Shown here: one piece after another, positions 1 through 64,000 of the stretch
How the letters are laid out: the number at the start of each line of letters is the position of its first letter
How positions within the stretch are numbered: position 1 is the stretch's first letter
Assembly: GCA_050015435.1 (NCBI GenBank)
Contig: JBEKBK010000001.1
Coordinates: 15,249-79,248 of the forward strand
DNA: 64,000 nt
From: Bryobacteraceae bacterium
GTDB lineage: Bacteria; Acidobacteriota; Terriglobia; Bryobacterales; Bryobacteraceae
Direction: 5' to 3'
Program-made: the position numbers and the translations under genes
Notes under the pieces: model-generated
What the model saw: the letters and a program-made list of their open reading frames with translations, nothing else
What the model was told of the DNA's origin: nothing
Databases searched by the model: none

Positions 1-465
1 GCGGCGCTGGCTCTGCGAGAGCTGGGAGTGCGTCCCGAACAGATCGCAGCCGGAATCTCTGACGTTCGCTGGCCTGGACGCTTGGAGCACGTGGCCCCCA
101 ACCCGGACATCATCCTGGACGGCGCCCACAATCCCGCCGGAGCGCGGGCTCTCGCCCGATATCTCGACCAATTCTATCCGGACCGCAAGCTGTGGATGAT
201 TTATGGAGCGATGCGCGACAAATCCGTGGACGAGATTGCGGGGATTCTGTTTCCCCGAGCAAGCGAGTTGATCTTCGTCGCGCCATCTTACTCGCGAGCG
301 CTGCGGCCAGAGGCGCTGGTAGAAATCGCTGGACGGGGTGAGACCGCACCCAACGTCGCCGCAGCGCTCGATCACGTGCGTAGTCGGGCTTCCGCAGATG
401 ACGTAATCCTCATCACCGGATCTCTGTTCTTGGTGGGGGAAGCAAGAGCGCTGTTCGTACAATGA
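1..465 (+). CDS. folC: Folylpolyglutamate synthase / dihydrofolate synthase, C-terminal part (5-prime truncated by window edge)
   Basis: The frame is open from base 1, so the listed M at 28 is an internal GTG. Mur-ligase C-terminal motifs are present (DGAHNPAG, ITGSLFLVGE). The stop overlaps the next start (ATGA at 462-465). Confidence 0.85.
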   Translation, partial: AALALRELGVRPEQIAAGISDVRWPGRLEHVAPNPDIILDGAHNPAGARALARYLDQFYPDRKLWMIYGAMRDKSVDEIAGILFPRASELIFVAPSYSRALRPEALVEIAGRGETAPNVAAALDHVRSRASADDVILITGSLFLVGEARALFVQ

Positions 466-1208
466 ACGGGATGGCATTGGTATGGAGCCTGTTGATTGTC
501 GATCCGCTGATTGTTCTTTCGACGATTTTCTGTGGCTCGGTGAGCGCAATACTCGCGATCTCGGGGTTCCACGGGCGCGTGTTAATGAAGGTCGCGCGCG
601 CCTGGGCGCGGTCCATCCTGATATTTGCCGGCGTGCGCGTGCAGGTCGAAGGCCTGGAAAAACTCGACCCGAATACCGGATACGTTTTTGTAGCGAATCA
701 TCTCAGCTACATGGACACGCCCGTCGTGCTCACCCACGTGCCCGTGCAGTTCCGATTCCTGGCCAAACAGGGGCTGTTCAAGCTTCCGTTTCTGGGTACG
801 TACCTGAGACACGGCGGTCACATTTCGGTTCCCATCGGCGATGCGCGCGCGTCCGTAAAGTCGCTCACTCTCGCCGCGAAGACCATCCGCGAGCAAGGCA
901 TCTCCGTTTTGATTTTCCCGGAGGGCGGCCGATCGTTCGACGGAGTATTAAAGGCGTTCAAGGACGGCGCGGCTTTTGTCGCGATTAAAGCCGGAGTGCC
1001 ACTGGTCCCAATGACTCTCATAGGAACGCGCGCGATAATGGCGATGCATTCGAAAACCATTCGACCGGGTAAAGTTCGGCTGCGGATCGGCGATCCGATT
1101 CCGACGCTGGGCATGACATCGCACGACCGGGAGGCACTGACGGAGACCGCGCGACAGGCGATCGTCGGGATGCAGAAAAACGGTTTAGCCGCAGATGAAC
1201 CCGGATGA
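462..1208 (+). CDS. plsC: 1-acyl-sn-glycerol-3-phosphate acyltransferase
   Basis: N-terminal TM segment, HX4D acyltransferase motif (ANHLSYMD) and FPEGGRS block. Translationally coupled to folC. Confidence 0.85.
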   Translation: MNGMALVWSLLIVDPLIVLSTIFCGSVSAILAISGFHGRVLMKVARAWARSILIFAGVRVQVEGLEKLDPNTGYVFVANHLSYMDTPVVLTHVPVQFRFLAKQGLFKLPFLGTYLRHGGHISVPIGDARASVKSLTLAAKTIREQGISVLIFPEGGRSFDGVLKAFKDGAAFVAIKAGVPLVPMTLIGTRAIMAMHSKTIRPGKVRLRIGDPIPTLGMTSHDREALTETARQAIVGMQKNGLAADEPG

Positions 1209-1254
1209 ACGCGAATCGGAAACAGATTTTTGCTTATCCGCGTGCATTCGCGTT
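1208..1254. terminator. Possible bidirectional hairpin between convergent plsC and the MaoC gene
   Basis: 9-bp arms AACGCGAAT (1208-1216) and ATTCGCGTT (1246-1254). The loop is large (29 nt), so this is weak. Confidence 0.3.
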
Positions 1255-1256
1255 TA

Positions 1257-1697
1257 TCAGCGGCTGAATTGCTTCGGCGCTAGGAATCTGCGTCGCAGCA
1301 CCAGCACTCGTTCTCCACGTTGATTGAAGGCACGCGTCTCGATATACACGATGCCGCGATCCGGTTTGCTCCCCGATTCCCGGGCTTCCAGAACTTCGCT
1401 CTCGGAGTAAAGCGAATCTCCGACAAACAGCGGTTTCTCAAAAACCACGCTCTCATAACCCAGGTTGGCGATCGTTTTGCCGCTGGTATCGCCGACGCTT
1501 TGCCCCACGGTCAGGCTGAAGATCAAGGTATCCACCACATGCCGTTCCGGCGCATGGTGATGATCGAGAAACAGCGGATTTTGATTCATCGAGAGCAATG
1601 CAAACCAGGCGTTATCGTGCTCCGTGATGGTTCGTCCGGGCCAGTGCTTGTACACGTCGCCCGGGTGAAACTCTTCGAAATAGCGTCCGTAATTCAC
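1257..1697 (-). CDS. MaoC-like single hot-dog dehydratase/hydratase subunit
   Basis: 146 aa. N-terminus YFEEFHPGDVYKHWPGRTITEHDNAWFALLSMNQNPLFLD is typical of the MaoC/hot-dog fold. Paralogous to the upstream gene. Confidence 0.85.
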   Translation of the reverse strand: MNYGRYFEEFHPGDVYKHWPGRTITEHDNAWFALLSMNQNPLFLDHHHAPERHVVDTLIFSLTVGQSVGDTSGKTIANLGYESVVFEKPLFVGDSLYSESEVLEARESGSKPDRGIVYIETRAFNQRGERVLVLRRRFLAPKQFSR

Positions 1698-2113
1698 GGG
1701 ACGATGATCTTTCGCTCGAGCGAGAGAACCGTTTCACCGCGCTGATTCAAACCCTCCGATGTGACCGTTACAACTCCGTTTTCTTTAGCAATGATGGTTG
1801 ACCGCGCGTAGATCGTGTCGCCGTGGAAGACCGGCTTGAGGTGCCGGATGTCGCGATATTCCAGCGTAGCCGTCGTGCGACCACCCACATCGGCCTGCGA
1901 CATCCCGATCACCAGGGCGATCACCAGCGGACCTTCCACCAGCCGCTGACCGTGCTGTGTTCCCGCGGCGTAGTGCGCGTCAATATGCAGCGGGTGCTGG
2001 TTCATGCTCATCAGGCTGAACAGGGTATCGTCGAATTCGGTGATGGTCCGGCCGGGCCAGTGGTCAAATTGTTGGCCGGGTTCCAGCTCCTCATAACTCC
2101 GTCCGTAACTCAT
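1694..2113 (-). CDS. MaoC-like single hot-dog dehydratase/hydratase subunit (tandem paralogue)
   Basis: 139 aa with SYEELEPGQQFDHWPGRTITEFDDTLFSLMSMNQHPLHID. Its stop overlaps the start of the downstream paralogue by 4 nt. Confidence 0.85.
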   Translation of the reverse strand: MSYGRSYEELEPGQQFDHWPGRTITEFDDTLFSLMSMNQHPLHIDAHYAAGTQHGQRLVEGPLVIALVIGMSQADVGGRTTATLEYRDIRHLKPVFHGDTIYARSTIIAKENGVVTVTSEGLNQRGETVLSLERKIIVP

Positions 2114-2124
2114 AATATAGGGTA

Positions 2125-3708
2125 GTGCGTTTTCTGGTTTTTTCGATTGCGCTGTTTGCGATGCCCACGTTTGCGGCGGAACATTGGATTGAATATCAGT
2201 CGGGTCCTCTGCACGTCTTCAGTGATGCCGGCGACAAACTGGCGCGCGCGCGTCTCACTGAAATGGAGCAGTTGCGGTACTTGCTTGGGACGATGATGGG
2301 CAAGATCGGCCTCGGACCGGGAGGCACGGCCAAGAGCCAGTTTGAGCCGATCTGGCCAGTTGATTTGATCCTGTTCGCCAACGCCACGCAGTACGGTCCT
2401 CACGCGCTTCAAAAGCCGTTTGTCGACGGCGGTTCGGCAACGCTGGGCGCCTGGAGCGCCGATACGCCTCTACCGCGCGACATGCTGCGCGCGCTTACCC
2501 GTCTACTGGTGGATGACAACGCCGGCCAGATGCCGGAAACATTCGAGACAGCCCTCTGCGACCTCTTCTCGACCATTGATGTCAAGGGGCCGAAGGTGTT
2601 ACTGGGTGCGCCGCTTCCCGCCGGCGAATTGCCTCCGGATCGATTGCGAGCGTGGGCCAAGATGCAGCTCATTGTGACTAATCCGGACTATGCCGGCAAG
2701 GGGCGCGTGTACTTGAACAATCTGCAACAGGGCGGCGATGAAGGTTTGGCGTCGCGAAACGCTTTTGGGGTGACACCCGCGCAATTGGACGCCACCGTGG
2801 ATACCTACTTGCGCACGGGAAAATTCGCCGCCGCGCCAGCCGTTGGGGAGGCGCTGAGTCCGCACGATTTCATCGAAAAGCCCATGCCTGCGGCCGCGAT
2901 GGACGGCTTGCTGGCCGAACTGGCGGCCAAGGGCCAGAACTTTCCACCAGATAGCCCGCGCGGATTGCTGGCGCAAAATACGCGTGAATCGCTCGCATTA
3001 GCGGTGCAGGCGAATCCCCGGTGGGCCGAGCCCCATTTCCAGTTAGCGGACATTAACCAGTCGGACCCGGATGTACAGATCAGGGAGCTCAAGATCGCCG
3101 TTTCGCTGGAGCCGCGCAATCTTCGCTATTTGCAGGCTCTCGCGACCGCCCAATACCAGTCGAACCTGTTCGCCGACTCGGACAAAACATGGGCTACGGC
3201 CGAGAAAAACTCTCCGACTGACGCCGAACGCGACAAAATCCGTCAGGTCCGTGCGGATATGGTAGAGAAGCGCACCGACTTCGAAGAGCTCATCAAGAAG
3301 CGCACCACGCAGGAAGAAGCGGATCATTTGCAGAAGATCAAGGACGCCGCCGCTGCGGAGGTGCACGCGGCGGAACGAGCCGCGAACCAGCGTCTGGGTG
3401 AGCGAAAGCTGAACCAAGCGCCGGTGCCCTGGTGGGATGGGAGCGATCCGTCGGGCGAGAAAATTTCGGGCACCCTATCGCAGGTCGACTGCTTGAACGG
3501 TCCGATCCGCCTGACCATCAAGATCGATGGTGGCGGCACCATCAAGCTGCTGATCCGCGATCCGAAACAGGTCAGTATCCACGGAAGCGAGAATGGATTT
3601 GCCTGCGGGGTTCAGCGCAAGCCACCCAAGATCAAAGCGGTGTATAACGTGAAGGCAGACGCGAAGCTCGACACGGTTGGAGAAGTTCTGGCGGTCGACC
3701 TTCCGTGA
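2125..3708 (+). CDS. Exported hypothetical protein (signal peptide, central helical/TPR-like region, C-terminal beta-rich domain)
   Basis: GTG start. Signal-like N-terminus MRFLVFSIALFAMPTFAAE. 527-aa uninterrupted ORF. No family recognised. Confidence 0.7.
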   Translation: MRFLVFSIALFAMPTFAAEHWIEYQSGPLHVFSDAGDKLARARLTEMEQLRYLLGTMMGKIGLGPGGTAKSQFEPIWPVDLILFANATQYGPHALQKPFVDGGSATLGAWSADTPLPRDMLRALTRLLVDDNAGQMPETFETALCDLFSTIDVKGPKVLLGAPLPAGELPPDRLRAWAKMQLIVTNPDYAGKGRVYLNNLQQGGDEGLASRNAFGVTPAQLDATVDTYLRTGKFAAAPAVGEALSPHDFIEKPMPAAAMDGLLAELAAKGQNFPPDSPRGLLAQNTRESLALAVQANPRWAEPHFQLADINQSDPDVQIRELKIAVSLEPRNLRYLQALATAQYQSNLFADSDKTWATAEKNSPTDAERDKIRQVRADMVEKRTDFEELIKKRTTQEEADHLQKIKDAAAAEVHAAERAANQRLGERKLNQAPVPWWDGSDPSGEKISGTLSQVDCLNGPIRLTIKIDGGGTIKLLIRDPKQVSIHGSENGFACGVQRKPPKIKAVYNVKADAKLDTVGEVLAVDLP

Positions 3709-4898
3709 GGGTTCGGCTACGCTGGGTCGCGATCGCGATTTTCTTTCTTTCCTCCTCGCTGAACTACCTGGATCGCCAACTGCTCGCGGCCTTCGCCCCG
3801 ACGCTTCAGAAAGAGTTCCACCTGTCCTATTTCCAGTACGGGCAGATTCAGTCCGTTTTTTCGATCGTCTACGCGCTGGTCGCCCCGCTGGCGGGCCTGT
3901 TCATCGATCGCGTGGGGTTGAACTTGGGTGCAAGCATCGCGGTGGCGCTTTGGTCGGCAGCGAGCGTCGCCACGGGCTGGGTGGGCAGCTTTCGATCTTT
4001 GCTGGCTTGCCGGACCGTTCTGGGAATCGCCGAGGCAGCGGGAATTCCTTCCACCGGCAAGGCAAACGGAAGCTATCTGGAGCCGCAGGAGTTCGCGTTA
4101 GGCACCTCGGTGAATCAGATCGGGGTCAGCGTCGGCGGCGTTGCAGCGCCGTTGATCGCCGCCGCCCTCGCACCCGCGTATGGATGGCGATCCGCATTCG
4201 TGCTGTGCGGCTTGTTGGGATTTGTATGGGTCCCTCTTTGGTTTTTCACGTCGAGACGGATACCTCCCAAAGCTGTGGCGGTCCGCAAAGCGCCAGCTCC
4301 GATCCGGGAACTGCTTCGCGACCGCCGCCTCTGGGGACTCGTTTTCGCGACTATTTTCCTGATGTCGCTCTACACCGTCTGGACAAATTGGACGACCCTT
4401 TACTTCGTGAACACGTGGCACCTCTCGCAGGACGAGGCCAATAGCCGCTATGCATGGATCCCGCAGGTCTGCGGCACGCTCGGAGGATTTTTCGGCGGAT
4501 GGCTGGCGTTCTTTTGGATTGGCCGGGGCGTGGACGTGATCGGTTCGCGTTTGCGTGTGGGTTGGATCAGCGGCGGAGCGATTCTGTTGACTGCGGCGAT
4601 CCCTCTGATGCCTACCCCGGGGTTGGCTGCGGCGGCGATTAGCTCCAGCTTCTTCTGGACGGTTTGCATCTCGACCAACCTCTACGCGTTGCCGATCGAC
4701 ATGTTCGGACCCGCCCGGGCTGCTTTTGGCGTTTCCGCGCTGACCTCCGCCTATGGTTTAATGCAGACGTTTGCTTCCCCGGCGATCGGTTGGATGGTGG
4801 ATCATTTCGGTTTCTCGGCCGTGTGCGTCGCAGGATCCGTCCTGCCGCTGGTGGGGGTCTGGATTCTGCACGTCACAGCGAAGCCGCGTAAAGTCTAG
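3705..4898 (+). CDS. MFS transporter
   Basis: About 12 predicted TM helices. N-terminal FFLSSSLNYLDRQLL motif is typical of anion:cation symporter-type MFS. GTGA overlap with the upstream gene. Confidence 0.85.
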   Translation: MRVRLRWVAIAIFFLSSSLNYLDRQLLAAFAPTLQKEFHLSYFQYGQIQSVFSIVYALVAPLAGLFIDRVGLNLGASIAVALWSAASVATGWVGSFRSLLACRTVLGIAEAAGIPSTGKANGSYLEPQEFALGTSVNQIGVSVGGVAAPLIAAALAPAYGWRSAFVLCGLLGFVWVPLWFFTSRRIPPKAVAVRKAPAPIRELLRDRRLWGLVFATIFLMSLYTVWTNWTTLYFVNTWHLSQDEANSRYAWIPQVCGTLGGFFGGWLAFFWIGRGVDVIGSRLRVGWISGGAILLTAAIPLMPTPGLAAAAISSSFFWTVCISTNLYALPIDMFGPARAAFGVSALTSAYGLMQTFASPAIGWMVDHFGFSAVCVAGSVLPLVGVWILHVTAKPRKV

Positions 4899-4903
4899 AT
4901 TTC

Positions 4904-5380
4904 ATGGATCCAGATCCGTTGGTTATTCGAAAAGGGACGGCCGGCGACAGCGCGGCCATCGCCCGGATTCAGGCTGCTTCGCCAGAGTCTGCTCACTGGA
5001 ATCCCGAGAGCTACCTTGGATACGATTGCCTGGTCGCGATCGCACAATCAGAGGTCGTAGCGTTCCTGGTGTCGCGCGAATTACTACCCGGAGAGCGGGA
5101 GATTCTGAACCTCGCGGTGATTCCGTCCTACAGGCGGCGCGGGATCGCCAGTAGGCTGCTCAAAGAAGAACTGGATCGTTCCAGCGAAACTTGGTTTCTG
5201 GAGGTTAGGGAATCCAATTTGGCCGCTCTCAACCTGTACAAACAAATGGGGTTTACGCCCGTCGGCCGACGCGAGCAGTATTACCAGGACCCCTCTGACG
5301 CAGCTATTGTCATGAGGATTGTTTCATGCTATCGTCATGATGCGCAGTCGGCCGTCGGTGACCGGCTGCCAGGAGAGTAA
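4904..5380 (+). CDS. rimI: GNAT N-acetyltransferase, RimI-like (ribosomal-protein-alanine acetyltransferase)
   Basis: 158 aa. Acetyl-CoA binding block NLAVIPSYRRRGIASRLL and LEVRESNLAALNLYKQMGF. Confidence 0.7.
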   Translation: MDPDPLVIRKGTAGDSAAIARIQAASPESAHWNPESYLGYDCLVAIAQSEVVAFLVSRELLPGEREILNLAVIPSYRRRGIASRLLKEELDRSSETWFLEVRESNLAALNLYKQMGFTPVGRREQYYQDPSDAAIVMRIVSCYRHDAQSAVGDRLPGE

Positions 5381-5452
5381 TACCCACCGGGCCAGAAGGA
5401 TCGAAATTAACAGACTCGGCGTGGCACTTCAACTACGAAGGAGACCCGTTCG

Positions 5453-5689
5453 ATGGAGATGAATCCGCTAGAAGAATTGAAAGCGCATCTGATGGCGACC
5501 AGCGAAGAATTTCGCGAATTGGCTGCTCAGCACCTCCGGTACCACAAGCTGCTGGAAGAGCTGGAAGCGAAACCCCATCTATCCGACCAGGAACAGGTGG
5601 AAGAAGTTCGCCTTAAGAAACAGAAGCTGCGCCTGAAGGACCAGATGAACTCGATTCTGGCTCAATACAAGGCACAGCACGTCGCCTAG
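5453..5689 (+). CDS. Small coiled-coil protein, DUF465/YdcH-like
   Basis: 78 aa, heptad-rich (HLRYHKLLEELEAKPHLSDQEQVEEVRLKKQKLRLKDQM). Followed by a strong terminator. Confidence 0.7.
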   Translation: MEMNPLEELKAHLMATSEEFRELAAQHLRYHKLLEELEAKPHLSDQEQVEEVRLKKQKLRLKDQMNSILAQYKAQHVA

Positions 5690-5727
5690 CCGTTAGGTGC
5701 GCGTAGTAGAAATCAGAAGTGAGTAAG

Positions 5728-5757
5728 AAGCCGGGCCCCAAACGGGGTCCGGCTTTT
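5728..5757 (+). terminator. Rho-independent terminator after the DUF465 gene
   Basis: 10-bp GC-rich stem GCCGGGCCCC / GGGGTCCGGC (one G-U pair), AAAC loop, then TTTT. Confidence 0.75.
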
Positions 5758-5781
5758 ATGTTTTAAGGTGGTCTCAGGCAG

Positions 5782-5787
5782 TATAAT
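5782..5787 (+). promoter_or_regulatory. Candidate -10 box (TATAAT) for recA
   Basis: A perfect TATAAT lies 47 nt upstream of the recA ATG at 5834. No convincing -35 or SOS box was recognised. Confidence 0.35.
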
Positions 5788-5833
5788 AAGATCTTCCACC
5801 GGGCAAAAAACCTGCAAGAAGAAGGAACCCACC

Positions 5834-6901
5834 ATGGACGAGAAAGAACGTAGCCGAGCCCTTGGCGCAACTCTGGGCCAGATCGAAAAACAATTCGGAA
5901 AGGGCTCCGTCATCCGCCTGGGAGCTCAGGCGGTGGTAGCCGTTCCGGCCATCTCCACCGGCTCGATCTCGGTCGATTACGCGCTCGGCGTGGGCGGATT
6001 TCCACGGGGCCGCATCTCGGAAATTTTCGGGCCGGAATCCTCGGGGAAAACGACGGTCGCGCTGCAGGTGGTCGCGGAAGCTCAAAAGGTGGGCGGCATG
6101 GCGGCGTACATCGACGTCGAGCACGCGCTCGATCCCGCATACGCGCGCAAGCTGGGCGTCGACGTCGACAATCTGCTGGTCTCCCAACCCGACTACGGCG
6201 AGCAGGCGCTCGAGATCACCAACGCATTGATCACGTCCGGATCGATCGACGTGCTGGTAGTAGATTCGGTGGCCGCGCTGGTTCCCAAAGCCGAGCTGGA
6301 TGGTGAGATGGGCGACAGCTTCATGGGCGTGCACGCACGCCTGATGTCGCAGGCCATGCGCAAGCTCACCGGGATCGTGTCGAAGTCGAATACCTGCCTG
6401 ATTTTCATCAACCAGATTCGTGAAAAGATTGGCGTGATGTTCGGCAACCCGGAAACCACCACTGGGGGCCGCGCGCTGAAGTTTTACTCGAGCGTTCGAG
6501 CCGACATCCGCCGCATCGCCGCGATCAAGGACGGCGAAACGGTGACTGGCAATCGCACCAAGATCAAGATCGTGAAGAACAAGATGGCTCCGCCGTTCCG
6601 CGAGGCCGAATTCGACATTATTTACGGTGAGGGGATTTCAAAGGAAGGCGATCTGGTGGACTTGGGCGTGGCGCAAAATTTGGTGGAGAAGAGTGGAGCC
6701 TGGTACAGCTACAAAGGCGAACGAATCGGACAGGGACGCGAGAATGCGAAGCAGTTTCTAAAAGACAATCCCGATATCCGGAAGAAGCTCGACATAGATT
6801 TGCGGAAACTGCTGAACCTGGTGCGGACAGAGGCAGCACCCGCCGCGCCAGTGCCGGTGGCAGTAGCGCCCGCCGCAGCAGCTTCTCGCTCGCGCGCTTA
6901 G
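5834..6901 (+). CDS. recA: Recombinase RecA
   Basis: [27 protein letters not shown]-terminus, Walker [10 protein letters not shown], conserved L1/L2 regions. The ATG at 5834 is preferred over the 5768 extension. Confidence 0.97.
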
Positions 6902-7302
6902 CTCATGCTATGTTCCGTCGCAAACCCGACCTGATAGACGGCGTCGCCCCGTTCGGCTCGAATCGGCGCGACCAAAGACTTGCGATGAGGACCCTCGGGT
7001 AAGGCCTGTACCAAAGGGTAAGGCCAGTCGATGAGCGGGTGTTTGGGTACAATCATCGTAGGGAACGAATGCTAGTTCACTGGAGGCTGTCCAAGATAGC
7101 CGTACGGCGTCCGACGTAAGGGTGGTTGACGGCTGCGTTCCCCGGAGGAATTGGCTTGCGCGGACCCGTATCGTGCGGAATAGGAGTCCTGGGTCCGTTA
7201 AGTTGCTCGATCGGCTCCGAAGTCCGAACACGCTGCAATGCTCGCCAATTACGAAAGGGCGAGACGAAGACGGAATACACGACGCAGGCTTACTGAATCT
7301 CC
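6902..7302. other. 400-nt non-coding tract with multiple stem-loops (unassigned; candidate structured RNA or decayed remnant)
   Basis: No credible ORF in any frame. Hairpins lie at 7008-7050, 7098-7134, 7161-7197 and 7241-7263. No match by eye to tRNA, tmRNA or RNase P conserved blocks. Confidence 0.3.
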
Positions 7303-8112
7303 ATGAGGTGCGAAGAATTAAAGGCGTCAGTGCTTCGATGGATTGATAAGGAAATTGAGTGTCGACCTAGCGCTAACGACTGTCTAACAGCCACTCTCCC
7401 GATCCTCAAGCCCAACGGCGACGCTATCGAGATTGGCATTGAGCCAGCGGGTGCTGGCCGCTGGAAACTCTCCGATCTCGGTGAAACCTACGCCACCCTG
7501 TATCTGGCCGGCGTGGATTTATTCGAGGAGTATGTTCGCGCCGCTGAGTTCAAGCAAATAATATCCTCCCATCGAATCACCAATAATGAGGATCAGCAAG
7601 AGTTGATGGTTGAAACGTCCTCAGGTGAACTTGTGGGGGTGATGTTTGATTTCGTGCACGCCATTCAGTCCATGTTGGCGTTGCAATTGACGGTTCAGCC
7701 AAGGCATCCGAAGCGTGACTTCGCCAGTGTGGTCGCTAAGTTTCTTGCCGAACAGCACGCGTCCTTCGAAGTTCCTGCCGAGTACGTCAACGGCAGGACG
7801 GGTAAGTGGAGGTTCAATTTCATTTTGAACCACGTGAGTGAAGAAACACTCGTGAAGGCTCTGACGGCGAGGAATAAAAACGAGGCGCTTCGCTCTGCCG
7901 AGCAGAGCGTCTTTGAAATTGGCGACGTGCGTGGATTGAGAAAGGTGCAGGCCGTTGTTATCGCGGACGATGAGGACGGCCGGCAGGCGTTTTGGCAACC
8001 TCAGGTGATGAAGGTTTTCGATGGGTACAACGTTCCGGTCTATCCGTTTGTAGGAAATCGGCAAGAGCTTATGCAGTTCGCGAGCCGATACGCAGTCCCC
8101 AGCAAGAGCTAG
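7303..8112 (+). CDS. DUF1828/DUF1829-like two-domain protein (function unknown)
   Basis: 269 aa with AT-richer codon usage. The N-terminal half pattern (NGDAIEIGIEP..GRWKLSDLGETYATL) and C-terminal half pattern (VNGRTGKWRFNFIL) match my recollection of these Pfam DUFs. Confidence 0.65.
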   Translation: MRCEELKASVLRWIDKEIECRPSANDCLTATLPILKPNGDAIEIGIEPAGAGRWKLSDLGETYATLYLAGVDLFEEYVRAAEFKQIISSHRITNNEDQQELMVETSSGELVGVMFDFVHAIQSMLALQLTVQPRHPKRDFASVVAKFLAEQHASFEVPAEYVNGRTGKWRFNFILNHVSEETLVKALTARNKNEALRSAEQSVFEIGDVRGLRKVQAVVIADDEDGRQAFWQPQVMKVFDGYNVPVYPFVGNRQELMQFASRYAVPSKS

Positions 8113-8572
8113 GGGAACATAAACGTCTGATAGTCGGACCTCAGTTCGATGTTCTCCTCTTTGAGAAAATCCAACAGTGCTTGATTAGGGTCGTCTTCAG
8201 TGATCGGAGGATCCGGTTTGTAGGCGTACCTGTCGATCCTTGATGAGGAGAACATGTGTTTGTGCGGTCCTCGAATTTTCCCACTTTCTCCCGGATTCTT
8301 ATGCACCTCGGCCATGTCGTAGCTTCGGACGCAATGGCCCATATACTTGAGAGAGAATCCCCAACGCGTGCGGTTATGCCTTCCTACCTTCTTCCAATAT
8401 CCAGATAGATCGAGCCCTTCGCAGTGAGGACGGTCGCTTGGAAGATGAAGACACCCTCGCCATTTCCCGGCTTCCACGCGATTCGAGAAGCTACGTGCTT
8501 CGGGACGAAATGCAGCTGTTCAGACAGTTCGTAAGTGAACTCGCCAGAGGCCATGAGCCAAGTTGGCTCCAT
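8109..8572 (-). pseudogene. DUF6978-like protein split by a frameshift (ORFs 8572-8384 and 8477-8109)
   Basis: The first frame ends ..SIYLDIGRR-stop. The sequence continues sensibly in another frame: KVGRHNRTRWGF..VHKNPGESGKIRGPHKHMF..ALLDFLKEENI. Its stop shares a CTAG with the convergent gene. Confidence 0.5.
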
Positions 8573-8619
8573 CCTATCGCATTAGGTGAGCCGAAAATTC
8601 TGATTGTCTGTTAAACAGC

Positions 8620-10185
8620 TCATTTTTCAACCAAAAAATTCCCAACAAACAGCGCGTCGATTCCGGACGAGTAGAAGCTCCGGACCGCATCGCGCGGCGT
8701 CGAGACCAGAGGGTCGCCGAACAGGTTGAAGCTGGTGTTGTACAGCACTGGTAAACCCGTGGCCTTGCCGGCCTCATTCAACAAATGGTGATACAGCGGA
8801 TTGTCGGCCTCGCTTACCGTATGCACCCGGACCATGTCATGGCCGAGGATGGCCGTCTCGAAGGTCTTGCGGTACGCATGCCGCACACGCCCTACCGTGG
8901 CGAGATGACGCGCGTTCGGTCCCACTTCGAAGAACTCACTCGCCAGTTCCACCGGAACCGACGCCGCGAATTTGCGGAACGGCTCGCGATGCTTGATGAA
9001 GACGTTCAGATTTTCGGTCGAGTACGGATCCAAAGGCGACGCCAGAATGCTGCGGTTGCCCAACGCACGCGGGCCGAACTCCATTCGCCCGTGCATCCAC
9101 GCGACGATCTTGTGTTCGCCCAACATCCGCACCGCCGTGGTCAACAGATCGTCAGTGGAGCGCAGATACTGAAAACGCAGCTTGCAGTTTTCGAGCACCT
9201 GTTTAATTTGCTCGGGGCCATAGCTGGGACCCAACAACAGCGAACCGGAACCCGAATGGCGGGCATGTTTCCGTACGTGATGCCAGACATAATCCACCGC
9301 GCCAAGAGCCGTGCCGGCATTGCCTGCGGCAGCCTGGACGAATACGTTCTTCCACCTGCCACTGCGCTCCAGGAACTCGACCAGCAGGGCGTTATAGAAG
9401 AGACCGCCAGCGAGGCAAAGGTTTTCGCCCTGGCCCACCAGCGTCAACACAGTGTCTTCGATGGTCTTTTGCAGGCCGCGCGCCACCGAAGGCGCCAAGG
9501 AGGCCGGAATTTTCGCGCCATCCGCGAGCCCGAGGCACGCGAATAACTTCGCGCTGAATCCTCCGCCCGAAAGGCGATGGCCATCGAAGAACGACGAATC
9601 GATCCGCGCGTCTTCGGACAACACTTCCCGGAACAGTCCCGCGAAACGATCATCGCCCGACGCGGAGAGCCACTGCACTTTGTGTTCATCCGCGCCCGCT
9701 CGGAAGCCGAGCAGTTCCGTAACCGCGCCGTAGAAGCGGCCGAGCGAGTCCGGATAATACCAGGACTTCTCTGCCTGCAGCTCATTGCCGCGACCGTTCC
9801 AACGCGCTCCGCAGCAGAAATCGCCAGCGTTGTCGAGCGTCAATACAGTCGCGTGCTCGAAAGGCGAAGCATAAAATGCTGATGCCGCGTGAGCAAGGTG
9901 ATGCTCAACCACCACAACCTCGCTGTTCGGAAACTGGGCGCGCAAGGCGATATGGAACTCGGCTTCCGGTCCGCGCGCGAACGGGCGTACAATCGCGACG
10001 CAATCCACCTGATCCGGCGTCGCGCCGGCGAGCCGAAGGCATTCGTCAATCGACGCGCGCGGCACTGCGTCAGGCGACAGCGCTCGCGTCAGTTTCGATT
10101 CCTCGACTGCGGATTTGATTTCGCCATCCTTCAAGACGGCGCAAGCCGGATCGCGGAGCAGACCACCCAGGCCGAGAATCACCAT
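8620..10185 (-). CDS. Carbamoyltransferase, NodU/CmcH/TobZ family
   Basis: 521 aa. N-terminal ILGLGG..DPACAVLKDGEI..AVEESKLTR (ASKHA/Kae1-like) and C-terminal YNTSFNLFGDPLV block. Confidence 0.9.
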   Translation of the reverse strand: MVILGLGGLLRDPACAVLKDGEIKSAVEESKLTRALSPDAVPRASIDECLRLAGATPDQVDCVAIVRPFARGPEAEFHIALRAQFPNSEVVVVEHHLAHAASAFYASPFEHATVLTLDNAGDFCCGARWNGRGNELQAEKSWYYPDSLGRFYGAVTELLGFRAGADEHKVQWLSASGDDRFAGLFREVLSEDARIDSSFFDGHRLSGGGFSAKLFACLGLADGAKIPASLAPSVARGLQKTIEDTVLTLVGQGENLCLAGGLFYNALLVEFLERSGRWKNVFVQAAAGNAGTALGAVDYVWHHVRKHARHSGSGSLLLGPSYGPEQIKQVLENCKLRFQYLRSTDDLLTTAVRMLGEHKIVAWMHGRMEFGPRALGNRSILASPLDPYSTENLNVFIKHREPFRKFAASVPVELASEFFEVGPNARHLATVGRVRHAYRKTFETAILGHDMVRVHTVSEADNPLYHHLLNEAGKATGLPVLYNTSFNLFGDPLVSTPRDAVRSFYSSGIDALFVGNFLVEK

Positions 10186-10188
10186 CAG

Positions 10189-11904
10189 CTATCCCGTTTT
10201 TCCTTTCTTTTCGGACTTTTCTTTCTTCTCGATTTTGGCCCAGGTGTCGCGTAGCGCAACGGTGCGATTGAACACCATTTTCTCCGGCGTCGAGTCGGGG
10301 TCCACGCAGAAGTAGCCGAGGCGTTCGAACTGGTAGCTGCTGCCCGACGCCGCACCCGCAAGGCTCGGTTCCAGCTTGCAACCAGCCAATACTTCGAGCG
10401 AGTTCGGATTCAGATTGTCGGTGAATTCCCCGCCCTCCGCAACTTCGTTCGGATCCTCGCGATTAAAGAGGGTTTCATACAGCCGAACTTCTGCGTCGAC
10501 GGCGTGCGCCGCGGAAACCCAATGGATCGTGGACTTCACCTTGCGCCCATCCGGCGCATTGCCGCCGCGTGTGGCCGGATCATAGGTGCAGTGAATCTCC
10601 ACTGGTTCGCCCTGGTCATTCTTGATCACGCTCGTGCAGGTAATGAAGTAGCCATAACGCAACCGCACCTCGCGGCCGGGCGAAAGCCGGAAGTACTGCT
10701 TCGGCGGATCTTCGCGAAAATCTTCCTGCTCGATGTACAACACCCCGGAGAACGGAACCGGCCGGGTTCCCACGCTCGCATCTTCCGGATTGTTGACCGC
10801 CTCGAGTTCCTCCACTTGATCCTTGGGATAGTTGTCGATCACCACCCGCAACGGCCGCAATACGCCCATCACGCGCGACGCGCGCCGGTTCAGATCCTCA
10901 CGGACGAAGTATTCGAGCAGCGAGAGCTCAGTGACTCCATTGGTCTTCGACACTCCAATCCGGCGGCAGAAATTGCGGAGCGCTTCCGGCGAGTAGCCCC
11001 GCCTACGCATCCCCGAAATGGTGGGCATGCGCGGATCGTTCCAACCGCAAACATATTTCTTCTGAACCAGCATCAGCAGCTTGCGCTTACTGAGCAGCGT
11101 GTAAGTAAGGTTCAGGCGATCAAATTCGATTTGCTGAGGATGATAAATCCCGAGCTGTTCGATGTACCAATCGTATAGCGGACGATGATCCTCAAACTCG
11201 AGCGTGCAGATCGAATGAGTAATGCCTTCGATTGAATCCGATTGACCATGCGCAAAGTCGTACATCGGATAAATGCACCATTTGTTCCCGGTGCGATGGT
11301 GCTCCGCGTGAACGATTCGATACATGATTGGATCGCGCAGATTGAGATTCGGCGACGCCATGTCGATTTTCGCGCGTAAGGTTCTGAAGCCATCGGGAAA
11401 TTCACCGGCGCGCATGCGCTCGAATAGTTGCAGGTTCTCTTCAACCGTTCGGTTCCGGTAGGGGCTCTCCTGCCCCGGCTCGGTCAACGTTCCGCGCTGC
11501 TTCCGAACCTCCTCGGGTGTTAGATCGCAAACATAGGCTTTTCCGGACCGGATCAGTTGAACGGCCCACGCATACATTTGATCGAAATAGTCGGAGGCGT
11601 AAAACAGGCGCCCTTCCCAATCGCCACCCAGCCAGTGGACATCCTCGATGATGGAATCGACGTATTCGGTTTCTTCCTTCGCCGGGTTCGTATCGTCAAA
11701 CCGCAGGTTGCATTTGCCTCCGAACTCGGCCGCAAGCCCGAAGTTCAGGTTGATGGATTTGGCGTGTCCGACGTGAAGATAACCGTTGGGCTCCGGTGGG
11801 AAGCGCGTGTGGACGCGGCCCCCATACTTGTTGGTCCGCAAATCGTCCAGGATGATCTCGCGGACAAAATTCGAGGGCGCTGGTGTTGATTCGGTCGGAT
11901 TCAT
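10189..11904 (-). CDS. glnS: Glutamine--tRNA ligase
   Basis: [24 protein letters not shown] (HIGH motif), LSKRKL (KMSKS-like), C-terminal anticodon-binding barrels. Ends in a Lys-rich tail [15 protein letters not shown]. Confidence 0.95.
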
Positions 11905-11912
11905 AGCCTTTC

Positions 11913-13352
11913 CTAGCTTAGTATTTGAAGCGCGCGGTCGAGTCTTTTGAGAGTGGTTTCGCGGCCAAGCACCGCAAGACTCTCAAACAGAGGGGGCGCT
12001 ATTTTGCGGCCACACACCGCAACGCGAATCGGCTGGAACATTTGGCCGGTTTTGATCTTGAGCTCTTTCGCGGCAGGGCGCAAGGCCGCGTCCAAGGCGT
12101 CGTGAGTGAAATCGGCCGTCGCCAGAACCTCGCGCGCCCGCTGCAACGCGAGCCTTGTGTTGGCCGCATCTAATTTATCCGGGATCAGTTCATGGGGGTC
12201 GTATGGCGGTAGCTCGTCCACGAAAAAAAAGTCGGCCGTGGTGGCCACATCGCGCAGCAATTTGATCCGATCCTTTATCAGGGGAGCGACCTGCAACATC
12301 TTTGGAAGGTCGACGTGGAAACCGGCGGCGCAGGCGAACGGCATCAACAACTCGGCCAGTTCTTCGACCGGCAGGGCACGAATGTGCTCCGCATTGAGCC
12401 ACACGGCCTTGGGATCGAAGGGATCCTCTTCGGTGAAATTCACGATCGCATTGCTGCGATTCACACCGTCCAGTGTGAACGCATCGGTCAATTCCTGACG
12501 GGACAGATGCTCGCGATCGTCCTTGGGTGACCAGCCGCGTAGGCACACGAAGTTAACAAACGCTTGGGCCAGGAATCCGGCGTCGCGATAGGTGGTCACG
12601 CTGACAACAGGTCCGTGCCTTCTTTTCGATAACTTGGAACCATCCGGCGCGATCAATAGCGGAAGGTGGGCAAACTTCGGCGCAGCCTCCGTGAGAGCTT
12701 CGAAGATCAGCACATGTTTGAAGGTGTTGGTCAGGTGATCCTGGCCTCGAATGATATGGCTGATGCGCAGGTCCGCGTCATCGGCGCAAGACGCCATGTG
12801 ATAGGTTGGAACGCCGCTGCTCCGCAGCAGCGCGAAATCTTCGATATCCGCAGTGGCTTTGCATTGGGGACCGTAGACCAGATCGTCAAAGCTTACGTCA
12901 ACTCGAGTCTCGCGCGGCACCCGGAAACGGAGCACGAAAGGCTCGCCCGCCGCCGCCCGGCGATCGCTCTCGGCCTGCGAAAGCTCCCGCATGCCCGGGT
13001 TGAACAGCCACGGACCGCCAGTGTGCGATGATTTTTCTTCAGTTTCCAGCAAAGCCGGCGTAAAGTCGCGGTAGGCCAGCCCCTTCGCGAGGATTTCGTT
13101 CGCCAAACGCTTGTGAAGCTCCAAGCGCTCGGATTGCCTATAAAACTCATCCCAACTGAGGTCGAGCCATTGAAGCCCCTCGAAAATCGAGTCGAGGGAA
13201 GCCTGGGTATTGCGCTCGACATCCGTATCGTCGATCCGCAGGATCATCGTCCCTTGGTTGCGCCTGGCGTACAGCCAATTGAAAATGAAGGTCCTGGCGC
13301 TACCGATGTGCAAATAACCGGTAGGCGACGGGGCGAAACGCACTCTGAGCAT
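11913..13352 (-). CDS. gltX: Glutamate--tRNA ligase
   Basis: [18 protein letters not shown] (HIGH), KLSKRR (KMSKS). 8 nt upstream of glnS. Confidence 0.95.
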
Positions 13353-13447
13353 GGAAACCTACAGGATAACAGTCACCGCCCGCTTTACACTCTGTGACGA
13401 TGACTCTTTTGGTTTCAGTAGTATACTGTGGGAGCCTGCGAAAAAAT

Positions 13448-14803
13448 ATGCACCTTTTTCGGGCCACCTGCCTGTGGATGATAGGGTCGACGGCCATGGC
13501 CGCTACCACCACGACGACGCCGACGTTTTACAAGGACGTCCTCCCGATCTTGCAGAAGCGTTGCCAGGAATGCCATCGCCCGGGCGAACTCGCTCCGATG
13601 TCGCTGCTCTCGTACCAGGAAGCCCGGCCGTGGGCCAAGTCCATCAAGAGTTCGGTGGTGAGCAAGAAAATGCCACCCTGGTTCGCGGATCCCAGATACG
13701 GGCATTTCGCGAATGAACGCAAGTTGACGGATAGCGAAGTGACCACGTTAGTCGCGTGGGTGGACGCAGGCTCGCCTGAAGGCGATACGAAGGATAAACC
13801 CGCCCCGGTCAAATCTTACGACGGCTGGAATATCAAACCCGACGTTGTGATCGAAATGCCGAAAGCCGTGGAGATTCCGGCCGTAGGGACCGTCGAGTAC
13901 ACCTACGTAATCGTGCCGACGGGCTTCACAAAGGACACATGGGTGACTGCGGCCGAGGTTCGTCCCAGCAATCGCGCGGTGGTGCATCATGTGATCGCTT
14001 TCGTCCGAACCCCCGGGGCTTTGTATTTAAGAGATGCCAAACCGGGCGAACCGGTGATTCCGAACGCGGGGGTGATGCGCGACGAGAACGGGTTCCCGGC
14101 TCAACCCTCCAAGCGGCAACACATCGCTGAGATTCAGCGAGCCGAGAATCAGGACGTGGGTCCCGAGTTTCTGGCCGGGTATGCGCCGGGTTTGCAGCCG
14201 CAACGGTTTTCGATAGGCGGAAACGATGCGGCCAAGTTGATCCCAGCTGGATCAGACATCGTGTTCCAACTGCATTACGCCGCCAACGGCAAGGCCACTT
14301 CGGATCACACTAAAATCGCCTTGACGCTGGCGCCCGCGCCCCCGCAACATCGCTTCCTGACGCTGAACGCGTTGAATACGCAGATCGACATCCCCGCGGG
14401 CGATTCAAACTACGAATCCCATGCTTCGGTGACGCTCAAGCAAAACGCCGACTTAGTGTGGTTACAACCTCACATGCACCTTCGCGGCAAGGATATGACT
14501 TTCAAGGTTACCTATCCGACGGGCGAATCCGAAATATTGCTTCAAGTTCCGCATTTCAGTTTCTCGTGGCAGCTCGGGTATGAAGAAGCGAAGCCGATCC
14601 TTCTGCCCAAAGGAAGCCGCATCGACGTTACGGCGCACCACGACAATTCGATGAACAATCCGGACAATCCCAATCCCCGACTGGACGTTCGGTGGGGCGA
14701 TCAGAGTTGGGAAGAGATGATGATCGGTTGGATGGGCCTGGTCGTGAATGCCGACGCAAATCCAAAAGCGATTCTATCCAGGCCGCCCCGCCAAAGTGAA
14801 TAA
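13448..14803 (+). CDS. Exported CxxCH-domain protein fused to a copper type II ascorbate-dependent monooxygenase (PHM)-like domain
   Basis: N-terminal FYKDVLPILQKRCQECHRPGE..MPPWFADP module, then His motifs VVHHVIAF and QPHMHLRG. The start could also be GTG 13394 or ATG 13400. Confidence 0.7.
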   Translation: MHLFRATCLWMIGSTAMAATTTTTPTFYKDVLPILQKRCQECHRPGELAPMSLLSYQEARPWAKSIKSSVVSKKMPPWFADPRYGHFANERKLTDSEVTTLVAWVDAGSPEGDTKDKPAPVKSYDGWNIKPDVVIEMPKAVEIPAVGTVEYTYVIVPTGFTKDTWVTAAEVRPSNRAVVHHVIAFVRTPGALYLRDAKPGEPVIPNAGVMRDENGFPAQPSKRQHIAEIQRAENQDVGPEFLAGYAPGLQPQRFSIGGNDAAKLIPAGSDIVFQLHYAANGKATSDHTKIALTLAPAPPQHRFLTLNALNTQIDIPAGDSNYESHASVTLKQNADLVWLQPHMHLRGKDMTFKVTYPTGESEILLQVPHFSFSWQLGYEEAKPILLPKGSRIDVTAHHDNSMNNPDNPNPRLDVRWGDQSWEEMMIGWMGLVVNADANPKAILSRPPRQSE

Positions 14804-16052
14804 ACAATCGATTGCTGTGGTGGGCGCCATCGCGCTGCTCACCGCGTGCACTCGTCCCAATCCGGCCATCGATCCACAGCTTTCAGGCGAAATCGCGAAA
14901 ATCCGGGCGATTGACAACCACGCGCATCCGGTACGTCCCACGGGTGCCGGGGAAAAGCCGGATGACGAGTACGATGCTCTCCCGGTCGACAATCTGGAGC
15001 CGCAGTCGGACCCGGTTCGGCTCCGTTCCGGTTCGCCCCAGATCCTTGACGCGCGCCGTCAGCTTTTTCACGACAATAAGCCGGGCGTCACTCGCGCGCA
15101 CTCAGGGGATTACGCAACTTGGGTCCTGGATCAACTCGGGATCGAGACTATGTTGTCTAATCGGGTCGCGATGGGTCCGGGTCTTCCCGCGCCTCGTTTT
15201 CGCTGGGTAGCGTTCGCCGATGCATTGATGTATCCGCTCGACAACCAGCCTCTGATTCATAACTCGGATCAGAAAGCGTTCTTCACGCTCGAAGAGCGTC
15301 TTCTGCGCCGCTACTACTCCGAATCCGGCGTGACTGCAAAGCCTGCCACTCTGGACCAGTACCTCGAAAAAGTGGTCCGCGCCACGTTGCAGCGCCACAA
15401 AGACGCTGGAGCCCTCGCCGAGAAATTCGAGATGGCGTATCTCCGGACCTTGGATGTCGACAATCCGTCGCGTGCCGACGCGGCGAGCGTTTACGCGAAA
15501 GGATCGGGAGATTACAAGGCTCTACAGGACTACATCTTCCGGTTCATCGCTTCGGAGTGCGGCCGGCTCGGCATGGCCGTGCACATTCACGCTGCACATG
15601 GCGGTGGTGGATACTTCAATGTCGCCGGCGCGAACCCTTTACTGTTGGAGCCGCTGCTCGATGATCCGTTCCTCCGGCAGACGAACTTCGTTCTGCTGCA
15701 TGGAGGTTGGCCGTTCACCCGCGAAATCGCGCCCCTGCTGACCAAGCCGAACATGTACGTCGATTTTTCGGAGCAGACGATCTCCAATTATCCGCGCGCC
15801 GTTTCCGAGGTGATTCGCTCCTGGATCGAGTACGTCCCGGAGAAAGTGATGTTCGCCACGGACGCTTATCCGTATTCGCCCGAGATGGGTTGGGAGGAGT
15901 CGGGCTGGATCGCTACGACGACCGGACGCGAAGCGTTAGCGTTGGCATTGACAGGGATGCTGAACGATAACGAAATCTCGCGCGACCGGGCGCTGGAGCT
16001 GGCGAGAATGGTGTTGCGGGAGAACGCGCGGAAGTTATATCGTCTGCCGTAG
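14796..16052 (+). CDS. Amidohydrolase-family lipoprotein
   Basis: GTG at 14796 gives the lipoprotein signal VNKQSIAVVGAIALLTAC. HxH metal motif IDNHAHP. Later HIHAAHGGGG and LLHGGWP blocks. Confidence 0.75.
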   Translation: MNKQSIAVVGAIALLTACTRPNPAIDPQLSGEIAKIRAIDNHAHPVRPTGAGEKPDDEYDALPVDNLEPQSDPVRLRSGSPQILDARRQLFHDNKPGVTRAHSGDYATWVLDQLGIETMLSNRVAMGPGLPAPRFRWVAFADALMYPLDNQPLIHNSDQKAFFTLEERLLRRYYSESGVTAKPATLDQYLEKVVRATLQRHKDAGALAEKFEMAYLRTLDVDNPSRADAASVYAKGSGDYKALQDYIFRFIASECGRLGMAVHIHAAHGGGGYFNVAGANPLLLEPLLDDPFLRQTNFVLLHGGWPFTREIAPLLTKPNMYVDFSEQTISNYPRAVSEVIRSWIEYVPEKVMFATDAYPYSPEMGWEESGWIATTTGREALALALTGMLNDNEISRDRALELARMVLRENARKLYRLP

Positions 16053-16066
16053 AACGCCACAGAATT

Positions 16067-16096
16067 GTTTATTTACGTTTATTCACGTTCATGCAC
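16067..16096. repeat. Three tandem imperfect 10-bp repeats upstream of the esterase-like gene
   Basis: GTTTATTTAC GTTTATTCAC GTTCATGCAC, with one-helical-turn spacing, 39 nt before the ATG at 16135. Confidence 0.4.
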
Positions 16097-16134
16097 GGCT
16101 CGACTGCGTTTTTGGCCGGCCTAAACTGGAACCA

Positions 16135-17843
16135 ATGATCCCTCGATCTATCGCTCTTATGTGCGGTATCGCGATGCTGGCGAACGCCACAAGCGCAGCC
16201 CCCAAATTTAGCGTCTCATTTCCGCGCGAGCGCAGTTCCACGGCATTGGACGGGCGGATTCTTCTGGTCCTTTCCACCGACCCCTCCGCCGAACCGCGCA
16301 TGCAAATCGACGATACGCCGAAGACCCAGATGATCTTCGGTATCGACATCGATTCGCTCGCGCCCGGAAAGTCTGCGATCGTCGATGACACGGCATCCGG
16401 CTATCCCGTCCGCCGGCTTTCTCCGGTCCCGCCTGGCGAATATTACGTTCAAGCGGTGCTCCATCGCTATGAGACGTTCCATCGCGCGGACGGCCATACC
16501 GTGAAGCTGCCGATGGATCGCGGCGAAGGCCAGCATTGGAATCTTGCGCCCGGAAATCTCTATAGCAAACCGCGCAAGATTGCGATCGGAAATTCCGGTG
16601 CGGCCGTGGCAATCGCGCTCACGGAAGAGATCCCGCCCATTCCCGCGCCGACGGACACTAAATATATCCGCCACGTGAAGATTCAGTCGCAACTGTTAAC
16701 GAAGTTCTGGGGACGTCCGATGTTTCTCGGCGCCAATATTCTGGTTCCGGAGGGATTCGATCAACACGCGGAGGCGCACTACCCTCTGGCTGTTTTTCAC
16801 GGACATTTTCCCGACGATTTCGACGGTTTTCGCACCGAGCCGCCCGACCCGAACTTGAAACCAGCCTACAGTGAACGTTTCCACCTCGCCGGCTACAACC
16901 GCATCCAGCAGGAAGAAGCTTACAAGTTCTATCAGCAATGGATCGCGCCCGGCTTCCCGCGATTCCTCGTCGTCGAGATCCAGCACGCTAATCCCTATTA
17001 CGACGATTCCTATGCGGTCAACTCAGCGAATCTGGGTCCATACGGCGATGCCATCGAAACGGAGCTGCTGCCGTACGTGGAAAAGCAGTTTCGCGCGATT
17101 GGCCAAGGTTGGGCGCGTTTTCTATATGGAGGGTCCACCGGGAAGCGCTAGCAGTCCAAATGTTTTACCCCGAGCACTACAACGGCGCGTTTGCGGCGTG
17201 CCCCGATCCGATCGATTTTCGCGCGTTCACTACCATCAATCTCTATGAAGACAAGAACGCCTTCGTGATCCAGGGTGCGCACAAGCAGGTGGAGCAGCCG
17301 GGAATGCGCGATTACCTGGGACATGTGACGATCACGCAGCGGGATGTGAACGCCTATGAACTGGCGCTCGGCTCGCACGGGCGGTCAGGCGAACAATATG
17401 ATATCTGGCAGGCCGTGTATTCTCCTGTTGGACAGGATGGTTATCCGCAGTCAATCTTCAACAAAGAAACTGGGGAGATTCACGCCGATGTCGCGCAGTA
17501 TTGGCGCGATCATTATGACCTGGGGCACATTCTTGCGCGCGATTGGTCCACGCTGGGACCGAAGCTGCGCGGCAAGATTCATCTGTACGTGGGCAGCGCC
17601 GATACTTACTTTCTGAATGACGCCGTGTATTATGTCGAGGACTTTCTGAAGAACACCACCGACCCGCCGTATGAGGGAGAAGTGAAATACGGGGATCGCG
17701 TCGAACACTGTTGGAACGGCGATCCGACCCTGCCCAATGCCCTCTCGCGCCTGCACTACAACACGATGTATCTGCCGAAGATGATGGAGCGCATGGAGAA
17801 GACTGCGCCGCCCGGAGCGGACCTCAAAAGCTGGCGATATTAG
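16135..17843 (+). pseudogene. Exported alpha/beta-hydrolase (esterase-like) gene interrupted by a frameshift near 17140
   Basis: ORF 16135-17151 ends ..FLYGGSTGKR-stop. ORF 17109-17843 continues EALAVQMFYPEHYNGAFAACPDPIDFR. Restoring one base in the G run at 17140-17142 joins them as GGSTGEALAVQ. Confidence 0.7.
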
Positions 17844-17844
17844 A

Positions 17845-18378
17845 TCACCGCATTGCAGTTTTTGAATGCTGCAGAGGCAAGGCGGTCTTGTACTTTACCT
17901 GCTTTAGGGCCACGCTCGAGCGAATGCTTCCGACCCCCGGAACTCTCGAAAGAAAGTCAGTCACAAATACCTGGTATTCGTCGAGATCCGCCACAACCAC
18001 GCGCAGCAGATAGTCGGAGGCGCCCGTCATGAGGTAACATTCCATCACTTCCCTACGCTTTGAAATCGCGCTTTCGAAGGCCTTCAGGCTGGGCTCGACT
18101 TGACGGTCTAAGCTCACTTGAACAAATACGTTGACGCCTAGCCCGACGGCGCGCGCGTCCACCAGCGCGGCGTATTGACGGATAAAACCCTCCTCTTCGA
18201 GCAACTTCATCCGGACCAGGCAAGGAGACGGCGAAAGACCGACCTTCTCAGCCAGCTCCACATTCGTGATGCGGCCGTTCTCTTGCAGCACGGTTAGAAT
18301 ATGCCGATCGATGGAATCAAGTTGACGCTCGATCACGATGACAGCATAACATGCCGTTGCTCTCCTTAAGTTACGCAT
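17845..18378 (-). CDS. Lrp/AsnC-family transcriptional regulator
   Basis: HTH LDSIDRHILTVLQENGRITNVELAEKVGLSPSPCLVRMKLLEEEGFI plus a C-terminal RAM domain. Divergent from aceE. Confidence 0.9.
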   Translation of the reverse strand: MRNLRRATACYAVIVIERQLDSIDRHILTVLQENGRITNVELAEKVGLSPSPCLVRMKLLEEEGFIRQYAALVDARAVGLGVNVFVQVSLDRQVEPSLKAFESAISKRREVMECYLMTGASDYLLRVVVADLDEYQVFVTDFLSRVPGVGSIRSSVALKQVKYKTALPLQHSKTAMR

Positions 18379-18452
18379 AGTATGCTGCGAACGGGCTTCA
18401 GCAGAGCCAAGATCAGTGTCTGCTGCCGTGGGACGTTCCGTATGCTGATCCC

Positions 18453-21116
18453 ATGTCTACCGCGATTTTGTCGCCGACCGCCTTGGATAATCGGCAGGAA
18501 ACTGCTGAGTGGCTCGAGGCTTTAGATCAAGTGCTCGCCAGCGCCGGACCTGAGCGCGCCGCCGAGCTGCTGCGCGAGCTCAATCTGCACGGGCAACGGC
18601 GCGGGGTGAAGGTCGCGCGAATGCTGAGCACGGCTTACGTGAATACCATTCCAGCGGCGGAGCAGCCGTGCTATCCGGGCGACTTGGAAATAGAGCGCCG
18701 CCTGAGCGACATCCTGCGGTGGAATGCGATGGCCATGGTGGTGCGAGCCAACCAGGAAACCAGCGAGTTGGGAGGGCATCTGGCCAGCTACGCGTCCGCT
18801 GCCGATCTGTTTGAGGTGGGGTTTCATCACTTCTTCCGGGGTGGCGCGAACGCGGACTTGGTCTTCTTACAGCCCCACTCTTCCCCGGGCATCTATGCTC
18901 GAGCCTTTCTGGAAGGCCGGTTGACGGAAGAGCACCTGAGCAACTACCGTCGCGAAACCGGCGGCCACGGCCTTCCTTCGTATCCGCATCCGTGGCTCAT
19001 GCCGCACTTTTGGCAATTTCCAACCGGCTCGATGGGTCTGGGCGTGATCACGGCCATCTATCAGGCGCGCTTCATGCGATACCTTCAGGCACGCGGAATT
19101 GCGGACACTGCATCGCGCAAGGTCTGGGCGTTCGTAGGCGACGGCGAGATGGACGAGCCTGAGTCCATCGCCGGACTTACGCTCGCGGCACGAGAGAATT
19201 TGGACAACCTCATCTTTGTCGTGAACTGTAACCTGCAGCGTTTGGATGGGCCGGTACGCGGCAACGGGTCGATCATTCAGGAACTGGAAGGGCTATTCGC
19301 CGGTGCAGGATGGAATGTGATCAAAGTGCTCTGGGGGTCGGAATGGGATCCGTTGTTTGCGTCGGATAAAGACAATTGCCTGGAGCGCATGCTGCGAGAA
19401 CGCGTGGATGGCGAAATGCAAAGTTTGGGCGCGAAAGATGCGGCTTTCAATCGGGAGCACTTCTTCAATCTCGATCCGGCGACGAAGGAGATTGCCGGCC
19501 ACCTCTCCGATCAACAGATTAACCAGCTTCGCCGCGGCGGGCACGACCCTGTCAAAATCCATGCCGCCTTCGATCGTGCCAGCCGGACCGCCGCCGCACC
19601 GAGCGTGGTTCTGGCGCTGACCAAGAAAGGCTTCGGCCTTGGGCCGGCAGCCGAGTCGCGGATGGCGGCCCATCAACATAAGAAACTCAGCGCCTCCGAA
19701 TTGCTGTGGTTGCGGGACCGGTTGTCGATTCCACTCACTGATGAGCGGGCCCAAGAGGCCGCGTTCTATCGCCCATCCGCTGACAGTCTGGAACTCGACT
19801 ATCTTCAAGCGCGCAGATCGAACCTGGGAGGGTTTCTGCCTTCGCGCAGTACGACTTGTCAAACAGTCTCTGTTCCACGAGCTCGCGAGTTCGCGGATTT
19901 TGCATTCGTTCAAGACTCCCGGGAAATGTCCAGCACCGTCGCGTTTGCGCGAATGCTCACCAAACTGCTCAAGACGACGGCGTTTGGTGAACGCATCGTT
20001 CCGATCGTGGCCGACGAAGCGCGAACCTTCGGATTGCAGTCACTGTTCCGGCAAGTCGGAATTTATTCGCACTGCGGGCAGAAATACGTGCCGGAAGATC
20101 AATCTGACTTTCTGCACTACTTTGAGTCGGCGCGCGGACAAATTCTGGAAGAGGGAATTTCGGAAGCCGGCGCCCTGGCTTCCTGGATCGCGGCAGCGAC
20201 GTCGTACGCTCATCACGGCTCGCCCATGTTGCCGTTCTACATTTTCTACTCGATCTTCGGTTTTCAACGAGTGGGGGATCTAATTTGGGCGGCAGCCGAC
20301 TCGCGCTCCCGCGGTTTTCTGCTCGGCGCGACGGCTGGCCGCACCACGCTCGCTGGCGAAGGATTGCAACATCAGGATGGCTCCAGCCACTTGATCGCTT
20401 CCACCATCCCCAATTGCCGCGCCTACGATCCGTGCTTCGCCTACGAGGTGGCCGTGATTATGGAAGATGGAATGTCGGCGATGTTCGAGAGACAGGAGGA
20501 CGCGTTTTACTATCTGACGCTCATGAATGAGGGCTACGTGCATCCGATCATGCCCGCGGGCGCCGAGGAGGGTATTCTCCGGGGCATGTATCAAATCCGG
20601 AAGACCGCAATGGAAGCGCCGGGGAGGGTACAGCTCTTGGGCTCGGGAACGATATTGCTCGAAGCCCTGGCAGCCGCCGAGTTGCTCGAGCAGGAGTGGG
20701 GAATCGCGGCCGACGTCTGGAGCGTCACCAGCTACTCGCAGCTGCGCTGGGAGGCGCTCGAGATCGATCGGCAGAAGCGGCTCGACCCTAGTCACGACGG
20801 GCGAGCCCCGTGGGTGGAGGGCTGCTTAACGAGCTCATCCGTACCGGTAATTGCATCGACAGATTACGTTCGAGCGGTTCCGGATTTGATTCGTCCCTGG
20901 GTCAGAAACGGCTACGTCACGCTCGGCACGGACGGCTTCGGAAGAAGCGACACCCGGAAAGCGTTGCGGAAGTTTTTCGAAATCGATCGCCAGCATATTG
21001 CCCTCGCTGCGATCAAGGCTCTTGCGGATGAGGGTACAGTGGATTCGTCCCTAACGGAAACGTGTCTTGTTCGATATCAACTGTCGGGTTCGTCACCCGC
21101 CCCCTGGCTCGCGTGA
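18453..21116 (+). CDS. aceE: Pyruvate dehydrogenase E1 component, homodimeric type
   Basis: 887 aa with typical AceE blocks (GGHLASYASAADL, VWAFVGDGEMDEPES, NLQRLDGPVRGN). Confidence 0.95.
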   Translation: MSTAILSPTALDNRQETAEWLEALDQVLASAGPERAAELLRELNLHGQRRGVKVARMLSTAYVNTIPAAEQPCYPGDLEIERRLSDILRWNAMAMVVRANQETSELGGHLASYASAADLFEVGFHHFFRGGANADLVFLQPHSSPGIYARAFLEGRLTEEHLSNYRRETGGHGLPSYPHPWLMPHFWQFPTGSMGLGVITAIYQARFMRYLQARGIADTASRKVWAFVGDGEMDEPESIAGLTLAARENLDNLIFVVNCNLQRLDGPVRGNGSIIQELEGLFAGAGWNVIKVLWGSEWDPLFASDKDNCLERMLRERVDGEMQSLGAKDAAFNREHFFNLDPATKEIAGHLSDQQINQLRRGGHDPVKIHAAFDRASRTAAAPSVVLALTKKGFGLGPAAESRMAAHQHKKLSASELLWLRDRLSIPLTDERAQEAAFYRPSADSLELDYLQARRSNLGGFLPSRSTTCQTVSVPRAREFADFAFVQDSREMSSTVAFARMLTKLLKTTAFGERIVPIVADEARTFGLQSLFRQVGIYSHCGQKYVPEDQSDFLHYFESARGQILEEGISEAGALASWIAAATSYAHHGSPMLPFYIFYSIFGFQRVGDLIWAAADSRSRGFLLGATAGRTTLAGEGLQHQDGSSHLIASTIPNCRAYDPCFAYEVAVIMEDGMSAMFERQEDAFYYLTLMNEGYVHPIMPAGAEEGILRGMYQIRKTAMEAPGRVQLLGSGTILLEALAAAELLEQEWGIAADVWSVTSYSQLRWEALEIDRQKRLDPSHDGRAPWVEGCLTSSSVPVIASTDYVRAVPDLIRPWVRNGYVTLGTDGFGRSDTRKALRKFFEIDRQHIALAAIKALADEGTVDSSLTETCLVRYQLSGSSPAPWLA

Positions 21117-21165
21117 TGTTCCGTATCATTGTAAGGAAAGAGCGTAAAGAAAGAACGATTCCACT

Positions 21166-21984
21166 ATGTTCACGGACCTCGAACTCGCGCGCCGGCTGGA
21201 GCGAACCGAGGGGTCTGCGGGCGCGGCTTTCGTCCAAGCTCGTGGTGGAGATAGCGGGTGGATTGAGATCGCCGGCGCATACGCGATGTTCGATGGCCGG
21301 GAGTCTCCTCTTACGCAGACCTTCGGTCTCGGGATGTTCGAGGATGCAACCGAGCCGGTACTGGGCCAGATCGAAGACTACTTTCAAACTCGCAACGCGC
21401 CGGTGCACCACGAAGTCTGCCCTCTGGCCGGGGTTCCACTCATGCAGACGCTGGCCGGACGTGGCTACGTTCCCTGCGAAGTATCGAACGCTCTATTTTT
21501 GGACCTGGCAGAGAGCCGGCCGGAACCGGTCCTCAATCCGGCCCTTACGATTCGCATCGCGAATAGGCACGACCGCAACGCCTACGCCCATGCTGCCGCG
21601 GAAGGGTGGCGCGAAGCCGGAGATGTCGCTCACTTGGTCGACGAGCTGGCTCGCGTAATGTTCGCCGCCGCCGGCTATACCGGCTTCATCGTTGAGAAGG
21701 ACGGAAAGGTCATCGCCACGGCGGGGCTGGTCATGCACGATCGCGTTGCATTACTTGCCGGAGCAAGTACCATCCCGGAGGCGCGCGGGCAGGGCGCCCA
21801 GCGGGTGGTCTTGGGAGCCCGCCTGCGGCACGCCGCCGAGGCGGGCTGCGATCTCGCCATGATGGTTGCCGAGCCGGGCAGTTCGTCCCAGCGCAATGCG
21901 GAACGGAATGGCTTCCGAATCGCGTACACGCGGGCGAGGTGGCGGCTTGCAAAGTTGTCGTATTCACACGAGGAGGGGAAATGA
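21166..21984 (+). CDS. GNAT-family N-acetyltransferase
   Basis: 272 aa. C-terminal acetyl-CoA block TIPEARGQGAQRVVL..AERNGFR. Confidence 0.75.
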   Translation: MFTDLELARRLERTEGSAGAAFVQARGGDSGWIEIAGAYAMFDGRESPLTQTFGLGMFEDATEPVLGQIEDYFQTRNAPVHHEVCPLAGVPLMQTLAGRGYVPCEVSNALFLDLAESRPEPVLNPALTIRIANRHDRNAYAHAAAEGWREAGDVAHLVDELARVMFAAAGYTGFIVEKDGKVIATAGLVMHDRVALLAGASTIPEARGQGAQRVVLGARLRHAAEAGCDLAMMVAEPGSSSQRNAERNGFRIAYTRARWRLAKLSYSHEEGK

Positions 21985-23210
21985 CGAAGAATTCATGGGT
22001 TCTGGCCACTGCTGTTTTTGGCATCGTCGCCGGGAGTCTATGGGCTCAGGATTGGACGCAATGGCGAGGTCCCAACCGCGACGGCGTGGCGCCTTTTACC
22101 GAGCCGAAGACTTGGCCGGAAAAATTAACCACCAAGTGGAAAGTCGTAATAGGAGAGGGATACGCATCGCCGCTCTTTGCGGATGGCCGGATTCTGGAGT
22201 TTGCTCGGCAGGGAGACGACGAGGTTGCCATGGGTGTCGACCCAGCAAACGGCAAAATTCTTTGGCGGCAGAGCTATCCGGCGCCGTACACGCCGGTGGC
22301 CGCCGCAGCTCGCCACGGCAAAGGTCCGAAGTCAACACCTCTCGTTTACGAAGGGAGACTCTATACCTTCGGCGCATCTGGCGTTCTTTCGTCGTTCGAC
22401 GCCGCGACAGGCCAACTCGAGTGGAGGAAGGAATATAGCAAGGACTTCAAGGCCACATGGCCGGAATTCGGGACATCCATGTCGCCGGTGGCTGCGGACG
22501 GCGTGGTCGTGGTGTTGGTGGGTACGAACGACGACGGGGCCGTAATCGCCTACGACGCCAAATCCGGCGCTCAAAAGTGGATCTGGAAGGGCGACGGGCC
22601 AGCTTACGCTTCCCCGGTGATTAGCGAGATTGACGGCGTGAAGCAGGTGGTCACCCTCACGCAGAAGTACGCGATCGGCCTTTCCCTCGCATCGGGAGAC
22701 CTGTTGTGGCGAATCAATTTCCCGGGACGGGAAGGCATGAACATACCCACCCCGCTTCGCTTCGGTCAGCGGCTGATCCTGGCGGGCGACCCCGGAACGA
22801 TGTTGCTCCAGGTGAACAAGCAGAACAATTCCTGGACGGCGGAGAAGGCGTGGGTGATTACCGAGCTTACGATGCGTTTCAGTTCCCCCGTGCAGAAGGG
22901 CAATCTGATTTTCGGATTTTCCAGCCGGCAAAGCGGGATTTTCTTTTGCGTCGATGCGGAGACCGGGAAGACGCTGTGGACCAGTCCTCCGAGGCAAGGG
23001 GACAACTCCGTGGTCTTCATTTCGGGAGACCTGCTGTTCCTTTTGAAGGATAACGCCGAATTAATCGTCGCCCGCGCAAGCGGTGCCGCGTTCGAGCCGC
23101 TGCACACCTACGAGGTGGCTGCCAGTTCAACCTACGCCAACCCTTTGATGCTGCCCAAAGGTATCGTGATCAAGGACAACACTTCACTTTCGTATTTGAC
23201 TTGGGAGTAA
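21981..23210 (+). CDS. Exported PQQ-like (BamB-type) beta-propeller repeat protein
   Basis: ATG at 21981 preceded by AGGAGGGG, with ATGA overlap to the GNAT stop. Signal peptide followed by DWTQWRGPNRDG, typical of this family. Confidence 0.8.
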   Translation: MTKNSWVLATAVFGIVAGSLWAQDWTQWRGPNRDGVAPFTEPKTWPEKLTTKWKVVIGEGYASPLFADGRILEFARQGDDEVAMGVDPANGKILWRQSYPAPYTPVAAAARHGKGPKSTPLVYEGRLYTFGASGVLSSFDAATGQLEWRKEYSKDFKATWPEFGTSMSPVAADGVVVVLVGTNDDGAVIAYDAKSGAQKWIWKGDGPAYASPVISEIDGVKQVVTLTQKYAIGLSLASGDLLWRINFPGREGMNIPTPLRFGQRLILAGDPGTMLLQVNKQNNSWTAEKAWVITELTMRFSSPVQKGNLIFGFSSRQSGIFFCVDAETGKTLWTSPPRQGDNSVVFISGDLLFLLKDNAELIVARASGAAFEPLHTYEVAASSTYANPLMLPKGIVIKDNTSLSYLTWE

Positions 23211-23213
23211 CAC

Positions 23214-24032
23214 TCAGTGGTCGCATGCATCGATCTGATCATGCGGATTCGTACGTATTGCAAAACCGAATTCATCGCGGGGCGGGAGGCTTTTATGTGG
23301 TGCCGAACAGGGAGCAAACTCAACCGGTACAGGGTAGTCTTTGCGAATTCGCAGCCCGCCCATTCGTGTCCTCAGGAATTGGACTGCCGGGACAATCTGC
23401 GCGACGATCTTCCCGCTGGCGTCCCTTCCCAGGAGTTGAAGTTCGCCGGGGTGATCTGAGGTCCTCGCCAGCGGGTCCTCCGACAGATCGGGGAGGGACA
23501 ACTGGAAGCTCCCGTTCGCGGAAGCATGTTGCGTCCCGCCCAGCGGAATGTCCGTTAGGATTGCGTCACCAAGGCCCAAGAAGCGCCCCGCCCAACGAGC
23601 CACGTACTTCACCTGAATGTTGATATCGCGGCCGGAGAGCCGGTCAGGGTTAATCAGCGTGCCGTTCAAAGTGACATTCGGTAGAGGCTGGCAAACGAGG
23701 GAGTATCGTGGAGCGGCCGCACCCGCGGTTGGCAGGTCGATCGTTTGGAGCATGCACCCTGGAGCGTAGACCAGCGCTCTAAACCGATTCGCTGGAGTCC
23801 CGTGGCGCTTGGTGCTGATAAAGTACGTGGAGACTCCCGGATGCGGCTCCAGCCACCCGCCGAAATCGTCATCCAGCACGTACCTCATGAATAACGTTTC
23901 GGAGCGAACTCCAACCGGGAGCGTGATCGCAACGTAGGCCGCCGCACTGCCAGCAGGTTGCGGCGCTTGCGCGGAACAAATCTGAACAACAAGAGGCAAC
24001 GCCAACAAAGCTCCTGAGCGACAGCCTCTCAT
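23214..24032 (-). CDS. Exported hypothetical protein
   Basis: The internal ATG gives signal peptide MRGCRSGALLALPLVVQICSAQA. No family recognised. Confidence 0.6.
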   Translation of the reverse strand: MRGCRSGALLALPLVVQICSAQAPQPAGSAAAYVAITLPVGVRSETLFMRYVLDDDFGGWLEPHPGVSTYFISTKRHGTPANRFRALVYAPGCMLQTIDLPTAGAAAPRYSLVCQPLPNVTLNGTLINPDRLSGRDINIQVKYVARWAGRFLGLGDAILTDIPLGGTQHASANGSFQLSLPDLSEDPLARTSDHPGELQLLGRDASGKIVAQIVPAVQFLRTRMGGLRIRKDYPVPVEFAPCSAPHKSLPPRDEFGFAIRTNPHDQIDACDH

Positions 24033-24129
24033 ACCCCGATCATAGCGCCGGGGACGCTCTGACGCCGGACGCACTTAGTACCTTCGACCGATTGCTTCGC
24101 TAGGCCCCAGGTGGTAATTTTCAGATGCC

Positions 24130-24420
24130 GTGGAACTCAAAACATTAACATTAAACCCGACCGCAAACCCGACCGCGTCATCTGAAGTTGCCGCGCGAGT
24201 CAAGGTTCTCAATCCCGTGACATCGTCAGGGCCTTCAATGCACGCCCAGATCGTCAGTTTTACCGATGGCGGATTCCAGGTGCGAGTTCCGCAACGCATC
24301 CTGGTCGGATCACACGTTCAGGTCCGCACTCGCGAAATCGTTGCGTTTGGAGAGGTGCGTTCCATGGTCCCGGTGGGGGATGAGTTCGATATTGGAGTGC
24401 AAGTGCAGCGGTCGTCGTAG
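24130..24420 (+). CDS. Small PilZ-like beta-barrel protein (tentative)
   Basis: 96 aa, GTG start. The pattern AQIVSFTDGGFQVRVPQRILVGSHVQV..FGEVRSMVPVGDEFDIGVQV resembles PilZ-domain cores. Confidence 0.45.
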   Translation: MELKTLTLNPTANPTASSEVAARVKVLNPVTSSGPSMHAQIVSFTDGGFQVRVPQRILVGSHVQVRTREIVAFGEVRSMVPVGDEFDIGVQVQRSS

Positions 24421-24432
24421 AGCTTGTTTGGT

Positions 24433-24888
24433 CTACTGTCGCTGGAAGACCAATGTCTCCAGTGCACGGCGTGGGCGATCGATCATCAAGACCATGCTTC
24501 CATCGCCGCGGAGGCTATAGCGCTCGACGGTAGTGATTCCTTCTCGAGTGGTGGTCACCTTCAGAACACCACCCTCCCATTTGGACTTGCTAGTTACGCC
24601 GGGATTCTTGATAATCGTGTTCTCGCGGGAATCCGTACTGAAGCTCGATGTCGTGGATTGATTCGCGCCTTGGTAAGTGAAATTGCGCGAAACGTAGATG
24701 TTGCTCTCCCGATCGTTGATCGTGATCGTACCGGATTCGATAACCGGCTCCTCATGAAATTCGCTGCGCGACGGTATCAATTGCCAGGTTCCGTTCAACT
24801 CGTGATGATTGGCGGCCAATGCACATCCGGCAAAGATGGTTAAGGCCGCCGCGCCTGTCAGGAAACTTCTACAGGATTGTCGCCGCAT
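24433..24888 (-). CDS. Exported hypothetical protein (possible Tat signal)
   Basis: The internal ATG gives MRRQSCRSFLTGAAALTIFAGCALAA. Beta-rich mature part. Confidence 0.6.
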   Translation of the reverse strand: MRRQSCRSFLTGAAALTIFAGCALAANHHELNGTWQLIPSRSEFHEEPVIESGTITINDRESNIYVSRNFTYQGANQSTTSSFSTDSRENTIIKNPGVTSKSKWEGGVLKVTTTREGITTVERYSLRGDGSMVLMIDRPRRALETLVFQRQ

Positions 24889-24942
24889 AACGCCTCCTAA
24901 CAGGTTGTTATGCAGCCGGGCTGCCACTGCAAATCCAGGCCG

Positions 24943-25317
24943 TCATCTCCAATGCCAGTCATCGCGCAGGCGTTGCAACTCGTGCAGATCGTCCGTCATC
25001 CTTTCGCGGGCATGGCCGTCGAGTGCATCTATATGCGTAATGTGCTCGATCTCACCGATCGCTGCGTCCAGCCTGCCGCGATCCAGACGATTTCGGTCGA
25101 GGTCCTGGCGAATGTCGGTCAGGTTACGCTCGACGGCTTCGTAATGGCCACGATCCCCCATGGCCCACACGTCATGATGCTCGATGTGGCGCAAATCCTC
25201 CTGGGTTCTTTCGATGACACGATGGGCGCGACCCCAGTCGCCCTCCTGCGCGTACATTGGAAAACATCCGGCGAGAAGCAAGCCGGCGATGGCAAAAGAT
25301 GATGTTTGTTTGCGCAT
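24943..25317 (-). CDS. Exported hypothetical His/Asp/Arg-rich helical protein
   Basis: Signal peptide MRKQTSSFAIAGLLLAGCFPMYAQE. 124 aa. Confidence 0.6.
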   Translation of the reverse strand: MRKQTSSFAIAGLLLAGCFPMYAQEGDWGRAHRVIERTQEDLRHIEHHDVWAMGDRGHYEAVERNLTDIRQDLDRNRLDRGRLDAAIGEIEHITHIDALDGHARERMTDDLHELQRLRDDWHWR

Positions 25318-25384
25318 AACTCACTCCGCAGATTTGATCCAGCAGAGCAAGAAATGTTTCCGAGGCGTCGTCCCCCGGGCCGCT

Positions 25385-25990
25385 TCATTTTTTTGGTTCA
25401 GGGCCGATACGTTCAATGGTGACGCCGATGAGCTTGACGGGGTCGATGGGCCGATCCCCCCGCAACGGGGCACGACTGATCTTAACGGCGACCTCTAAAC
25501 CCGAGACGACTTCGCCGAAGATGGTGTATTTGCCCGTCCATTCCGGCACTTGCTCCGTAGTGATGAAGAACTGGCATCCACCGGAGTCGGCACTCCCCTT
25601 ATTGGCGACAGCCAATCTTCCCGACCGATCGAACCTTAGGCCGGGCAGAATTTCATCCCTGATCGTTATCCCGCAATTGTGCGATCCGGTCGCGGTGGGA
25701 TCACCGGACTGGATCATCTGGCCTGGCAGCACGCGGTGAAAGGTGATGCCGTCATAGAGCGGACGCTTCACCATTACGCCCGACTTAGGATCTAACCACG
25801 CCTTGGTTCCTTGGGCTAGGCCTACGAAGTTTCGCACGGCGATGGGAGTGTCCTTTTCATACAGCCTAGCGGTGATATTTCCCTGCGACGTACGGAACAC
25901 CGCATAGAGACCGGGCTTCAAGGTTGGATCTTGGGCCCGGAGGGCGGAAGCGATCAGGATCAGCGCGTGGAGCAGTCTCAATGTGCTCAT
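25385..25990 (-). CDS. Peptidyl-prolyl cis-trans isomerase, cyclophilin type, exported
   Basis: Cyclophilin blocks FHRVLPGQMIQSGDP and GSADSGGCQFFITT. The start at 25990 (MSTLRLLHALILIASALRA) avoids overlap with the GT39 gene. Confidence 0.9.
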   Translation of the reverse strand: MSTLRLLHALILIASALRAQDPTLKPGLYAVFRTSQGNITARLYEKDTPIAVRNFVGLAQGTKAWLDPKSGVMVKRPLYDGITFHRVLPGQMIQSGDPTATGSHNCGITIRDEILPGLRFDRSGRLAVANKGSADSGGCQFFITTEQVPEWTGKYTIFGEVVSGLEVAVKISRAPLRGDRPIDPVKLIGVTIERIGPEPKK

Positions 25991-26019
25991 TCTATCGAAG
26001 ACGGTTGGCGTAGCGCGTG

Positions 26020-27648
26020 TCAGTTCCAATTTTTCAACATTGGCCAGATGTCGTTCAGAGGCTGCTTGAGGCCGCGGCAATAGAAGACGTCGAAATGCTC
26101 GTATGGCATCGAGTACGGGTGAGATACGCTGGCGACCTTTTGAACCTGGGCGAATTTTGACTCGAGATCCTGCTGCTGTCCATGCATGACGATCATACTC
26201 TCGCCGGTATAGCCACGCGGCCCCCATAGGAAGTAGCTCTGATGCCCGCTGAGGGCGGGCGGCAAGCCGTATTTCGGGCCGAACATGTCGATGGCCCCGG
26301 CTTCTCCATAATTCTGACCGAAGATCGCGGTCTCGTTCCGGACTTCCGCCGGCAGGCTGTTAAAGACCCGCGCGACGGTGACCGTCATCTCCTCCCAGCC
26401 GAATCGGTCGGCGAACAGTTGCGGCAGGGGACCGAGCTTGTGAGTCTCGATCGTAGGTGGGGCGAGATGCAGAGCCTGTGTGAAGCGGATGTAGGTCTCC
26501 GGCGGCAGGACGGGAATGGCGAACGGTGCGATGAAGACTCCGCTGGCTACGAGCGCGATAGACCACACAAATGTCAGCCAACGAGCCTGCGTCTCCCAAA
26601 AGCGCAAAGGGTGCGGCGCGCGCCTCCAACAAGGGTAAGGAACTGATCGCGCCGCACTCCGTTTTGCGCGAGTCTCCCAAAAGACCGCTCCGGCCGCGAA
26701 CAAGATCGGGAAGGCTGGAAAAAGATAATAGATGCGCGGGCTGAGCGCGACGATCACACCTGCGGCGAAAACCCACGCCCACCCCAGCACTCGAAATGGC
26801 TTTCCCTTGGCCAAGAAGAAGAACCAGAGGCCGGCCAACCAGATCGGGAGAGTAAGCGGATTCATGGCCCCAATCTCCTGGCCTAAGAATGCCAGCGGCG
26901 TGAGCGCAACATCGCGCCCGCTACGGCGGATATTCGCCTGCTCTTCAAGGAATGGAAAGTGGTGCTGAACATTCCACAGCAGATTCGGCAGGAAGATGAG
27001 CAACGCGATCGCTCCGGCGATCCAGATCCATGGATTCGCAAATACTTTGCGTTGCGGAGTCAGGATCAGACCGACGACAATGCCTGCTCCGAAGATCAGC
27101 ATGGAGTGCTTGTTCTCGAGGCCGAATCCCGCCAGGACGCCGAACCAGATCCAGAGCTTCTGGTTGCCGGTATTCACAATGCGGATCACTACCCAGGCGC
27201 ATCCCATCCAAAACAGCGGCTCGAAAGCGTTCATCGAAAAAAAGCTCTGGGTAGCAAGAATACCTGGCGCGACCAGCACGGCGAGGGCGGCGAGACCCTG
27301 CGCGACCCGCTTCCCGCCGAGTTCGCGCGCGATCAGAGCGGTGAGCGCGACCTCAACCGCTCCTGCTACGGCGGGCAAAAAACGGATCGCCGTTATTGAC
27401 TCGCCGATAATCGACCGCACGATCCAGGCGATCAGCGCAATGAGCGGCGGCTGGTCGACGTAGCCCCAATCTAAATGCCTGCTGCAAGCCAGATAATACA
27501 ACTCGTCGCGGAAATAGCCGTATTGAGGCGCAGTATATAAGTCGACCAGAAACTTACACGCAGCAACACACAGGATCACCCCTCCGGCAGTGAGCGGAAA
27601 GAGGATCTTGCGGCTGACGCCAACCTCCGAGGTGGATGAAGGGCTCAT
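26020..27648 (-). CDS. Glycosyltransferase family 39 (ArnT/PMT-like) membrane protein
   Basis: 542 aa, polytopic. N-terminal YFRDELYYLACSRHLDWGYVDQPPL motif is typical of GT39. Confidence 0.85.
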   Translation of the reverse strand: MSPSSTSEVGVSRKILFPLTAGGVILCVAACKFLVDLYTAPQYGYFRDELYYLACSRHLDWGYVDQPPLIALIAWIVRSIIGESITAIRFLPAVAGAVEVALTALIARELGGKRVAQGLAALAVLVAPGILATQSFFSMNAFEPLFWMGCAWVVIRIVNTGNQKLWIWFGVLAGFGLENKHSMLIFGAGIVVGLILTPQRKVFANPWIWIAGAIALLIFLPNLLWNVQHHFPFLEEQANIRRSGRDVALTPLAFLGQEIGAMNPLTLPIWLAGLWFFFLAKGKPFRVLGWAWVFAAGVIVALSPRIYYLFPAFPILFAAGAVFWETRAKRSAARSVPYPCWRRAPHPLRFWETQARWLTFVWSIALVASGVFIAPFAIPVLPPETYIRFTQALHLAPPTIETHKLGPLPQLFADRFGWEEMTVTVARVFNSLPAEVRNETAIFGQNYGEAGAIDMFGPKYGLPPALSGHQSYFLWGPRGYTGESMIVMHGQQQDLESKFAQVQKVASVSHPYSMPYEHFDVFYCRGLKQPLNDIWPMLKNWN

Positions 27649-27663
27649 AAGTCGCGAGGCTGC

Positions 27664-28455
27664 TTATTCAACTGTATTGGAACCGAGGGTCGATTGGCGG
27701 GGCGAACGGGGGCTGGCCGCGGTTAAAGCACGGCCCTCGGCATTGGTGCGGTTACTGAATGATAGCGGCTCCGTTGATGGCGCCCCCGATTTTTCAACGT
27801 AAAGCGCAGGCATCGATGACGCCATGCAGGCCGCTCTGAATAGCCAGGTCGGTCGGCGCGTTGTGAGCGTAGTGACACCGATGTTATCCAGGAAGACGTT
27901 GCTGTCGCTGACGAGATATCGCAACAGTTGCGTGCCGGGGCTATCCGACGAGAAGAGAAAGTGTCCGGAAAGAGCGTTCCAGCAGGGCGCATGGGTGATC
28001 GATCCTTGTGCGTTCGTGAACGGTGTCGGGCCCGTTGCCGTGCTGACGGAATGAGCGATGGTCGTACACGTAGTCGCCATCGGCAACCATTCCCACTCTT
28101 TTCCGATTAGATGGCTCCGCCGGCATACGAAATAATCTGCGCGGAACTCCCGTCGCCGATCAGGAGTTGAGTAATACCGTCGTTAGACCCAACGGTATTT
28201 CGGTACGCGTTAAACGATTCCGCCATGTTAGTACTTAGGACAACCAGATGATCGTGTCCAAAGGTGACAGAGACGGGCTGTGAAGTTGTTTTCAGGGTCT
28301 GAATGGGCTGCATCGCGTTGCCCTCTCGCTGGAAGATCGTGACGGTGAATGAGCTGCAGTTTATGACGGCCGCGAGCTCGCCCGAAACTGCCACACCGCC
28401 GCGTTTCCGCTGGCCCTGTCGTTGCCATCCCGACAGGGCTCTTCTTCAATAACAT
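27664..28455 (-). pseudogene. Probable decayed beta-propeller (lactonase-like) gene with multiple frameshifts
   Basis: Protein-like pieces lie in different frames (28394-28107 ..VINCSSFTVTIFQREGN..; 28086-27850 ..ITHAPCWNALSGHFLFSSDSPGTQLLRYLVSD..). There is a good RBS+ATG at 28455, but no single intact ORF. Confidence 0.35.
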
Positions 28456-28557
28456 TTGTTTCTCCTCATTGAACATTCGCCAGCCCAAGACGGGCCGGCC
28501 GTGGGAGCTTCTGAAAGGCAAATGTCTATTCGTTGTGAGCCAGAGGAAGTTACGGTG

Positions 28558-29547
28558 CTAATTGGGAGAATTCACCGGCAGCGGACCAAAGCCGAAGCGC
28601 GCATCTCGCACATTGCCCGCTGCATCCACCAGGGCCTCCGCTTCGAAGCCAGGACGATCGGGGGTTCCGAAACGCAGATCAATCAACTCTACGCGTGATC
28701 CCTCAGGCAACGGCGTGACCTTCCAGAACTTGGCTTGAGAAAATCGGCCGAACACCTCGAACGGCCGCGTGCCGCGCGCCGCATCGATCGCCGGATTCGG
28801 ACCAGTAGGGTAGTAGATTCGTCCCGCGCCCGGATCGAAGGGCTGGTTGAGATCCAAAGGCACGATGCTGACAAACCCATCGCCTTCGGCGATGCCGCGC
28901 CAGCGGAACGGATCGAAGCGATTCGGAAGGGCTACGAGACGCTGCGCGATTTCACCGTTGAACAGGCGGGCGTTCATCACTTCCAGTGCGCGTGCATGCC
29001 CGGCGAATCGGGCGCCCTCGTAGGCGAGCACCACCAGCAGCGCGAACCACGCCCATCCGCGCTGCGGTCCAGGCCCGGACCGCGACCCGATTTCCGCGCT
29101 CACGAGCCTGGACAATGCCGGCGCGGCGACAGCGAGCAGCAGGACGACGAGAATCCAGGGATCGACGATATCGGTCTGGTCGAGCCGCAGCCAGCGGCTT
29201 GAAAATGGGAGGAACAGCCGGATGCCGTACGCGTTGGTCCAATCGAGCACGAGATGACTGAATACCGCAACCAGCGACCAAAGATAAAACCGCAGTGAAA
29301 TCCTCGCTCGAACGGCTGCCCACACGATGAGCAGAGGAATCAGCGCCATGCCCGGCGCGAACACCAGAGCATGCGTGTACGAGCGATGGTATTGAAGATA
29401 AGTCAGAGCGCCGCCCAAGCCCGAGACAATGTCTATATCTGGAATATTCGCGGCAATCACCAGCGTGGCTGGTAAGTATTTGTCGCGATCGGAGCCGACC
29501 GCGCGCGCAAGCATCAGCCCCACCAGGCTATGCGTCAGATTATCCAT
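28558..29547 (-). CDS. Membrane-bound metal-dependent hydrolase (YdjM/DUF457-like)
   Basis: MDNLTHSLVGLMLA N-terminus, His-rich TM core (HRSYTHAL, FSHLVLDW). Confidence 0.75.
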   Translation of the reverse strand: MDNLTHSLVGLMLARAVGSDRDKYLPATLVIAANIPDIDIVSGLGGALTYLQYHRSYTHALVFAPGMALIPLLIVWAAVRARISLRFYLWSLVAVFSHLVLDWTNAYGIRLFLPFSSRWLRLDQTDIVDPWILVVLLLAVAAPALSRLVSAEIGSRSGPGPQRGWAWFALLVVLAYEGARFAGHARALEVMNARLFNGEIAQRLVALPNRFDPFRWRGIAEGDGFVSIVPLDLNQPFDPGAGRIYYPTGPNPAIDAARGTRPFEVFGRFSQAKFWKVTPLPEGSRVELIDLRFGTPDRPGFEAEALVDAAGNVRDARFGFGPLPVNSPN

Positions 29548-29553
29548 GCGGTC

Positions 29554-32458
<2,905 letters not shown>

Positions 32459-32461
32459 CGC

Positions 32462-33043
32462 ATGCGCCATTTCCGCGATGTGCTTATATCGTGGGGGCCG
32501 TGGGGGCTTCTGGTGCTGGCGACAGTCGAGTCGCTGGGCATTCCCAACCCTGGCGGAACGGACCTGGTTCTCATCCTGCTGACGGTCGCCCGGCCGCTAG
32601 ACGCGTGGTGGTGCGCGTCCATGGCGGTGATCGGGTCTCTGGTGGGTTCCGCTGTTTTCTTTGAGGTGCTCCGTCGGGGCGGTGAACGATATTTGGCGCA
32701 GCGCACAGCATCGGGTCGCGGCGCGAAAATCCGCGCCTGGGTGCAGCGTTACGGACTGGTTACCGTCTTCATTCCCGCTCTATTGCCGATTCCGCTGTTG
32801 CCGTTCAAAGCTTTCGCAGCTTGCGCCGCGGCCCTTGGTTGCAGCCGCAGGCGATTCCTCCTGGTACTGTTTGCCGGGCGGGTCCCCCGCTACTTTGGCT
32901 TGGCCTATCTGGGCGCTAATTTGGGCGAAGACTCGTGGCCTTGGGTTCAGGGGCACGTTTGGTATATGCTAGGCGTCGCCGTAGTTATTTTCGTGGCGTT
33001 GTATGCTCTAATCCATTGGTCGGACCGCGAGCAGCTACAATAG
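32462..33043 (+). CDS. YqaA/DedA-type (VTT domain) membrane protein
   Basis: 193 aa, 4-5 TM helices, with the GIPNPGGTD motif. Confidence 0.75.
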   Translation: MRHFRDVLISWGPWGLLVLATVESLGIPNPGGTDLVLILLTVARPLDAWWCASMAVIGSLVGSAVFFEVLRRGGERYLAQRTASGRGAKIRAWVQRYGLVTVFIPALLPIPLLPFKAFAACAAALGCSRRRFLLVLFAGRVPRYFGLAYLGANLGEDSWPWVQGHVWYMLGVAVVIFVALYALIHWSDREQLQ

Positions 33044-33072
33044 AAATAAGTCCGTCCTAGGGGACATTCCCC

Positions 33073-34002
33073 ATGATTGCGATTCAATCCATTACCGAAG
33101 AGATCCAGGACTTGAAGCTGTCCCGCCGGGCCGTGATCCTGGCGCATCACTACCAGGAGCCGGAACTTCAAGAGCTGGCCGATGCCGTGGGCGATAGCCT
33201 GGAACTCGCTCGAAAGGCTCGGGATTTTGAAGGAGACGTGATCGCATTTTGCGGGGTCTGGTTCATGGCGGAGACCGCGAAGGTAATCAATCCGGAACGG
33301 ATCGTGGTGGTGCCGGATCGGGATGCTGGGTGCAGTCTGGTGGATAGCTGTCCTGTAGAGCAGCTTCGCGCCTGGAAGCGCGCCAATCCGGAATATACGG
33401 TGGTCTCCTATATCAACACGTCGGTGGAAGTGAAGGCCGAAAGCGACATCCTCTGTACTTCACGCAACGCGGTCCGGGTCGTCAACTCGATTCCGGCGGA
33501 AAAACCGGTGCTGTTTCTTCCGGATATCAACCTTGGGAATTACGTTCGCGAGCAGACCGGGCGCAAGAACACGAAAATTTGGCAGGGCGCCTGCATCGTG
33601 CATGCCACATTCCCGGCGCGCCGCCTGGCGCAAGCCCGCGTCGAACACCCGTCCGCGCTGGTTGCGTCTCATCCGGAATGTACGCAGGACATTCTCGCAG
33701 TGTCGGATTTTATCGGGTCGACTTCGGCCATCATCGACTGGTGCGTGGATCAGGACGCCCGCGAATTTATCATCATGACTGAGAGCGGCGTCCGCCACTC
33801 GTTGGAAAGGCTGGCGCCCGAGAAGACCTTCCACTTTATTCCCAACGAGCAATGCAATTGCAGTGAGTGCCCGTACATGAAGCGCAACACGCTTGAAAAG
33901 CTGCGGGATGCGCTGCGCGATTTGAGTCCGCGCGTGGAACTGACCGCCGATCTGTTGGATCGCGCACGGCTTCCCATCGAAAGGATGTTGGCCGTACGAT
34001 GA
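33073..34002 (+). CDS. nadA: Quinolinate synthase
   Basis: ILAHHYQ, GDSLELA, FCGVWFMAETAK, conserved Cys ligands. Confidence 0.93.
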   Translation: MIAIQSITEEIQDLKLSRRAVILAHHYQEPELQELADAVGDSLELARKARDFEGDVIAFCGVWFMAETAKVINPERIVVVPDRDAGCSLVDSCPVEQLRAWKRANPEYTVVSYINTSVEVKAESDILCTSRNAVRVVNSIPAEKPVLFLPDINLGNYVREQTGRKNTKIWQGACIVHATFPARRLAQARVEHPSALVASHPECTQDILAVSDFIGSTSAIIDWCVDQDAREFIIMTESGVRHSLERLAPEKTFHFIPNEQCNCSECPYMKRNTLEKLRDALRDLSPRVELTADLLDRARLPIERMLAVR

Positions 34003-34991
34003 CTCCGCTCATTGACAGCTTCGACCGCATCCACGACAACCTGCGGATCAGTGTTACGGATCGCTGCAATATCCGCTGCTTTTACTGCATGCCCGAAGTG
34101 GGCGTGAAGTTTCAGCCGCGCGAACAGATCCTGAGCTTCGAAGAGATAGAACGGTTCGTACGAATCGCCGTGACGCTGGGCGTGCGCAAGGTGCGCATCA
34201 CCGGCGGCGAGCCGCTGGTCCGGAAAAATCTGGCGACGCTGGTCCGAAAGCTGGTGGCGATCGAGGGCGTTGAAGACCTGGCGATGACCACCAACGGCGT
34301 GCTGCTGGCGGACCAGGCTGAAGAACTTTACGACGCTGGATTGCGGCGCCTCAATGTCCACCTGGATACGCTGGACCGCGACCGCTTCCTGAAGATCACC
34401 CGGCGAGACGATCTCGAAAAGGTGCTGAACGGCATTGAGGTGTGCCGGCGCCTCGGTTACGGACCGATCAAGATCAACGCCGTGGCCGTGAAAAACCTGG
34501 TGGAACCGGATATCGTTCCGCTGGCTCTTTACGGGCGGGAACGCAACATTGAAATCCGGTACATCGAGTTCATGCCGCTTGATGCGCAGGGGCTGTGGGA
34601 TCGCAACAAAGTGCTGATGACGGATGATATGCTTGCGATGCTCCGGCGCGGCATTGGACCGCTCGAAGAAATTCCGGACCGCGACCAACGCGCACCGGCA
34701 ACGGAATACAAATTTAGCGACGGCATCGGGCGCGTAGGCTTCATTGCGTCCGTCAGCCGGCCCTTCTGCCTGAACTGCAATCGTATCCGGCTGACCTCTG
34801 ACGGCAAACTGCGTTATTGCCTATTCGCGATCGAGGAGACGGACGTCAGGGCGCTGTTGCGCCAGGACGGAGACGATGATTCCATCCGCGCCGCGATCCG
34901 TTCCTGCGTGGCCGGCAAATGGATCGGGCACGAGATCAACTCCGCCAAGTTTGTCGCCCCTCCGCGCCCGATGTACTCGATCGGCGGATAG
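33999..34991 (+). CDS. moaA: GTP 3-prime,8-cyclase (molybdenum cofactor biosynthesis A)
   Basis: Radical-SAM CNIRCFYC motif, C-terminal CLNCNRIRLTSDGKLRYCL cluster. ATGA overlap with nadA. Confidence 0.93.
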   Translation: MTPLIDSFDRIHDNLRISVTDRCNIRCFYCMPEVGVKFQPREQILSFEEIERFVRIAVTLGVRKVRITGGEPLVRKNLATLVRKLVAIEGVEDLAMTTNGVLLADQAEELYDAGLRRLNVHLDTLDRDRFLKITRRDDLEKVLNGIEVCRRLGYGPIKINAVAVKNLVEPDIVPLALYGRERNIEIRYIEFMPLDAQGLWDRNKVLMTDDMLAMLRRGIGPLEEIPDRDQRAPATEYKFSDGIGRVGFIASVSRPFCLNCNRIRLTSDGKLRYCLFAIEETDVRALLRQDGDDDSIRAAIRSCVAGKWIGHEINSAKFVAPPRPMYSIGG

Positions 34992-34992
34992 G
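34933..34992 (+). repeat. Direct repeat copy A (last 19 codons + stop of moaA)
   Basis: 56/60 identical to 39434-39493. See findings. Confidence 0.9.
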
Positions 34993-35017
34993 TCGTGATT
35001 AGTACGTGCCGCTTTTC

Positions 35018-35044
35018 AGAAGGGAGACTCATCGTCTCCCTTCT
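35018..35044. terminator. Hairpin between moaA and the convergent exported-protein gene
   Basis: 11-bp perfect stem AGAAGGGAGAC / GTCTCCCTTCT with a 5-nt loop. No strong T tract. Confidence 0.5.
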
Positions 35045-35061
35045 CCCTTTCGCTCAATAGT

Positions 35062-35568
35062 TTAGTTGAAGTAGTCTGGCAGCCGGGTCTGAGTACGGGT
35101 CACAAAGATGCCCCCCGCAACGATAGCGCTGGGGATTTCCACGGCGTCTGCAATCGACGTGGCGAGAAGCCCGCCTTGCAAAGTTGCCCCCGTGATTACG
35201 AAGTCATCCGTTTGGATCGACGTGGTTCCATTCGACGCGGTAAGAATGCGGTTGATTTTGCCCGTGCCGTTGCAATTCACGGTGTAAGTTCCCGCCTGCG
35301 TGCCGGTTACAAGAGTTCTGGCTCCCGTTGTTGATCCGGCCGTGGGCTCGTTCACGATGAAGGTTCCAGTCAGATTTCCATTTCCGTCGTAATACCTTGT
35401 CCCGAGCGCTATTGCTACGTTAGCGCCGTAATTGGCCACGATCGCATAATTGCCCTGAAGGCTTGCAAGCGTGTAGCAGTTTTGGGTTTGGGCATTGGCG
35501 GCAGACACGCCCAGGAAGCCGGTGAACATGACCACCGCTGGGACAAACAAGTTCATTTTGTTGAACAT
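35062..35568 (-). CDS. Exported hypothetical Gly/Thr/Asn-rich beta protein
   Basis: Signal peptide MNLFVPAVVMFTGFLGVSAANA. 168 aa. Divergent from the ECF sigma gene. Confidence 0.65.
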   Translation of the reverse strand: MFNKMNLFVPAVVMFTGFLGVSAANAQTQNCYTLASLQGNYAIVANYGANVAIALGTRYYDGNGNLTGTFIVNEPTAGSTTGARTLVTGTQAGTYTVNCNGTGKINRILTASNGTTSIQTDDFVITGATLQGGLLATSIADAVEIPSAIVAGGIFVTRTQTRLPDYFN

Positions 35569-35684
35569 GGTTTTCTCTCTCCTTGAATTTCTTTTCGCCT
35601 GGCTGTGTGCCCGGCACTAAACACCTTCGTAAACGGAGGAACAGATGGCTAGCCACTCCGGCAATTTGTGACAGAATTCTCTTG

Positions 35685-36257
35685 ATGGGAGGATCTCCAT
35701 CCGTCTCGGAGTTGCTGATCGCCTGGGGACGAGGCGAGCCGGCCGCGCTCGAACAACTCACACCGCGCGTTTACGGAGAGCTGCACAAGCTCGCTCGAGC
35801 CTATCTGCGACGGGGTATTTCCGGCCAGTCGCTTCAGCCGACGGCGCTCATTAACGAAGCCTACCTGCGATTACTCGACCAATCACAGCCGGTGCAATGG
35901 GAAAATCGGGCACACTTTTTCGGCGTCGCAGCGCGGCTGATGCGCATCATTCTGGTCGACCGGGCGCGCGCCCATCACGCGGCCAAGCGGGGCGGCGTCG
36001 CGGCTGCGGTCACCCTGGACGATTGCATGGCGGTTTCTCCAGGCCGCGCGCCGGACGTGCTCGAGGTCAACGAGGCTCTCGACCGGCTGGCGGAGGTAGA
36101 TGCACGGAAGGCCAAGGTGATTGAAATGCGCTACTTCGGGGGCATGGATCGGGAAGAGGTCGCAACCGCTCTCGGCCTGACGGTTTTCACCGTGAAACGC
36201 GACCTGCGGCTCGGTGAGGCGTGGCTGAGAAGGTTTCTGGCCCGCGAAAGGTCTTGA
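35685..36257 (+). CDS. ECF-type RNA polymerase sigma factor (kinase-associated subgroup)
   Basis: ELLIAWGRGEPAALEQLTPRVYGELHKLARAYLRR..LQPTALINEAYLRL signature and a region 4 HTH. ATG at 35685 preferred over 35583. Confidence 0.85.
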   Translation: MGGSPSVSELLIAWGRGEPAALEQLTPRVYGELHKLARAYLRRGISGQSLQPTALINEAYLRLLDQSQPVQWENRAHFFGVAARLMRIILVDRARAHHAAKRGGVAAAVTLDDCMAVSPGRAPDVLEVNEALDRLAEVDARKAKVIEMRYFGGMDREEVATALGLTVFTVKRDLRLGEAWLRRFLARERS

Positions 36258-36335
36258 GCCTACAAAACACCTCCGTCACACGATACACTTTTTAGTGCAG
36301 TTTCCAAGTCAAGGCAGTCCCAGAGAGGCGGCGAT

Positions 36336-39300
36336 ATGAGCGACCGCTGGCAGCTTGTTGAGGACATCTTCCACCGGGCCGTTGACCTTGCACCGCAGGA
36401 GCGACCCGCTTTTCTCGAAGCAGCCTGCGGAGTGGACCAATCGCTTCGCCGTGAAGTGGAGTCGCTGCTGGACTATGAGTCCGAGTCCGGCACAACGTTT
36501 GCTGGCCCGCCGGGGGATGATGCACCTCGCACCATCGCGCACTATCGTATTTCGGGCAAGCTCGGTCAAGGTGGCATGGGTGCGGTCTACCGGGCGACGG
36601 ACACCAAGCTGGGCCGCCAGGTCGCCATCAAAGTCTTGCCCCGCACCTTCGCCGAAGATGCGGACCGGATGGCCCGTTTCACCCGCGAGGCGAAGGTTCT
36701 CGCTTCGCTGAATCACCCCAACATCGCGCAGATTTACGGCATCGAGGACTCTGGCGGTGTTCGTGCGCTGGTGATGGAGCTGGTTCCTGGGGAGACGCTG
36801 AAAGGACCGCTCCCGCTGGCGACCGTTTTCAACTATGCAAAACAGATTGCGGAAGCGCTGGAGGCCGCGCACGAAAAAGGAATCGTGCATCGCGACTTGA
36901 AACCCGCCAACATCGTGGTCGCGCCCGCTGGCGTGGTCAAAGTGCTTGATTTTGGCCTGGCGAAGGCGGCGCATGAATCGGCGCCGGCCGAAGATCCTTC
37001 TCTCTCCCCGACGTGGACGCTGGCTGAGACAGGCGGAGGAGTCATACTGGGAACCCCGGCATATATGAGCCCGGAGCAGGCCATGGGCAATCCGGTCGAC
37101 CAGCGTGCGGATCTCTTCTCCTTCGGGGTAGTCCTGTATGAGATGGTCACGGGAGTACGTCCGTTCGCGGGAAGCTCGCCGATGGCCGTCGTCGACGCGA
37201 TCCTGCACGCTCAACCGCGCGACATCGGTGACAATCTAGCTCCCCGAAAGCTTAAGACCATCATCCGGAAGCTCCTCGAGAAGGACCCCGCGAATCGTTA
37301 TGATAGCGCCGGTGATGTACGCCGGGAGCTGGAGTCATTAGAGGCTTCTTTGGCGCCGGCTAAGCCCGTGAAATTATCGAGGAATGCGTGGATCGCGGTT
37401 GGAACTGCGGCTGTTCTGGCCGTCGTCCTGGCAGTTTGGCTCTGGCGCGGGTGGTCACGCGAGCGATGGGCGCTCGATACAGCGATGCCGGAGATTACGC
37501 GGCTGATTGAGGGTGGGGAGTATCTCAAAGCCGCCACATTGGCGCGGGAGGCACGTTCGGTGTTGCCGAAGGACCGGACGATTGAGGAACTCTGGAAGCG
37601 AGCGACCGGAGAGGTCTCGATCGCGAGTGTCCCTTCTGGGGCTGAGGTTTCCATTCGACTATATAGAGCAGATCCAAACGTCTGGGAAACACTGGGAAAG
37701 ACACCACTGCAGAAGGTTCGGGTGCCTCAGGACGATTATGTCTGGCGGCTGGTAAAACCTGGATTCGCCGCCGCGTTCTTCATACGTAGACCTCCTGGCG
37801 CGGCGCCGCCCGGCTACCATTCCAGCTTCGATATGACGTTGAAGCTTCGCCCCGCGGGGAGCGTTCCTCCAGAGATGGTCGTCGTCGCGGGAGGGAGCAC
37901 CGGACTCGCATACCCTCTGGAGGCAGCCCCTGGAGTCCGGATCGGCGACTTTCTCATCGACCGGCATGAGGTCACCAACGAAGATTACAAGAAATTCGTT
38001 GACGCCGGCGGGTACCAGAAGCGCGAGTTCTGGAAGCAGCCCTTCGTGAGAGACGGGCGTGCGGTTCCATGGGAACAAGCAATCGCGTTTTTTCACGATT
38101 CGACGGGGCGCCCCGGTCCGGCGACGTGGGAAGTCGGGGATTATCCCCAGGGGCACCAGAAATATCCTGTAGCAGGAGTCAGTTGGTACGAGGCGGCAGC
38201 GTATGCGGAGTTTGTGGGCAAGAGCCTTCCTACGGCGTACCACTGGACGCTTGCATCGCAAGCGGCTAACTACACACCCGTGATCACTCCAGGCAGTAAC
38301 TTCGGGCGCGAAGGAACCCAGCCGGTCGGAAGCGAGAATGCCCTGAGCGGATCCGGCACAACAGACATGGCCGGCAATGTAAAGGAGTGGTGTTTGAATG
38401 AAACGAAGAACGCCAAAAGATTAATCTTGGGCGGGGGCTTCGGCGAATCCAACTATGAGTTCCATCACTTGGACATGCAGTCGCCATGGGATCGCGGGGC
38501 TAACTTCGGTTTTCGATGCGTCAAGCTCGACTCGCCGCCCAGTCCTGCTGCTGCGGCGCATATAGAAGTCACGACTCGCGACTATTGGAAAGAGAAACCG
38601 GTCTCAGACGAGGTCTTCAAGGCCTATACCGCCCTATACGCTTACGACAAGGGGGAGCTGAACGCCCGGGTGGAAGGAACGGAACCGATGGAGGCGTGGT
38701 CGCGAGAGAAAGCTACTTTCGATGCCGCGTACGGTCACGAGCGGGTGACGGCGTACCTCTTTCTCCCGAAGAACGCGCGTGAGCCGTTCCAGACGGTGGT
38801 GTATTTTCCAGGCGGGTTTTCCTTTTTGGACGACAAGCTTGATCTCGCGAGCCTTGAAGAAACCCGCGGCTTCATTATGAAAAGTGGGCGCGCGTTGGTC
38901 GCCCTGATTTATAAAGGCATGTACGAAAGGCGCGATGGCTTCGTGCCCGGCGGCAATGATCCGCCGGCGTTTCGGCGGGACCATGAGATCGCGTGGGCCA
39001 AAGACCTGGGCCGCTTGCTCGACTATTTCGAGACGCGCAAGGACATCGACAGCACCAAGGTGGCCTACTTCAGCGACAGTGCGGGCGGCCCTGAAGGGGC
39101 GCACCTCCCGGCGGTCGAGAAGCGAATCAAGGCCGCGATCCTATCGTCCGGAGGTTTTCAGCTCACGATTCCGTACCGCCCGGAGGTTGACCCGTTCAAC
39201 TTCGCGCCCCACGTAACCATTCCGGTGCTTATGGTGAACGGACGGTACGATTCCTCGTTCCCGTTGGAGTCATCGCAGCTTCCGCTGTTCCACTTCCTCG

Positions 39301-39425
39301 GCACGCCCGACAACGAGAAAAAGCACGTGATCTATGAGGGTGGGCACGGCGCGTTTCCCCGTCCAGCCGCAGTTCGCGAGGCCCTCGACTGGCTCGACAA
39401 GTATCTTGGCCCGGTCCAGCACTAG
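36336..39425 (+). CDS. Ser/Thr protein kinase - TM - FGE/SUMF1-like domain - alpha/beta-hydrolase fusion
   Basis: HRDLKPANI, DFGLAK and SPEQ kinase motifs. TM around residues 345-367. FGE-like HEVTNEDYKKFV..GNVKEWCL. C-terminal hydrolase with FSDSAGG and a His near the end. Confidence 0.9.
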   Translation: MSDRWQLVEDIFHRAVDLAPQERPAFLEAACGVDQSLRREVESLLDYESESGTTFAGPPGDDAPRTIAHYRISGKLGQGGMGAVYRATDTKLGRQVAIKVLPRTFAEDADRMARFTREAKVLASLNHPNIAQIYGIEDSGGVRALVMELVPGETLKGPLPLATVFNYAKQIAEALEAAHEKGIVHRDLKPANIVVAPAGVVKVLDFGLAKAAHESAPAEDPSLSPTWTLAETGGGVILGTPAYMSPEQAMGNPVDQRADLFSFGVVLYEMVTGVRPFAGSSPMAVVDAILHAQPRDIGDNLAPRKLKTIIRKLLEKDPANRYDSAGDVRRELESLEASLAPAKPVKLSRNAWIAVGTAAVLAVVLAVWLWRGWSRERWALDTAMPEITRLIEGGEYLKAATLAREARSVLPKDRTIEELWKRATGEVSIASVPSGAEVSIRLYRADPNVWETLGKTPLQKVRVPQDDYVWRLVKPGFAAAFFIRRPPGAAPPGYHSSFDMTLKLRPAGSVPPEMVVVAGGSTGLAYPLEAAPGVRIGDFLIDRHEVTNEDYKKFVDAGGYQKREFWKQPFVRDGRAVPWEQAIAFFHDSTGRPGPATWEVGDYPQGHQKYPVAGVSWYEAAAYAEFVGKSLPTAYHWTLASQAANYTPVITPGSNFGREGTQPVGSENALSGSGTTDMAGNVKEWCLNETKNAKRLILGGGFGESNYEFHHLDMQSPWDRGANFGFRCVKLDSPPSPAAAAHIEVTTRDYWKEKPVSDEVFKAYTALYAYDKGELNARVEGTEPMEAWSREKATFDAAYGHERVTAYLFLPKNAREPFQTVVYFPGGFSFLDDKLDLASLEETRGFIMKSGRALVALIYKGMYERRDGFVPGGNDPPAFRRDHEIAWAKDLGRLLDYFETRKDIDSTKVAYFSDSAGGPEGAHLPAVEKRIKAAILSSGGFQLTIPYRPEVDPFNFAPHVTIPVLMVNGRYDSSFPLESSQLPLFHFLGTPDNEKKHVIYEGGHGAFPRPAAVREALDWLDKYLGPVQH

Positions 39426-39433
39426 ATGAGCGC

Positions 39434-39493
39434 AGATCAACTCCGCCAAGTTCGTCGCTCCTCCGCGTCTGATGTACTCGATCGGCGGATAGG
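39434..39493 (+). repeat. Direct repeat copy B (displaced moaA 3-prime end)
   Basis: Starts 9 nt after the kinase stop. In the moaA frame it still reads QINSAKFVAPPRLMYSIGG-stop. Confidence 0.9.
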
Positions 39494-39540
39494 CGAGCTA
39501 CTCTCATTCGGTTCCGTACGCAACTGGAACGTTCCGATCG

Positions 39541-40788
39541 CTACTTCTTAACAAATTTCCTGACATCACCGAGAAAATCCGCTCCGTAGACGTTGCCGTC
39601 GGCATCCGTGGTGACGCCTTCCGCCAGGCTCGAACCTCCGGCATAAGGATACGGACAAGGATCGGGAATGAAGTACTTGACGGAACCGTCCCGGGCGCTT
39701 CCGATTCGAATGCCACGTTCGGCTCCGAGGTTATAGCCATAACCGGTCTGTGCGAGTCCAAATTGTCCCGTGTTGGTCCGGCCGTCCTTGGATTCTGAGT
39801 CGGCCACATAGAGCATGTCGTTCTTGTCAATGTGAATGCCGCTTGGGCGGCTAAACTGATACCACACGGCGATAAACTTGCCGTTCTGGTCGAAGATCTG
39901 AATGCGGTTGTTTTGACGGTCACCGACGAACAGCCTGCCGCGGGAATCGAAGGCCAGCGTGTGGGGCACATCGAATTCACCTGGGCCCATGCCTTTCTTT
40001 CCCCAGGCCTTGATGAACTTCCCGTTCTTGTCGAACTTCACGATCCGCGCGTTGCCGGTCGCTGTGCCGCCTCCGCTGTGGCCGTCCGCCACGAAAATGT
40101 CGCCGTTAGGAGCGATTGCAACGTCGGTCGGCGCGTCGAACTCGTCCTCGGCCGGCCCTGCAACTCCTTTTTTGCCAAGCGTCATTAAGATCTTGCCGTC
40201 CGGACTGAGCTTGAAGACCTGGTCGCCGCCGTTGTCGGCCAGCCATAGATTACCCTCTTTGTCGATCTCCAATTTGTGAGGGCTGACGAACTTGCCCGCG
40301 CCAAACGCCTTCAGGAGCTTGCCCGACGTGTCGAATTGGAAGATTGGATCCACATTCGCATTAGGGCCGGCACAGGTTGCACCCCCGGCTCCGGAATTGC
40401 CGCAGCGGTCGGTTACCCAGATCGTGCCGTCGGGACCGGTCGCGACGCTCGCAGTGGATCCCCACTTCCGGCCTTCAGGCAACTGTCCCCAACTTACGCC
40501 CGCGCGATACGGATTCGGGAGGTCATTGCGTGCGCCAAGTAGAGACGCCGGTGGCAGTTGGACCGGATATTGACCCGGCGGAAACACTGGTTGGGCACGC
40601 CCACGACCGGCCGTTGGGTTCGCCGGCGCGCCGCAGCTCTGGGCGACCGGCCCAGGAGATCCTTGGGCCTTGAGGTTCTCTGGGGCACTTGCGAGCGCCG
40701 CGATTCCAAGGATAAGGGACGTGGCGCGGGAGAGATACACACAATTCACTCGACTTGCATGGCACATGGTAAGCGATTGTAACTCCAA
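39541..40788 (-). CDS. Exported NHL-repeat six-bladed beta-propeller protein (PAL-like)
   Basis: Repeated blocks F..P..(L/V)..D..G(N/R)L(W/F)V(A/G)D..N.RI..F. Signal-like N-terminus. The start may be 40767. Confidence 0.8.
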   Translation of the reverse strand: MELQSLTMCHASRVNCVYLSRATSLILGIAALASAPENLKAQGSPGPVAQSCGAPANPTAGRGRAQPVFPPGQYPVQLPPASLLGARNDLPNPYRAGVSWGQLPEGRKWGSTASVATGPDGTIWVTDRCGNSGAGGATCAGPNANVDPIFQFDTSGKLLKAFGAGKFVSPHKLEIDKEGNLWLADNGGDQVFKLSPDGKILMTLGKKGVAGPAEDEFDAPTDVAIAPNGDIFVADGHSGGGTATGNARIVKFDKNGKFIKAWGKKGMGPGEFDVPHTLAFDSRGRLFVGDRQNNRIQIFDQNGKFIAVWYQFSRPSGIHIDKNDMLYVADSESKDGRTNTGQFGLAQTGYGYNLGAERGIRIGSARDGSVKYFIPDPCPYPYAGGSSLAEGVTTDADGNVYGADFLGDVRKFVKK

Positions 40789-40811
40789 TATCTCTCCGCA
40801 GCACCCTATAC

Positions 40812-42362
40812 TTAGCGACGCTTGAGTATCCTCGGTAGCAGAATCAGAGCTGCGCCGTAAAACAGCAGCGACACGACTAGCGTCATCGTGCTTTCGCGCG
40901 AGAAATCGCGGACCACGATCTTGCCGGCAGCAACGGTCATTAGAACGTACATCAGCCAGACGAGCTCGGGCCGTTGCCAGCGTTCACCACTCCACGCCAG
41001 CGCTACCGCGAACAGCACCAACACCACCGCACCCACCCCGAGCGACGCCCCCAGACCCGACGCGGACCAAACAAAAACTGCAACGACGAATAGTGCCGGT
41101 ACCCGGCCGCCCGAGCGCGGGATCCTGAAATAACAGACGGCGGCGGCAATCAGAATAATGAGGGCGGCGCGGGATGGAAACGATCCGGTCGTCGCGGCGA
41201 GCAACTGAGAGGCTGAAATCGCGGCCACACCCGAAATTGCTGCCGCCAGCCATAAGAACGCCGGTACCTGGGCGTTCGCGAACGCGGTCCACGAGAGGCC
41301 GATCGCCAATGCCGACCACACTGCGACCAGAGGAACGCCAGAGAACAAGAGAGATGTTGCTGCGATCACCAGCAGTCCTGCGAACGTCGCGTAAGTCTGG
41401 GTGTTGCGGCTGGAGGCTCGTGTCTTAAGGGCTATCGCGTAACATGCCGCGCCTGCGACCAATGCGATCAGACCAACCGGCGTAGTCGCCTTCGTCAGGT
41501 GCAGCGCGCCTCCTGTTGCAAGCGCGAACGCGCAACCCATCTGCCCAATTTCGTAGACGGTGAACGTTCGGCCGCGAATCAGGGTGCTCACCGCCGCGCT
41601 CCCGATGAATACCAGCAGCAGAAGCGCCAGCATCGCCAGAGCGGCAGCCAGAGATACGGGCGCATATCCTTCAGGAAGTCCGCTTACCCGCCCCAGCATG
41701 GTGATCAGAATGAGGATCGCCGCGTCGGCGCATAGGGCGATAAACCAGCGTGTGGCGAGAGTTGCGTACTCGGCTCCGGCCGCGATCGCCAATAGCGCAA
41801 TCGTGAATGGCAGAAGATCGTGAGTGCCAATCAGCAGCGCGCTCGCGATGGCCGCGCCGGCGGAACATGACCACATCGCGACGCGTGTCTTCCAGATCGC
41901 GGCAAGCGAAAACGCGACGATCACACCCGCGGCGGTCCACGTCGAAACCGCCTGTAACCGCACCGTCGCTTCCCAAATCAACGGGGCAAAGATGAATACA
42001 GAACTCAGCGCGTTGGCGGTCGCGGCGAATGTTCCTTCAGCTTGCGTCGCACGCCACAACCAGAAGCCTGCGTACAGGATTCCCACCGCAACGCCCGCTT
42101 TCGAAGGAAGCACGTGGACTTCGGTGAGGGCCCGCAAAAGGTACGCACCCGCAATCGCCAACAGCGCCCGGCCAATCACCGAAACCGCGTCGGAGGAGAC
42201 ATGCAACTGAGGAATCTCAACGGGCGGTGCTGCGGTTACGGGTTTTGGCTCGCGCTGCTCGAGCGCGGAGACACGGCGCTGCAGGTCACGGACCTCGACG
42301 GCCAACTCGCGGAGCTCTTCGCTCGCGAGGTCCGCTTTCGAAGCGACGGAAGACGCGTCCAC
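40812..42362 (-). CDS. Polytopic membrane protein, DUF2339-like (N-terminal coiled coil + 12 or more TM helices)
   Basis: ELRELAVEVRDLQRRVSALEQ followed by many Ala/Leu/Gly-rich TM segments. Confidence 0.65.
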   Translation of the reverse strand: MDASSVASKADLASEELRELAVEVRDLQRRVSALEQREPKPVTAAPPVEIPQLHVSSDAVSVIGRALLAIAGAYLLRALTEVHVLPSKAGVAVGILYAGFWLWRATQAEGTFAATANALSSVFIFAPLIWEATVRLQAVSTWTAAGVIVAFSLAAIWKTRVAMWSCSAGAAIASALLIGTHDLLPFTIALLAIAAGAEYATLATRWFIALCADAAILILITMLGRVSGLPEGYAPVSLAAALAMLALLLLVFIGSAAVSTLIRGRTFTVYEIGQMGCAFALATGGALHLTKATTPVGLIALVAGAACYAIALKTRASSRNTQTYATFAGLLVIAATSLLFSGVPLVAVWSALAIGLSWTAFANAQVPAFLWLAAAISGVAAISASQLLAATTGSFPSRAALIILIAAAVCYFRIPRSGGRVPALFVVAVFVWSASGLGASLGVGAVVLVLFAVALAWSGERWQRPELVWLMYVLMTVAAGKIVVRDFSRESTMTLVVSLLFYGAALILLPRILKRR

Positions 42363-42392
42363 ACGCCTCCTTCTCGACCACCGGAACTCAGC

Positions 42393-43553
42393 TTACGCGG
42401 GCTGATGTTCCTCCCAGGGTGGCAGCAGCTTTAACAGGGCCCACAGGATGCCCAATGGAAGAACCAACAAAATGATGGCCGGCAGCAATCCTTCCTTGGT
42501 GGCGAATTCGACCTTGTAGGTCGTGTACCCCAGGAAGCTCTTCGAAAAGAGTTGTCCGCCGATGACCACGTTCCAGCGCATGGCAAAGATTCCGATGAGC
42601 GTCAGGGAAGCCGCAACGGTATACATCCCACGGCGCACACCGTCGCTCAGGTTCTTCACCTGCGTGATCGCGAGCAGCGCCAACGGCGCCAGCGTCCCGA
42701 TGAAAATCTGCAAAACAATCTGCGAGAAATACAGCCGCGTATGCACCATGAAATCGAGCGAGCGGAACGATTCGTCCGACTCGTAGACTCGATGCACCAG
42801 GTCGAGCATCTCCAGCGAGAAATCGATTACGAAGACATAAAACAGATATTTCGCGATCGCGTCCAGGCACGGCATCTGGATCTCCTGATGCCGCAGGCGA
42901 TTTACTACCTGATAGACGAGCAAGACCAGGGCGATCCCCGACACCATCGCCGAAAACAGAAACACGACGGGCATCAGCGGAGTCGACCACCATGGATTCG
43001 CCTTCACCGATCCGAAGATGAATCCAACGTAGCCGTGCAGCAGAAATGCCGAAGGAATGCCGATCACCGTGACGATCCAGCCGACTCGATCGTCGATGCG
43101 CCGCGACGCTTCGCTGATGTTCTGCGATCCAAGCGTCAGGGCTTTGTAGATCCACTTCACCGGACCGGTTGCGGTGCGCGACATCAGCACGATGTCTTTG
43201 CGATAGTCGAGCCAGATCTCCATCAGCAACACCACCAGCAGGTACCACAAATAAACGAACCCGAACATCGCCATGGCCGAGGTCTTATGCGGCGTCAGAT
43301 ACATCTCGAAAGATCGTTCCGGATGCCCCAGGTGCATTTGCAGCGGAAGCGGCGCGACCAATAAAAATGCAAGCGCGGTCAGCAGCGCCAGCCGGTACGT
43401 CGGCTGCACTTCCTTCACATGGAAGACCCGGGCGAGCGATGCCAGAATAAACGCGCCCGCCACCAGGCCGGTCAGATATGGATACAGAACAATGAGGACG
43501 CTCCACTGGAGCTCCACTTCGTTCGGATACATGAAGCCATCAACGCCTGGCAT
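42393..43553 (-). CDS. NrfD/PsrC-family quinol-interacting membrane subunit
   Basis: N-terminus PNEVELQWSVLIVLYPYLTGLVAGAFIL is typical of NrfD. About 10 TM helices. Confidence 0.85.
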   Translation of the reverse strand: MPGVDGFMYPNEVELQWSVLIVLYPYLTGLVAGAFILASLARVFHVKEVQPTYRLALLTALAFLLVAPLPLQMHLGHPERSFEMYLTPHKTSAMAMFGFVYLWYLLVVLLMEIWLDYRKDIVLMSRTATGPVKWIYKALTLGSQNISEASRRIDDRVGWIVTVIGIPSAFLLHGYVGFIFGSVKANPWWSTPLMPVVFLFSAMVSGIALVLLVYQVVNRLRHQEIQMPCLDAIAKYLFYVFVIDFSLEMLDLVHRVYESDESFRSLDFMVHTRLYFSQIVLQIFIGTLAPLALLAITQVKNLSDGVRRGMYTVAASLTLIGIFAMRWNVVIGGQLFSKSFLGYTTYKVEFATKEGLLPAIILLVLPLGILWALLKLLPPWEEHQPA

Positions 43554-43556
43554 GCT

Positions 43557-44330
43557 TCACCTCACCGCCCCATCCATATCCTTGTAAAACACCTTCGCGC
43601 CCGTAGCGAGATGCGGCTTGAGTACTTCCACGTGGTTCTCCCGCAGGAATTGGTGCACCGGGTCCTTGGGATTCTTCAGATCCGCGAGCTGGCGCGCACC
43701 GGTCGGGCAAACTTCAACGCATGCCGTGGTGAGCCCCTTGGTGATCCGGTGATAGCACAGCGTGCATTTATCAACGACGTTCTTTTTCGGATCGAGATAG
43801 CGGCACCCGTACGGGCAGGCCTGGATGCAGTAGCGGCAGCCGATGCAATATTTCTGGTCGACCAGAACCACGCCGTCCGGAGATTCAAAGGTCGCACCCA
43901 CGGGGCAGGCCTGCACGCACGGGGAATCGGCACAATGATTACAAAGTTTTGGAACGAAGAATGCTTTGCCTTCGGGCCGATTCATGACCGGAAAACCGTT
44001 CATCCCTCCATTGGGTGAATCGACCTGGGGGCGCTCCGTCTGATCATCCGTCACGTAGTAGCGCTCGACCCAAGTGCGGAAATAGCCGTCGGGCACTCCG
44101 TTCTCGGCGGCGCACGCTTTCACGCAATTGCCGCAGCCGATGCACTTGCTGATATCGATGGTCATGCCCCACCAGTGCTCGGCTGCTTTGTACTTATCGA
44201 CCTGTGCTTCCGGCACGGATTCGCCGTTCATGGTCTGCAACGCGACGCGCGCGGCCCCCGAAAGAATGATGAACTTACCCAGGTCGAGCAACATCTCGCG
44301 GCGATTCGTGTCGTGGCTGGGTTGGCTCAT
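43557..44330 (-). CDS. Tat-exported 4Fe-4S ferredoxin-type subunit (NrfC/HybA-like)
   Basis: Twin-arginine NRREML. Cys clusters CIGCGNCVKAC, CNHCADSPCVQAC, CIGCRYCIQAC, CTLC. The ATG at 44330 avoids overlap with the cytochrome gene. Confidence 0.88.
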   Translation of the reverse strand: MSQPSHDTNRREMLLDLGKFIILSGAARVALQTMNGESVPEAQVDKYKAAEHWWGMTIDISKCIGCGNCVKACAAENGVPDGYFRTWVERYYVTDDQTERPQVDSPNGGMNGFPVMNRPEGKAFFVPKLCNHCADSPCVQACPVGATFESPDGVVLVDQKYCIGCRYCIQACPYGCRYLDPKKNVVDKCTLCYHRITKGLTTACVEVCPTGARQLADLKNPKDPVHQFLRENHVEVLKPHLATGAKVFYKDMDGAVR

Positions 44331-44341
44331 CCGGTGGCTCC

Positions 44342-44800
44342 TTAGGGTTTCGGCGAATGCGGCTGGTGGCATTCGGCGCAAGACAATTCACCGGCGTGCT
44401 CTTTCGAAATCACCTGCGGGAAGGTCTTCGGTTTGGCGGGATCCGCCTCGTGGCAACGCACACAGAGCGTCGCCGGATTCGGTTTCACCGCATGGTTGGT
44501 CATCGGATCCTCGGTGTGCGCCGAGGTGGGGCCGTGACAGGCTTCGCAGGCCACCCCCGCGTGCTTCCCTTCGCTTTTAGTCTTCATGACGTCGTCGTGG
44601 CAGGTTTCGCATACCGCTTTTCCGGCGAAAGACACCGGCCGCGCTCGAATGTCGTCGAGCGCCGCCGCGCGGTAATGCCCCAAGTCGCCGAAAGTGCGCG
44701 GCACCACCGCGTGGCGGATCGCCAGGAAGATCAATACAAAGGCGGCAAGAGTCAGCGCCATCCTGACCAGATGCTCGGACTCCTTAAGGAAGTTCCTCAT
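44342..44800 (-). CDS. Membrane-anchored tetrahaem c-type cytochrome
   Basis: N-terminal TM helix plus four CxxCH motifs (CETCH, CEACH, CVRCH, CAECH) in 152 aa. Confidence 0.85.
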   Translation of the reverse strand: MRNFLKESEHLVRMALTLAAFVLIFLAIRHAVVPRTFGDLGHYRAAALDDIRARPVSFAGKAVCETCHDDVMKTKSEGKHAGVACEACHGPTSAHTEDPMTNHAVKPNPATLCVRCHEADPAKPKTFPQVISKEHAGELSCAECHQPHSPKP

Positions 44801-44877
44801 GCCTGCGCAAACTAAAGCAGTTGCGGGGCCAAGAGGGCGGGGAACCCGTCTCGTTGCCTTACAACAGACTTAGCTGC

Positions 44878-44970
44878 ACGCTGCTGCGCGTTTTGGCTGG
44901 GCCAAGCCGCTAAAGCTGCGTTCCAAAGCGCAGGCAAAGGAGTTCACAGATCCGCCAAAACGCGCAGCGT
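44878..44970. repeat. Long imperfect inverted repeat upstream of the cytochrome operon
   Basis: GCTGCGCGTTTTGGC (44883-44897) pairs with GCCAAAACGCGCAGC (44954-44968). Nested small hairpins inside. No T tract. Confidence 0.4.
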
Positions 44971-44994
44971 GGGGTCAGTCGACGGTCGCAAAAG

Positions 44995-45492
44995 TTAAGG
45001 TTCAACCCACACGGTGTAAGTCAGGGTCTGAATATTATTGGGGCTTGCGACATAGTGGGCCGCGATTTCCCAGCATCCTGACGCCGGTATATCTACGCCG
45101 GTCACCATAAACATCCCCGCCATACCGTGGCCTTCAATGGACGCGTTATTTGTCCAGCCGTTCCAAACCAATGGTGCTTTGCCATCAAGTTGCCGAGCCA
45201 CAACCGTCAATCGGGGATCTTTCTCCTTCATCCAGTCGTACCCTTGGCGAAAGAAGGGCAGCTTCCCTCCACTGTGAATGTGCCAATCAGGGTAGATCAC
45301 GGTCCAGAGTCTGGGAGTGCCGTACAGAGACTCGTGGCTCCCGACGATTGGCTCATAGGGCGGCGGCGGTACGAACGGGGGATCAGACGGTATTGTAACG
45401 GGACACCCGTGCTTGTCTGCTGCCAAGGATGGATATGAGCAGCTAGCCCAAATGGCAATTGAGAACGTGAGAAAGAGACATCGGGAGTTCAT
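44995..45492 (-). CDS. Exported hypothetical protein
   Basis: The internal ATG gives signal peptide MNSRCLFLTFSIAIWASCSYPSLAA. Confidence 0.6.
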   Translation of the reverse strand: MNSRCLFLTFSIAIWASCSYPSLAADKHGCPVTIPSDPPFVPPPPYEPIVGSHESLYGTPRLWTVIYPDWHIHSGGKLPFFRQGYDWMKEKDPRLTVVARQLDGKAPLVWNGWTNNASIEGHGMAGMFMVTGVDIPASGCWEIAAHYVASPNNIQTLTYTVWVEP

Positions 45493-45656
45493 GCTGCGAT
45501 TCCTTTCGATGCGATTGCAAAGGGCGGTTCGTCGTCCGGACCCTAGTCCCAGCATATGGGGTTTTATGGCAGCTATTGCGCGGCGGTAGTCAGAAAAATT
45601 TTCTGATTATCCCAAGTCGACGAGGGCAAGCCATTTCTGATGATATGCTTTGTTTA

Positions 45657-46649
45657 ATGAAAAGTAAGTGCCCCTTTCTCTCTACAGCGCTTGTCGCGGT
45701 GTTCGTGCAGATCTGCGCCGCGCAGGACGCGCCGCTTCCGCCCCCCGGCTTCCACCATCTGCACCTCAATTCACCCGATCCGGAAGCCGAGATAGCGTTC
45801 TACACGAAGAACTTCACGACCACGCAGAGGGCTATGTTCGACGGGCAACCGGCGCTTAAGGCCCTGAACGTCTGGCTCCTGTTCAACAAGGTGTCCTCAC
45901 GCGCTCTCCTGACGCCCCAAACCGCGGTCTGGCATTATGGCTGGAACGTCCCCGACGAGCGCGCCTACTACGCCAAGTACAAGGAGATGGGAACGAAACT
46001 CCTGCCCTTGTGGACGGGCGATGGCGATAACTTCGTGTACGTTAGCAGCGATAGCTGGCCGGGAGCCGGTGGCACACTGGGCCGCACCAAAGCGCAGATA
46101 GAAGAAGCCAAGGCGCAGGGCATCAAACCAGCGGGCGGCGCAGGGTTCGGCTACTTGGGCGCACCGGATGGCGCGATGATCGAGTTCGCAGGCAACTCCC
46201 AGACCGAATACTTCAACCACGTCCACATGTATCAGGACGATCCGCTGTGCGCGGTGCTCTGGTATCAGAAGCACCTGAACGCGCCCAAGCGTCCGGCTCG
46301 CGGCAACGCGCCCGAGCCGACCGAGGCCAACTGTAAAGTAGCCCGCGGCGAAAAAAGCTGGCCGTCGCTCGAAAAGGACGGCATGTATCGCTTTCCCACT
46401 GGCGGCGTTAGTTTCGGCGGCGTGGCCATGAACTGGTACGTGCGCCCGGGCGACACGCCGCTGGTGAGCACGCTGGGGCACCAGGCCGACCACATTGCGC
46501 TCAGCGTGGGCAACCTGGATGCCTGGCTCGCCAAGCTGAAGGGTGAGGGCGTGAAGATCCTGAAGCAGCCCTACAAGTTTGCCGACACGCGGGCGTTTAT
46601 GATCGAGGGGCCCAGCAAAGAAGCCCTGGAACTGGTCGAAGTGAAGTAG
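45657..46649 (+). CDS. Exported VOC (glyoxalase/bleomycin-resistance/dioxygenase) superfamily protein
   Basis: Signal peptide, FHHLHLNSPDPEAEIAFY and HIALSVGNLDAWLAKLKGEGVKIL blocks. Confidence 0.65.
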   Translation: MKSKCPFLSTALVAVFVQICAAQDAPLPPPGFHHLHLNSPDPEAEIAFYTKNFTTTQRAMFDGQPALKALNVWLLFNKVSSRALLTPQTAVWHYGWNVPDERAYYAKYKEMGTKLLPLWTGDGDNFVYVSSDSWPGAGGTLGRTKAQIEEAKAQGIKPAGGAGFGYLGAPDGAMIEFAGNSQTEYFNHVHMYQDDPLCAVLWYQKHLNAPKRPARGNAPEPTEANCKVARGEKSWPSLEKDGMYRFPTGGVSFGGVAMNWYVRPGDTPLVSTLGHQADHIALSVGNLDAWLAKLKGEGVKILKQPYKFADTRAFMIEGPSKEALELVEVK

Positions 46650-46656
46650 GGGTTAC

Positions 46657-47385
46657 TTACCACGGCTGGGGCCCATCATCGCTGAAAACTCCGGCGGTAG
46701 GGCCGTCGTCAGGGAGCAGCGCCAAGCGAACTGGCGTCGCGGCCCCTTGTTCGACTGTCCTCGGTCCGCGATGCTGATTCATATCCGTCGCAGTGAAACC
46801 CGGATTGGCTGAATTTACCTTGATTCCGGCACTCTTCAGTTCATTGGCGAACTGAACCGTGATCATATTCAGCGCGGCTTTCGACGAGCTGTACGCGAGT
46901 AACATGTTGCGGACCGACAACGGGGTGTTGGGATCCGCGATACGGGTGAGGGAGCCGAGACCGCTCGACACGTTGACAATCCGGCCGTGCTGGGATCTCT
47001 TGAGCAAACGGAGCATGGCTTTGGTGACGCGGAAGACCCCAAAAACGTTGGTTTCGAAGGTCTTCTGGAGCGTCTCGACAGTCAATTCGGAGCCCGGGAA
47101 CCAATCCAGCGCGATTCCGGCGTTGTTCACCAGGATGTCGAGCCGCCCATGGCGGCGCTCCACCTCAGCCGCGGCGTCATCCACGCTTGACTGGGAAGTC
47201 ACATCGATTTGAATGAATTCAACGGGAAGGCCCTGGGCTCGAAGATCCGCCACGGCCTTCTCTCCGCGTTCGCGGTCGCGGGCGCCCATCAGCACGAAAA
47301 CGCCGCCTTTGGCGGCGAGTTGCCGGGAGATTTCCCTTCCGATTCCTTTGTTCGCGCCGGTTACCAATGCAATCGTGTCAGCCAT
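46657..47385 (-). CDS. Short-chain dehydrogenase/reductase (SDR)
   Basis: TGANKGIG cofactor motif, NNAG, catalytic YSSSK. Confidence 0.9.
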   Translation of the reverse strand: MADTIALVTGANKGIGREISRQLAAKGGVFVLMGARDRERGEKAVADLRAQGLPVEFIQIDVTSQSSVDDAAAEVERRHGRLDILVNNAGIALDWFPGSELTVETLQKTFETNVFGVFRVTKAMLRLLKRSQHGRIVNVSSGLGSLTRIADPNTPLSVRNMLLAYSSSKAALNMITVQFANELKSAGIKVNSANPGFTATDMNQHRGPRTVEQGAATPVRLALLPDDGPTAGVFSDDGPQPW

Positions 47386-47410
47386 AGGAACTCATCCTTC
47401 AAACATGATG

Positions 47411-50068
47411 CTACTTACCGGTGGGCACTTTACGCAGCAATTCGTCGAAGAAGTTCAGCACGAAGGTGACGTGTACCGAACCTTTCTCGGGTCCGGCACC
47501 TTCCGGCATGGGGAACACGGCGAAGCGCTTGCCGTCCGGCGCCAAGGCCAGGTTCGAAGAGCTGGGATAAAAGATTTGCTTTTCGGACCATAGGCGCGGC
47601 TTGCCGGGCACGAACGAATCGCCGTTCACTGTGTAATCCATCACCATAATGCGGTTGTCCGCCGTCTCGTAGAACAGTTCCCGGCCGTTGTTGGACCAAA
47701 TTGGGTACAGCCCGCCTCCGGTCGAGATCTGCCACTTGCCGCCCCGCCCCGCAGGGAAAGGCCGCACGTAGATCTCGGAGTTTCCCGATTCGTTGGACCG
47801 GTCCGCGATCCATCGTCCGTCGGGTGAGAACATCGGTACCAACTCATTCGATGGCGTTCCGAGAAACAACTCCGGCTTGCCCGGCTTGGGGTGGTCGGGA
47901 TCGCTCGTGTCCAGACTTATTGTGGAGATGTCATTAGCGGTCTCGGGATTTGTCTCGAAGTAGGCCAGACGCCGACCGTCGGGCGAGAAGGACCACGGCA
48001 CTATGTTGTTTTGAGCCGCGAGGAGCCGCTCTGGTTCTCCGGAGCCATCGCTGCGGATCCAATCGATCCCGGAACCGTTGGCAGACGAGGAGAAGACTAT
48101 GTGCTTCCCGTCAGGGGTCCAGGTCGGGTTCCCCGCGTGCCCCCCGAAGGTGAGCTGTGTCATCGTTTCCCGCTCCAACTCATAGACATAGACGTCGGTG
48201 CCGCTGCTGGTACTCATCAACAGCGCCAGCCGCCGCCCGTCGGGCGAAAACCGGGGAACGGTATACGCACCCAGGCTAGCAACCAGGGGCTGCATCTTCC
48301 CGGAACTGTCGAGCCACATGACCGGCCAGGTCTGAGTCGCCCCTTTCCCTGCCAGGTACACCAAGGTTCCGTGCCCGGAGGGTGCCCACGAAACATCGAA
48401 CTGACCGCCGCCCTGAATCGGGCTTGCGCCCACGTCTTCCAGAAGCGGCACTGGTGTGCTTTGAAGCTCCAGCCGGGTGGGGTCGAGACCCGCTGCCATC
48501 AGCACGCCTTGATGCAGGTAAACCAGATAACCGCGGGTTCCGTTCGCCGGCAGATAACGGCCGAGGTATCCCTCAGCTACCAGTGTCTTGGTAACGCCGC
48601 TGTTGAAAGATGTTGCTTCAACGCTCGCGTTCTCCATTCCGATTACAGTGGGAGAGGCCGTGAAAAGAACCGTCTGGCCTCCCGGCAAGATCTGCGGCCA
48701 GCGATGGGATGACGCACCTTTACCCAGTTTTGTCAACGGCTGCGGCCTTCCCCCGGCAGCGGGCACCTGGGATAGGCCGGCTGTCTGGTTAAGCGCCGCG
48801 ATAATCGTTCCGTCTTCTCCCCAACTGCCGCCGTAATCGAACGCAGCATCACACAGAGTCACCGGTGCCCCACCCTGGACGGATATCTTCTTGAGCTTGC
48901 CATCTGCGAAGAATCCGACCCATTGGTTGTCGGGAGAGAAAAACGCATCTCGGCCATTTTCGGTACCAGGTAGCAGGATGGCTTGAGCCTGGTCCAGCAG
49001 CCGGGTGGCAAGCTGCTGTTTGCCATTAGGACCTCGCGCCGGAAAAACCAGCCGACGGCCGTCGGGCGAGATGGCAACGGTGAGATTGAGACCGGTCATC
49101 GCGCCCGGCCCCAAGTCCACGCTCAGCCGCGTCAAGGGAAGATCCAGGGGCCGCGTCGCGCGCCAATAAAGGCCCCCGACTGAGACCAACGCAATCGCTA
49201 GCACCCCTGCCGCCCAACCGAGCCACGAGCGTGAGGGAGCGACTGCGAGAGGCCGCTCTTCCAGCAAGCGCCGTGCGTCGCCGATGTCCAGCAACCGCTG
49301 CTTCGGGTCCTTTTCCAGACGACTGTGCAGCAGGCGTTGCACCTTGTCCGGGATTCGTTTCCAATCGGGCTCGTCCTTGATCACCGACGCAAGCGTCTCC
49401 GACACGTCGTCGCCTTTGAACGGCCGATGACCGGTCAGCAATTCGTACATTAGTACTCCGAACGCCCAGATGTCAGCCCGCTTGTCCACCTGTTTGCCGC
49501 GCGCCTGCTCGGGACTCATATACGCGGCCGTCCCCAGGATCACGCCGACTTCAGTCGCACCCATGGTCAGCGTGGGGGAGTTTTCATTCGACCCCGGAGA
49601 AGCGTCCTTCTGCGCAGCGAACGCCTTAGCTAATCCGAAATCCAGCAACTTGACCGTCCCGTCCGGCGTGACCTTCACGTTGGCGGGTTTCAGGTCACGA
49701 TGCATAATGCCCCGCTCGTGTGCATATTCCAACGCTGCGGCGATCTGTGACGCAATCTTCCAGGCCTCGTCGAACGGCAGTGGACCCTTTGGTGAATCGC
49801 CTTCCACCAGTTCCATGACCAGCGCACGGTCTTCTACGCCATGGATGGTGGCGATGTTGGGATGATTTAGGGAGGCGAGCACTTCCGCCTCGCGCTGGAA
49901 GCGCGCCATGCGTTCGGCGTCGCGAGCAAAAGCCTCGGGCAGAATTTTAATTGCCACATCGCGCTTCAGCTTGGTATCGCGTGCGCGGTAGACTTCGCCC
50001 ATACCGCCTGCGCCAATAGGCGCAAGGATCTCATAGTGACCCATACGAGTTCCGGTAGAAATGGGCAT
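47411..50068 (-). CDS. Ser/Thr protein kinase with TM segment and C-terminal PD40/TolB-like beta-propellers
   Basis: HRDLKPANV and DFGLAKA motifs. Repeated FSPDGRRLA / WTPDGKHIVF PD40 motifs. Confidence 0.9.
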   Translation of the reverse strand: MPISTGTRMGHYEILAPIGAGGMGEVYRARDTKLKRDVAIKILPEAFARDAERMARFQREAEVLASLNHPNIATIHGVEDRALVMELVEGDSPKGPLPFDEAWKIASQIAAALEYAHERGIMHRDLKPANVKVTPDGTVKLLDFGLAKAFAAQKDASPGSNENSPTLTMGATEVGVILGTAAYMSPEQARGKQVDKRADIWAFGVLMYELLTGHRPFKGDDVSETLASVIKDEPDWKRIPDKVQRLLHSRLEKDPKQRLLDIGDARRLLEERPLAVAPSRSWLGWAAGVLAIALVSVGGLYWRATRPLDLPLTRLSVDLGPGAMTGLNLTVAISPDGRRLVFPARGPNGKQQLATRLLDQAQAILLPGTENGRDAFFSPDNQWVGFFADGKLKKISVQGGAPVTLCDAAFDYGGSWGEDGTIIAALNQTAGLSQVPAAGGRPQPLTKLGKGASSHRWPQILPGGQTVLFTASPTVIGMENASVEATSFNSGVTKTLVAEGYLGRYLPANGTRGYLVYLHQGVLMAAGLDPTRLELQSTPVPLLEDVGASPIQGGGQFDVSWAPSGHGTLVYLAGKGATQTWPVMWLDSSGKMQPLVASLGAYTVPRFSPDGRRLALLMSTSSGTDVYVYELERETMTQLTFGGHAGNPTWTPDGKHIVFSSSANGSGIDWIRSDGSGEPERLLAAQNNIVPWSFSPDGRRLAYFETNPETANDISTISLDTSDPDHPKPGKPELFLGTPSNELVPMFSPDGRWIADRSNESGNSEIYVRPFPAGRGGKWQISTGGGLYPIWSNNGRELFYETADNRIMVMDYTVNGDSFVPGKPRLWSEKQIFYPSSSNLALAPDGKRFAVFPMPEGAGPEKGSVHVTFVLNFFDELLRKVPTGK

Positions 50069-50183
50069 GGGTGTGGATCATTTTACTCCAATGGGGTAGG
50101 CTCCAGCGAAGCGGGGATTGCTCAAAAATAAGTCGCATCGAATGGCGACCTGATTGCATCAGACACAATGGAGGTTCTTGGCG

Positions 50184-50516
50184 ATGACATCTACTGAATT
50201 CGTTGATTGCAAGAGCCTGGCGCGTGGTTCCATGATCGACGTGGAGACCAAGAGCCGTCATTACCGGATCGAATGCCTCGGCGGGAACGCGATCCGCATT
50301 TCCGGCCACCCTGAGTACTGCCCCGATCCAATGCTCGCGCACCTGCATGGCTCCGTAGACCAAGAAGGAGCGTTGGAGTTCGGACTGATCGGGCGCGGGA
50401 AGCGCCTGATGTTTTTGCTGAACGAACGCCAACCCATTACGACATCGAGGGTGCTTCACGTTCGCGTGGACCAGCCGAAAACTGTTCAGCCCAAGTCATC
50501 CCCGAGCGTTCACTAA
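50184..50516 (+). CDS. Hypothetical small protein
   Basis: 110 aa from ATG 50184 (the ORF track starts at 50154). No family recognised. Confidence 0.45.
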   Translation: MTSTEFVDCKSLARGSMIDVETKSRHYRIECLGGNAIRISGHPEYCPDPMLAHLHGSVDQEGALEFGLIGRGKRLMFLLNERQPITTSRVLHVRVDQPKTVQPKSSPSVH

Positions 50517-50573
50517 GCTCCCTGTCCTCGGTCTGTATAATAGAGTTCTCTTTTCAACAGAAAGGGCAGAATC

Positions 50574-50948
50574 ATGACGCATCCGCTGGGGTCTCTGAAG
50601 GGCGCCCACCGCCAAGTCGGCAATATCACGATTGTGGATCTCAAAGGCCGCATCACGGCTGGAGAGGGGGCTGCAGCGCTCAGGGATGCGATCCACAAAC
50701 TGACGGCCGCCGGACAGTTGCACATCCTACTGAATCTTGCAGATCTGACTTATATAGATAGCGCGGTAATTGGTGAGATGGTAGGCTCGTGCTCGACGGT
50801 GCGCAAACTCGGTGGCGATATCAAGCTCGCCAGCCCTCAACCGCGTATCGCCCAGCTCCTGGAGATGACCAAGCTCTCCGCCGTGTTCAATATTTTTCCA
50901 ACCGAGGACACGGCCTTGCATAGTTTCCCCGGAATTTCACCCGGATAA
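50574..50948 (+). CDS. STAS-domain protein (anti-sigma-factor antagonist-like)
   Basis: ITIVDLKGRIT..LLNLADLTYIDSAVIGEMV..GGDIKLASPQPRIAQLLEMTKL. Confidence 0.8.
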   Translation: MTHPLGSLKGAHRQVGNITIVDLKGRITAGEGAAALRDAIHKLTAAGQLHILLNLADLTYIDSAVIGEMVGSCSTVRKLGGDIKLASPQPRIAQLLEMTKLSAVFNIFPTEDTALHSFPGISPG

Positions 50949-51140
50949 AGCAGCCAAGCCTGACTCAACATCTGCCCGCAAAAGAATCGGCGTGCTTAGT
51001 TGTGTAACTGTTCTATCTCGATCAGGAAAGGATCCGAATGAATGCGGGCTCGTCCCGTCACGTTCATGTCGTGATCCCTCCTTCACCTTGAAAGCGAATA
51101 AGCCGGGGAAAGCCCGCCACACCGTGATACGATCTTCTGA

Positions 51141-51425
51141 ATGCCAACAGAACAAATTGTTGATCTTCTGATTGCCGAACGAGACAAGCTGAACCGAGCC
51201 ATCGAAGCTCTCCAGGGACCGGCGAAGCGTCGAGGAAGACCCCCAAGGAATCTTGCGGTTGTTGCCGCTCCGGCCGCCGCTACCGTCCTACCTGATGCGA
51301 GTTCCGCGTCACCGAAGAGGAAGCGCCGCCGGTTCACGGCCGCTCAACGAAAAGCCTTCGGTGACCGCATGAAAGCTTACTGGGCGGCGAAACGGAAGAC
51401 TAAGTCCAAGACCAAAACGGCGTAG
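51141..51425 (+). CDS. Small basic protein with AT-hook (RRGRPPR) and Lys/Arg-rich tail
   Basis: 94 aa. N-terminal helix, AT-hook core RGRP, KRKRRRF, C-terminal RMKAYWAAKRKTKSKTKTA. Confidence 0.5.
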   Translation: MPTEQIVDLLIAERDKLNRAIEALQGPAKRRGRPPRNLAVVAAPAAATVLPDASSASPKRKRRRFTAAQRKAFGDRMKAYWAAKRKTKSKTKTA

Positions 51426-51443
51426 TGGGGCTGCCGGAAGTCG

Positions 51444-52115
51444 CTATGTTCGACGGCCAACCGGCCCTCCAGCTCGACTTCTTCGAAGAACCTGATCGAA
51501 GCTCGCGTTTCCGTCTGAAATAGCTTCAGTGACTTCCACGCCCACATGGAACTCGGTTCCTGCCTTACAAACGCAGTTACGAACGAGGCCCGATACGGTC
51601 GTATCGTTGACGCGGATTTCCACCTCTGTGTTGAGCTCTAACCGGAAGGGCACGGACACACGAACGCCTGTTGGTGACACGTCCAGGACCCGAACCCCGG
51701 CGACCCCGGCGTCCTTGCTATTGAGTAGCGTGGGATGATTTACGCAGCTGCGCGCATCCATTCTTCGGTCGCGTCCATTGTGGGCCGGAAGGTTGGCGGG
51801 CGCTGCACCTTTCATCGCTGCCGGTGGCACTCTGTGGACTCGAGCTGAGTCCAACGCTGCGCCGATTTCGTTATCGCTGGTGCGAAGTTGTTGTTCCCTT
51901 AGTTTCTGCCTTATGCTCTGAAGCCGAAATCTTCGGAATATAAAAACCACTCCAACCCCAATAAGACAGACCCCGGCACCGAGAATCTTCAGAGAGACGC
52001 TTGCAGGGGTCTTCAGGTCATCGACCGAAACGATGAAAAGAATTGACGCAATCGTCAGAAACTGGCCCGTCAACAACAGCAGACCGAACTTCTGATCCCG
52101 CTGTTGCCGATTCAT
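51444..52115 (-). CDS. Membrane protein with C-terminal PilZ-like domain
   Basis: ATG at 52115 (MNRQQRDQKF..). Two TM helices, then GVRVLDVSPTGVRVSVPFRLELNTEVEIRV.. The longer 52370 start would overlap the divergent GNAT gene. Confidence 0.6.
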   Translation of the reverse strand: MNRQQRDQKFGLLLLTGQFLTIASILFIVSVDDLKTPASVSLKILGAGVCLIGVGVVFIFRRFRLQSIRQKLREQQLRTSDNEIGAALDSARVHRVPPAAMKGAAPANLPAHNGRDRRMDARSCVNHPTLLNSKDAGVAGVRVLDVSPTGVRVSVPFRLELNTEVEIRVNDTTVSGLVRNCVCKAGTEFHVGVEVTEAISDGNASFDQVLRRSRAGGPVGRRT

Positions 52116-52303
52116 ACTCAGGTCCGCAACTTGACTTGTCTCCGTGGTCGGCACGCTGAATCTCAGGCACGTAGGGCTCCAAAGCTTGACTGACGAGGAG
52201 ATTGAAAATTTAACGGTTCGATTAACTGCCGAATCCCCGGCGAAGCCAGAATGTCCCAATGCAGGGGCCAATCTGTCGCTGACGCGGCGGTGCTGTCGCA
52301 ATA

Positions 52304-52924
52304 ATGGAAAGAGTGAATCAAACAGAGTCGTTCGCCATTCGTCGCGCAACTCCGGAAGACATCTCCGCACTACAGGTTCTCATCGACTTGTCCGTGCGCG
52401 CCCTTCAGGCGCCGGATTACTCGCCGGCGCAGATAGAAGGCGCTCTTGGCACGGTTTTTGGCGTGGACAGCCAACTGATCGCGGACGGAACGTATTTTGT
52501 CGTAGAGGCCTCGTGTCAAGGACACAACACGATAGTCGGCTGCGGCGGTTGGAGTAAGCGCAAGACCCTCTTTGGCGGCGATCACCGCTCGGGCCGAGAA
52601 GACCGTTTGCTCGAACCGCTTTTGGAACCGGCCAAGATCCGCGCTTTTTTTGTACATCCAGCATGGGCTCGGCGGGGCATCGGCAGCATGATTCTAGAGG
52701 CTTGTGAGCGTGCTGCTGAAGAGGCAGGCTTCAACGCGTTCGAAATGGGCGCCACCATAACTGGCGAACGTCTATACCGGACCAGAGGCTACCAGGCTAT
52801 TGACCGGATCGACGTTCTGCTGGCCAACGGCGTCTTGCTCCCGATTATCCGCATGTCAAAAAAGGCTTCGAATGGAGAAGGCTGGGGCAGGATCGATCAA
52901 GACGGCGGGCCGCCCGCCCGCTAA
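52304..52924 (+). CDS. GNAT-family N-acetyltransferase
   Basis: FAIRRATPEDISALQ.. and FVHPAWARRGIGSMILEACE acetyl-CoA block. Confidence 0.8.
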   Translation: MERVNQTESFAIRRATPEDISALQVLIDLSVRALQAPDYSPAQIEGALGTVFGVDSQLIADGTYFVVEASCQGHNTIVGCGGWSKRKTLFGGDHRSGREDRLLEPLLEPAKIRAFFVHPAWARRGIGSMILEACERAAEEAGFNAFEMGATITGERLYRTRGYQAIDRIDVLLANGVLLPIIRMSKKASNGEGWGRIDQDGGPPAR

Positions 52925-52933
52925 GATCGATCA

Positions 52934-53194
52934 GTGGGCCTAGGAACAAAATCCTCATCCAAGGCTGAGGCGATCGCACTCGCCGACGCACACCTCGCGG
53001 CGATCGCCTTTATCGAGGAACACCTTTTCGAACCGATGACCGTCAAGAGCATCGCCGCAAGTTCCGGCTTCTCGCCGTCGCGGTTTTCCGGAGGATTGAC
53101 CCGACTCCAGGGCGAAAGCGTAATGGCGTACGTACGTGGCCGCCGTCTGGACGCCGCTTCGTGCCTTCTGATTCCCGTTCGGCATCCGGCGTAA
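52934..53194 (+). pseudogene. Truncated AraC-family HTH fragment
   Basis: Contains only the first HTH and linker (IAFIEEHLFEPMTVKSIAASSGFSPSRFSGGLTRLQGESVMAYVRGRRLDAASCLL). The sensor domain and second HTH are missing. Confidence 0.5.
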
Positions 53195-53210
53195 CGTTCG
53201 CGGTTACGGT

Positions 53211-53702
53211 CTAAGTAAGGGCCTGCCTCAGATATCCAGCCACGTCGCTCACGAAGTGGTGAACCGAAACCTCGGCGACACGGTAGCCGACGATTGCGTT
53301 CAGGGCTTTTCCGACCGCACCAAGCGGTGGTTCGTAAAGGCCCGAGAAATCCAACTGCGTTTCGGTGCGGGTCAATGAATAAATCGAGAGTTCCGCCTTC
53401 ATGAGCGGGAACAGGCTTGGCATTTTCGCCGCCTGCCATTCAAGCTGCAATCGGGTGACGGGGCCCGCCATGGCGTCGGATCCCTTCTCTTCGATTTTCT
53501 TGACGGAGATGATGATATCGGCTTCGACCCCGATTCCACCGATGTCCACGCGCAATTCGGAGGCGACTGATCGCGCCCGCGAGGCAGCAGCTTTGGTAGC
53601 CGACTGGAACACCGCAAGCGCGTCTTTGTTCAACGCATCGCGGACTTGTTCATAGGGGTGGTTAACGTAGTCATAGCAGCGAAGTTCACGCCCTTTACTC
53701 AT
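53211..53702 (-). CDS. Hypothetical protein (possibly SRPBCC-fold)
   Basis: 163-aa clean ORF. No motif recognised with confidence. Confidence 0.55.
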   Translation of the reverse strand: MSKGRELRCYDYVNHPYEQVRDALNKDALAVFQSATKAAASRARSVASELRVDIGGIGVEADIIISVKKIEEKGSDAMAGPVTRLQLEWQAAKMPSLFPLMKAELSIYSLTRTETQLDFSGLYEPPLGAVGKALNAIVGYRVAEVSVHHFVSDVAGYLRQALT

Positions 53703-53831
53703 CGGAAAGGCTCCATCTTCTGGTCAAGCTGAGTCGAGCGAACTGTCCCATACTGCAATCGTAGCCGATGTTGCAGATCATCTTCGACAAAGCCGAAAGC
53801 GCCCGACTGAGTGCGGAACGGTCGCAGCGGT

Positions 53832-54425
53832 CTACTCGGGAACCTTAGCGGATTGAGACGCGACGGCTCTCCACATGCCCTTCTGCTTTACGAATACATC
53901 CGTCCAAATATATTTTCCACTGGAGTCCTTGCCATATTCCCTGCTCTTTTCGGTATCGCTTCCGGTCACAACGGCAGTGTTGCCAAAGATGCGAACCTTC
54001 ATGGGGCCAATTTCAATGTTGTCCAGCGAATTACTGGGCGATTTCAGGTCCGCGAGCGCTTTGGCCTTGTCCGATATCTCGCCGTCCCAGCCAAGTCCCA
54101 CCCAGTCATCCGCGAGAATGTCCCGCAGCTTGTCCACATTCCTGGTCTTCTGCGCATCCGACCAATTGATTTCGATCTGCTTGAGTTCATCTTCGGCGGC
54201 CTTGCCCGAAGCTGCTCGTTTTTGGGCGAGCACTATTCCGGCGCACAGCGCAATCATTAACGGCGTCGCGCTATCAGTCGCTTCATCATAAGCGTCCTCT
54301 TGGTTATAAGCGTCCTCTTGGTTCTCAAACGGGTTTCCTGTCTTGGCGGCCGAACGAGCGTAACGCTCGAACACATCCCATACGCTCACGTCCGTAGTCG
54401 CTCGCGGCAAATTAATCTGGATCAT
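53832..54425 (-). CDS. SnoaL/NTF2-like (DUF4440-like) protein with unusual acidic N-terminal extension
   Basis: C-terminal 120 aa LKQIEINWSDAQKTRNVDKLRDILADDWVGL..FGNTAVVTG..IWTDVFVKQKGMWRAVASQ. Contains the 18-bp tandem duplication. Confidence 0.65.
   Translation of the reverse strand: MIQINLPRATTDVSVWDVFERYARSAAKTGNPFENQEDAYNQEDAYDEATDSATPLMIALCAGIVLAQKRAASGKAAEDELKQIEINWSDAQKTRNVDKLRDILADDWVGLGWDGEISDKAKALADLKSPSNSLDNIEIGPMKVRIFGNTAVVTGSDTEKSREYGKDSSGKYIWTDVFVKQKGMWRAVASQSAKVPE
54288..54323. repeat. Perfect 18-bp tandem duplication inside the DUF4440-like gene
   Basis: ATAAGCGTCCTCTTGGTT x2, encoding NQEDAY twice on the minus strand. Confidence 0.9.
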
Positions 54426-54684
54426 CGGTCAACCGGGTGCCTCTTCAAATGGCCGATCTCCTCTTCTAGTATCCGGACCCGATTCATCAGAGCGACAACA
54501 AGGGTGTCTTCAGTCTAGTGAAACGCCTTGTCCCGAGGTTCTTATTGCGCGAATCCGCTCAGAAATCACACCATAGCGCCATTTGCCACGTATCGGTTCC
54601 GAAGTTCTGCGAAAGTCCGAGAGCAAGTGCGACGATTCTTTTGCCGAAGACGACTGGATCTAAAGCTCAAGGGTGAACAGCAAC

Positions 54685-55278
54685 TCAGTGGTGTAGGCTG
54701 CGACCAAGACCGGCGCGCCCGACGAACTCTGCCAGCAGGCAATCCAGAGCGGTCCAGTCGGTGTACTCATGATCCCGAGAGGTATCAGTGCTCCCGCCAA
54801 CACGTTTCGCGGCCTGCTTCATGACGAACCGTCGAAAGAAATTATATTTGGTGTATCGGAGCGCCCCGGCCACGGCCTTGATACTCCCCGGATGCCAGCC
54901 TGTTTCTGCGAGAAATGCGTCGATCATTCGTTGGACGCTGGCATTAGCGCGTGCGCGAAGCGTCGGCGTTGCGCTTTTATCTTCGACTCCAGCCTGCGAG
55001 AGGCTCATCGACAGGAACACGGTGGGAATCCGCTCCAGTTCCTTCCGATAGCTCTTCACGAAATCGACCATTTCCGGCTCGTGGCGTTCCCGGTGAACCG
55101 AAGCGGCCACAATTGCCGCTGTGCAGCCGTCAAACGAGAATCCGTGAGGTAACAGTCCAGCGTGAACGACATCAGGCCGCAGTCCCAGGCGACGTATCGA
55201 CGCAGCCAAGTAATCCACGATGCGATAGGTCTGCCCCTCACGGGTGGCGTAGATCACAGCGATTGACTCGGTAGGCAT
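54685..55278 (-). CDS. Flavodoxin-domain protein (HemG-like)
   Basis: ATG at 55278 gives MPTESIAVIYATREGQTYRIVDYLA, typical of long flavodoxin-like/HemG proteins. Confidence 0.7.
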   Translation of the reverse strand: MPTESIAVIYATREGQTYRIVDYLAASIRRLGLRPDVVHAGLLPHGFSFDGCTAAIVAASVHRERHEPEMVDFVKSYRKELERIPTVFLSMSLSQAGVEDKSATPTLRARANASVQRMIDAFLAETGWHPGSIKAVAGALRYTKYNFFRRFVMKQAAKRVGGSTDTSRDHEYTDWTALDCLLAEFVGRAGLGRSLHH

Positions 55279-55522
55279 ACAGCTCGCCTCTTTAGATATG
55301 CAAACGACGCACCAGGGGAGCGGGCAGGGAAACACCACAAAACAATCATTTGAACAACGTCCGTTCTGCGTGTCTTCACCCCTTTTGGGATTACGCAAAC
55401 CATGGATGATGCGCTAATAGCCGCTATAAAACGCAGGGCTGACGATGTAAGTGGCTGAACCCACATGACTGTCCAGACGGAGGCGAGCGTGCATCTATTT
55501 GTCTTGAGATACCCAGTCTGAA

Positions 55523-55540
55523 GTGCGCCAGATGGCGCAC
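55523..55540. promoter_or_regulatory. Perfect palindrome, candidate operator upstream of the 55566 ORF
   Basis: GTGCGCCA GA TGGCGCAC, 25 nt upstream of the ATG. The AGGAGG RBS follows. Confidence 0.35.
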
Positions 55541-55565
55541 AGTTGCATGATTAGGAGGATCGGAA

Positions 55566-55856
55566 ATGCCCTGCGACGAGTGGTGCAGACTTCTAGAGCG
55601 GTATCGCAGCGCCGTTAATCGGTATAACGAAGCGGCCAATAATCTTGGCCTGGTGCCGGGTAGAGAGTTCAACGCGGCATGGCAGCGCGCGGAGCAGGCC
55701 CGCAAGGGGGCAGAGAACTGCCGCGCCGACCTACTGCACCATGAGCACGAACACGCCTGCCTAGTAGGGGCTGGACAGCCGGAAGTCCACTATGGGATCT
55801 ACGATGTAGACACCGAAGAATTCATCCTCGGTGATCAAGGCCAGTCCGGAGGATGA
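55566..55856 (+). CDS. Hypothetical small protein (Cys/His-rich)
   Basis: Strong RBS AGGAGG 6 nt upstream. 96 aa with a HHEHEHAC stretch. Confidence 0.5.
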   Translation: MPCDEWCRLLERYRSAVNRYNEAANNLGLVPGREFNAAWQRAEQARKGAENCRADLLHHEHEHACLVGAGQPEVHYGIYDVDTEEFILGDQGQSGG

Positions 55857-56101
55857 ATTTTCCGATTGCTCCTCAATTGGGAGGTGGGCCATGCGCGGAA
55901 TCGGTTAAGCTAGCGCACCGACGCGTAGCGTCCGCCGATTTCACGCCTTAGCGGGCGGCGATTCGACCGTCTAGCGCCTTCTGGAAATGAGTCCGGAGTG
56001 CACTGTCGCGCCGTCACTTTAAGGTCCTGGAAATCTGGACAGTATCGAGCCATCCCCTCACAATCGGAGCGTCCTGCGATACTGAGGAACGCGCCCCCGA
56101 C

Positions 56102-57850
56102 GTGAAAACAAAACCTGGCAAGAGCTTCCTGAGCAAATTTATCCGGTCCGCCGGCATGGCGGTGCTGGGCTTCGCGGCGGCTGCGGTTCCGCTTCATCTG
56201 CTTCTGCGAAAGCAAGTGGTTGGCGCCCCGGAGGATATCCGCTCCCAAGGCTGGCCCATCCGCCTTATGCAGGTGCTTTTCGCCAAATACGTTCTCCGGT
56301 GGATCGACGTCGAGGGGCTGGAAAATCTTCCTGAAGGTTCCTACCTGGTGGCCGCCAACCACGCTTACAAATCGGGCGTGGATGGATTCATTCTCGGCCA
56401 CTTGCTGGCCACCTGCGCTCGCCGCGTGCCGCGCATCGTTATCACAGCGGACAATCGCACCTGGGTGGTGCGGGCCGAACGCTGGGTGCTCCATCACTAC
56501 GGGATTGCTCTGCTGGTGGGCGATCCGGCCACGGGACACCGCCAGGGGATGTCGGACACCATCGCCGCATACCTTCGGGAGAGCAAGCGCCGTGCTGTCA
56601 TCATATTCCCGGCTGGCCGCGCGATTGCAGATCCGGTTCTGCAACTGAAAGGCTGGAGTACTGGCGCCGTGGTCGCAGCGATGAAGGGCAATTGTCCCGT
56701 GGTTCCGGTCGCGATCGGCGGGTTGCGCCTGGACTGGACTCCTGAGACCGTGGTCTTCTCCGCCATCGAAGCGGACGGAAAAGCGCCGACAGGTAGTGAG
56801 GACCCGCCTTTTCGCATCCACGTCCGCATCGGCAAGCCCATCAGGCCGTCGGGCGATCCTCATGCGGACATCGAGCAACTGCGTGATGTCATCGCTGTCC
56901 TGATGCAGCGGATCCCCGGTTTGCGGCCCGCTCCCGGTGAATCCGATCCTGCCTTCGGCAAGTTGACCCTACGCGATGGCCGCACTTTGGCGTATATGGA
57001 TCGTGGCCCGCGCACAGGCACTCCAATTCTCCACTTTCACAGTTTTCAGGGCTCGCGCCTGGAGCGCATGGCCGCCCACGACGACCTTCTCGCGAAGCTC
57101 AACATCCGTCTGGTCTCTCCCGACCGTCCCGGCATCGGCCTCTCCACGCCCGCGCGTGACCGCACGGTTGTCGGTTGGGCGGCCGACGTGCGCCAGTTGG
57201 CCGACCACCTTCTGGGACCGGGACAACCTTTCTCCATCCTCGGTTTTTCCGCCGGGGCAACGTATGCACTAGCCTGCGGTCGACTTCCTGGACTGCGGGC
57301 CATCGCTCTGGTCAGCAGTCTGGGCCTGCCTCATCTGATCGCCAACTGGCGGCGCTTCTCGCAGGAAACCTGGCGCATCCTGCTTTCGGCCAAGCTGGCG
57401 AACTTTCGCGCAGCGACCTTCCTCAAGATCGAAAAGCGGCACCGCGACCGCCTCTTCAACCACTGGGAGAGCTACTTCGAAGACGTCAAACGCGGACTTT
57501 CGACGGACGACCAGCAGGTCCTCTCGCAGCCGGAAGTGGAGGAATCCTTCCGCCAGAACCGTCGTGAGAGCTATGCGCAGGGTCCCGGTTACCTGCTGCA
57601 GGAAGTCCAGGCGCTCTATTCCGACCCCCGCATCGACCTCACCCATCTGGCGGCCTGCACCGTGCTGATCACGCACGGCATTGACGACCAGGTCGTGCCC
57701 GTTGAAGTCGCGCGCGATCTGCATTCCAGGATTCCCGGCAGTGGGTTCCAGGAACTACCGCGGCGCGGTCACTATTTTGTGTATGAGCCGGATGAGATGG
57801 AGAATCTGCTGACGGCGCTGCTGAAGGCACACCGGAACTGTCCTGGATAG
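56102..57850 (+). CDS. Fusion protein: PlsC-type acyltransferase + alpha/beta-hydrolase
   Basis: N-terminal TM, HX4D (ANHAYKSGVDGF) and FPAGRA blocks. C-terminal half has HFHSFQGS.., GFSAGA nucleophile elbow and a HGIDDQVVP..GH triad region. Confidence 0.8.
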   Translation: MKTKPGKSFLSKFIRSAGMAVLGFAAAAVPLHLLLRKQVVGAPEDIRSQGWPIRLMQVLFAKYVLRWIDVEGLENLPEGSYLVAANHAYKSGVDGFILGHLLATCARRVPRIVITADNRTWVVRAERWVLHHYGIALLVGDPATGHRQGMSDTIAAYLRESKRRAVIIFPAGRAIADPVLQLKGWSTGAVVAAMKGNCPVVPVAIGGLRLDWTPETVVFSAIEADGKAPTGSEDPPFRIHVRIGKPIRPSGDPHADIEQLRDVIAVLMQRIPGLRPAPGESDPAFGKLTLRDGRTLAYMDRGPRTGTPILHFHSFQGSRLERMAAHDDLLAKLNIRLVSPDRPGIGLSTPARDRTVVGWAADVRQLADHLLGPGQPFSILGFSAGATYALACGRLPGLRAIALVSSLGLPHLIANWRRFSQETWRILLSAKLANFRAATFLKIEKRHRDRLFNHWESYFEDVKRGLSTDDQQVLSQPEVEESFRQNRRESYAQGPGYLLQEVQALYSDPRIDLTHLAACTVLITHGIDDQVVPVEVARDLHSRIPGSGFQELPRRGHYFVYEPDEMENLLTALLKAHRNCPG

Positions 57851-57894
57851 ACATCTCGTTTTTGCCTGGCACCGACGCAGGGCATTGACTGCGC

Positions 57895-58914
57895 TTATTT
57901 CTCGGCCGCGTCCGCTTTGCGAGCCCCACCCAAGATGTCCGTCAGCGCGTAATTCCCCTCCTGACAGGCGTACTCGAAAATTGGCCCTTTCGTCGCGACA
58001 AACGGATATTCCAGGGTCCACTGCCCCGTAAAGGCTGCGGGATCATCAATGGTAGCGCGGTAGAGGATCGTATCAGCGTCGGCCCTTTGAAAGCGTTCGA
58101 TGACGTGAAGGTCCGGAGAGGATCCCCGGAAACTGGTCTGATCCGTGAAGTTAGTCGTGTCGACGACCAACGTGTCGCCATCCCAGTGACCGATCGAATC
58201 GCCCAGCCATTGGCGGACGTTCTTGGGCGCGTGGGTACCATTCATCCGGATGATACGGACGTCATGTACCATCTCAACCAGGATCATCACAGCCTCTGGA
58301 GTCTGCACAATTTGATAATTATTGTTGTAAAGGACCGGAAGCATCGGTGGTCCGGAGGTCGACCCGAATCCTAGAAGGCACCGCTCGGCGAGCGGCCGAT
58401 CCGCGACCTTATCATAGCGGTTCGCATCCCGCGCTCGTGCTGCATTCCGCTGCCGCGCCTCCTCGCTGATTGGCGGAATCTTCCCATCCGGCGGATCGAC
58501 AATCAGCGACGTCCGCTTGAGTCCATCTACTCTGGCGAGCTCCGATCCCCGATCCACAAACTGCTTGTTGACCCAGCCAACTTCGGGCGAGCCGGTGGCC
58601 CCGATCAATGGGGAATCGGCTTTATCCGTATCATTGGTCTCGTGATCTTTCTGTTCGTACGCCCACGCTTCGGCGTCAGTGAGCGTGGCTTTTCCTGCCA
58701 GTGCCGCCGGCCGTTCCAGCGGCGTGATTGTCGCGTTGGTCCAAATACCCTGCAGGTCGGGGTGCCGATCTGGAGTGCGGGGCATCGTCCAAGTCTTGGG
58801 CTTCGCGGCTGGCGGTGACATTGGCGGGGCGCCCGGCACCTGCCCGAAAAGAGGCATTGCCAGAGCGACCGCGGCGGCGCGCACAAATGCCAAGTGTCGA
58901 TCGCTTATGGTCAT
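57895..58914 (-). CDS. Exported conserved hypothetical protein
   Basis: Signal peptide. 339-aa clean ORF. No family recognised. Confidence 0.7.
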   Translation of the reverse strand: MTISDRHLAFVRAAAVALAMPLFGQVPGAPPMSPPAAKPKTWTMPRTPDRHPDLQGIWTNATITPLERPAALAGKATLTDAEAWAYEQKDHETNDTDKADSPLIGATGSPEVGWVNKQFVDRGSELARVDGLKRTSLIVDPPDGKIPPISEEARQRNAARARDANRYDKVADRPLAERCLLGFGSTSGPPMLPVLYNNNYQIVQTPEAVMILVEMVHDVRIIRMNGTHAPKNVRQWLGDSIGHWDGDTLVVDTTNFTDQTSFRGSSPDLHVIERFQRADADTILYRATIDDPAAFTGQWTLEYPFVATKGPIFEYACQEGNYALTDILGGARKADAAEK

Positions 58915-59023
58915 CTCCTCAGAGGTTGTCTCAAGGACGGTTTCGAGTGGCTCCCATTGTACTTAATGAAGATCCCTTCCGGCCAACCAGCCAGAAGACG
59001 GCCTTCCTTTTTTGAGCCTTCGT

Positions 59024-59368
59024 CTATCCCTCTATCTTCAACAGCTGGCTTTCACGGTGAACGAATTTGTGATTGCACGCCTCACACTGGCCAACGGATC
59101 CAGGCTCGCCTGCGGCAGCGGGAGAACCGCAGTAGGGACAATGTCCAGCGTAGGCGGGTTTGTTGCTGCTAAACATTCCAACCACGTGCGTAAGCGCGAT
59201 TAGACCGGCGGTGATCATGAGTGCCGGTCCAACCACCCAACCGAGAACCGGAACCACCAAGAGAAACACACCGACACTAAAGATCACCACAGCCGCTATC
59301 CCTCCGCCAGCGAACATCTCGAATCGCCCCGGTGGGTCGATTCTCGTAACAGCGCTATCTATTGTCAT
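59024..59368 (-). CDS. Small membrane protein with C-terminal zinc-ribbon (CPYC..CEAC)
   Basis: Two TM helices followed by CPYCGSPAAAGEPGSVGQCEACNHKF. Confidence 0.55.
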   Translation of the reverse strand: MTIDSAVTRIDPPGRFEMFAGGGIAAVVIFSVGVFLLVVPVLGWVVGPALMITAGLIALTHVVGMFSSNKPAYAGHCPYCGSPAAAGEPGSVGQCEACNHKFVHRESQLLKIEG

Positions 59369-59672
59369 GGCACCGAACGCCTATCTTGGCGCACCTCCAG
59401 TTATGACTGGGCAATTCATGGACCAAGCGCAAGCAGATTGCTTCTCTACGAAGTCCCCATTTTTCCAGTGGGATAAGCGGCACTGCTCGCCGCTATCGGG
59501 TCTGATTATTCGCCAAAGCGCGCAACCGTAACGGTCCGCGCATGGTCTAATCGCCGTTTGGCTCAAGGAGCCCAAGTCGGCATGCGAGACGACTCAGTGA
59601 GCTGGGCATTACCCTGGAGGCAGATGGACACGAACCACGCAATTAGCTTGGCAAGATTGGGGGTAAGCTGTG

Positions 59673-60281
59673 ATGGCGCAACGACTACGATGGGCTGGAC
59701 TCGGTCTCTTGCTTGGAATTCTCCTATCCGTGGCGGCAATGCTTTCCTTGGGTAGGATCACGGCCGCTGGTCCTTCCATTACACGGCCTCTGGATGCGCC
59801 CTTGGTGATCCGGGAGATTCAGGGTCTGAACGAATTAGTGTCAGTGAAATATACGCTTCAAAAGGTGATTGCACTGGAAGAAAAGAAGACGCCCCTTGGG
59901 TCCGAGAAAATCCTCCTGTTCGTACAAGCAGAAGCCCTGGGAGGGATTGATCTTTCGAAGCTCACGGCCGGCGATGTCGAGACGCTTCCTGGCCGCGTGG
60001 TTCAGGTTACGTTGCCGCCGCCCAGCATTGTTCACGTGGTGATCGATGATAAGCAGACCAAGGTGTGGGATCGCCGCATTACCTGGTGGACGCCTTGGGT
60101 TCCCTTCGACCCGGACTTGGAGCGCCAAGCCCGGCTCGCCGCGGAAAAGGCGATTGAAGAGGCCGCCGTCGAAATGGGGATTCTCGATCAGGCGCGAAGC
60201 AACGCCCAGGTCAGCATACGAGGCCTATTGGAGGCGCTCGGAGCAAAGTCCGTCTCATTTCAGAATCGGCGGGGATCGTAG
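59673..60281 (+). CDS. Membrane-anchored DUF4230-like protein
   Basis: N-terminal TM, then IREIQGLNELVSVKYTLQKVI..LLFVQAEALGGIDLSKL, as I recall for DUF4230. Confidence 0.6.
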   Translation: MAQRLRWAGLGLLLGILLSVAAMLSLGRITAAGPSITRPLDAPLVIREIQGLNELVSVKYTLQKVIALEEKKTPLGSEKILLFVQAEALGGIDLSKLTAGDVETLPGRVVQVTLPPPSIVHVVIDDKQTKVWDRRITWWTPWVPFDPDLERQARLAAEKAIEEAAVEMGILDQARSNAQVSIRGLLEALGAKSVSFQNRRGS

Positions 60282-60303
60282 AGAGCGGCTCGCCGAAACC
60301 CGT

Positions 60304-61734
60304 TTAGACTGGCTGGGCGCGTTCGACGGGAGTCGTGCCAACCAAGGCCAGCACGGCTTGGGCGCCTGCTGCGACACCTGAGGCTACACGGCCGTCCTCA
60401 ATCAGGATGGCGGAAGGCGTGCCGCCCGAGTTGAAGACTTGACTCGCGGCAGAATTGGGGTCCAGTAGCACGCGCGATCGGAAACCCGGTTTGCGACTGT
60501 CCTCAAGGGAGCTGGATGAGATAATGATGAGCTTGGGAGCATCCGGCGGCGGATTACGTTCCCAGCGCTTGAGGTCTTCAAGCACCCGTTGGCAAAATCC
60601 GCATGACGTATTCCAGAACAACATCAATATGCGGCTTTCGAGTTGGGCAAGGTCGACCATTTTGCCGGCGAGGTCCGGAAGCCGGAGCGAAGGTACCCGG
60701 TCTCCCTGGTTTACGGGCGGCGGCAGTGTTGCCTGTGCGACGACGCCGCGAATTGCGTCGAGGCCAACCGCCAGCAGGCTTTCAATGCTGCCATTTTTCA
60801 CCAATACCGCACTGGGTGTCGCTTCCACTAAGTAGGCGCGAGCCACCTCTCGGTCCTCCTGAAGCAAGACATTCCGAAGATTGTATTTGTCGCTCTTCGC
60901 GCGGTTTGCGCTCACATCCCCGCGGCTAATCAGGACGATTAATAACCGGTCCGCGTACTCCCGCTGCCACTGAACAATGTCCGGAAGTGCGTGCTCGCAG
61001 GCTGCGCAATCTGGCTCGCTGAACAACAACAGCACCGGATTCCCAGGCTCCATGAGCGTCTCGAGGCCGATTCGATTGCCTTCGAGATCTTGCAGATTGA
61101 ACCTGGGTGCCGGGTCGTTCACTGGCAACCCCCGTCGAGCCGCGGCCACGCCACCCGCGAGCTTTGCTTCCACTGCATCCAGACGCAGAAGCAGACGTCC
61201 ATTTTGCCGAAGAAGGTGAATCAGGGCCCACAGCTCGAACGCTCCAAGTCCGGCTACTGCGATGGCGAGACTGGCCAAAGCCAATTCAGTGCGGCTCATG
61301 CTTTCCGTCAAACCGACGATGCTCGCCCCCGAATTGTTTCGTCCTTCGAGGACGATCCAACCGGAGATGCCGGCCAAAAGTATGTTTCGGACGAGCGTCT
61401 GCCACCCGATGGGCTCGGAATGTAACTGCCCGAAGCAGTGACAGTCCGGCCGGCGGCCGCGAATCAAGCTGACGCCGATTCCAGTGATGAAGCTCACAAG
61501 CAAGATCAACACACCGATGGAGGACCACCAGGCCGAGGATACGGGAACGAGCGCAGCAGCGCAAATGATCTCGGCAAGCGGCAGCAGCCAGGAGAGCGGG
61601 CTCGCGAGGAATCTGGGGAGGCCGAATTCGATCAGGGATTGGCGAGATCCGGCGGGATCGGCCAACTTTGCGATTCCGGCGATGCCGAAGACTGCGGCCA
61701 GGATTAAGCGCGAGGCTAAAAGAACGATACCCAT
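60304..61734 (-). CDS. MauE/DoxX-type membrane domain fused to two thioredoxin-fold (TlpA-like) domains
   Basis: N-terminal 4-5 TM helices with the CHCFG motif. Two CxxC redox motifs (CAAC, CGFC), each in a TlpA-like context. Confidence 0.8.
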   Translation of the reverse strand: MGIVLLASRLILAAVFGIAGIAKLADPAGSRQSLIEFGLPRFLASPLSWLLPLAEIICAAALVPVSSAWWSSIGVLILLVSFITGIGVSLIRGRRPDCHCFGQLHSEPIGWQTLVRNILLAGISGWIVLEGRNNSGASIVGLTESMSRTELALASLAIAVAGLGAFELWALIHLLRQNGRLLLRLDAVEAKLAGGVAAARRGLPVNDPAPRFNLQDLEGNRIGLETLMEPGNPVLLLFSEPDCAACEHALPDIVQWQREYADRLLIVLISRGDVSANRAKSDKYNLRNVLLQEDREVARAYLVEATPSAVLVKNGSIESLLAVGLDAIRGVVAQATLPPPVNQGDRVPSLRLPDLAGKMVDLAQLESRILMLFWNTSCGFCQRVLEDLKRWERNPPPDAPKLIIISSSSLEDSRKPGFRSRVLLDPNSAASQVFNSGGTPSAILIEDGRVASGVAAGAQAVLALVGTTPVERAQPV

Positions 61735-61971
61735 CAGTAGATCAGCATAGCTTTTCCCGAGGCCCGGTCATTCCGTCTTCGACCCACTGACGTTAAGGAT
61801 CGAGCTCACCACGGGAGACGGGCGTTAATCGGGTGCAATTCCCGTACTCCCCAGAAAGACCACGCGCGGTGCACCGTGAGGATGGCGACTAGTCATCGCC
61901 GATCGCCTGCGCCGGGCAGGCTCGGAACGAAGTGCATGGAAGTCCTACGCGACCTGTAACCAACTAAAATT

Positions 61972-62181
61972 CTAGTTCCTTGCTCCCTTCAAAGCACCAA
62001 GCTGGCAAGACCCGCAGATGCCGAATCCTGACCCTTGCTGGTTGATAAAGCTACAAATTGTCGTCAAGCTGGTCAATTCGGAGGGACTAAGGGACCCGTT
62101 AATATAAGGGACGTTGACAGGCGCGTAGGCTCCGAGACCGAACGAGGGTTCGAGGGTGCTGCCCCACGCCAGCATGCCCAC
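61972..62181 (-). CDS. Small Cys-rich ORF (possible peptide, or the C-terminal stump of a disrupted gene)
   Basis: GTG start, 69 aa, ending ..TTICSFINQQGSGFGICGSCQLGALKGARN. The frame stays open upstream to 62316 without a better start. Confidence 0.3.
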   Translation of the reverse strand: MGMLAWGSTLEPSFGLGAYAPVNVPYINGSLSPSELTSLTTICSFINQQGSGFGICGSCQLGALKGARN

Positions 62182-62352
62182 GGAGAGTCCAGTTAGGCCT
62201 GCCGTGGTGGGATCACAAACCGTCAGCGCACCGGTCGGATCCGCGGCTGGCGCGTTTAATGCGGAGGCCGGTTTTATGCGAAGACCGATGAGGAGGGAAT
62301 GGAAAGGGGCTTGCTTCTAGGGGTTTGATGACTGCCGCCCCCGCGGAGGACT

Positions 62353-63606
62353 TTGCATAATCGTGGCGTCCTGAGCAAATCCAGGTTCCGCATTCTGCAA
62401 CTACGCGGCGGCCCAGACGGCCCGCTGCTCGATGTTTTCGCTGAAGAGCTTCGGCAGTCAGGATTTGCCAAGATCACAGCACGGCGACATATCCGGGCTG
62501 CGGAGCACTTGCTATATTGGGCGAAGCGAAAGGGCGTTTTGCCCACGACCTTCGATGAGCAGACGTTAGACGAGTTTGCTCGCCACCTCCATCAATGCCG
62601 CTGCAAAAACTACGGACACACCCACCGTCCGGATCTGCACAACGGCGCTCGTCTGTTTGTGGGCAGTCTTCGTCGCGCTGGGTTACTGTCGATCCCGTCC
62701 GTCCAAAAGGTGGTCGAAGACCCGCATGTCTTGGTGCTGTTCCGGGACTGGATGCGCAGGCACCGGGGAACAAGTGACGCGACGCTTTACAACTACAACC
62801 ATCATCTCCGTGCGTTGCTGAAGACCGTAGGAGATGACACGAGCAAGTTCGAGGCTCGGAGCCTCCGGCAGTTCGTTCAACAGACAAGCCAAGGCTGCGG
62901 TTGGGCAACGGGGAAACAGTGCACCACCTCCGTGCGAGCGTTCCTGCGTTATCTCATCGCGGATGGGAAGTGCGCAGCGGGTCTTGACGCATGCATTCCT
63001 GCGCTCGCACACTGGCGCCTTTCGTCACTGCCGCGGTATCTGCAACCCGAGGAAGTCGAGCGAGTCATTGCCGCATGCAGCGCCACCTTGGAGGCAGGTC
63101 TGAGAGACCGCGCGATTCTGCTGCTGCTCGCCCGCCTCGGTCTTCGCGCCGGCGATATCCTGCGGCTTTGCCTCAGCGACCTGGATTGGAAGGAAGCCAC
63201 CCTTCGCGTCGTCGGAAAGGGCCGCCGCCAGACCCTGCTGCCGATGACCCAAGAAGTTGGCGATGGGCTCGTCGCCTATATCAAGGATGGCAGGCATCCC
63301 ATCGACAACGACACACTTTTCATTCGGTCCCGCGCACCTTTTGGTCCATTCGCCAGCCACTGTGCCATCTCCGTAATCGTGGCGCAAGCCATGCGCCGTG
63401 CCGGCGTTCGTTGTCCAAGCCGGGGCGCCGCGCACGTTCTTCGACATTCGGTCGCCAGCTCGATGCTCCGGCAAGGAGCTTCGCTGCAAGAGATTGCAGG
63501 CGTGCTTCGACACCGCTCCATTGCCACCACGGAGATCTACGCGAAGGTGGATGTGATTGCGCTTCGAGAGATCGCGCAACCTTGGCCGGAGGCGACCTCA
63601 TGTTGA
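62353..63606 (+). CDS. Tyrosine recombinase (large, RitA-like first member of a tandem set)
   Basis: C-terminal catalytic region ..LRAGDILRL.., HVLRHSVASSML, RHRSIATTEIYAKV (R..H-x-x-R..Y). TTG start is uncertain. Confidence 0.88.
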   Translation: MHNRGVLSKSRFRILQLRGGPDGPLLDVFAEELRQSGFAKITARRHIRAAEHLLYWAKRKGVLPTTFDEQTLDEFARHLHQCRCKNYGHTHRPDLHNGARLFVGSLRRAGLLSIPSVQKVVEDPHVLVLFRDWMRRHRGTSDATLYNYNHHLRALLKTVGDDTSKFEARSLRQFVQQTSQGCGWATGKQCTTSVRAFLRYLIADGKCAAGLDACIPALAHWRLSSLPRYLQPEEVERVIAACSATLEAGLRDRAILLLLARLGLRAGDILRLCLSDLDWKEATLRVVGKGRRQTLLPMTQEVGDGLVAYIKDGRHPIDNDTLFIRSRAPFGPFASHCAISVIVAQAMRRAGVRCPSRGAAHVLRHSVASSMLRQGASLQEIAGVLRHRSIATTEIYAKVDVIALREIAQPWPEATSC

Positions 63607-64000
63607 CTCAAGCTGTGGAATCGTACCTGGAAGTCCGGCACGCCATGGGGTTCGCGCTACACTCCGAAGGCACCCTGCTGCAAAGCTTCGCGAAGTACTC
63701 CAACACGGCGGGCAAGAGCCACATCTGCATGGAAACTGCCATCCAGTGGGCGGGCTTGGCGCAATCCGTCACCACGCGAGCGCGCCGGCTTGGTCAAGTA
63801 ATCCGGCTTGCGCGATACCTTCGAGCGGAGGATCGAAGTCATGAGGTTCCGCCCGCCGTGTTCGGGTGTGAGAAAGGGCCACGGCCCGTGCCTTATATCT
63901 TCTCCACGGAAAACATCAAACGACTTGTCCAAGCAGCATCCGAACTTGGCCGGCGGAATCCCTTTCGCGGACAAACCTACGGCACGTTTTTCGCCCTGTT
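63600..64000 (+). CDS. Tyrosine recombinase, N-terminal part (RitB-like; 3-prime truncated by window edge)
   Basis: Not in the ORF track because no stop falls in the window. ATG at 63600 overlaps the upstream stop (ATGTTGA). Reads MLTQAVESYLEVRHAMGFALHSEGTLLQSF.., a typical SAM-like N-domain. Confidence 0.8.
   Translation, partial: MLTQAVESYLEVRHAMGFALHSEGTLLQSFAKYSNTAGKSHICMETAIQWAGLAQSVTTRARRLGQVIRLARYLRAEDRSHEVPPAVFGCEKGPRPVPYIFSTENIKRLVQAASELGRRNPFRGQTYGTFFAL

Follow-up and report, generated by a model that had tools for sequence, protein, structure and literature searches.

A probable relic of an IS1595-family transporter insertion sequence, with a DUF1828 and DUF6978 gene pair as its passengers, beside recA in a Bryobacteraceae bacterium

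The stretch of DNA analysed here (the window, 64,000 nucleotides from a Bryobacteraceae genome) holds a small islet next to recA. From the recA stop at 6901 to the stop codon (8620-8622) of a NodU/CmcH-type carbamoyltransferase gene, which lies on the minus strand and is convergent with recA, the interval measures 1.7 kb and contains both genes of the islet, here called B and A (Table 1). B and A also converge, and their stop codons share a CTAG at 8109-8112, as an earlier note made from the letters of the sequence had observed. The same note had judged the islet to be AT-richer than its flanks, and the numbers bear this out. Its GC content is 53.2%, whereas 1.6-kb stretches across the window average 58.7% (sd 1.8%). 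The 12 such stretches that are poorest in GC are all located around the islet, itself the minimum of the 64 kb, and genome-wide it falls in the 1.4th percentile (z = -2.5). GC3 is 0.63 in B and 0.60 in A, compared with 0.69-0.74 in recA and the carbamoyltransferase, glnS and gltX genes. The segment directly after recA (6902-7002) gave no match in protein-family and RNA-family searches and is probably leftover native spacer between recA and the carbamoyltransferase gene. Scans of 6900-8700 with Rfam (E up to 1) and for tRNA genes gave no match, a terminator scan of the region found none, and a promoter scan returned one promoter-like site, the same number as in shuffles.

Table 1. Features between recA and the carbamoyltransferase gene (window coordinates)
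Feature	Position	Strand	Description
Post-recA spacer	6902..7002		Holds the putative left deletion junction of the element
Transposase remnant	7003..7149	+	IS1595-family C-terminus with in-frame stop
Transposase-to-B spacer	7150..7302	+	~130-150 bp; 137-220 bp in intact elements
Gene B	7303..8112	+	269 aa, intact; DUF1828 and DUF1829-like; PADLOC PDC-M24B
Gene A	8109..8554	-	DUF6978; PADLOC PDC-M24A; pseudogene, frame change at ~8414-8420 (N-part 8554..8414, C-part 8420..8112)
A upstream region and degraded right inverted repeat	8555..8612	-	Inner part CTCACCTAATGCGATA conserved

The two proteins had been assigned to the DUF1828/DUF1829 and DUF6978 families. Pfam supports DUF1828 in B (41.5 bits, cut-off 22) and DUF6978 in A (ORF 8109-8477, 32.7 bits, cut-off 29.6, model positions 57-133, i.e. 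the last 77 of 133), but DUF1829 in B remains below threshold (16.2 bits, cut-off 22.2); four homologues of B carry a precomputed PF08862 match. B further matches the PADLOC profile PDLC04539 (PDC-M24B) with an E value of 9.9e-22 over profile positions 4-246 of 255, and PHROG 5059 with an E value of 6e-20. NCBIfam has no family for A or B, and neither has a sequence match in the PDB. Single-protein scans of genome contigs and viral contigs returned nothing, and a profile was required. B has 95 relatives at 46-79% identity, nearly all of them metagenomic, and the named genome records are all Acidobacteriota MAGs; plasmid and phage collections contained only haloarchaeal DUF1828 proteins of 25% identity in an uninformative context.

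In a full-length alignment with 33 homologues, the window copy of B keeps every invariant residue. D208, D222 and D223 are invariant and E150, K185 and E205 near-invariant; a canonical D...(D/E)xK triad was not identified in this alignment. A dN/dS of roughly 0.07 against the B of locus L036 (L numbers denote loci with relatives of the pair) indicates long-term purifying selection. The AlphaFold model of B (pLDDT 91) has two domains, and its best Foldseek matches in the PDB are all restriction-endonuclease-like, namely Bax1, the R2 endonuclease domain, BstEII, AF1548, XisH and Can2. These matches are weak (E 1e-3 to 1e-1, TM 0.2-0.34), and on their strength the C-terminal DUF1829-like domain is predicted to have a PD-(D/E)xK-nuclease-like fold.

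Gene A is spread over two minus-strand ORFs in different frames (8109..8477 and 8384..8572 in a three-frame translation). Its 21 intact homologues are uninterrupted proteins of 147-151 aa, and tblastn with intact homologues places residues 1-47 of A at 8554-8414 and residues 48-149 at 8420-8115. From this placement its start is assigned to 8554 and the frameshift to approximately 8414-8420. The start at 8554 reads MASGEF..., as in the homologues, and the gene does not reach to near 8619 as had been supposed. At the site of the lesion all 21 intact homologues read VLTxDGxGLDLSGYW, whereas the window reads VLTAKG and, in the other frame, LDLSGYW, by appearance a loss of about 7 nt. Programmed frameshifting was considered and rejected, since the site lacks a slippery motif, every homologue is encoded in a single frame and the lesion resembles a loss of 7 nt. 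Neither part of A contains a stop, the frame change being the one defect, and pN is 0.12-0.23 with saturated pS; both halves have been under old purifying selection, and the frameshift is therefore recent.

The A family is small, with 201 cluster representatives among 1.84 billion, of ~140-180 aa, and none of the 201 is fused to a known domain. The 122-aa C-terminal ORF of A matches the PADLOC profile PDLC04533 (PDC-M24A) with an E value of 6e-6, the joined reading of both parts does so with 2.6e-7, and the profile is matched by all 21 intact homologues. The HxNP..G..HxH-type motif reported earlier for this gene is indeed present as VHKNPGESGKIRGPHKH and constitutes the most conserved part of the family; among 32 distant members H99 and K100 in this motif are invariant and H101 nearly so. 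Across family members at 23-58% identity the invariant residues are K19, W27, H99, K100, F131 and E134, with R79, H101 and Y113 nearly invariant, a pattern consistent with PHKH as the centre of a catalytic or ligand-binding site. A model built from the intact copy in L023 (pLDDT 83) is nearly all beta. A fold search against the PDB identified no relative (best E 0.17), and a viral fold library returned one uncharacterised siphovirus protein (TM 0.66).

The wider context of the pair comes from its relatives. Altogether 44 loci were retrieved; 27 distinct loci could be assessed for a transposase, and 30 have downstream sequence. The first three long contigs to be inspected each have an IS1595-family transposase gene immediately upstream of B and on its strand, and overall such a transposase adjoins B in 18 of the 27 assessable distinct loci. 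The pair occurs without a transposase in the other nine, and these loci are not obviously in defence islands. Wherever downstream sequence is available (30/30 loci), A follows B in convergent orientation, which supports the co-occurrence of the two genes. The transposase of L023 has Pfam matches to DDE_Tnp_IS1595 (E 1.7e-40) and a Zn-ribbon (E 2.1e-13). Perfect inverted repeats of 18-26 bp enclose transposase, B and A, with pairs of perfect repeats in L023, L027, L030, L034, L039, L040, L049-51, L055, L057 and L059. One end lies 25-50 bp upstream of the transposase gene and the other 49-58 bp beyond the start of A, so that an intact element reads left inverted repeat, transposase, B, A on the opposite strand, right inverted repeat. 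One type of repeat starts with GGTAAnTAT and presumably resembles the ends of the ISNwi1 subgroup.

Nine separate insertions are flanked by 8-bp target duplications, which read CTTGATTG, TAACTATT, ATTCCGGA, AACGTTAT, CATCCCTC, TTGTTTAG, TTAGCAAT, CTTGATCG and CAATGATG. Repeats and target duplications around all three genes show that transposase, B and A move as one unit of 2.4-2.8 kb. Insertion sequences with passenger genes are called transporter ISs, or tISs (Siguier, Gagnevin & Chandler 2009, as cited in PMC3129680), and the unit with B and A as its passengers is one of these. A predicted defence candidate is standard cargo of two IS1595 clades in Acidobacteriota, and the intact units are well defined, as exemplified by the L023, L027 and L034 types.

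These two transposase clades are only 33-37% identical to each other, yet position and gene order of the pair are alike in both. Such constancy could be read as a sign that B and A are accessories of transposition, with B, for instance, acting as a second-strand nuclease like TnsA in Tn7, and the predicted restriction-endonuclease-like fold of B would suit such a role. We regard this as very improbable. A third of the assessable loci have the pair and no transposase, and the identities of transposase and B are uncoupled (Pearson 0.30): between L029 and L055 the transposases are 35% and the B proteins 70% identical, and between L030 and L057 the values are 74% and 41%, respectively. In L059 the pair lies on the other side of an inverted transposase gene, and in L039 A is already broken although both ends are perfect and the target duplication is present. 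Furthermore, at least four more IS1595 elements in the source genome have perfect repeats around cargo of a quite different kind; in one of them this is a RelA_SpoT protein that corresponds to another PADLOC candidate, PDC-S33 (E 1.7e-104). The uncoupled identities, the nine transposase-free loci and the other cargo on other IS1595 copies suggest instead that the function of the B/A cassette does not depend on the transposase.

A tblastn comparison of the L023, L027 and L051 transposases with the whole window detects 46-49% identity over 49-57 aa at 7003-7149 (E = 1.6e-5). The remnant, whose identification rests on these 49-57 residues, corresponds to residues ~257-313 of ~320 and includes the terminal L(M/T)AAFPGG; a custom transposase profile matches it weakly (E 0.002), and its strand and its distance to B are as in intact elements. 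These residues, with their stop, are all that is left, and the catalytic domain is missing. The custom profile found no further remnant in 6850-7008, where a weak 'RGPxGKA' match was taken as chance. DNA similarity to intact elements starts at 7303 and, in comparison with L040, L027 and L058, reaches 8590. It thereby covers the inner portion of the right repeat, of which 16 nt are recognisable in a by-eye alignment with intact right ends. The outer half of this repeat has diverged and the left repeat is absent; with the left end deleted, the window copy shows no readable 8-bp target duplication. Judged by distance, the outer right end is predicted at ~8608-8612, 8-11 bp before the carbamoyltransferase stop. 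The earlier note had reported neither a recombinase nor flanking repeats. None of the known repeat sequences occurs in the window within 5 of 18 mismatches. The statement on the recombinase needs amending in view of the IS1595 transposase remnant. Nor is the islet the free-standing cargo lacking a mobility gene that was then envisaged; it is very probably a decayed, immobile relic of an IS1595-family transporter IS.

The likeness to IS1595 tISs lies in the related intact elements, which have a single transposase with Zn-ribbon and DDE_Tnp_IS1595 domains, short inverted repeats, an 8-bp duplication and passengers inside. In the window copy, by contrast, the transposase is down to ~50 codons, the left repeat is missing and the right one is degraded. 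A further difference concerns the pair, which is common to two distant transposase clades and is also found without a transposase.

Comparison of the recA-to-carbamoyltransferase interval among relatives (genomes are given G numbers) indicates how the pair came to be here. In seven genomes of the same genus (G016, G018, G010, G006, G021, G022 and G008) recA directly neighbours the carbamoyltransferase gene, with a spacer of 28 to ~330 bp. Three others have different genes in the interval: G014 has genes for a HicA toxin and a 317-aa protein, G024 has DUF4166 and DoxX_3 genes, and G005 has 5.9 kb in which an amylase, an MFS transporter and a DUF5131 protein are encoded. The pair is found at the recA site in none of 40 relatives, of which a single one, G025, has a weak B-like DNA match, located on another contig. 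A search of 401 genomes sampled from Acidobacteriota found a close B in the source genome itself (G000) and in no other. An interval that is empty or differently filled in relatives is a variable spot, and the pair has accordingly been acquired. Horizontal acquisition had been proposed in the earlier note, which had also suggested the synteny comparison; both the low GC and the distribution across relatives agree with it, and we consider it almost certain that the pair is acquired rather than core.

The converse, that B and A are ancestral core genes lost from relatives, has nothing in its favour except their position between conserved genes. It is contradicted by the low GC, the transposase remnant, the relatives of the pair inside elements with target duplications, the absence of the pair from 40 relatives and the tight recA-carbamoyltransferase junction in seven of them, and can be set aside with near certainty. 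In the preferred reading of an acquired element, one copy inserted into the short gap that separates recA from the convergent carbamoyltransferase gene. The left repeat and ~260 transposase codons were then lost by deletion, and a later indel frameshifted A, leaving B alone still intact.

Both proteins match components of PDC-M24, and the possibility of an anti-phage pair raised earlier is supported to this extent. The PDC systems are 145 predicted 'guilt-by-embedding' candidates, proposed because their genes occur within BREX, DISARM or type I restriction loci (Payne et al., bioRxiv 10.1101/2024.01.29.577857). A literature search found the name PDC-M24 in none of the papers covered, and DUF6978 and DUF1828 only as list mentions. 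The islet resembles PDC-M24 as a two-gene cassette in which both component profiles match. It differs in that the window pair sits in an IS relic between housekeeping genes with A as a pseudogene, whereas PDC-M24 was predicted from BREX, DISARM and type I restriction loci, and in that the PADLOC models are remote from the acidobacterial clade, with A scoring only 24-31 bits. PDC-M24 calls for two intact adjacent genes; those of the window are adjacent, their stops overlapping, but A is frameshifted.

It is conceivable that this frameshift is an assembly error and that a working two-gene anti-phage or abortive-infection system resides here. The source genome is a draft of 780 contigs with 7% contamination, and the PDC-M24 matches of both proteins, as well as the old purifying selection on an A that is stop-free but for one frame change, would be expected of a functional pair. 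Against this, the frameshift and the transposase truncation recur in a separately assembled metagenome contig (L035), which is identical from 6681 to 8679, i.e. over 2 kb. The lesion looks like ~7 nt lost relative to 21 intact homologues rather than a homopolymer miscount, A is independently broken in L036 and L039, and the anti-phage role of PDC-M24 is itself a candidate prediction. A working system in the window is for these reasons improbable. The islet is a damaged one, the transposase being reduced to ~50 codons and A frameshifted in two assemblies alike, and the module is most likely non-functional in the source genome. For this genome a dead relic has little consequence, and a suitable annotation would be 'IS1595-family tIS remnant; PDC-M24B-like gene; PDC-M24A-like pseudogene'.

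Damage to the pair follows a pattern. A is broken beside an intact B in the window, in L036 (a 130-bp internal deletion), in L039, and perhaps in L047; in L039 A is in pieces, yet perfect repeats and target duplication are kept. No locus among those examined has an intact A beside a broken B. The breakage of A in three to four lineages while B stays intact is a hint that A is the costly partner, and provides a testable polarity, with A as the costly and B as the safe member. In the proposed module A, a small all-beta protein with a conserved R...HxNPxG...PHKH site, would likely act as effector or costly partner, and B, with its DUF1828 and predicted nuclease-like DUF1829 domains, would likely sense or restrain A and be harmless alone. 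That A is outright toxic is a tentative suggestion, held at clearly less than even confidence.

The arrangement of the two genes is a second regularity. Of the 30 loci with downstream sequence, 26 have ORFs that share 4-28 nt at their 3' ends, most commonly the 4-nt YTAR (13 loci). Since the ORFs are convergent, an overlap of their 3' ends means that the transcripts must overlap as well, and this may couple the expression of the two genes. B and A could quite possibly form a self-contained conflict module, toxin-antitoxin-like or abortive-infection-like, a proposal to which we give slightly less than even weight. For the locus as a whole the best explanation, and a likely one, is the relic of an IS1595 transporter IS that carries such a conflict-module pair.

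Comparison with known modules yields partial likenesses. Like type II toxin-antitoxin systems, the pair is a small mobile two-gene cassette, of which one gene (A) is repeatedly lost and the other survives. Unlike them, B and A do not form an operon but converge with overlapping 3' ends, and neither belongs to a known toxin or antitoxin family. A validated system with a related domain is DS-6, or HipAD, from DefensePredictor, in which the non-kinase partner DS-6B has a DUF1829 domain and is proposed to bind toxin and DNA like an antitoxin (PMC13092281). B has a DUF1829-like domain, below the Pfam cut-off, and behaves like a harmless partner; DS-6B, however, pairs DUF1829 with DUF3037 rather than DUF1828, and the toxin of that system is a HipA-type kinase and not a DUF6978 protein.

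Alternatively, the pair could be an addiction module that serves the IS by killing cells that lose it, without anti-phage benefit. We consider this rather unlikely; were it so, the presence of such pairs in restriction and BREX loci, on which PDC-M24 is based, would follow simply from the insertion sites of the elements. The location of the pair inside the inverted repeats of active elements is what would be expected of an addiction module; a second PADLOC candidate, PDC-S33, also rides on an IS1595 element in the source genome, and PDC candidates were chosen solely for embedding in known systems. On the other hand, the pair persists without a transposase in a third of the loci, toxin-antitoxin modules often do both, and the sequence data do not separate addiction from the conflict module preferred above. 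These elements also call for caution with 'guilt-by-embedding', in that IS cargo can reach restriction or BREX loci for non-defence reasons.

A more specific version of the conflict-module reading, which as a whole remains doubtful, would treat the DUF6978 and DUF1828-DUF1829 pair as a cassette traded among IS1595 elements, with A as a toxin of new fold built around the invariant PHKH, B as its nuclease-fold keeper, and control exerted by obligatorily overlapping convergent transcripts. If this were true, part of the embedding signal behind PDC-M24 and PDC-S33 would represent landing sites of transporter ISs rather than anti-phage function.

Outside the window, the source genome (G000) holds a 2.4-kb IS1595 element whose inverted ends match exactly over 14 bp and whose cargo, a RelA_SpoT-domain protein of 376 aa, matches the PADLOC candidate PDC-S33 (E 1.7e-104). 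Like PDC-M24, which comprises gene B (DUF1828/DUF1829-type) and the opposite-strand gene A (DUF6978), PDC-S33 is a phage defence candidate predicted from its embedding in known systems; it is a second such 'PDC' candidate carried by an IS1595 transporter IS within this genome. Three further IS1595 elements outside the window, with perfect inverted repeats of 20-29 bp, contain 2.5-3.4 kb of other cargo (see table). Among the cargo proteins, one of 357 aa bears an RNHVMH (HEPN-like) motif; others are DUF3800-like or DUF2513 proteins, and a coiled-coil plus membrane protein is also encoded.

Elements carrying the B/A pair vary in their arrangement. In locus L034 and in L049-L051, which represent two element types, an additional 257-316 bp separates the ends of B and A, unlike in other copies, where these ends overlap. 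Downstream of A, loci L024 and L029 (ENA contig_19939) contain a gene of the AIPR (abortive-infection) family and a second IS1595 transposase in inverted orientation, a layout that resembles a compound transposon. The variant element in L059, flanked by the 8-bp duplication CAATGATG, has between its two repeats B, followed by A and then the transposase, the latter two both in reverse orientation; the cargo pair lies on the opposite side of the transposase compared with other elements.

Elements and cargo genes in G000 and in the fetched loci
Locus	Coordinates	Feature
G000 C278	7651-10086	IS1595 element, RelA_SpoT-domain cargo
G000 C278	589-4193	IS1595 element, other cargo
G000 C397	2666-6154	IS1595 element, other cargo
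G000 C13	27104-31419	IS1595 element, other cargo
L034	5793-6049	extra sequence between B and A
L051	5799-6114	extra sequence between B and A
L024	5368-7044	AIPR family gene
L024	7270-8238	inverted IS1595 transposase
L059	486-3030	variant B/A element
L013 (G014)		HicA toxin gene (Pfam E 1.9e-18), 317-aa protein
L014 (G024)		DUF4166, DoxX_3
L015 (G005)		5.9 kb: alpha-amylase, DUF5131, MFS transporter

In three relatives of the same genus (L013, L014 and L015), the interval between recA and the carbamoyltransferase gene holds unrelated cargo, and this spot between two convergent core genes acts as an insertion hotspot. In the window, the tract between recA and B (6902-7302) consists mostly of transposase debris (7003-7149) and the spacer usual between transposase and B; it matched no RNA family.

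The separately assembled metagenome contig L035 (JGI contig Ga0181530_10068821) is identical to the window over 2.0 kb (6681-8679), islet included, and differs from it at 25 sites in the adjoining 212 bp of recA (6469-6680). The intervals between these differences are mostly multiples of three, and the single 1-nt gap in the recA alignment lies at the contig's ragged end. The pattern reflects either a recombination breakpoint within recA, with the islet exchanged among strains via homologous recombination, or a chimeric contig.

Upstream of recA, window positions 5453-5689 encode a conserved 78-aa protein with 64-65% identity in three congeners and a weak match to NCBIfam PRK11415. A single-copy CRISPR-DR25-like Rfam match within the same stretch (E 0.076) is probably due to chance.

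Follow-up and report, generated by a model that had tools for sequence, protein, structure and literature searches.

The question raised by this locus is how a 60-nt stretch covering the end of moaA, a housekeeping gene of cofactor biosynthesis, came to lie on both sides of a three-gene regulatory module in a 64-kb stretch of Bryobacteraceae DNA (the window, analysed at its full length). The duplicated moaA end is a real insertion scar at a gene-swapping site of related soil bacteria, and nothing around the repeat points to a dedicated mobile element. The best reading, to which we give about an even chance of being correct, is displacement of a moaA 3' end at a hotspot of gene turnover.

The repeat and the origin of its second copy

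The two copies of the repeat (Table 1) are offset by 4501 nt and agree at 56 of 60 positions, as the preliminary description had reported and as a repeat search and a degenerate pattern search of the window now confirm. Exactly two copies were recovered, they form the sole strong repeat within the window, and no match arose in 100 dinucleotide shuffles. Similarity ends abruptly to the left and right of both, the left edge being the second base of the moaA Glu-312 codon and the right edge one base past the stop codon. An assembly artefact was rejected, as this Bryobacteraceae species shows the arrangement again where it was assembled independently: JGI, ENA and Logan assemblies together contain eight contigs with an identical MoaA, the cassette follows in all eight, and copy B is present in each of the three long enough to reach it. 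The sampled members of the species are >99.9% identical, with the exception of one contig (98.8%).

Table 1. Features of the moaA locus and the bracketed cassette (window positions)
Feature	Position	Strand	Basis or detail
moaA (GTP 3',8-cyclase), complete, 330 aa	33999..34991	+	Pfam PF04055+PF06463; TIGR02666, 373 bits
Repeat copy A	34933..34992	+	Functional moaA 3' end: codons 312-330, stop codon, 1 nt
Spacer, 26 nt, from copy A to start of paralogous-cassette homology	34993..35018	.	Alignment
Block homologous to second exp168-ECF-STK triad (L175)	35019..39426	.	79.5% nt over 4,440 nt
Hairpin GGGAGAC-TCATC-GTCTCCC, between convergent moaA and exp168	35022..35040	.	Read from sequence
exp168, 168 aa, N-terminal signal peptide	35062..35568	-	Translation
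ECF sigma factor	35685..36257	+	PF07638 Sigma70_ECF; TIGR02999 Sig-70_X6
Ser/Thr kinase-PEGA-FGE-sulfatase (SUMF1-like) fusion (STK), C-terminal hydrolase-like region, 1029 aa	36336..39425	+	Pfam/NCBIfam
8 nt (ATGAGCGC), kinase stop codon to copy B	39426..39433	.	Sequence
Repeat copy B	39434..39493	+	Orphan untranslatable moaA 3' fragment, from own lineage's moaA; QINSAKFVAPPRLMYSIGG* in moaA frame (translation)
NHL-repeat beta-propeller gene, convergent on copy B, 47-nt gap	39541..40482	-	Pfam/NCBIfam

The four differences between the copies (A/B: TTT/TTC, GCC/GCT, CGC/CGT and CCG/CTG) comprise three synonymous changes and one Pro to Leu, the pattern originally noted. The argument drawn from it, that such a ratio marks a once-functional terminus, is weak, because all four are C/T transitions. 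Copy B shares the states of copy A that are diagnostic of the lineage, namely the AK and VAPP residues, GCC for Ala, GTC, TAC and the TAG stop codon, and it is closer to copy A, with 4 differences in 60, than is the moaA tail of L089 (MoaA 95%), the nearest other lineage, with 5 in 60. When polarised by L089, three of the four differences arose on copy B's branch. By these shared states copy B is a fragment of this lineage's own moaA terminus and not a foreign allele, nor is it a REP element; of the two origins first proposed, the displaced terminus stands, and a source in some divergent lineage, taking "another allele" in that sense, does not. Reading in the frame of moaA meets a TGA two codons before copy B begins, and no start codon is present, so copy B is not translated as such. 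It is functionless and decaying, with its Glu codon lost and the Pro to Leu change acquired.

A native regulatory module between the copies

Pfam and NCBIfam searches, together with translation, bear out the initial calls of moaA, an exported protein, an ECF sigma factor and a kinase fusion, and the same family searches found no integrase, transposase or other recombinase in the bracketed DNA, again as first described. Exp168 matches no Pfam or NCBIfam family, and its own family is large, with 858 homologues in Bryobacteraceae/Terriglobia. The hairpin downstream of it, which the alignment shows to be kept in the paralogous cassette, is probably the exp168 terminator. The cassette ends carry neither terminal inverted repeats nor a fixed-length target duplication, and beyond copy B the gene order runs NHL, 516-aa protein, NrfD, 4Fe-4S and multihaem cytochrome.

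A paralogous triad in the same genome or sample (L175) matches nearly the whole insert, starting at the exp168 terminator and reaching the stop codon of the kinase gene, with only 26 nt and 7 nt of inserted DNA outside the homology, which supports the earlier suggestion that the regulatory module is one unit. Identity to this paralogue is 85% for exp168, 86% for the ECF and 78% for the STK; the other close relatives are ECF-STK pairs of other Bryobacteraceae (88% and 76%), in unrelated contexts, and the divergently transcribed secreted 168-aa partner gene is present in several triads. The preliminary description had also proposed comparing the composition of the cassette with that of its flanks and looking for the cassette beside other gene termini. 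No foreign composition was found: the tetranucleotide correlation of the cassette falls at the 24th percentile of 4.4-kb windows, its GC3 is like that of its neighbours, and the L175 cassette has no flanking repeats. On this sequence comparison, the bracketed DNA forms a coherent native module of a secreted 168-aa protein, an ECF sigma factor and a Ser/Thr kinase.

Gene turnover after moaA and the origin of the arrangement

We compared about 170 related moaA loci, clustering the first downstream ORF for 137. Upstream synteny is common to the relatives, with moaA as the last gene of a conserved block, YdjM-DAGK-ligA-VTT-nadA-moaA, and the 137 first downstream ORFs represent 86 clusters (gene families). 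The nearest lineages, at 86-87% MoaA, carry MoCoBD, PNTB, CpsB_CapC or DUF6644 directly after it. Between locus pairs at 85-95% nucleotide identity, collinearity is lost at -4 to +14 nt from the moaA stop codon and returns past indels of 0.5-5 kb that hold ordinary genes and no recombinase. The DNA next to the moaA stop in Bryobacteraceae is hypervariable and repeatedly replaced, beside an upstream block that belongs to the conserved core. Three further lineages contain orphan moaA 3' fragments, each with different cargo. The fragment in L065 measures 59 nt at 88% identity, with a 443-nt insert containing an AF2212-like gene; that in L054 measures 147 nt at 95% and adjoins a divergent pseudo-copy of the downstream gene; that in L029, decayed and about 200 nt long, has its joint in microhomology and was later split by a methyltransferase gene.

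It is plausible that these features stem from 3'-end displacement. In this model, two closely related chromosomes would have differed after moaA, one carrying exp168-ECF-STK there and the other an NHL gene convergent on moaA, and they would have recombined, with homologous sequences pairing within moaA or upstream of it at one end and a single illegitimate joint, 39433|39434, forming at the other. This joint, the one clearly novel (illegitimate) junction, would have fused the DNA lying 8 nt beyond the end of the kinase gene to the other moaA at 59 nt from its end, through homology-facilitated illegitimate recombination or an equivalent unequal exchange, a process that would not require a dedicated recombinase. 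The recombinant would keep a single intact moaA, with copy A as its terminus; the native-type three-gene module would follow, and after it the orphan tail contributed by the other parent (copy B), still joined to its own downstream neighbour. We infer the two parental arrangements, the homologous anchor and the direction of transfer; the repeat with its origin in this lineage, the unity and native character of the module, the hotspot and the further orphan tails are shown by the comparisons above. Displacement is favoured because only one new junction is needed, homology to the paralogous triad spanning 35019-39426, because copy B is own-lineage, the cassette native-looking, the site a hotspot and orphan tails found three times more, and because the same pattern has been attributed to homology-facilitated illegitimate recombination at Rhs/T6SS loci.

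Several observations count against this model. Neither parent was found among the about 170 loci: there is no moaA-exp168-ECF-STK without copy B, and no moaA followed directly by the NHL gene, the empty site that the preliminary description had suggested looking for. The joint shows no clean microhomology; GCACGAGATCA and GCACTAGATGA, which resemble each other, lie 8 nt off. The repeat in the window starts at the same moaA nucleotide as that in L065, and the L054 repeat starts at the same ATCAA, which a non-specific mechanism does not predict; for the shared position, a rough estimate allowing for ascertainment gives p of about 0.05-0.2. Furthermore, the repeat ends exactly one base after the stop codon, so the parental arrangements must differ from the first base after moaA. 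If displacement is the true explanation, relatives closer than L089 should show moaA-NHL or moaA-exp168-ECF-STK with a single tail.

The att-like scar first proposed seems to us unlikely. In the form considered here, a site-specific element targeting the moaA 3' end would have brought a replacement gene end, and either its integrase has since disappeared or it relies on mobilisation in trans, as CIMEs and mobilisable islands do. The geometry of the repeat is classical, with a direct repeat that restores the 3' end of the target gene and halts at the stop codon; the site is an insertion hotspot, and the identical repeat boundaries around a different, tiny cargo in the distant lineage L065 are what a shared att site predicts. 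However, the insert has no recombinase, the 144 ORFs screened in the first 5 kb after moaA in relatives include no recurrent family of integrases or transposases (singletons could escape), a crude tyrosine-recombinase motif screen of 922 ORFs returned LpxD only, and no viral contig carried a MoaA fragment or moaA tail. Comparison of 135 loci showed no motif conserved after the moaA stop, and the L054 and L029 fragments have other lengths. Moreover, both repeat copies show their own lineage's synonymous and amino-acid states in each lineage, the window and L065 tails differing at roughly 30% of positions by our own count, so that an element-borne attP would need to track each host. The native-type cargo of host composition and the unflanked paralogous cassette likewise count against this reading, which has no positive support.

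A purely intragenomic origin is in our view slightly less likely still. Microhomology-mediated slippage or a staggered break would first have duplicated the moaA tail in place, together with little or none of the DNA downstream; the module would then have been inserted or translocated between the copies, identical at birth. Tandem duplication of the moaA 3' end via microhomology does occur, as in L029, where a gene later entered the spare copy; the changes on copy B's branch are those that decay from an identical copy predicts, and the nearest relative of the cassette sits in the same genome. This route nevertheless takes at least two events and two new junctions, and 34993-35018 and 39427-39433 align with nothing after copy B, so no duplicated downstream segment is visible. 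Fourfold-site differences of 36-41% between the paralogous cassettes, against 2 of 10 between the moaA tails, argue that the module was not copied from the L175 locus when the tail was duplicated, and the locus lacks a transposase, terminal inverted repeats and a target duplication of fixed length. That copy B has a function or belongs to a multi-copy family (REP-like repeat, RNA element, terminator or small ORF), or is a product of chance or assembly, is highly improbable and already essentially refuted: it does lie in a short intergenic gap of convergent genes, where terminators and REP elements are frequent, but the 60-mer is missing from the other fetched contigs of the same genome, copy B folds no better than shuffled sequence (z +0.9 to -0.3), it has no Rfam match, terminator-like site or usable reading frame, and the shuffles and independent assemblies agree in speaking against chance and artefact.

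Comparison with known systems

The elements e14 and phage 21 integrate at the 3' end of icd in E. coli with an element-borne replacement end. They resemble the moaA case in the repeat of terminal codons, the intact gene and the mainly synonymous changes of the displaced copy; they differ in having an integrase beside the att site and element versus host alleles, whereas at moaA an integrase is lacking, the cargo resembles native DNA and each of the two copies bears the states of its own lineage. CIMEs and integrase-less mobilisable islands flanked by att sites, for example at the fda 3' end in Streptococcus thermophilus, share with our locus a pair of att-like repeats that lie where a gene ends and enclose DNA without recombination genes. 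CIMEs occur alongside cognate ICEs with which they have the att site in common, whereas no such element or integrase was found at moaA in the about 170 related loci.

Chromosomal integration hotspots reportedly lie between conserved core genes and, like our locus, combine a conserved flank with one highly variable interval mostly without recognisable mobile-element genes, although our comparison covers the single flank formed by moaA. ECF sigma factors of group ECF43 are said to be genomically paired with Ser/Thr kinases, and phosphorylation of sigma factors has reportedly been described. By domain and gene order the module resembles this group, a PF07638/TIGR02999 ECF gene being directly followed by a Ser/Thr kinase gene with no anti-sigma gene; to our knowledge, a divergently transcribed secreted 168-aa partner is not part of the described ECF43 context.

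Homology-facilitated illegitimate recombination is the cause proposed for the displacement of C-termini (3' ends) at Rhs/CDI loci and for the orphan immunity arrays of T6SS effector loci (Kirchberger et al. 2017, PMC5361080, citing Jackson et al. 2009, de Vries & Wackernagel 2002, Prudhomme et al. 2002 and Meier & Wackernagel 2003). There, as proposed here, the conserved 5' part of the gene serves as recombination anchor, incoming DNA brings a complete 3' end and other genes behind it, the previous 3' end survives further downstream as an orphan, close relatives vary and no recombinase takes part; in both, the mechanism is inferred rather than demonstrated. The two differ in that moaA, the anchored gene here, is a housekeeping gene of cofactor biosynthesis, its 3' end is not polymorphic, displacement alters the downstream DNA and leaves the protein unchanged, and the cargo is a sigma factor/kinase module in place of toxin/immunity genes. 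The moaA arrangement would be a new instance of an already known type of event.

The repeat of the moaA 3' end and the age of copy B

The preliminary description of this locus, as a 56/60 direct repeat of the moaA 3' end bracketing three genes and no recombinase, was accurate. The 60-nt segment is present in exactly two copies in the 64-kb window (copies A and B, offset by 4501 nt), where no match of this kind is expected by chance, and is the sole strong repeat there. When the surroundings of the two copies are aligned, similarity stops sharply on both sides, the left edge falling at the second base of the moaA Glu-312 codon and the right edge one base past the stop codon. In the moaA frame copy B reads QINSAKFVAPPRLMYSIGG followed by a stop. 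Because an in-frame TGA lies two codons upstream and a start codon is absent, copy B is an orphan fragment. The 60-mer folds no better than shuffled sequence, and no Rfam family finds a match anywhere in the window.

Identical MoaA is encoded on eight contigs, drawn from separate JGI, ENA and Logan assemblies, and on every one of them the same cassette follows; three contigs extend far enough to reach copy B and the NHL flank, and these three carry both. As the arrangement is seen in several independent assemblies, an assembly artefact was rejected. The same-species contigs are 99.9-100% identical to the window, with one at 98.8%, and being so similar they offer no usable within-species variation. 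The source names of the matches point to Bryobacteraceae (Acidobacteriota).

Both copies carry residues that distinguish this lineage (Ala-Lys, and Val-Ala-Pro-Pro where other lineages have VPPP) and have in common synonymous states (GCC, GTC, TAC and the TAG stop) that differ in L089, the nearest other lineage at 95% MoaA identity. These shared, lineage-specific states rule out a foreign allele as the origin of copy B. Across the 60-nt tail, A differs from B at 4 positions and from L089 at 5, and B differs from L089 at 7; at fourfold sites, moaA divergence is 0.30 between the window and L089 and 0.48 between the window and the 86% lineage, and tails A and B differ at 2/10. Had the duplication occurred as early as the split from L089, ~13 differences should be seen, on a rough estimate that treats copy B as neutral. 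The four seen are several-fold fewer, and the event is therefore likely to have been recent and within this lineage, provided that copy B is neutral. A scan of moaA divergence from L089 for a mosaic recombination tract gave a uniform and uninformative profile. The earlier argument that three synonymous changes out of four mark copy B as a once-functional gene end carries little weight and was set aside, because only four changes are available and all are C/T transitions.

Features of the moaA locus and of the related loci compared with it
Locus	Feature	Coordinates	Strand	Families and remarks
Window	moaA	33999-34991		PF04055+PF06463, TIGR02666; copy A is the true gene end
Window	Copy A	34933-34992		moaA 3' end
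Window	exp168	35062-35568	-	168 aa, signal peptide; no Pfam or NCBIfam family
Window	ECF sigma factor	35685-36257		PF07638, TIGR02999
Window	Ser/Thr kinase + PEGA + FGE-sulfatase domains	36336-39425		1029 aa
Window	Copy B	39434-39493		repeat of copy A
Window	NHL-repeat gene	39541-40482	-	first gene of right flank
Window	Right flank	39541-43553 and beyond		also L081:15543-20802 (same-species contig)
Window	Further Ser/Thr-kinase paralogue	49367-50074	-	~10 kb right of cassette
Window	Inverted match between the two kinases	36842-36968 / 49622-49748		127 nt, 71%
L082	Kinase gene called as two ORFs	7849-10938		same-species contig; equals window 36336-39425
L175	Paralogous triad	4123-8507		same genome/sample
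L175	Y2_Tnp fragment	9433-9783		PF04986, IS91-type transposase; 116 aa
L178	Third triad	4375-8507		other kinase C-terminus
L065	moaA tail repeats with enclosed gene	10988-11430		enclosed gene AF2212-like, PF01954
L029	Duplicated moaA 3' region	10991-12373		
L090 / L094	Insertion / corresponding gap	10995-16187 / 1845-1854		5,193 bp in L090
L052	Insertion	11002-13523		2.5 kb

The three-gene module and its paralogues

Between the repeats lie only a 168-aa secreted protein (exp168), an ECF sigma factor and a Ser/Thr kinase; no recombinase or transposase domain was found there, and no inverted repeats at the insert ends. The ECF sigma factor (PF07638/TIGR02999) adjoins the kinase and has no anti-sigma factor with it, an ECF43-like pairing by domain type and gene pairing rather than by formal ECF group assignment, and the same pairing recurs at four other loci (L173, L174, L175 and L178). 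The closest kinase homologues in other organisms (76% and 75%) are encoded directly 3' of an ECF sigma gene with 88% identity, in contexts unrelated to moaA and with homology confined to window positions 35655-39428. exp168 has 858 homologues, the nearest of which (85%) is found in the same MAG and the same metagenome samples and divergently adjoins an ECF sigma factor (86%) and an FGE-sulfatase kinase (78%). This paralogous triad (L175) aligns to window positions 35019-39426 with 79.5% identity over 4,440 nt, from the hairpin 3' of exp168 to the kinase stop codon. From this alignment, the insert comprises one complete copy of a recurrent native triad, plus 26 nt on its left and 7 nt on its right.

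A search for the same cassette flanked by other gene termini had been proposed; the triad recurs in L175 and, with a different kinase C-terminus, in loci L178-L181, and no repeats flank the paralogous L175 cassette. Composition was likewise compared with the flanks, as had been proposed, and bears no foreign signature: in tetranucleotide correlation with the window the cassette ranks at the 24th percentile among 4.4-kb windows, and its GC3 of 0.66-0.71 is like that of its neighbours. The paralogous cassettes differ at 36-41% of fourfold sites, which makes them far older than the duplicated tails; the module was not copied from the other locus when the tails arose.

Several further observations concern these genes. 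At least two triad copies are present in this genome, with kinase C-terminal domains that vary between FGE-sulfatase plus hydrolase and Tricorn/Tol-like. The Y2_Tnp fragment of L175 lies ~0.9 kb past the paralogous exp168. A same-species contig from JGI 3300040946 matches the window at all but 2 positions over 16.5 kb, yet its kinase gene call is split into two ORFs (707 + 316 aa); the population seems to include a variant in which the kinase is interrupted. The kinase paralogue to the right of the cassette, which shares the inverted match with the cassette kinase, aligns at ~62-64% (amino acids) over the catalytic domain with the L173 and L174 kinases.

Gene turnover and orphan gene ends after moaA

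Our MoaA scans took in 80 loci of GTDB species genomes and another 80 of metagenomes, supplemented with contigs from the five MoaA clusters closest to the window; public Bryobacterales moaA loci number in the thousands. Among these relatives an upstream block (YdjM, DAGK, ligA, VTT, nadA, moaA) is kept, and the first ORF past moaA falls into 86 clusters among 137 loci, making this interval a strong gene-turnover hotspot across Bryobacteraceae. In the nearest lineages (86-87% MoaA) four different genes, encoding MoCoBD, PNTB, CpsB_CapC and DUF6644, lie directly 3' of moaA, and none of the ~170 related loci has exp168, the ECF-kinase pair or the NHL, 516-aa or NrfD genes downstream of it. Locus pairs at 85-95% nucleotide identity typically lose collinearity between -4 and +14 nt from the stop and regain it after an indel of 0.5-5 kb. 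In one such pair, with DNA ~90% identical, L090 carries a 5.2-kb insertion at stop+1 where the gap in L094 is only 13 nt; the block encodes a MoCoBD oxidoreductase, a 2Fe-2S protein and YfhO between moaA and a convergent pntB, and a search for a tail remnant at its right end found nothing significant. Relative to L040 and L170, L052 has an insertion 14 nt past the moaA stop that encodes a hypothetical protein and a GlcNAc-2-epimerase-like gene, with CCTAG at both ends, a pair that resembles a short target duplication, though without a transposase.

The inserts code for a methyltransferase, an epimerase, a Schlafen/AlbA protein and DUF3738, besides hypothetical proteins, with no recombinase genes in those examined. 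Within 10 kb downstream of moaA, no recurrent integrase or transposase family was found among 144 ORFs in a Pfam summary of 25 listed families with at least two members, singletons beyond these families not being visible in it. The single match of a regex screen for integrases in relatives was LpxD, and was rejected as false; no motif is conserved across lineages in the first 80 nt past the stop. With such turnover and neither recombinase nor motif, the interval is a hotspot that lacks any recognisable site-specific system.

Two side observations belong here. Some close MoaA homologues are annotated at more than 330 aa (336, 341-343, 350 and 354 aa), which may reflect either different N-terminal start calls or C-terminal extensions produced by events at this 3' hotspot. 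The flank to the right of the cassette has genes for an NHL propeller, a family-less 516-aa protein, NrfD, a 4Fe-4S protein and a multihaem cytochrome of small size; it may be a membrane-bound oxidoreductase cluster that might use a molybdenum cofactor, and may not lie beside a moaA tail by accident alone.

Searching each locus with its own tail, at the nucleotide and protein levels, revealed three further orphan tails. In L065, whose MoaA is 72% identical to that of the window lineage, the last 59 nt of moaA recur 443 nt downstream with 88% identity and with both boundaries as in the window, enclosing a lone antitoxin-type gene with no partner toxin; both copies carry the L065-specific residues TVQ and MHA. 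By eye, the DNA past the second L065 tail is AT-richer than the moaA side. In L054 a 147-nt tail (95% identity) starting ATCAA comes after a divergent pseudo-copy of the gene downstream, a case to be read with caution as the locus lies 1.1 kb from the contig end. In L029 the stop codon of a complete moaA leads straight into a decayed copy of codons ~263-308, about 200 nt long. The duplication joint lies in a CT(T/C)AC(T/C)TC microhomology, which the convergent downstream gene also has at its end; this spare copy was later split by a 419-aa methyltransferase ORF. The boundaries in L054 and L029, unlike those of L065, do not match the window. Shorter tail duplicates (12-17 nt) in other loci are at chance level, with 56 forward versus 44 control matches. 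Orphan gene ends, varied in length and in cargo, thus arise here again and again.

Proposed displacement of the moaA 3' end and the alternatives

We propose, with moderate confidence, that the window records displacement of the moaA 3' end by homology-facilitated illegitimate recombination. In this model, the simplest account, two very close relatives, one with moaA-exp168-ECF-STK and the other with moaA-NHL, would have been joined by a recombination event anchored on one side in shared sequence and illegitimate on the other. A single new junction, 39433|39434, would be required, and the second moaA tail would be left behind as the orphan copy B. The process is summarised in PMC3240628, and homology-facilitated illegitimate recombination was put forward for orphan arrays at T6SS effector loci (PMC5361080). 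Consistent with it, the gene is intact and has, downstream, an orphan piece of a closely related allele's 3' end, and across relatives the anchor side is conserved and the distal side variable. Displacement would explain the lineage-specific copies, the lack of a recombinase, the native cargo, the hotspot and the varied fragment lengths at other loci. Its weaknesses are that neither parental arrangement, donor or recipient, occurs among the ~170 related loci; that there is no microhomology exactly at the joint, which has no overlap and a 9/12 match (GCACGAGATCAA vs GCACTAGATGAG) 8 nt away; and that the left boundary coincides with that of L065, for which our own estimate gives p ~0.05-0.2 on the assumption that only fragments of ~30-200 nt are detectable and stable. 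An empty site, in its deletion form, would read moaA-(hybrid 60-mer)-GCGAGCTACTC. The anticipated moaA-NHL site was not found in the 80 GTDB-species loci, the 80 metagenome loci or the five closest MoaA clusters, where the nearest informative relatives have only 86-87% MoaA identity; the L089 contig (95% MoaA; ENA ERZ12293632 scaffold_300410_c1) ends 7 nt past the stop.

It is rather unlikely that the repeats are the attL/attR scar of an integrase-type element. A direct repeat at both ends, one copy of it in the moaA 3' end, and boundaries that coincide with those of L065 would suit such an element, whose circular form would read ...CACTAGATGAGCGC-60-mer-TCGTGATTAG..., and the first description offered the reading of an att-like scar whose element has lost its recombinase. 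No positive evidence for this emerged, and the direct tests for an element were all negative: no integrase lies inside the insert or close to moaA in the relatives screened, no phage contig bears an attP and no viral contig has the tail, and there is no foreign composition in a cargo paralogous to a resident module, no conserved site past the stop, and no repeat around the paralogous cassette. A literature search for moaA as attB found nothing relevant. Against a CIME or trans-mobilised island, no integrase recurs in the 144 downstream ORFs (within 10 kb, for families of at least two members) and no viral contig has the tail; against a transposon with target-site duplication, there is no transposase and there are no inverted repeats at the insert ends, and a 60-bp target duplication is far longer than is usual for transposons. 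An insertion or displacement scar left by ordinary recombination at a hypervariable interval is the better reading.

Unlikely, too, is a two-step origin in which the tail was duplicated in situ and the module then inserted between the copies. L029 shows that this can happen, but the window would need more events, and the DNA past copy A and before copy B is unlike that past copy B, with no duplicated downstream DNA visible.

We regard as very unlikely the proposal that the moaA 3' end in Bryobacteraceae is a dedicated cassette-acceptor site, served by a recombinase encoded elsewhere or by another mechanism. Cuts would fall at ...GAR|ATCAAC... and just past the stop codon, and recombinase-less cassettes of one to three genes would be inserted with duplication of the 59-60-nt gene end. 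Three observations speak for it: two lineages with no more than 72% identity in MoaA share their repeat boundaries, the L054 fragment begins with ATCAA, and gene turnover is extreme right at the stop codon. If true, a trans-acting, site-specific cassette system at moaA would be a new kind of gene-capture platform, which the evidence does not favour. Copy B as a functional element, a REP repeat, chance or an artefact is effectively excluded, the REP-like or structured element by two copies only within 64 kb, no significant fold and no Rfam match.

Events of this kind are known, and the one at moaA adds a further case. Read as displacement, it offers a clean, dated example of a regulatory module arriving at a new chromosomal address without mobile-element machinery, in an uncultured soil/peat acidobacterium, and it is a warning for annotation that a direct repeat of a gene terminus alone does not establish an integrative element. 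Of the by-products, two are of most interest: how strong the hotspot next to moaA is across Bryobacteraceae, and the recurrent triad of secreted protein, ECF sigma factor and Ser/Thr kinase. A cassette-acceptor site would be akin to an integron platform seated on a housekeeping gene terminus. The arrangement in the window, with its second gene end orphaned downstream, is like C-terminal displacement at Rhs loci, a named pattern of this sort (PMC5361080).
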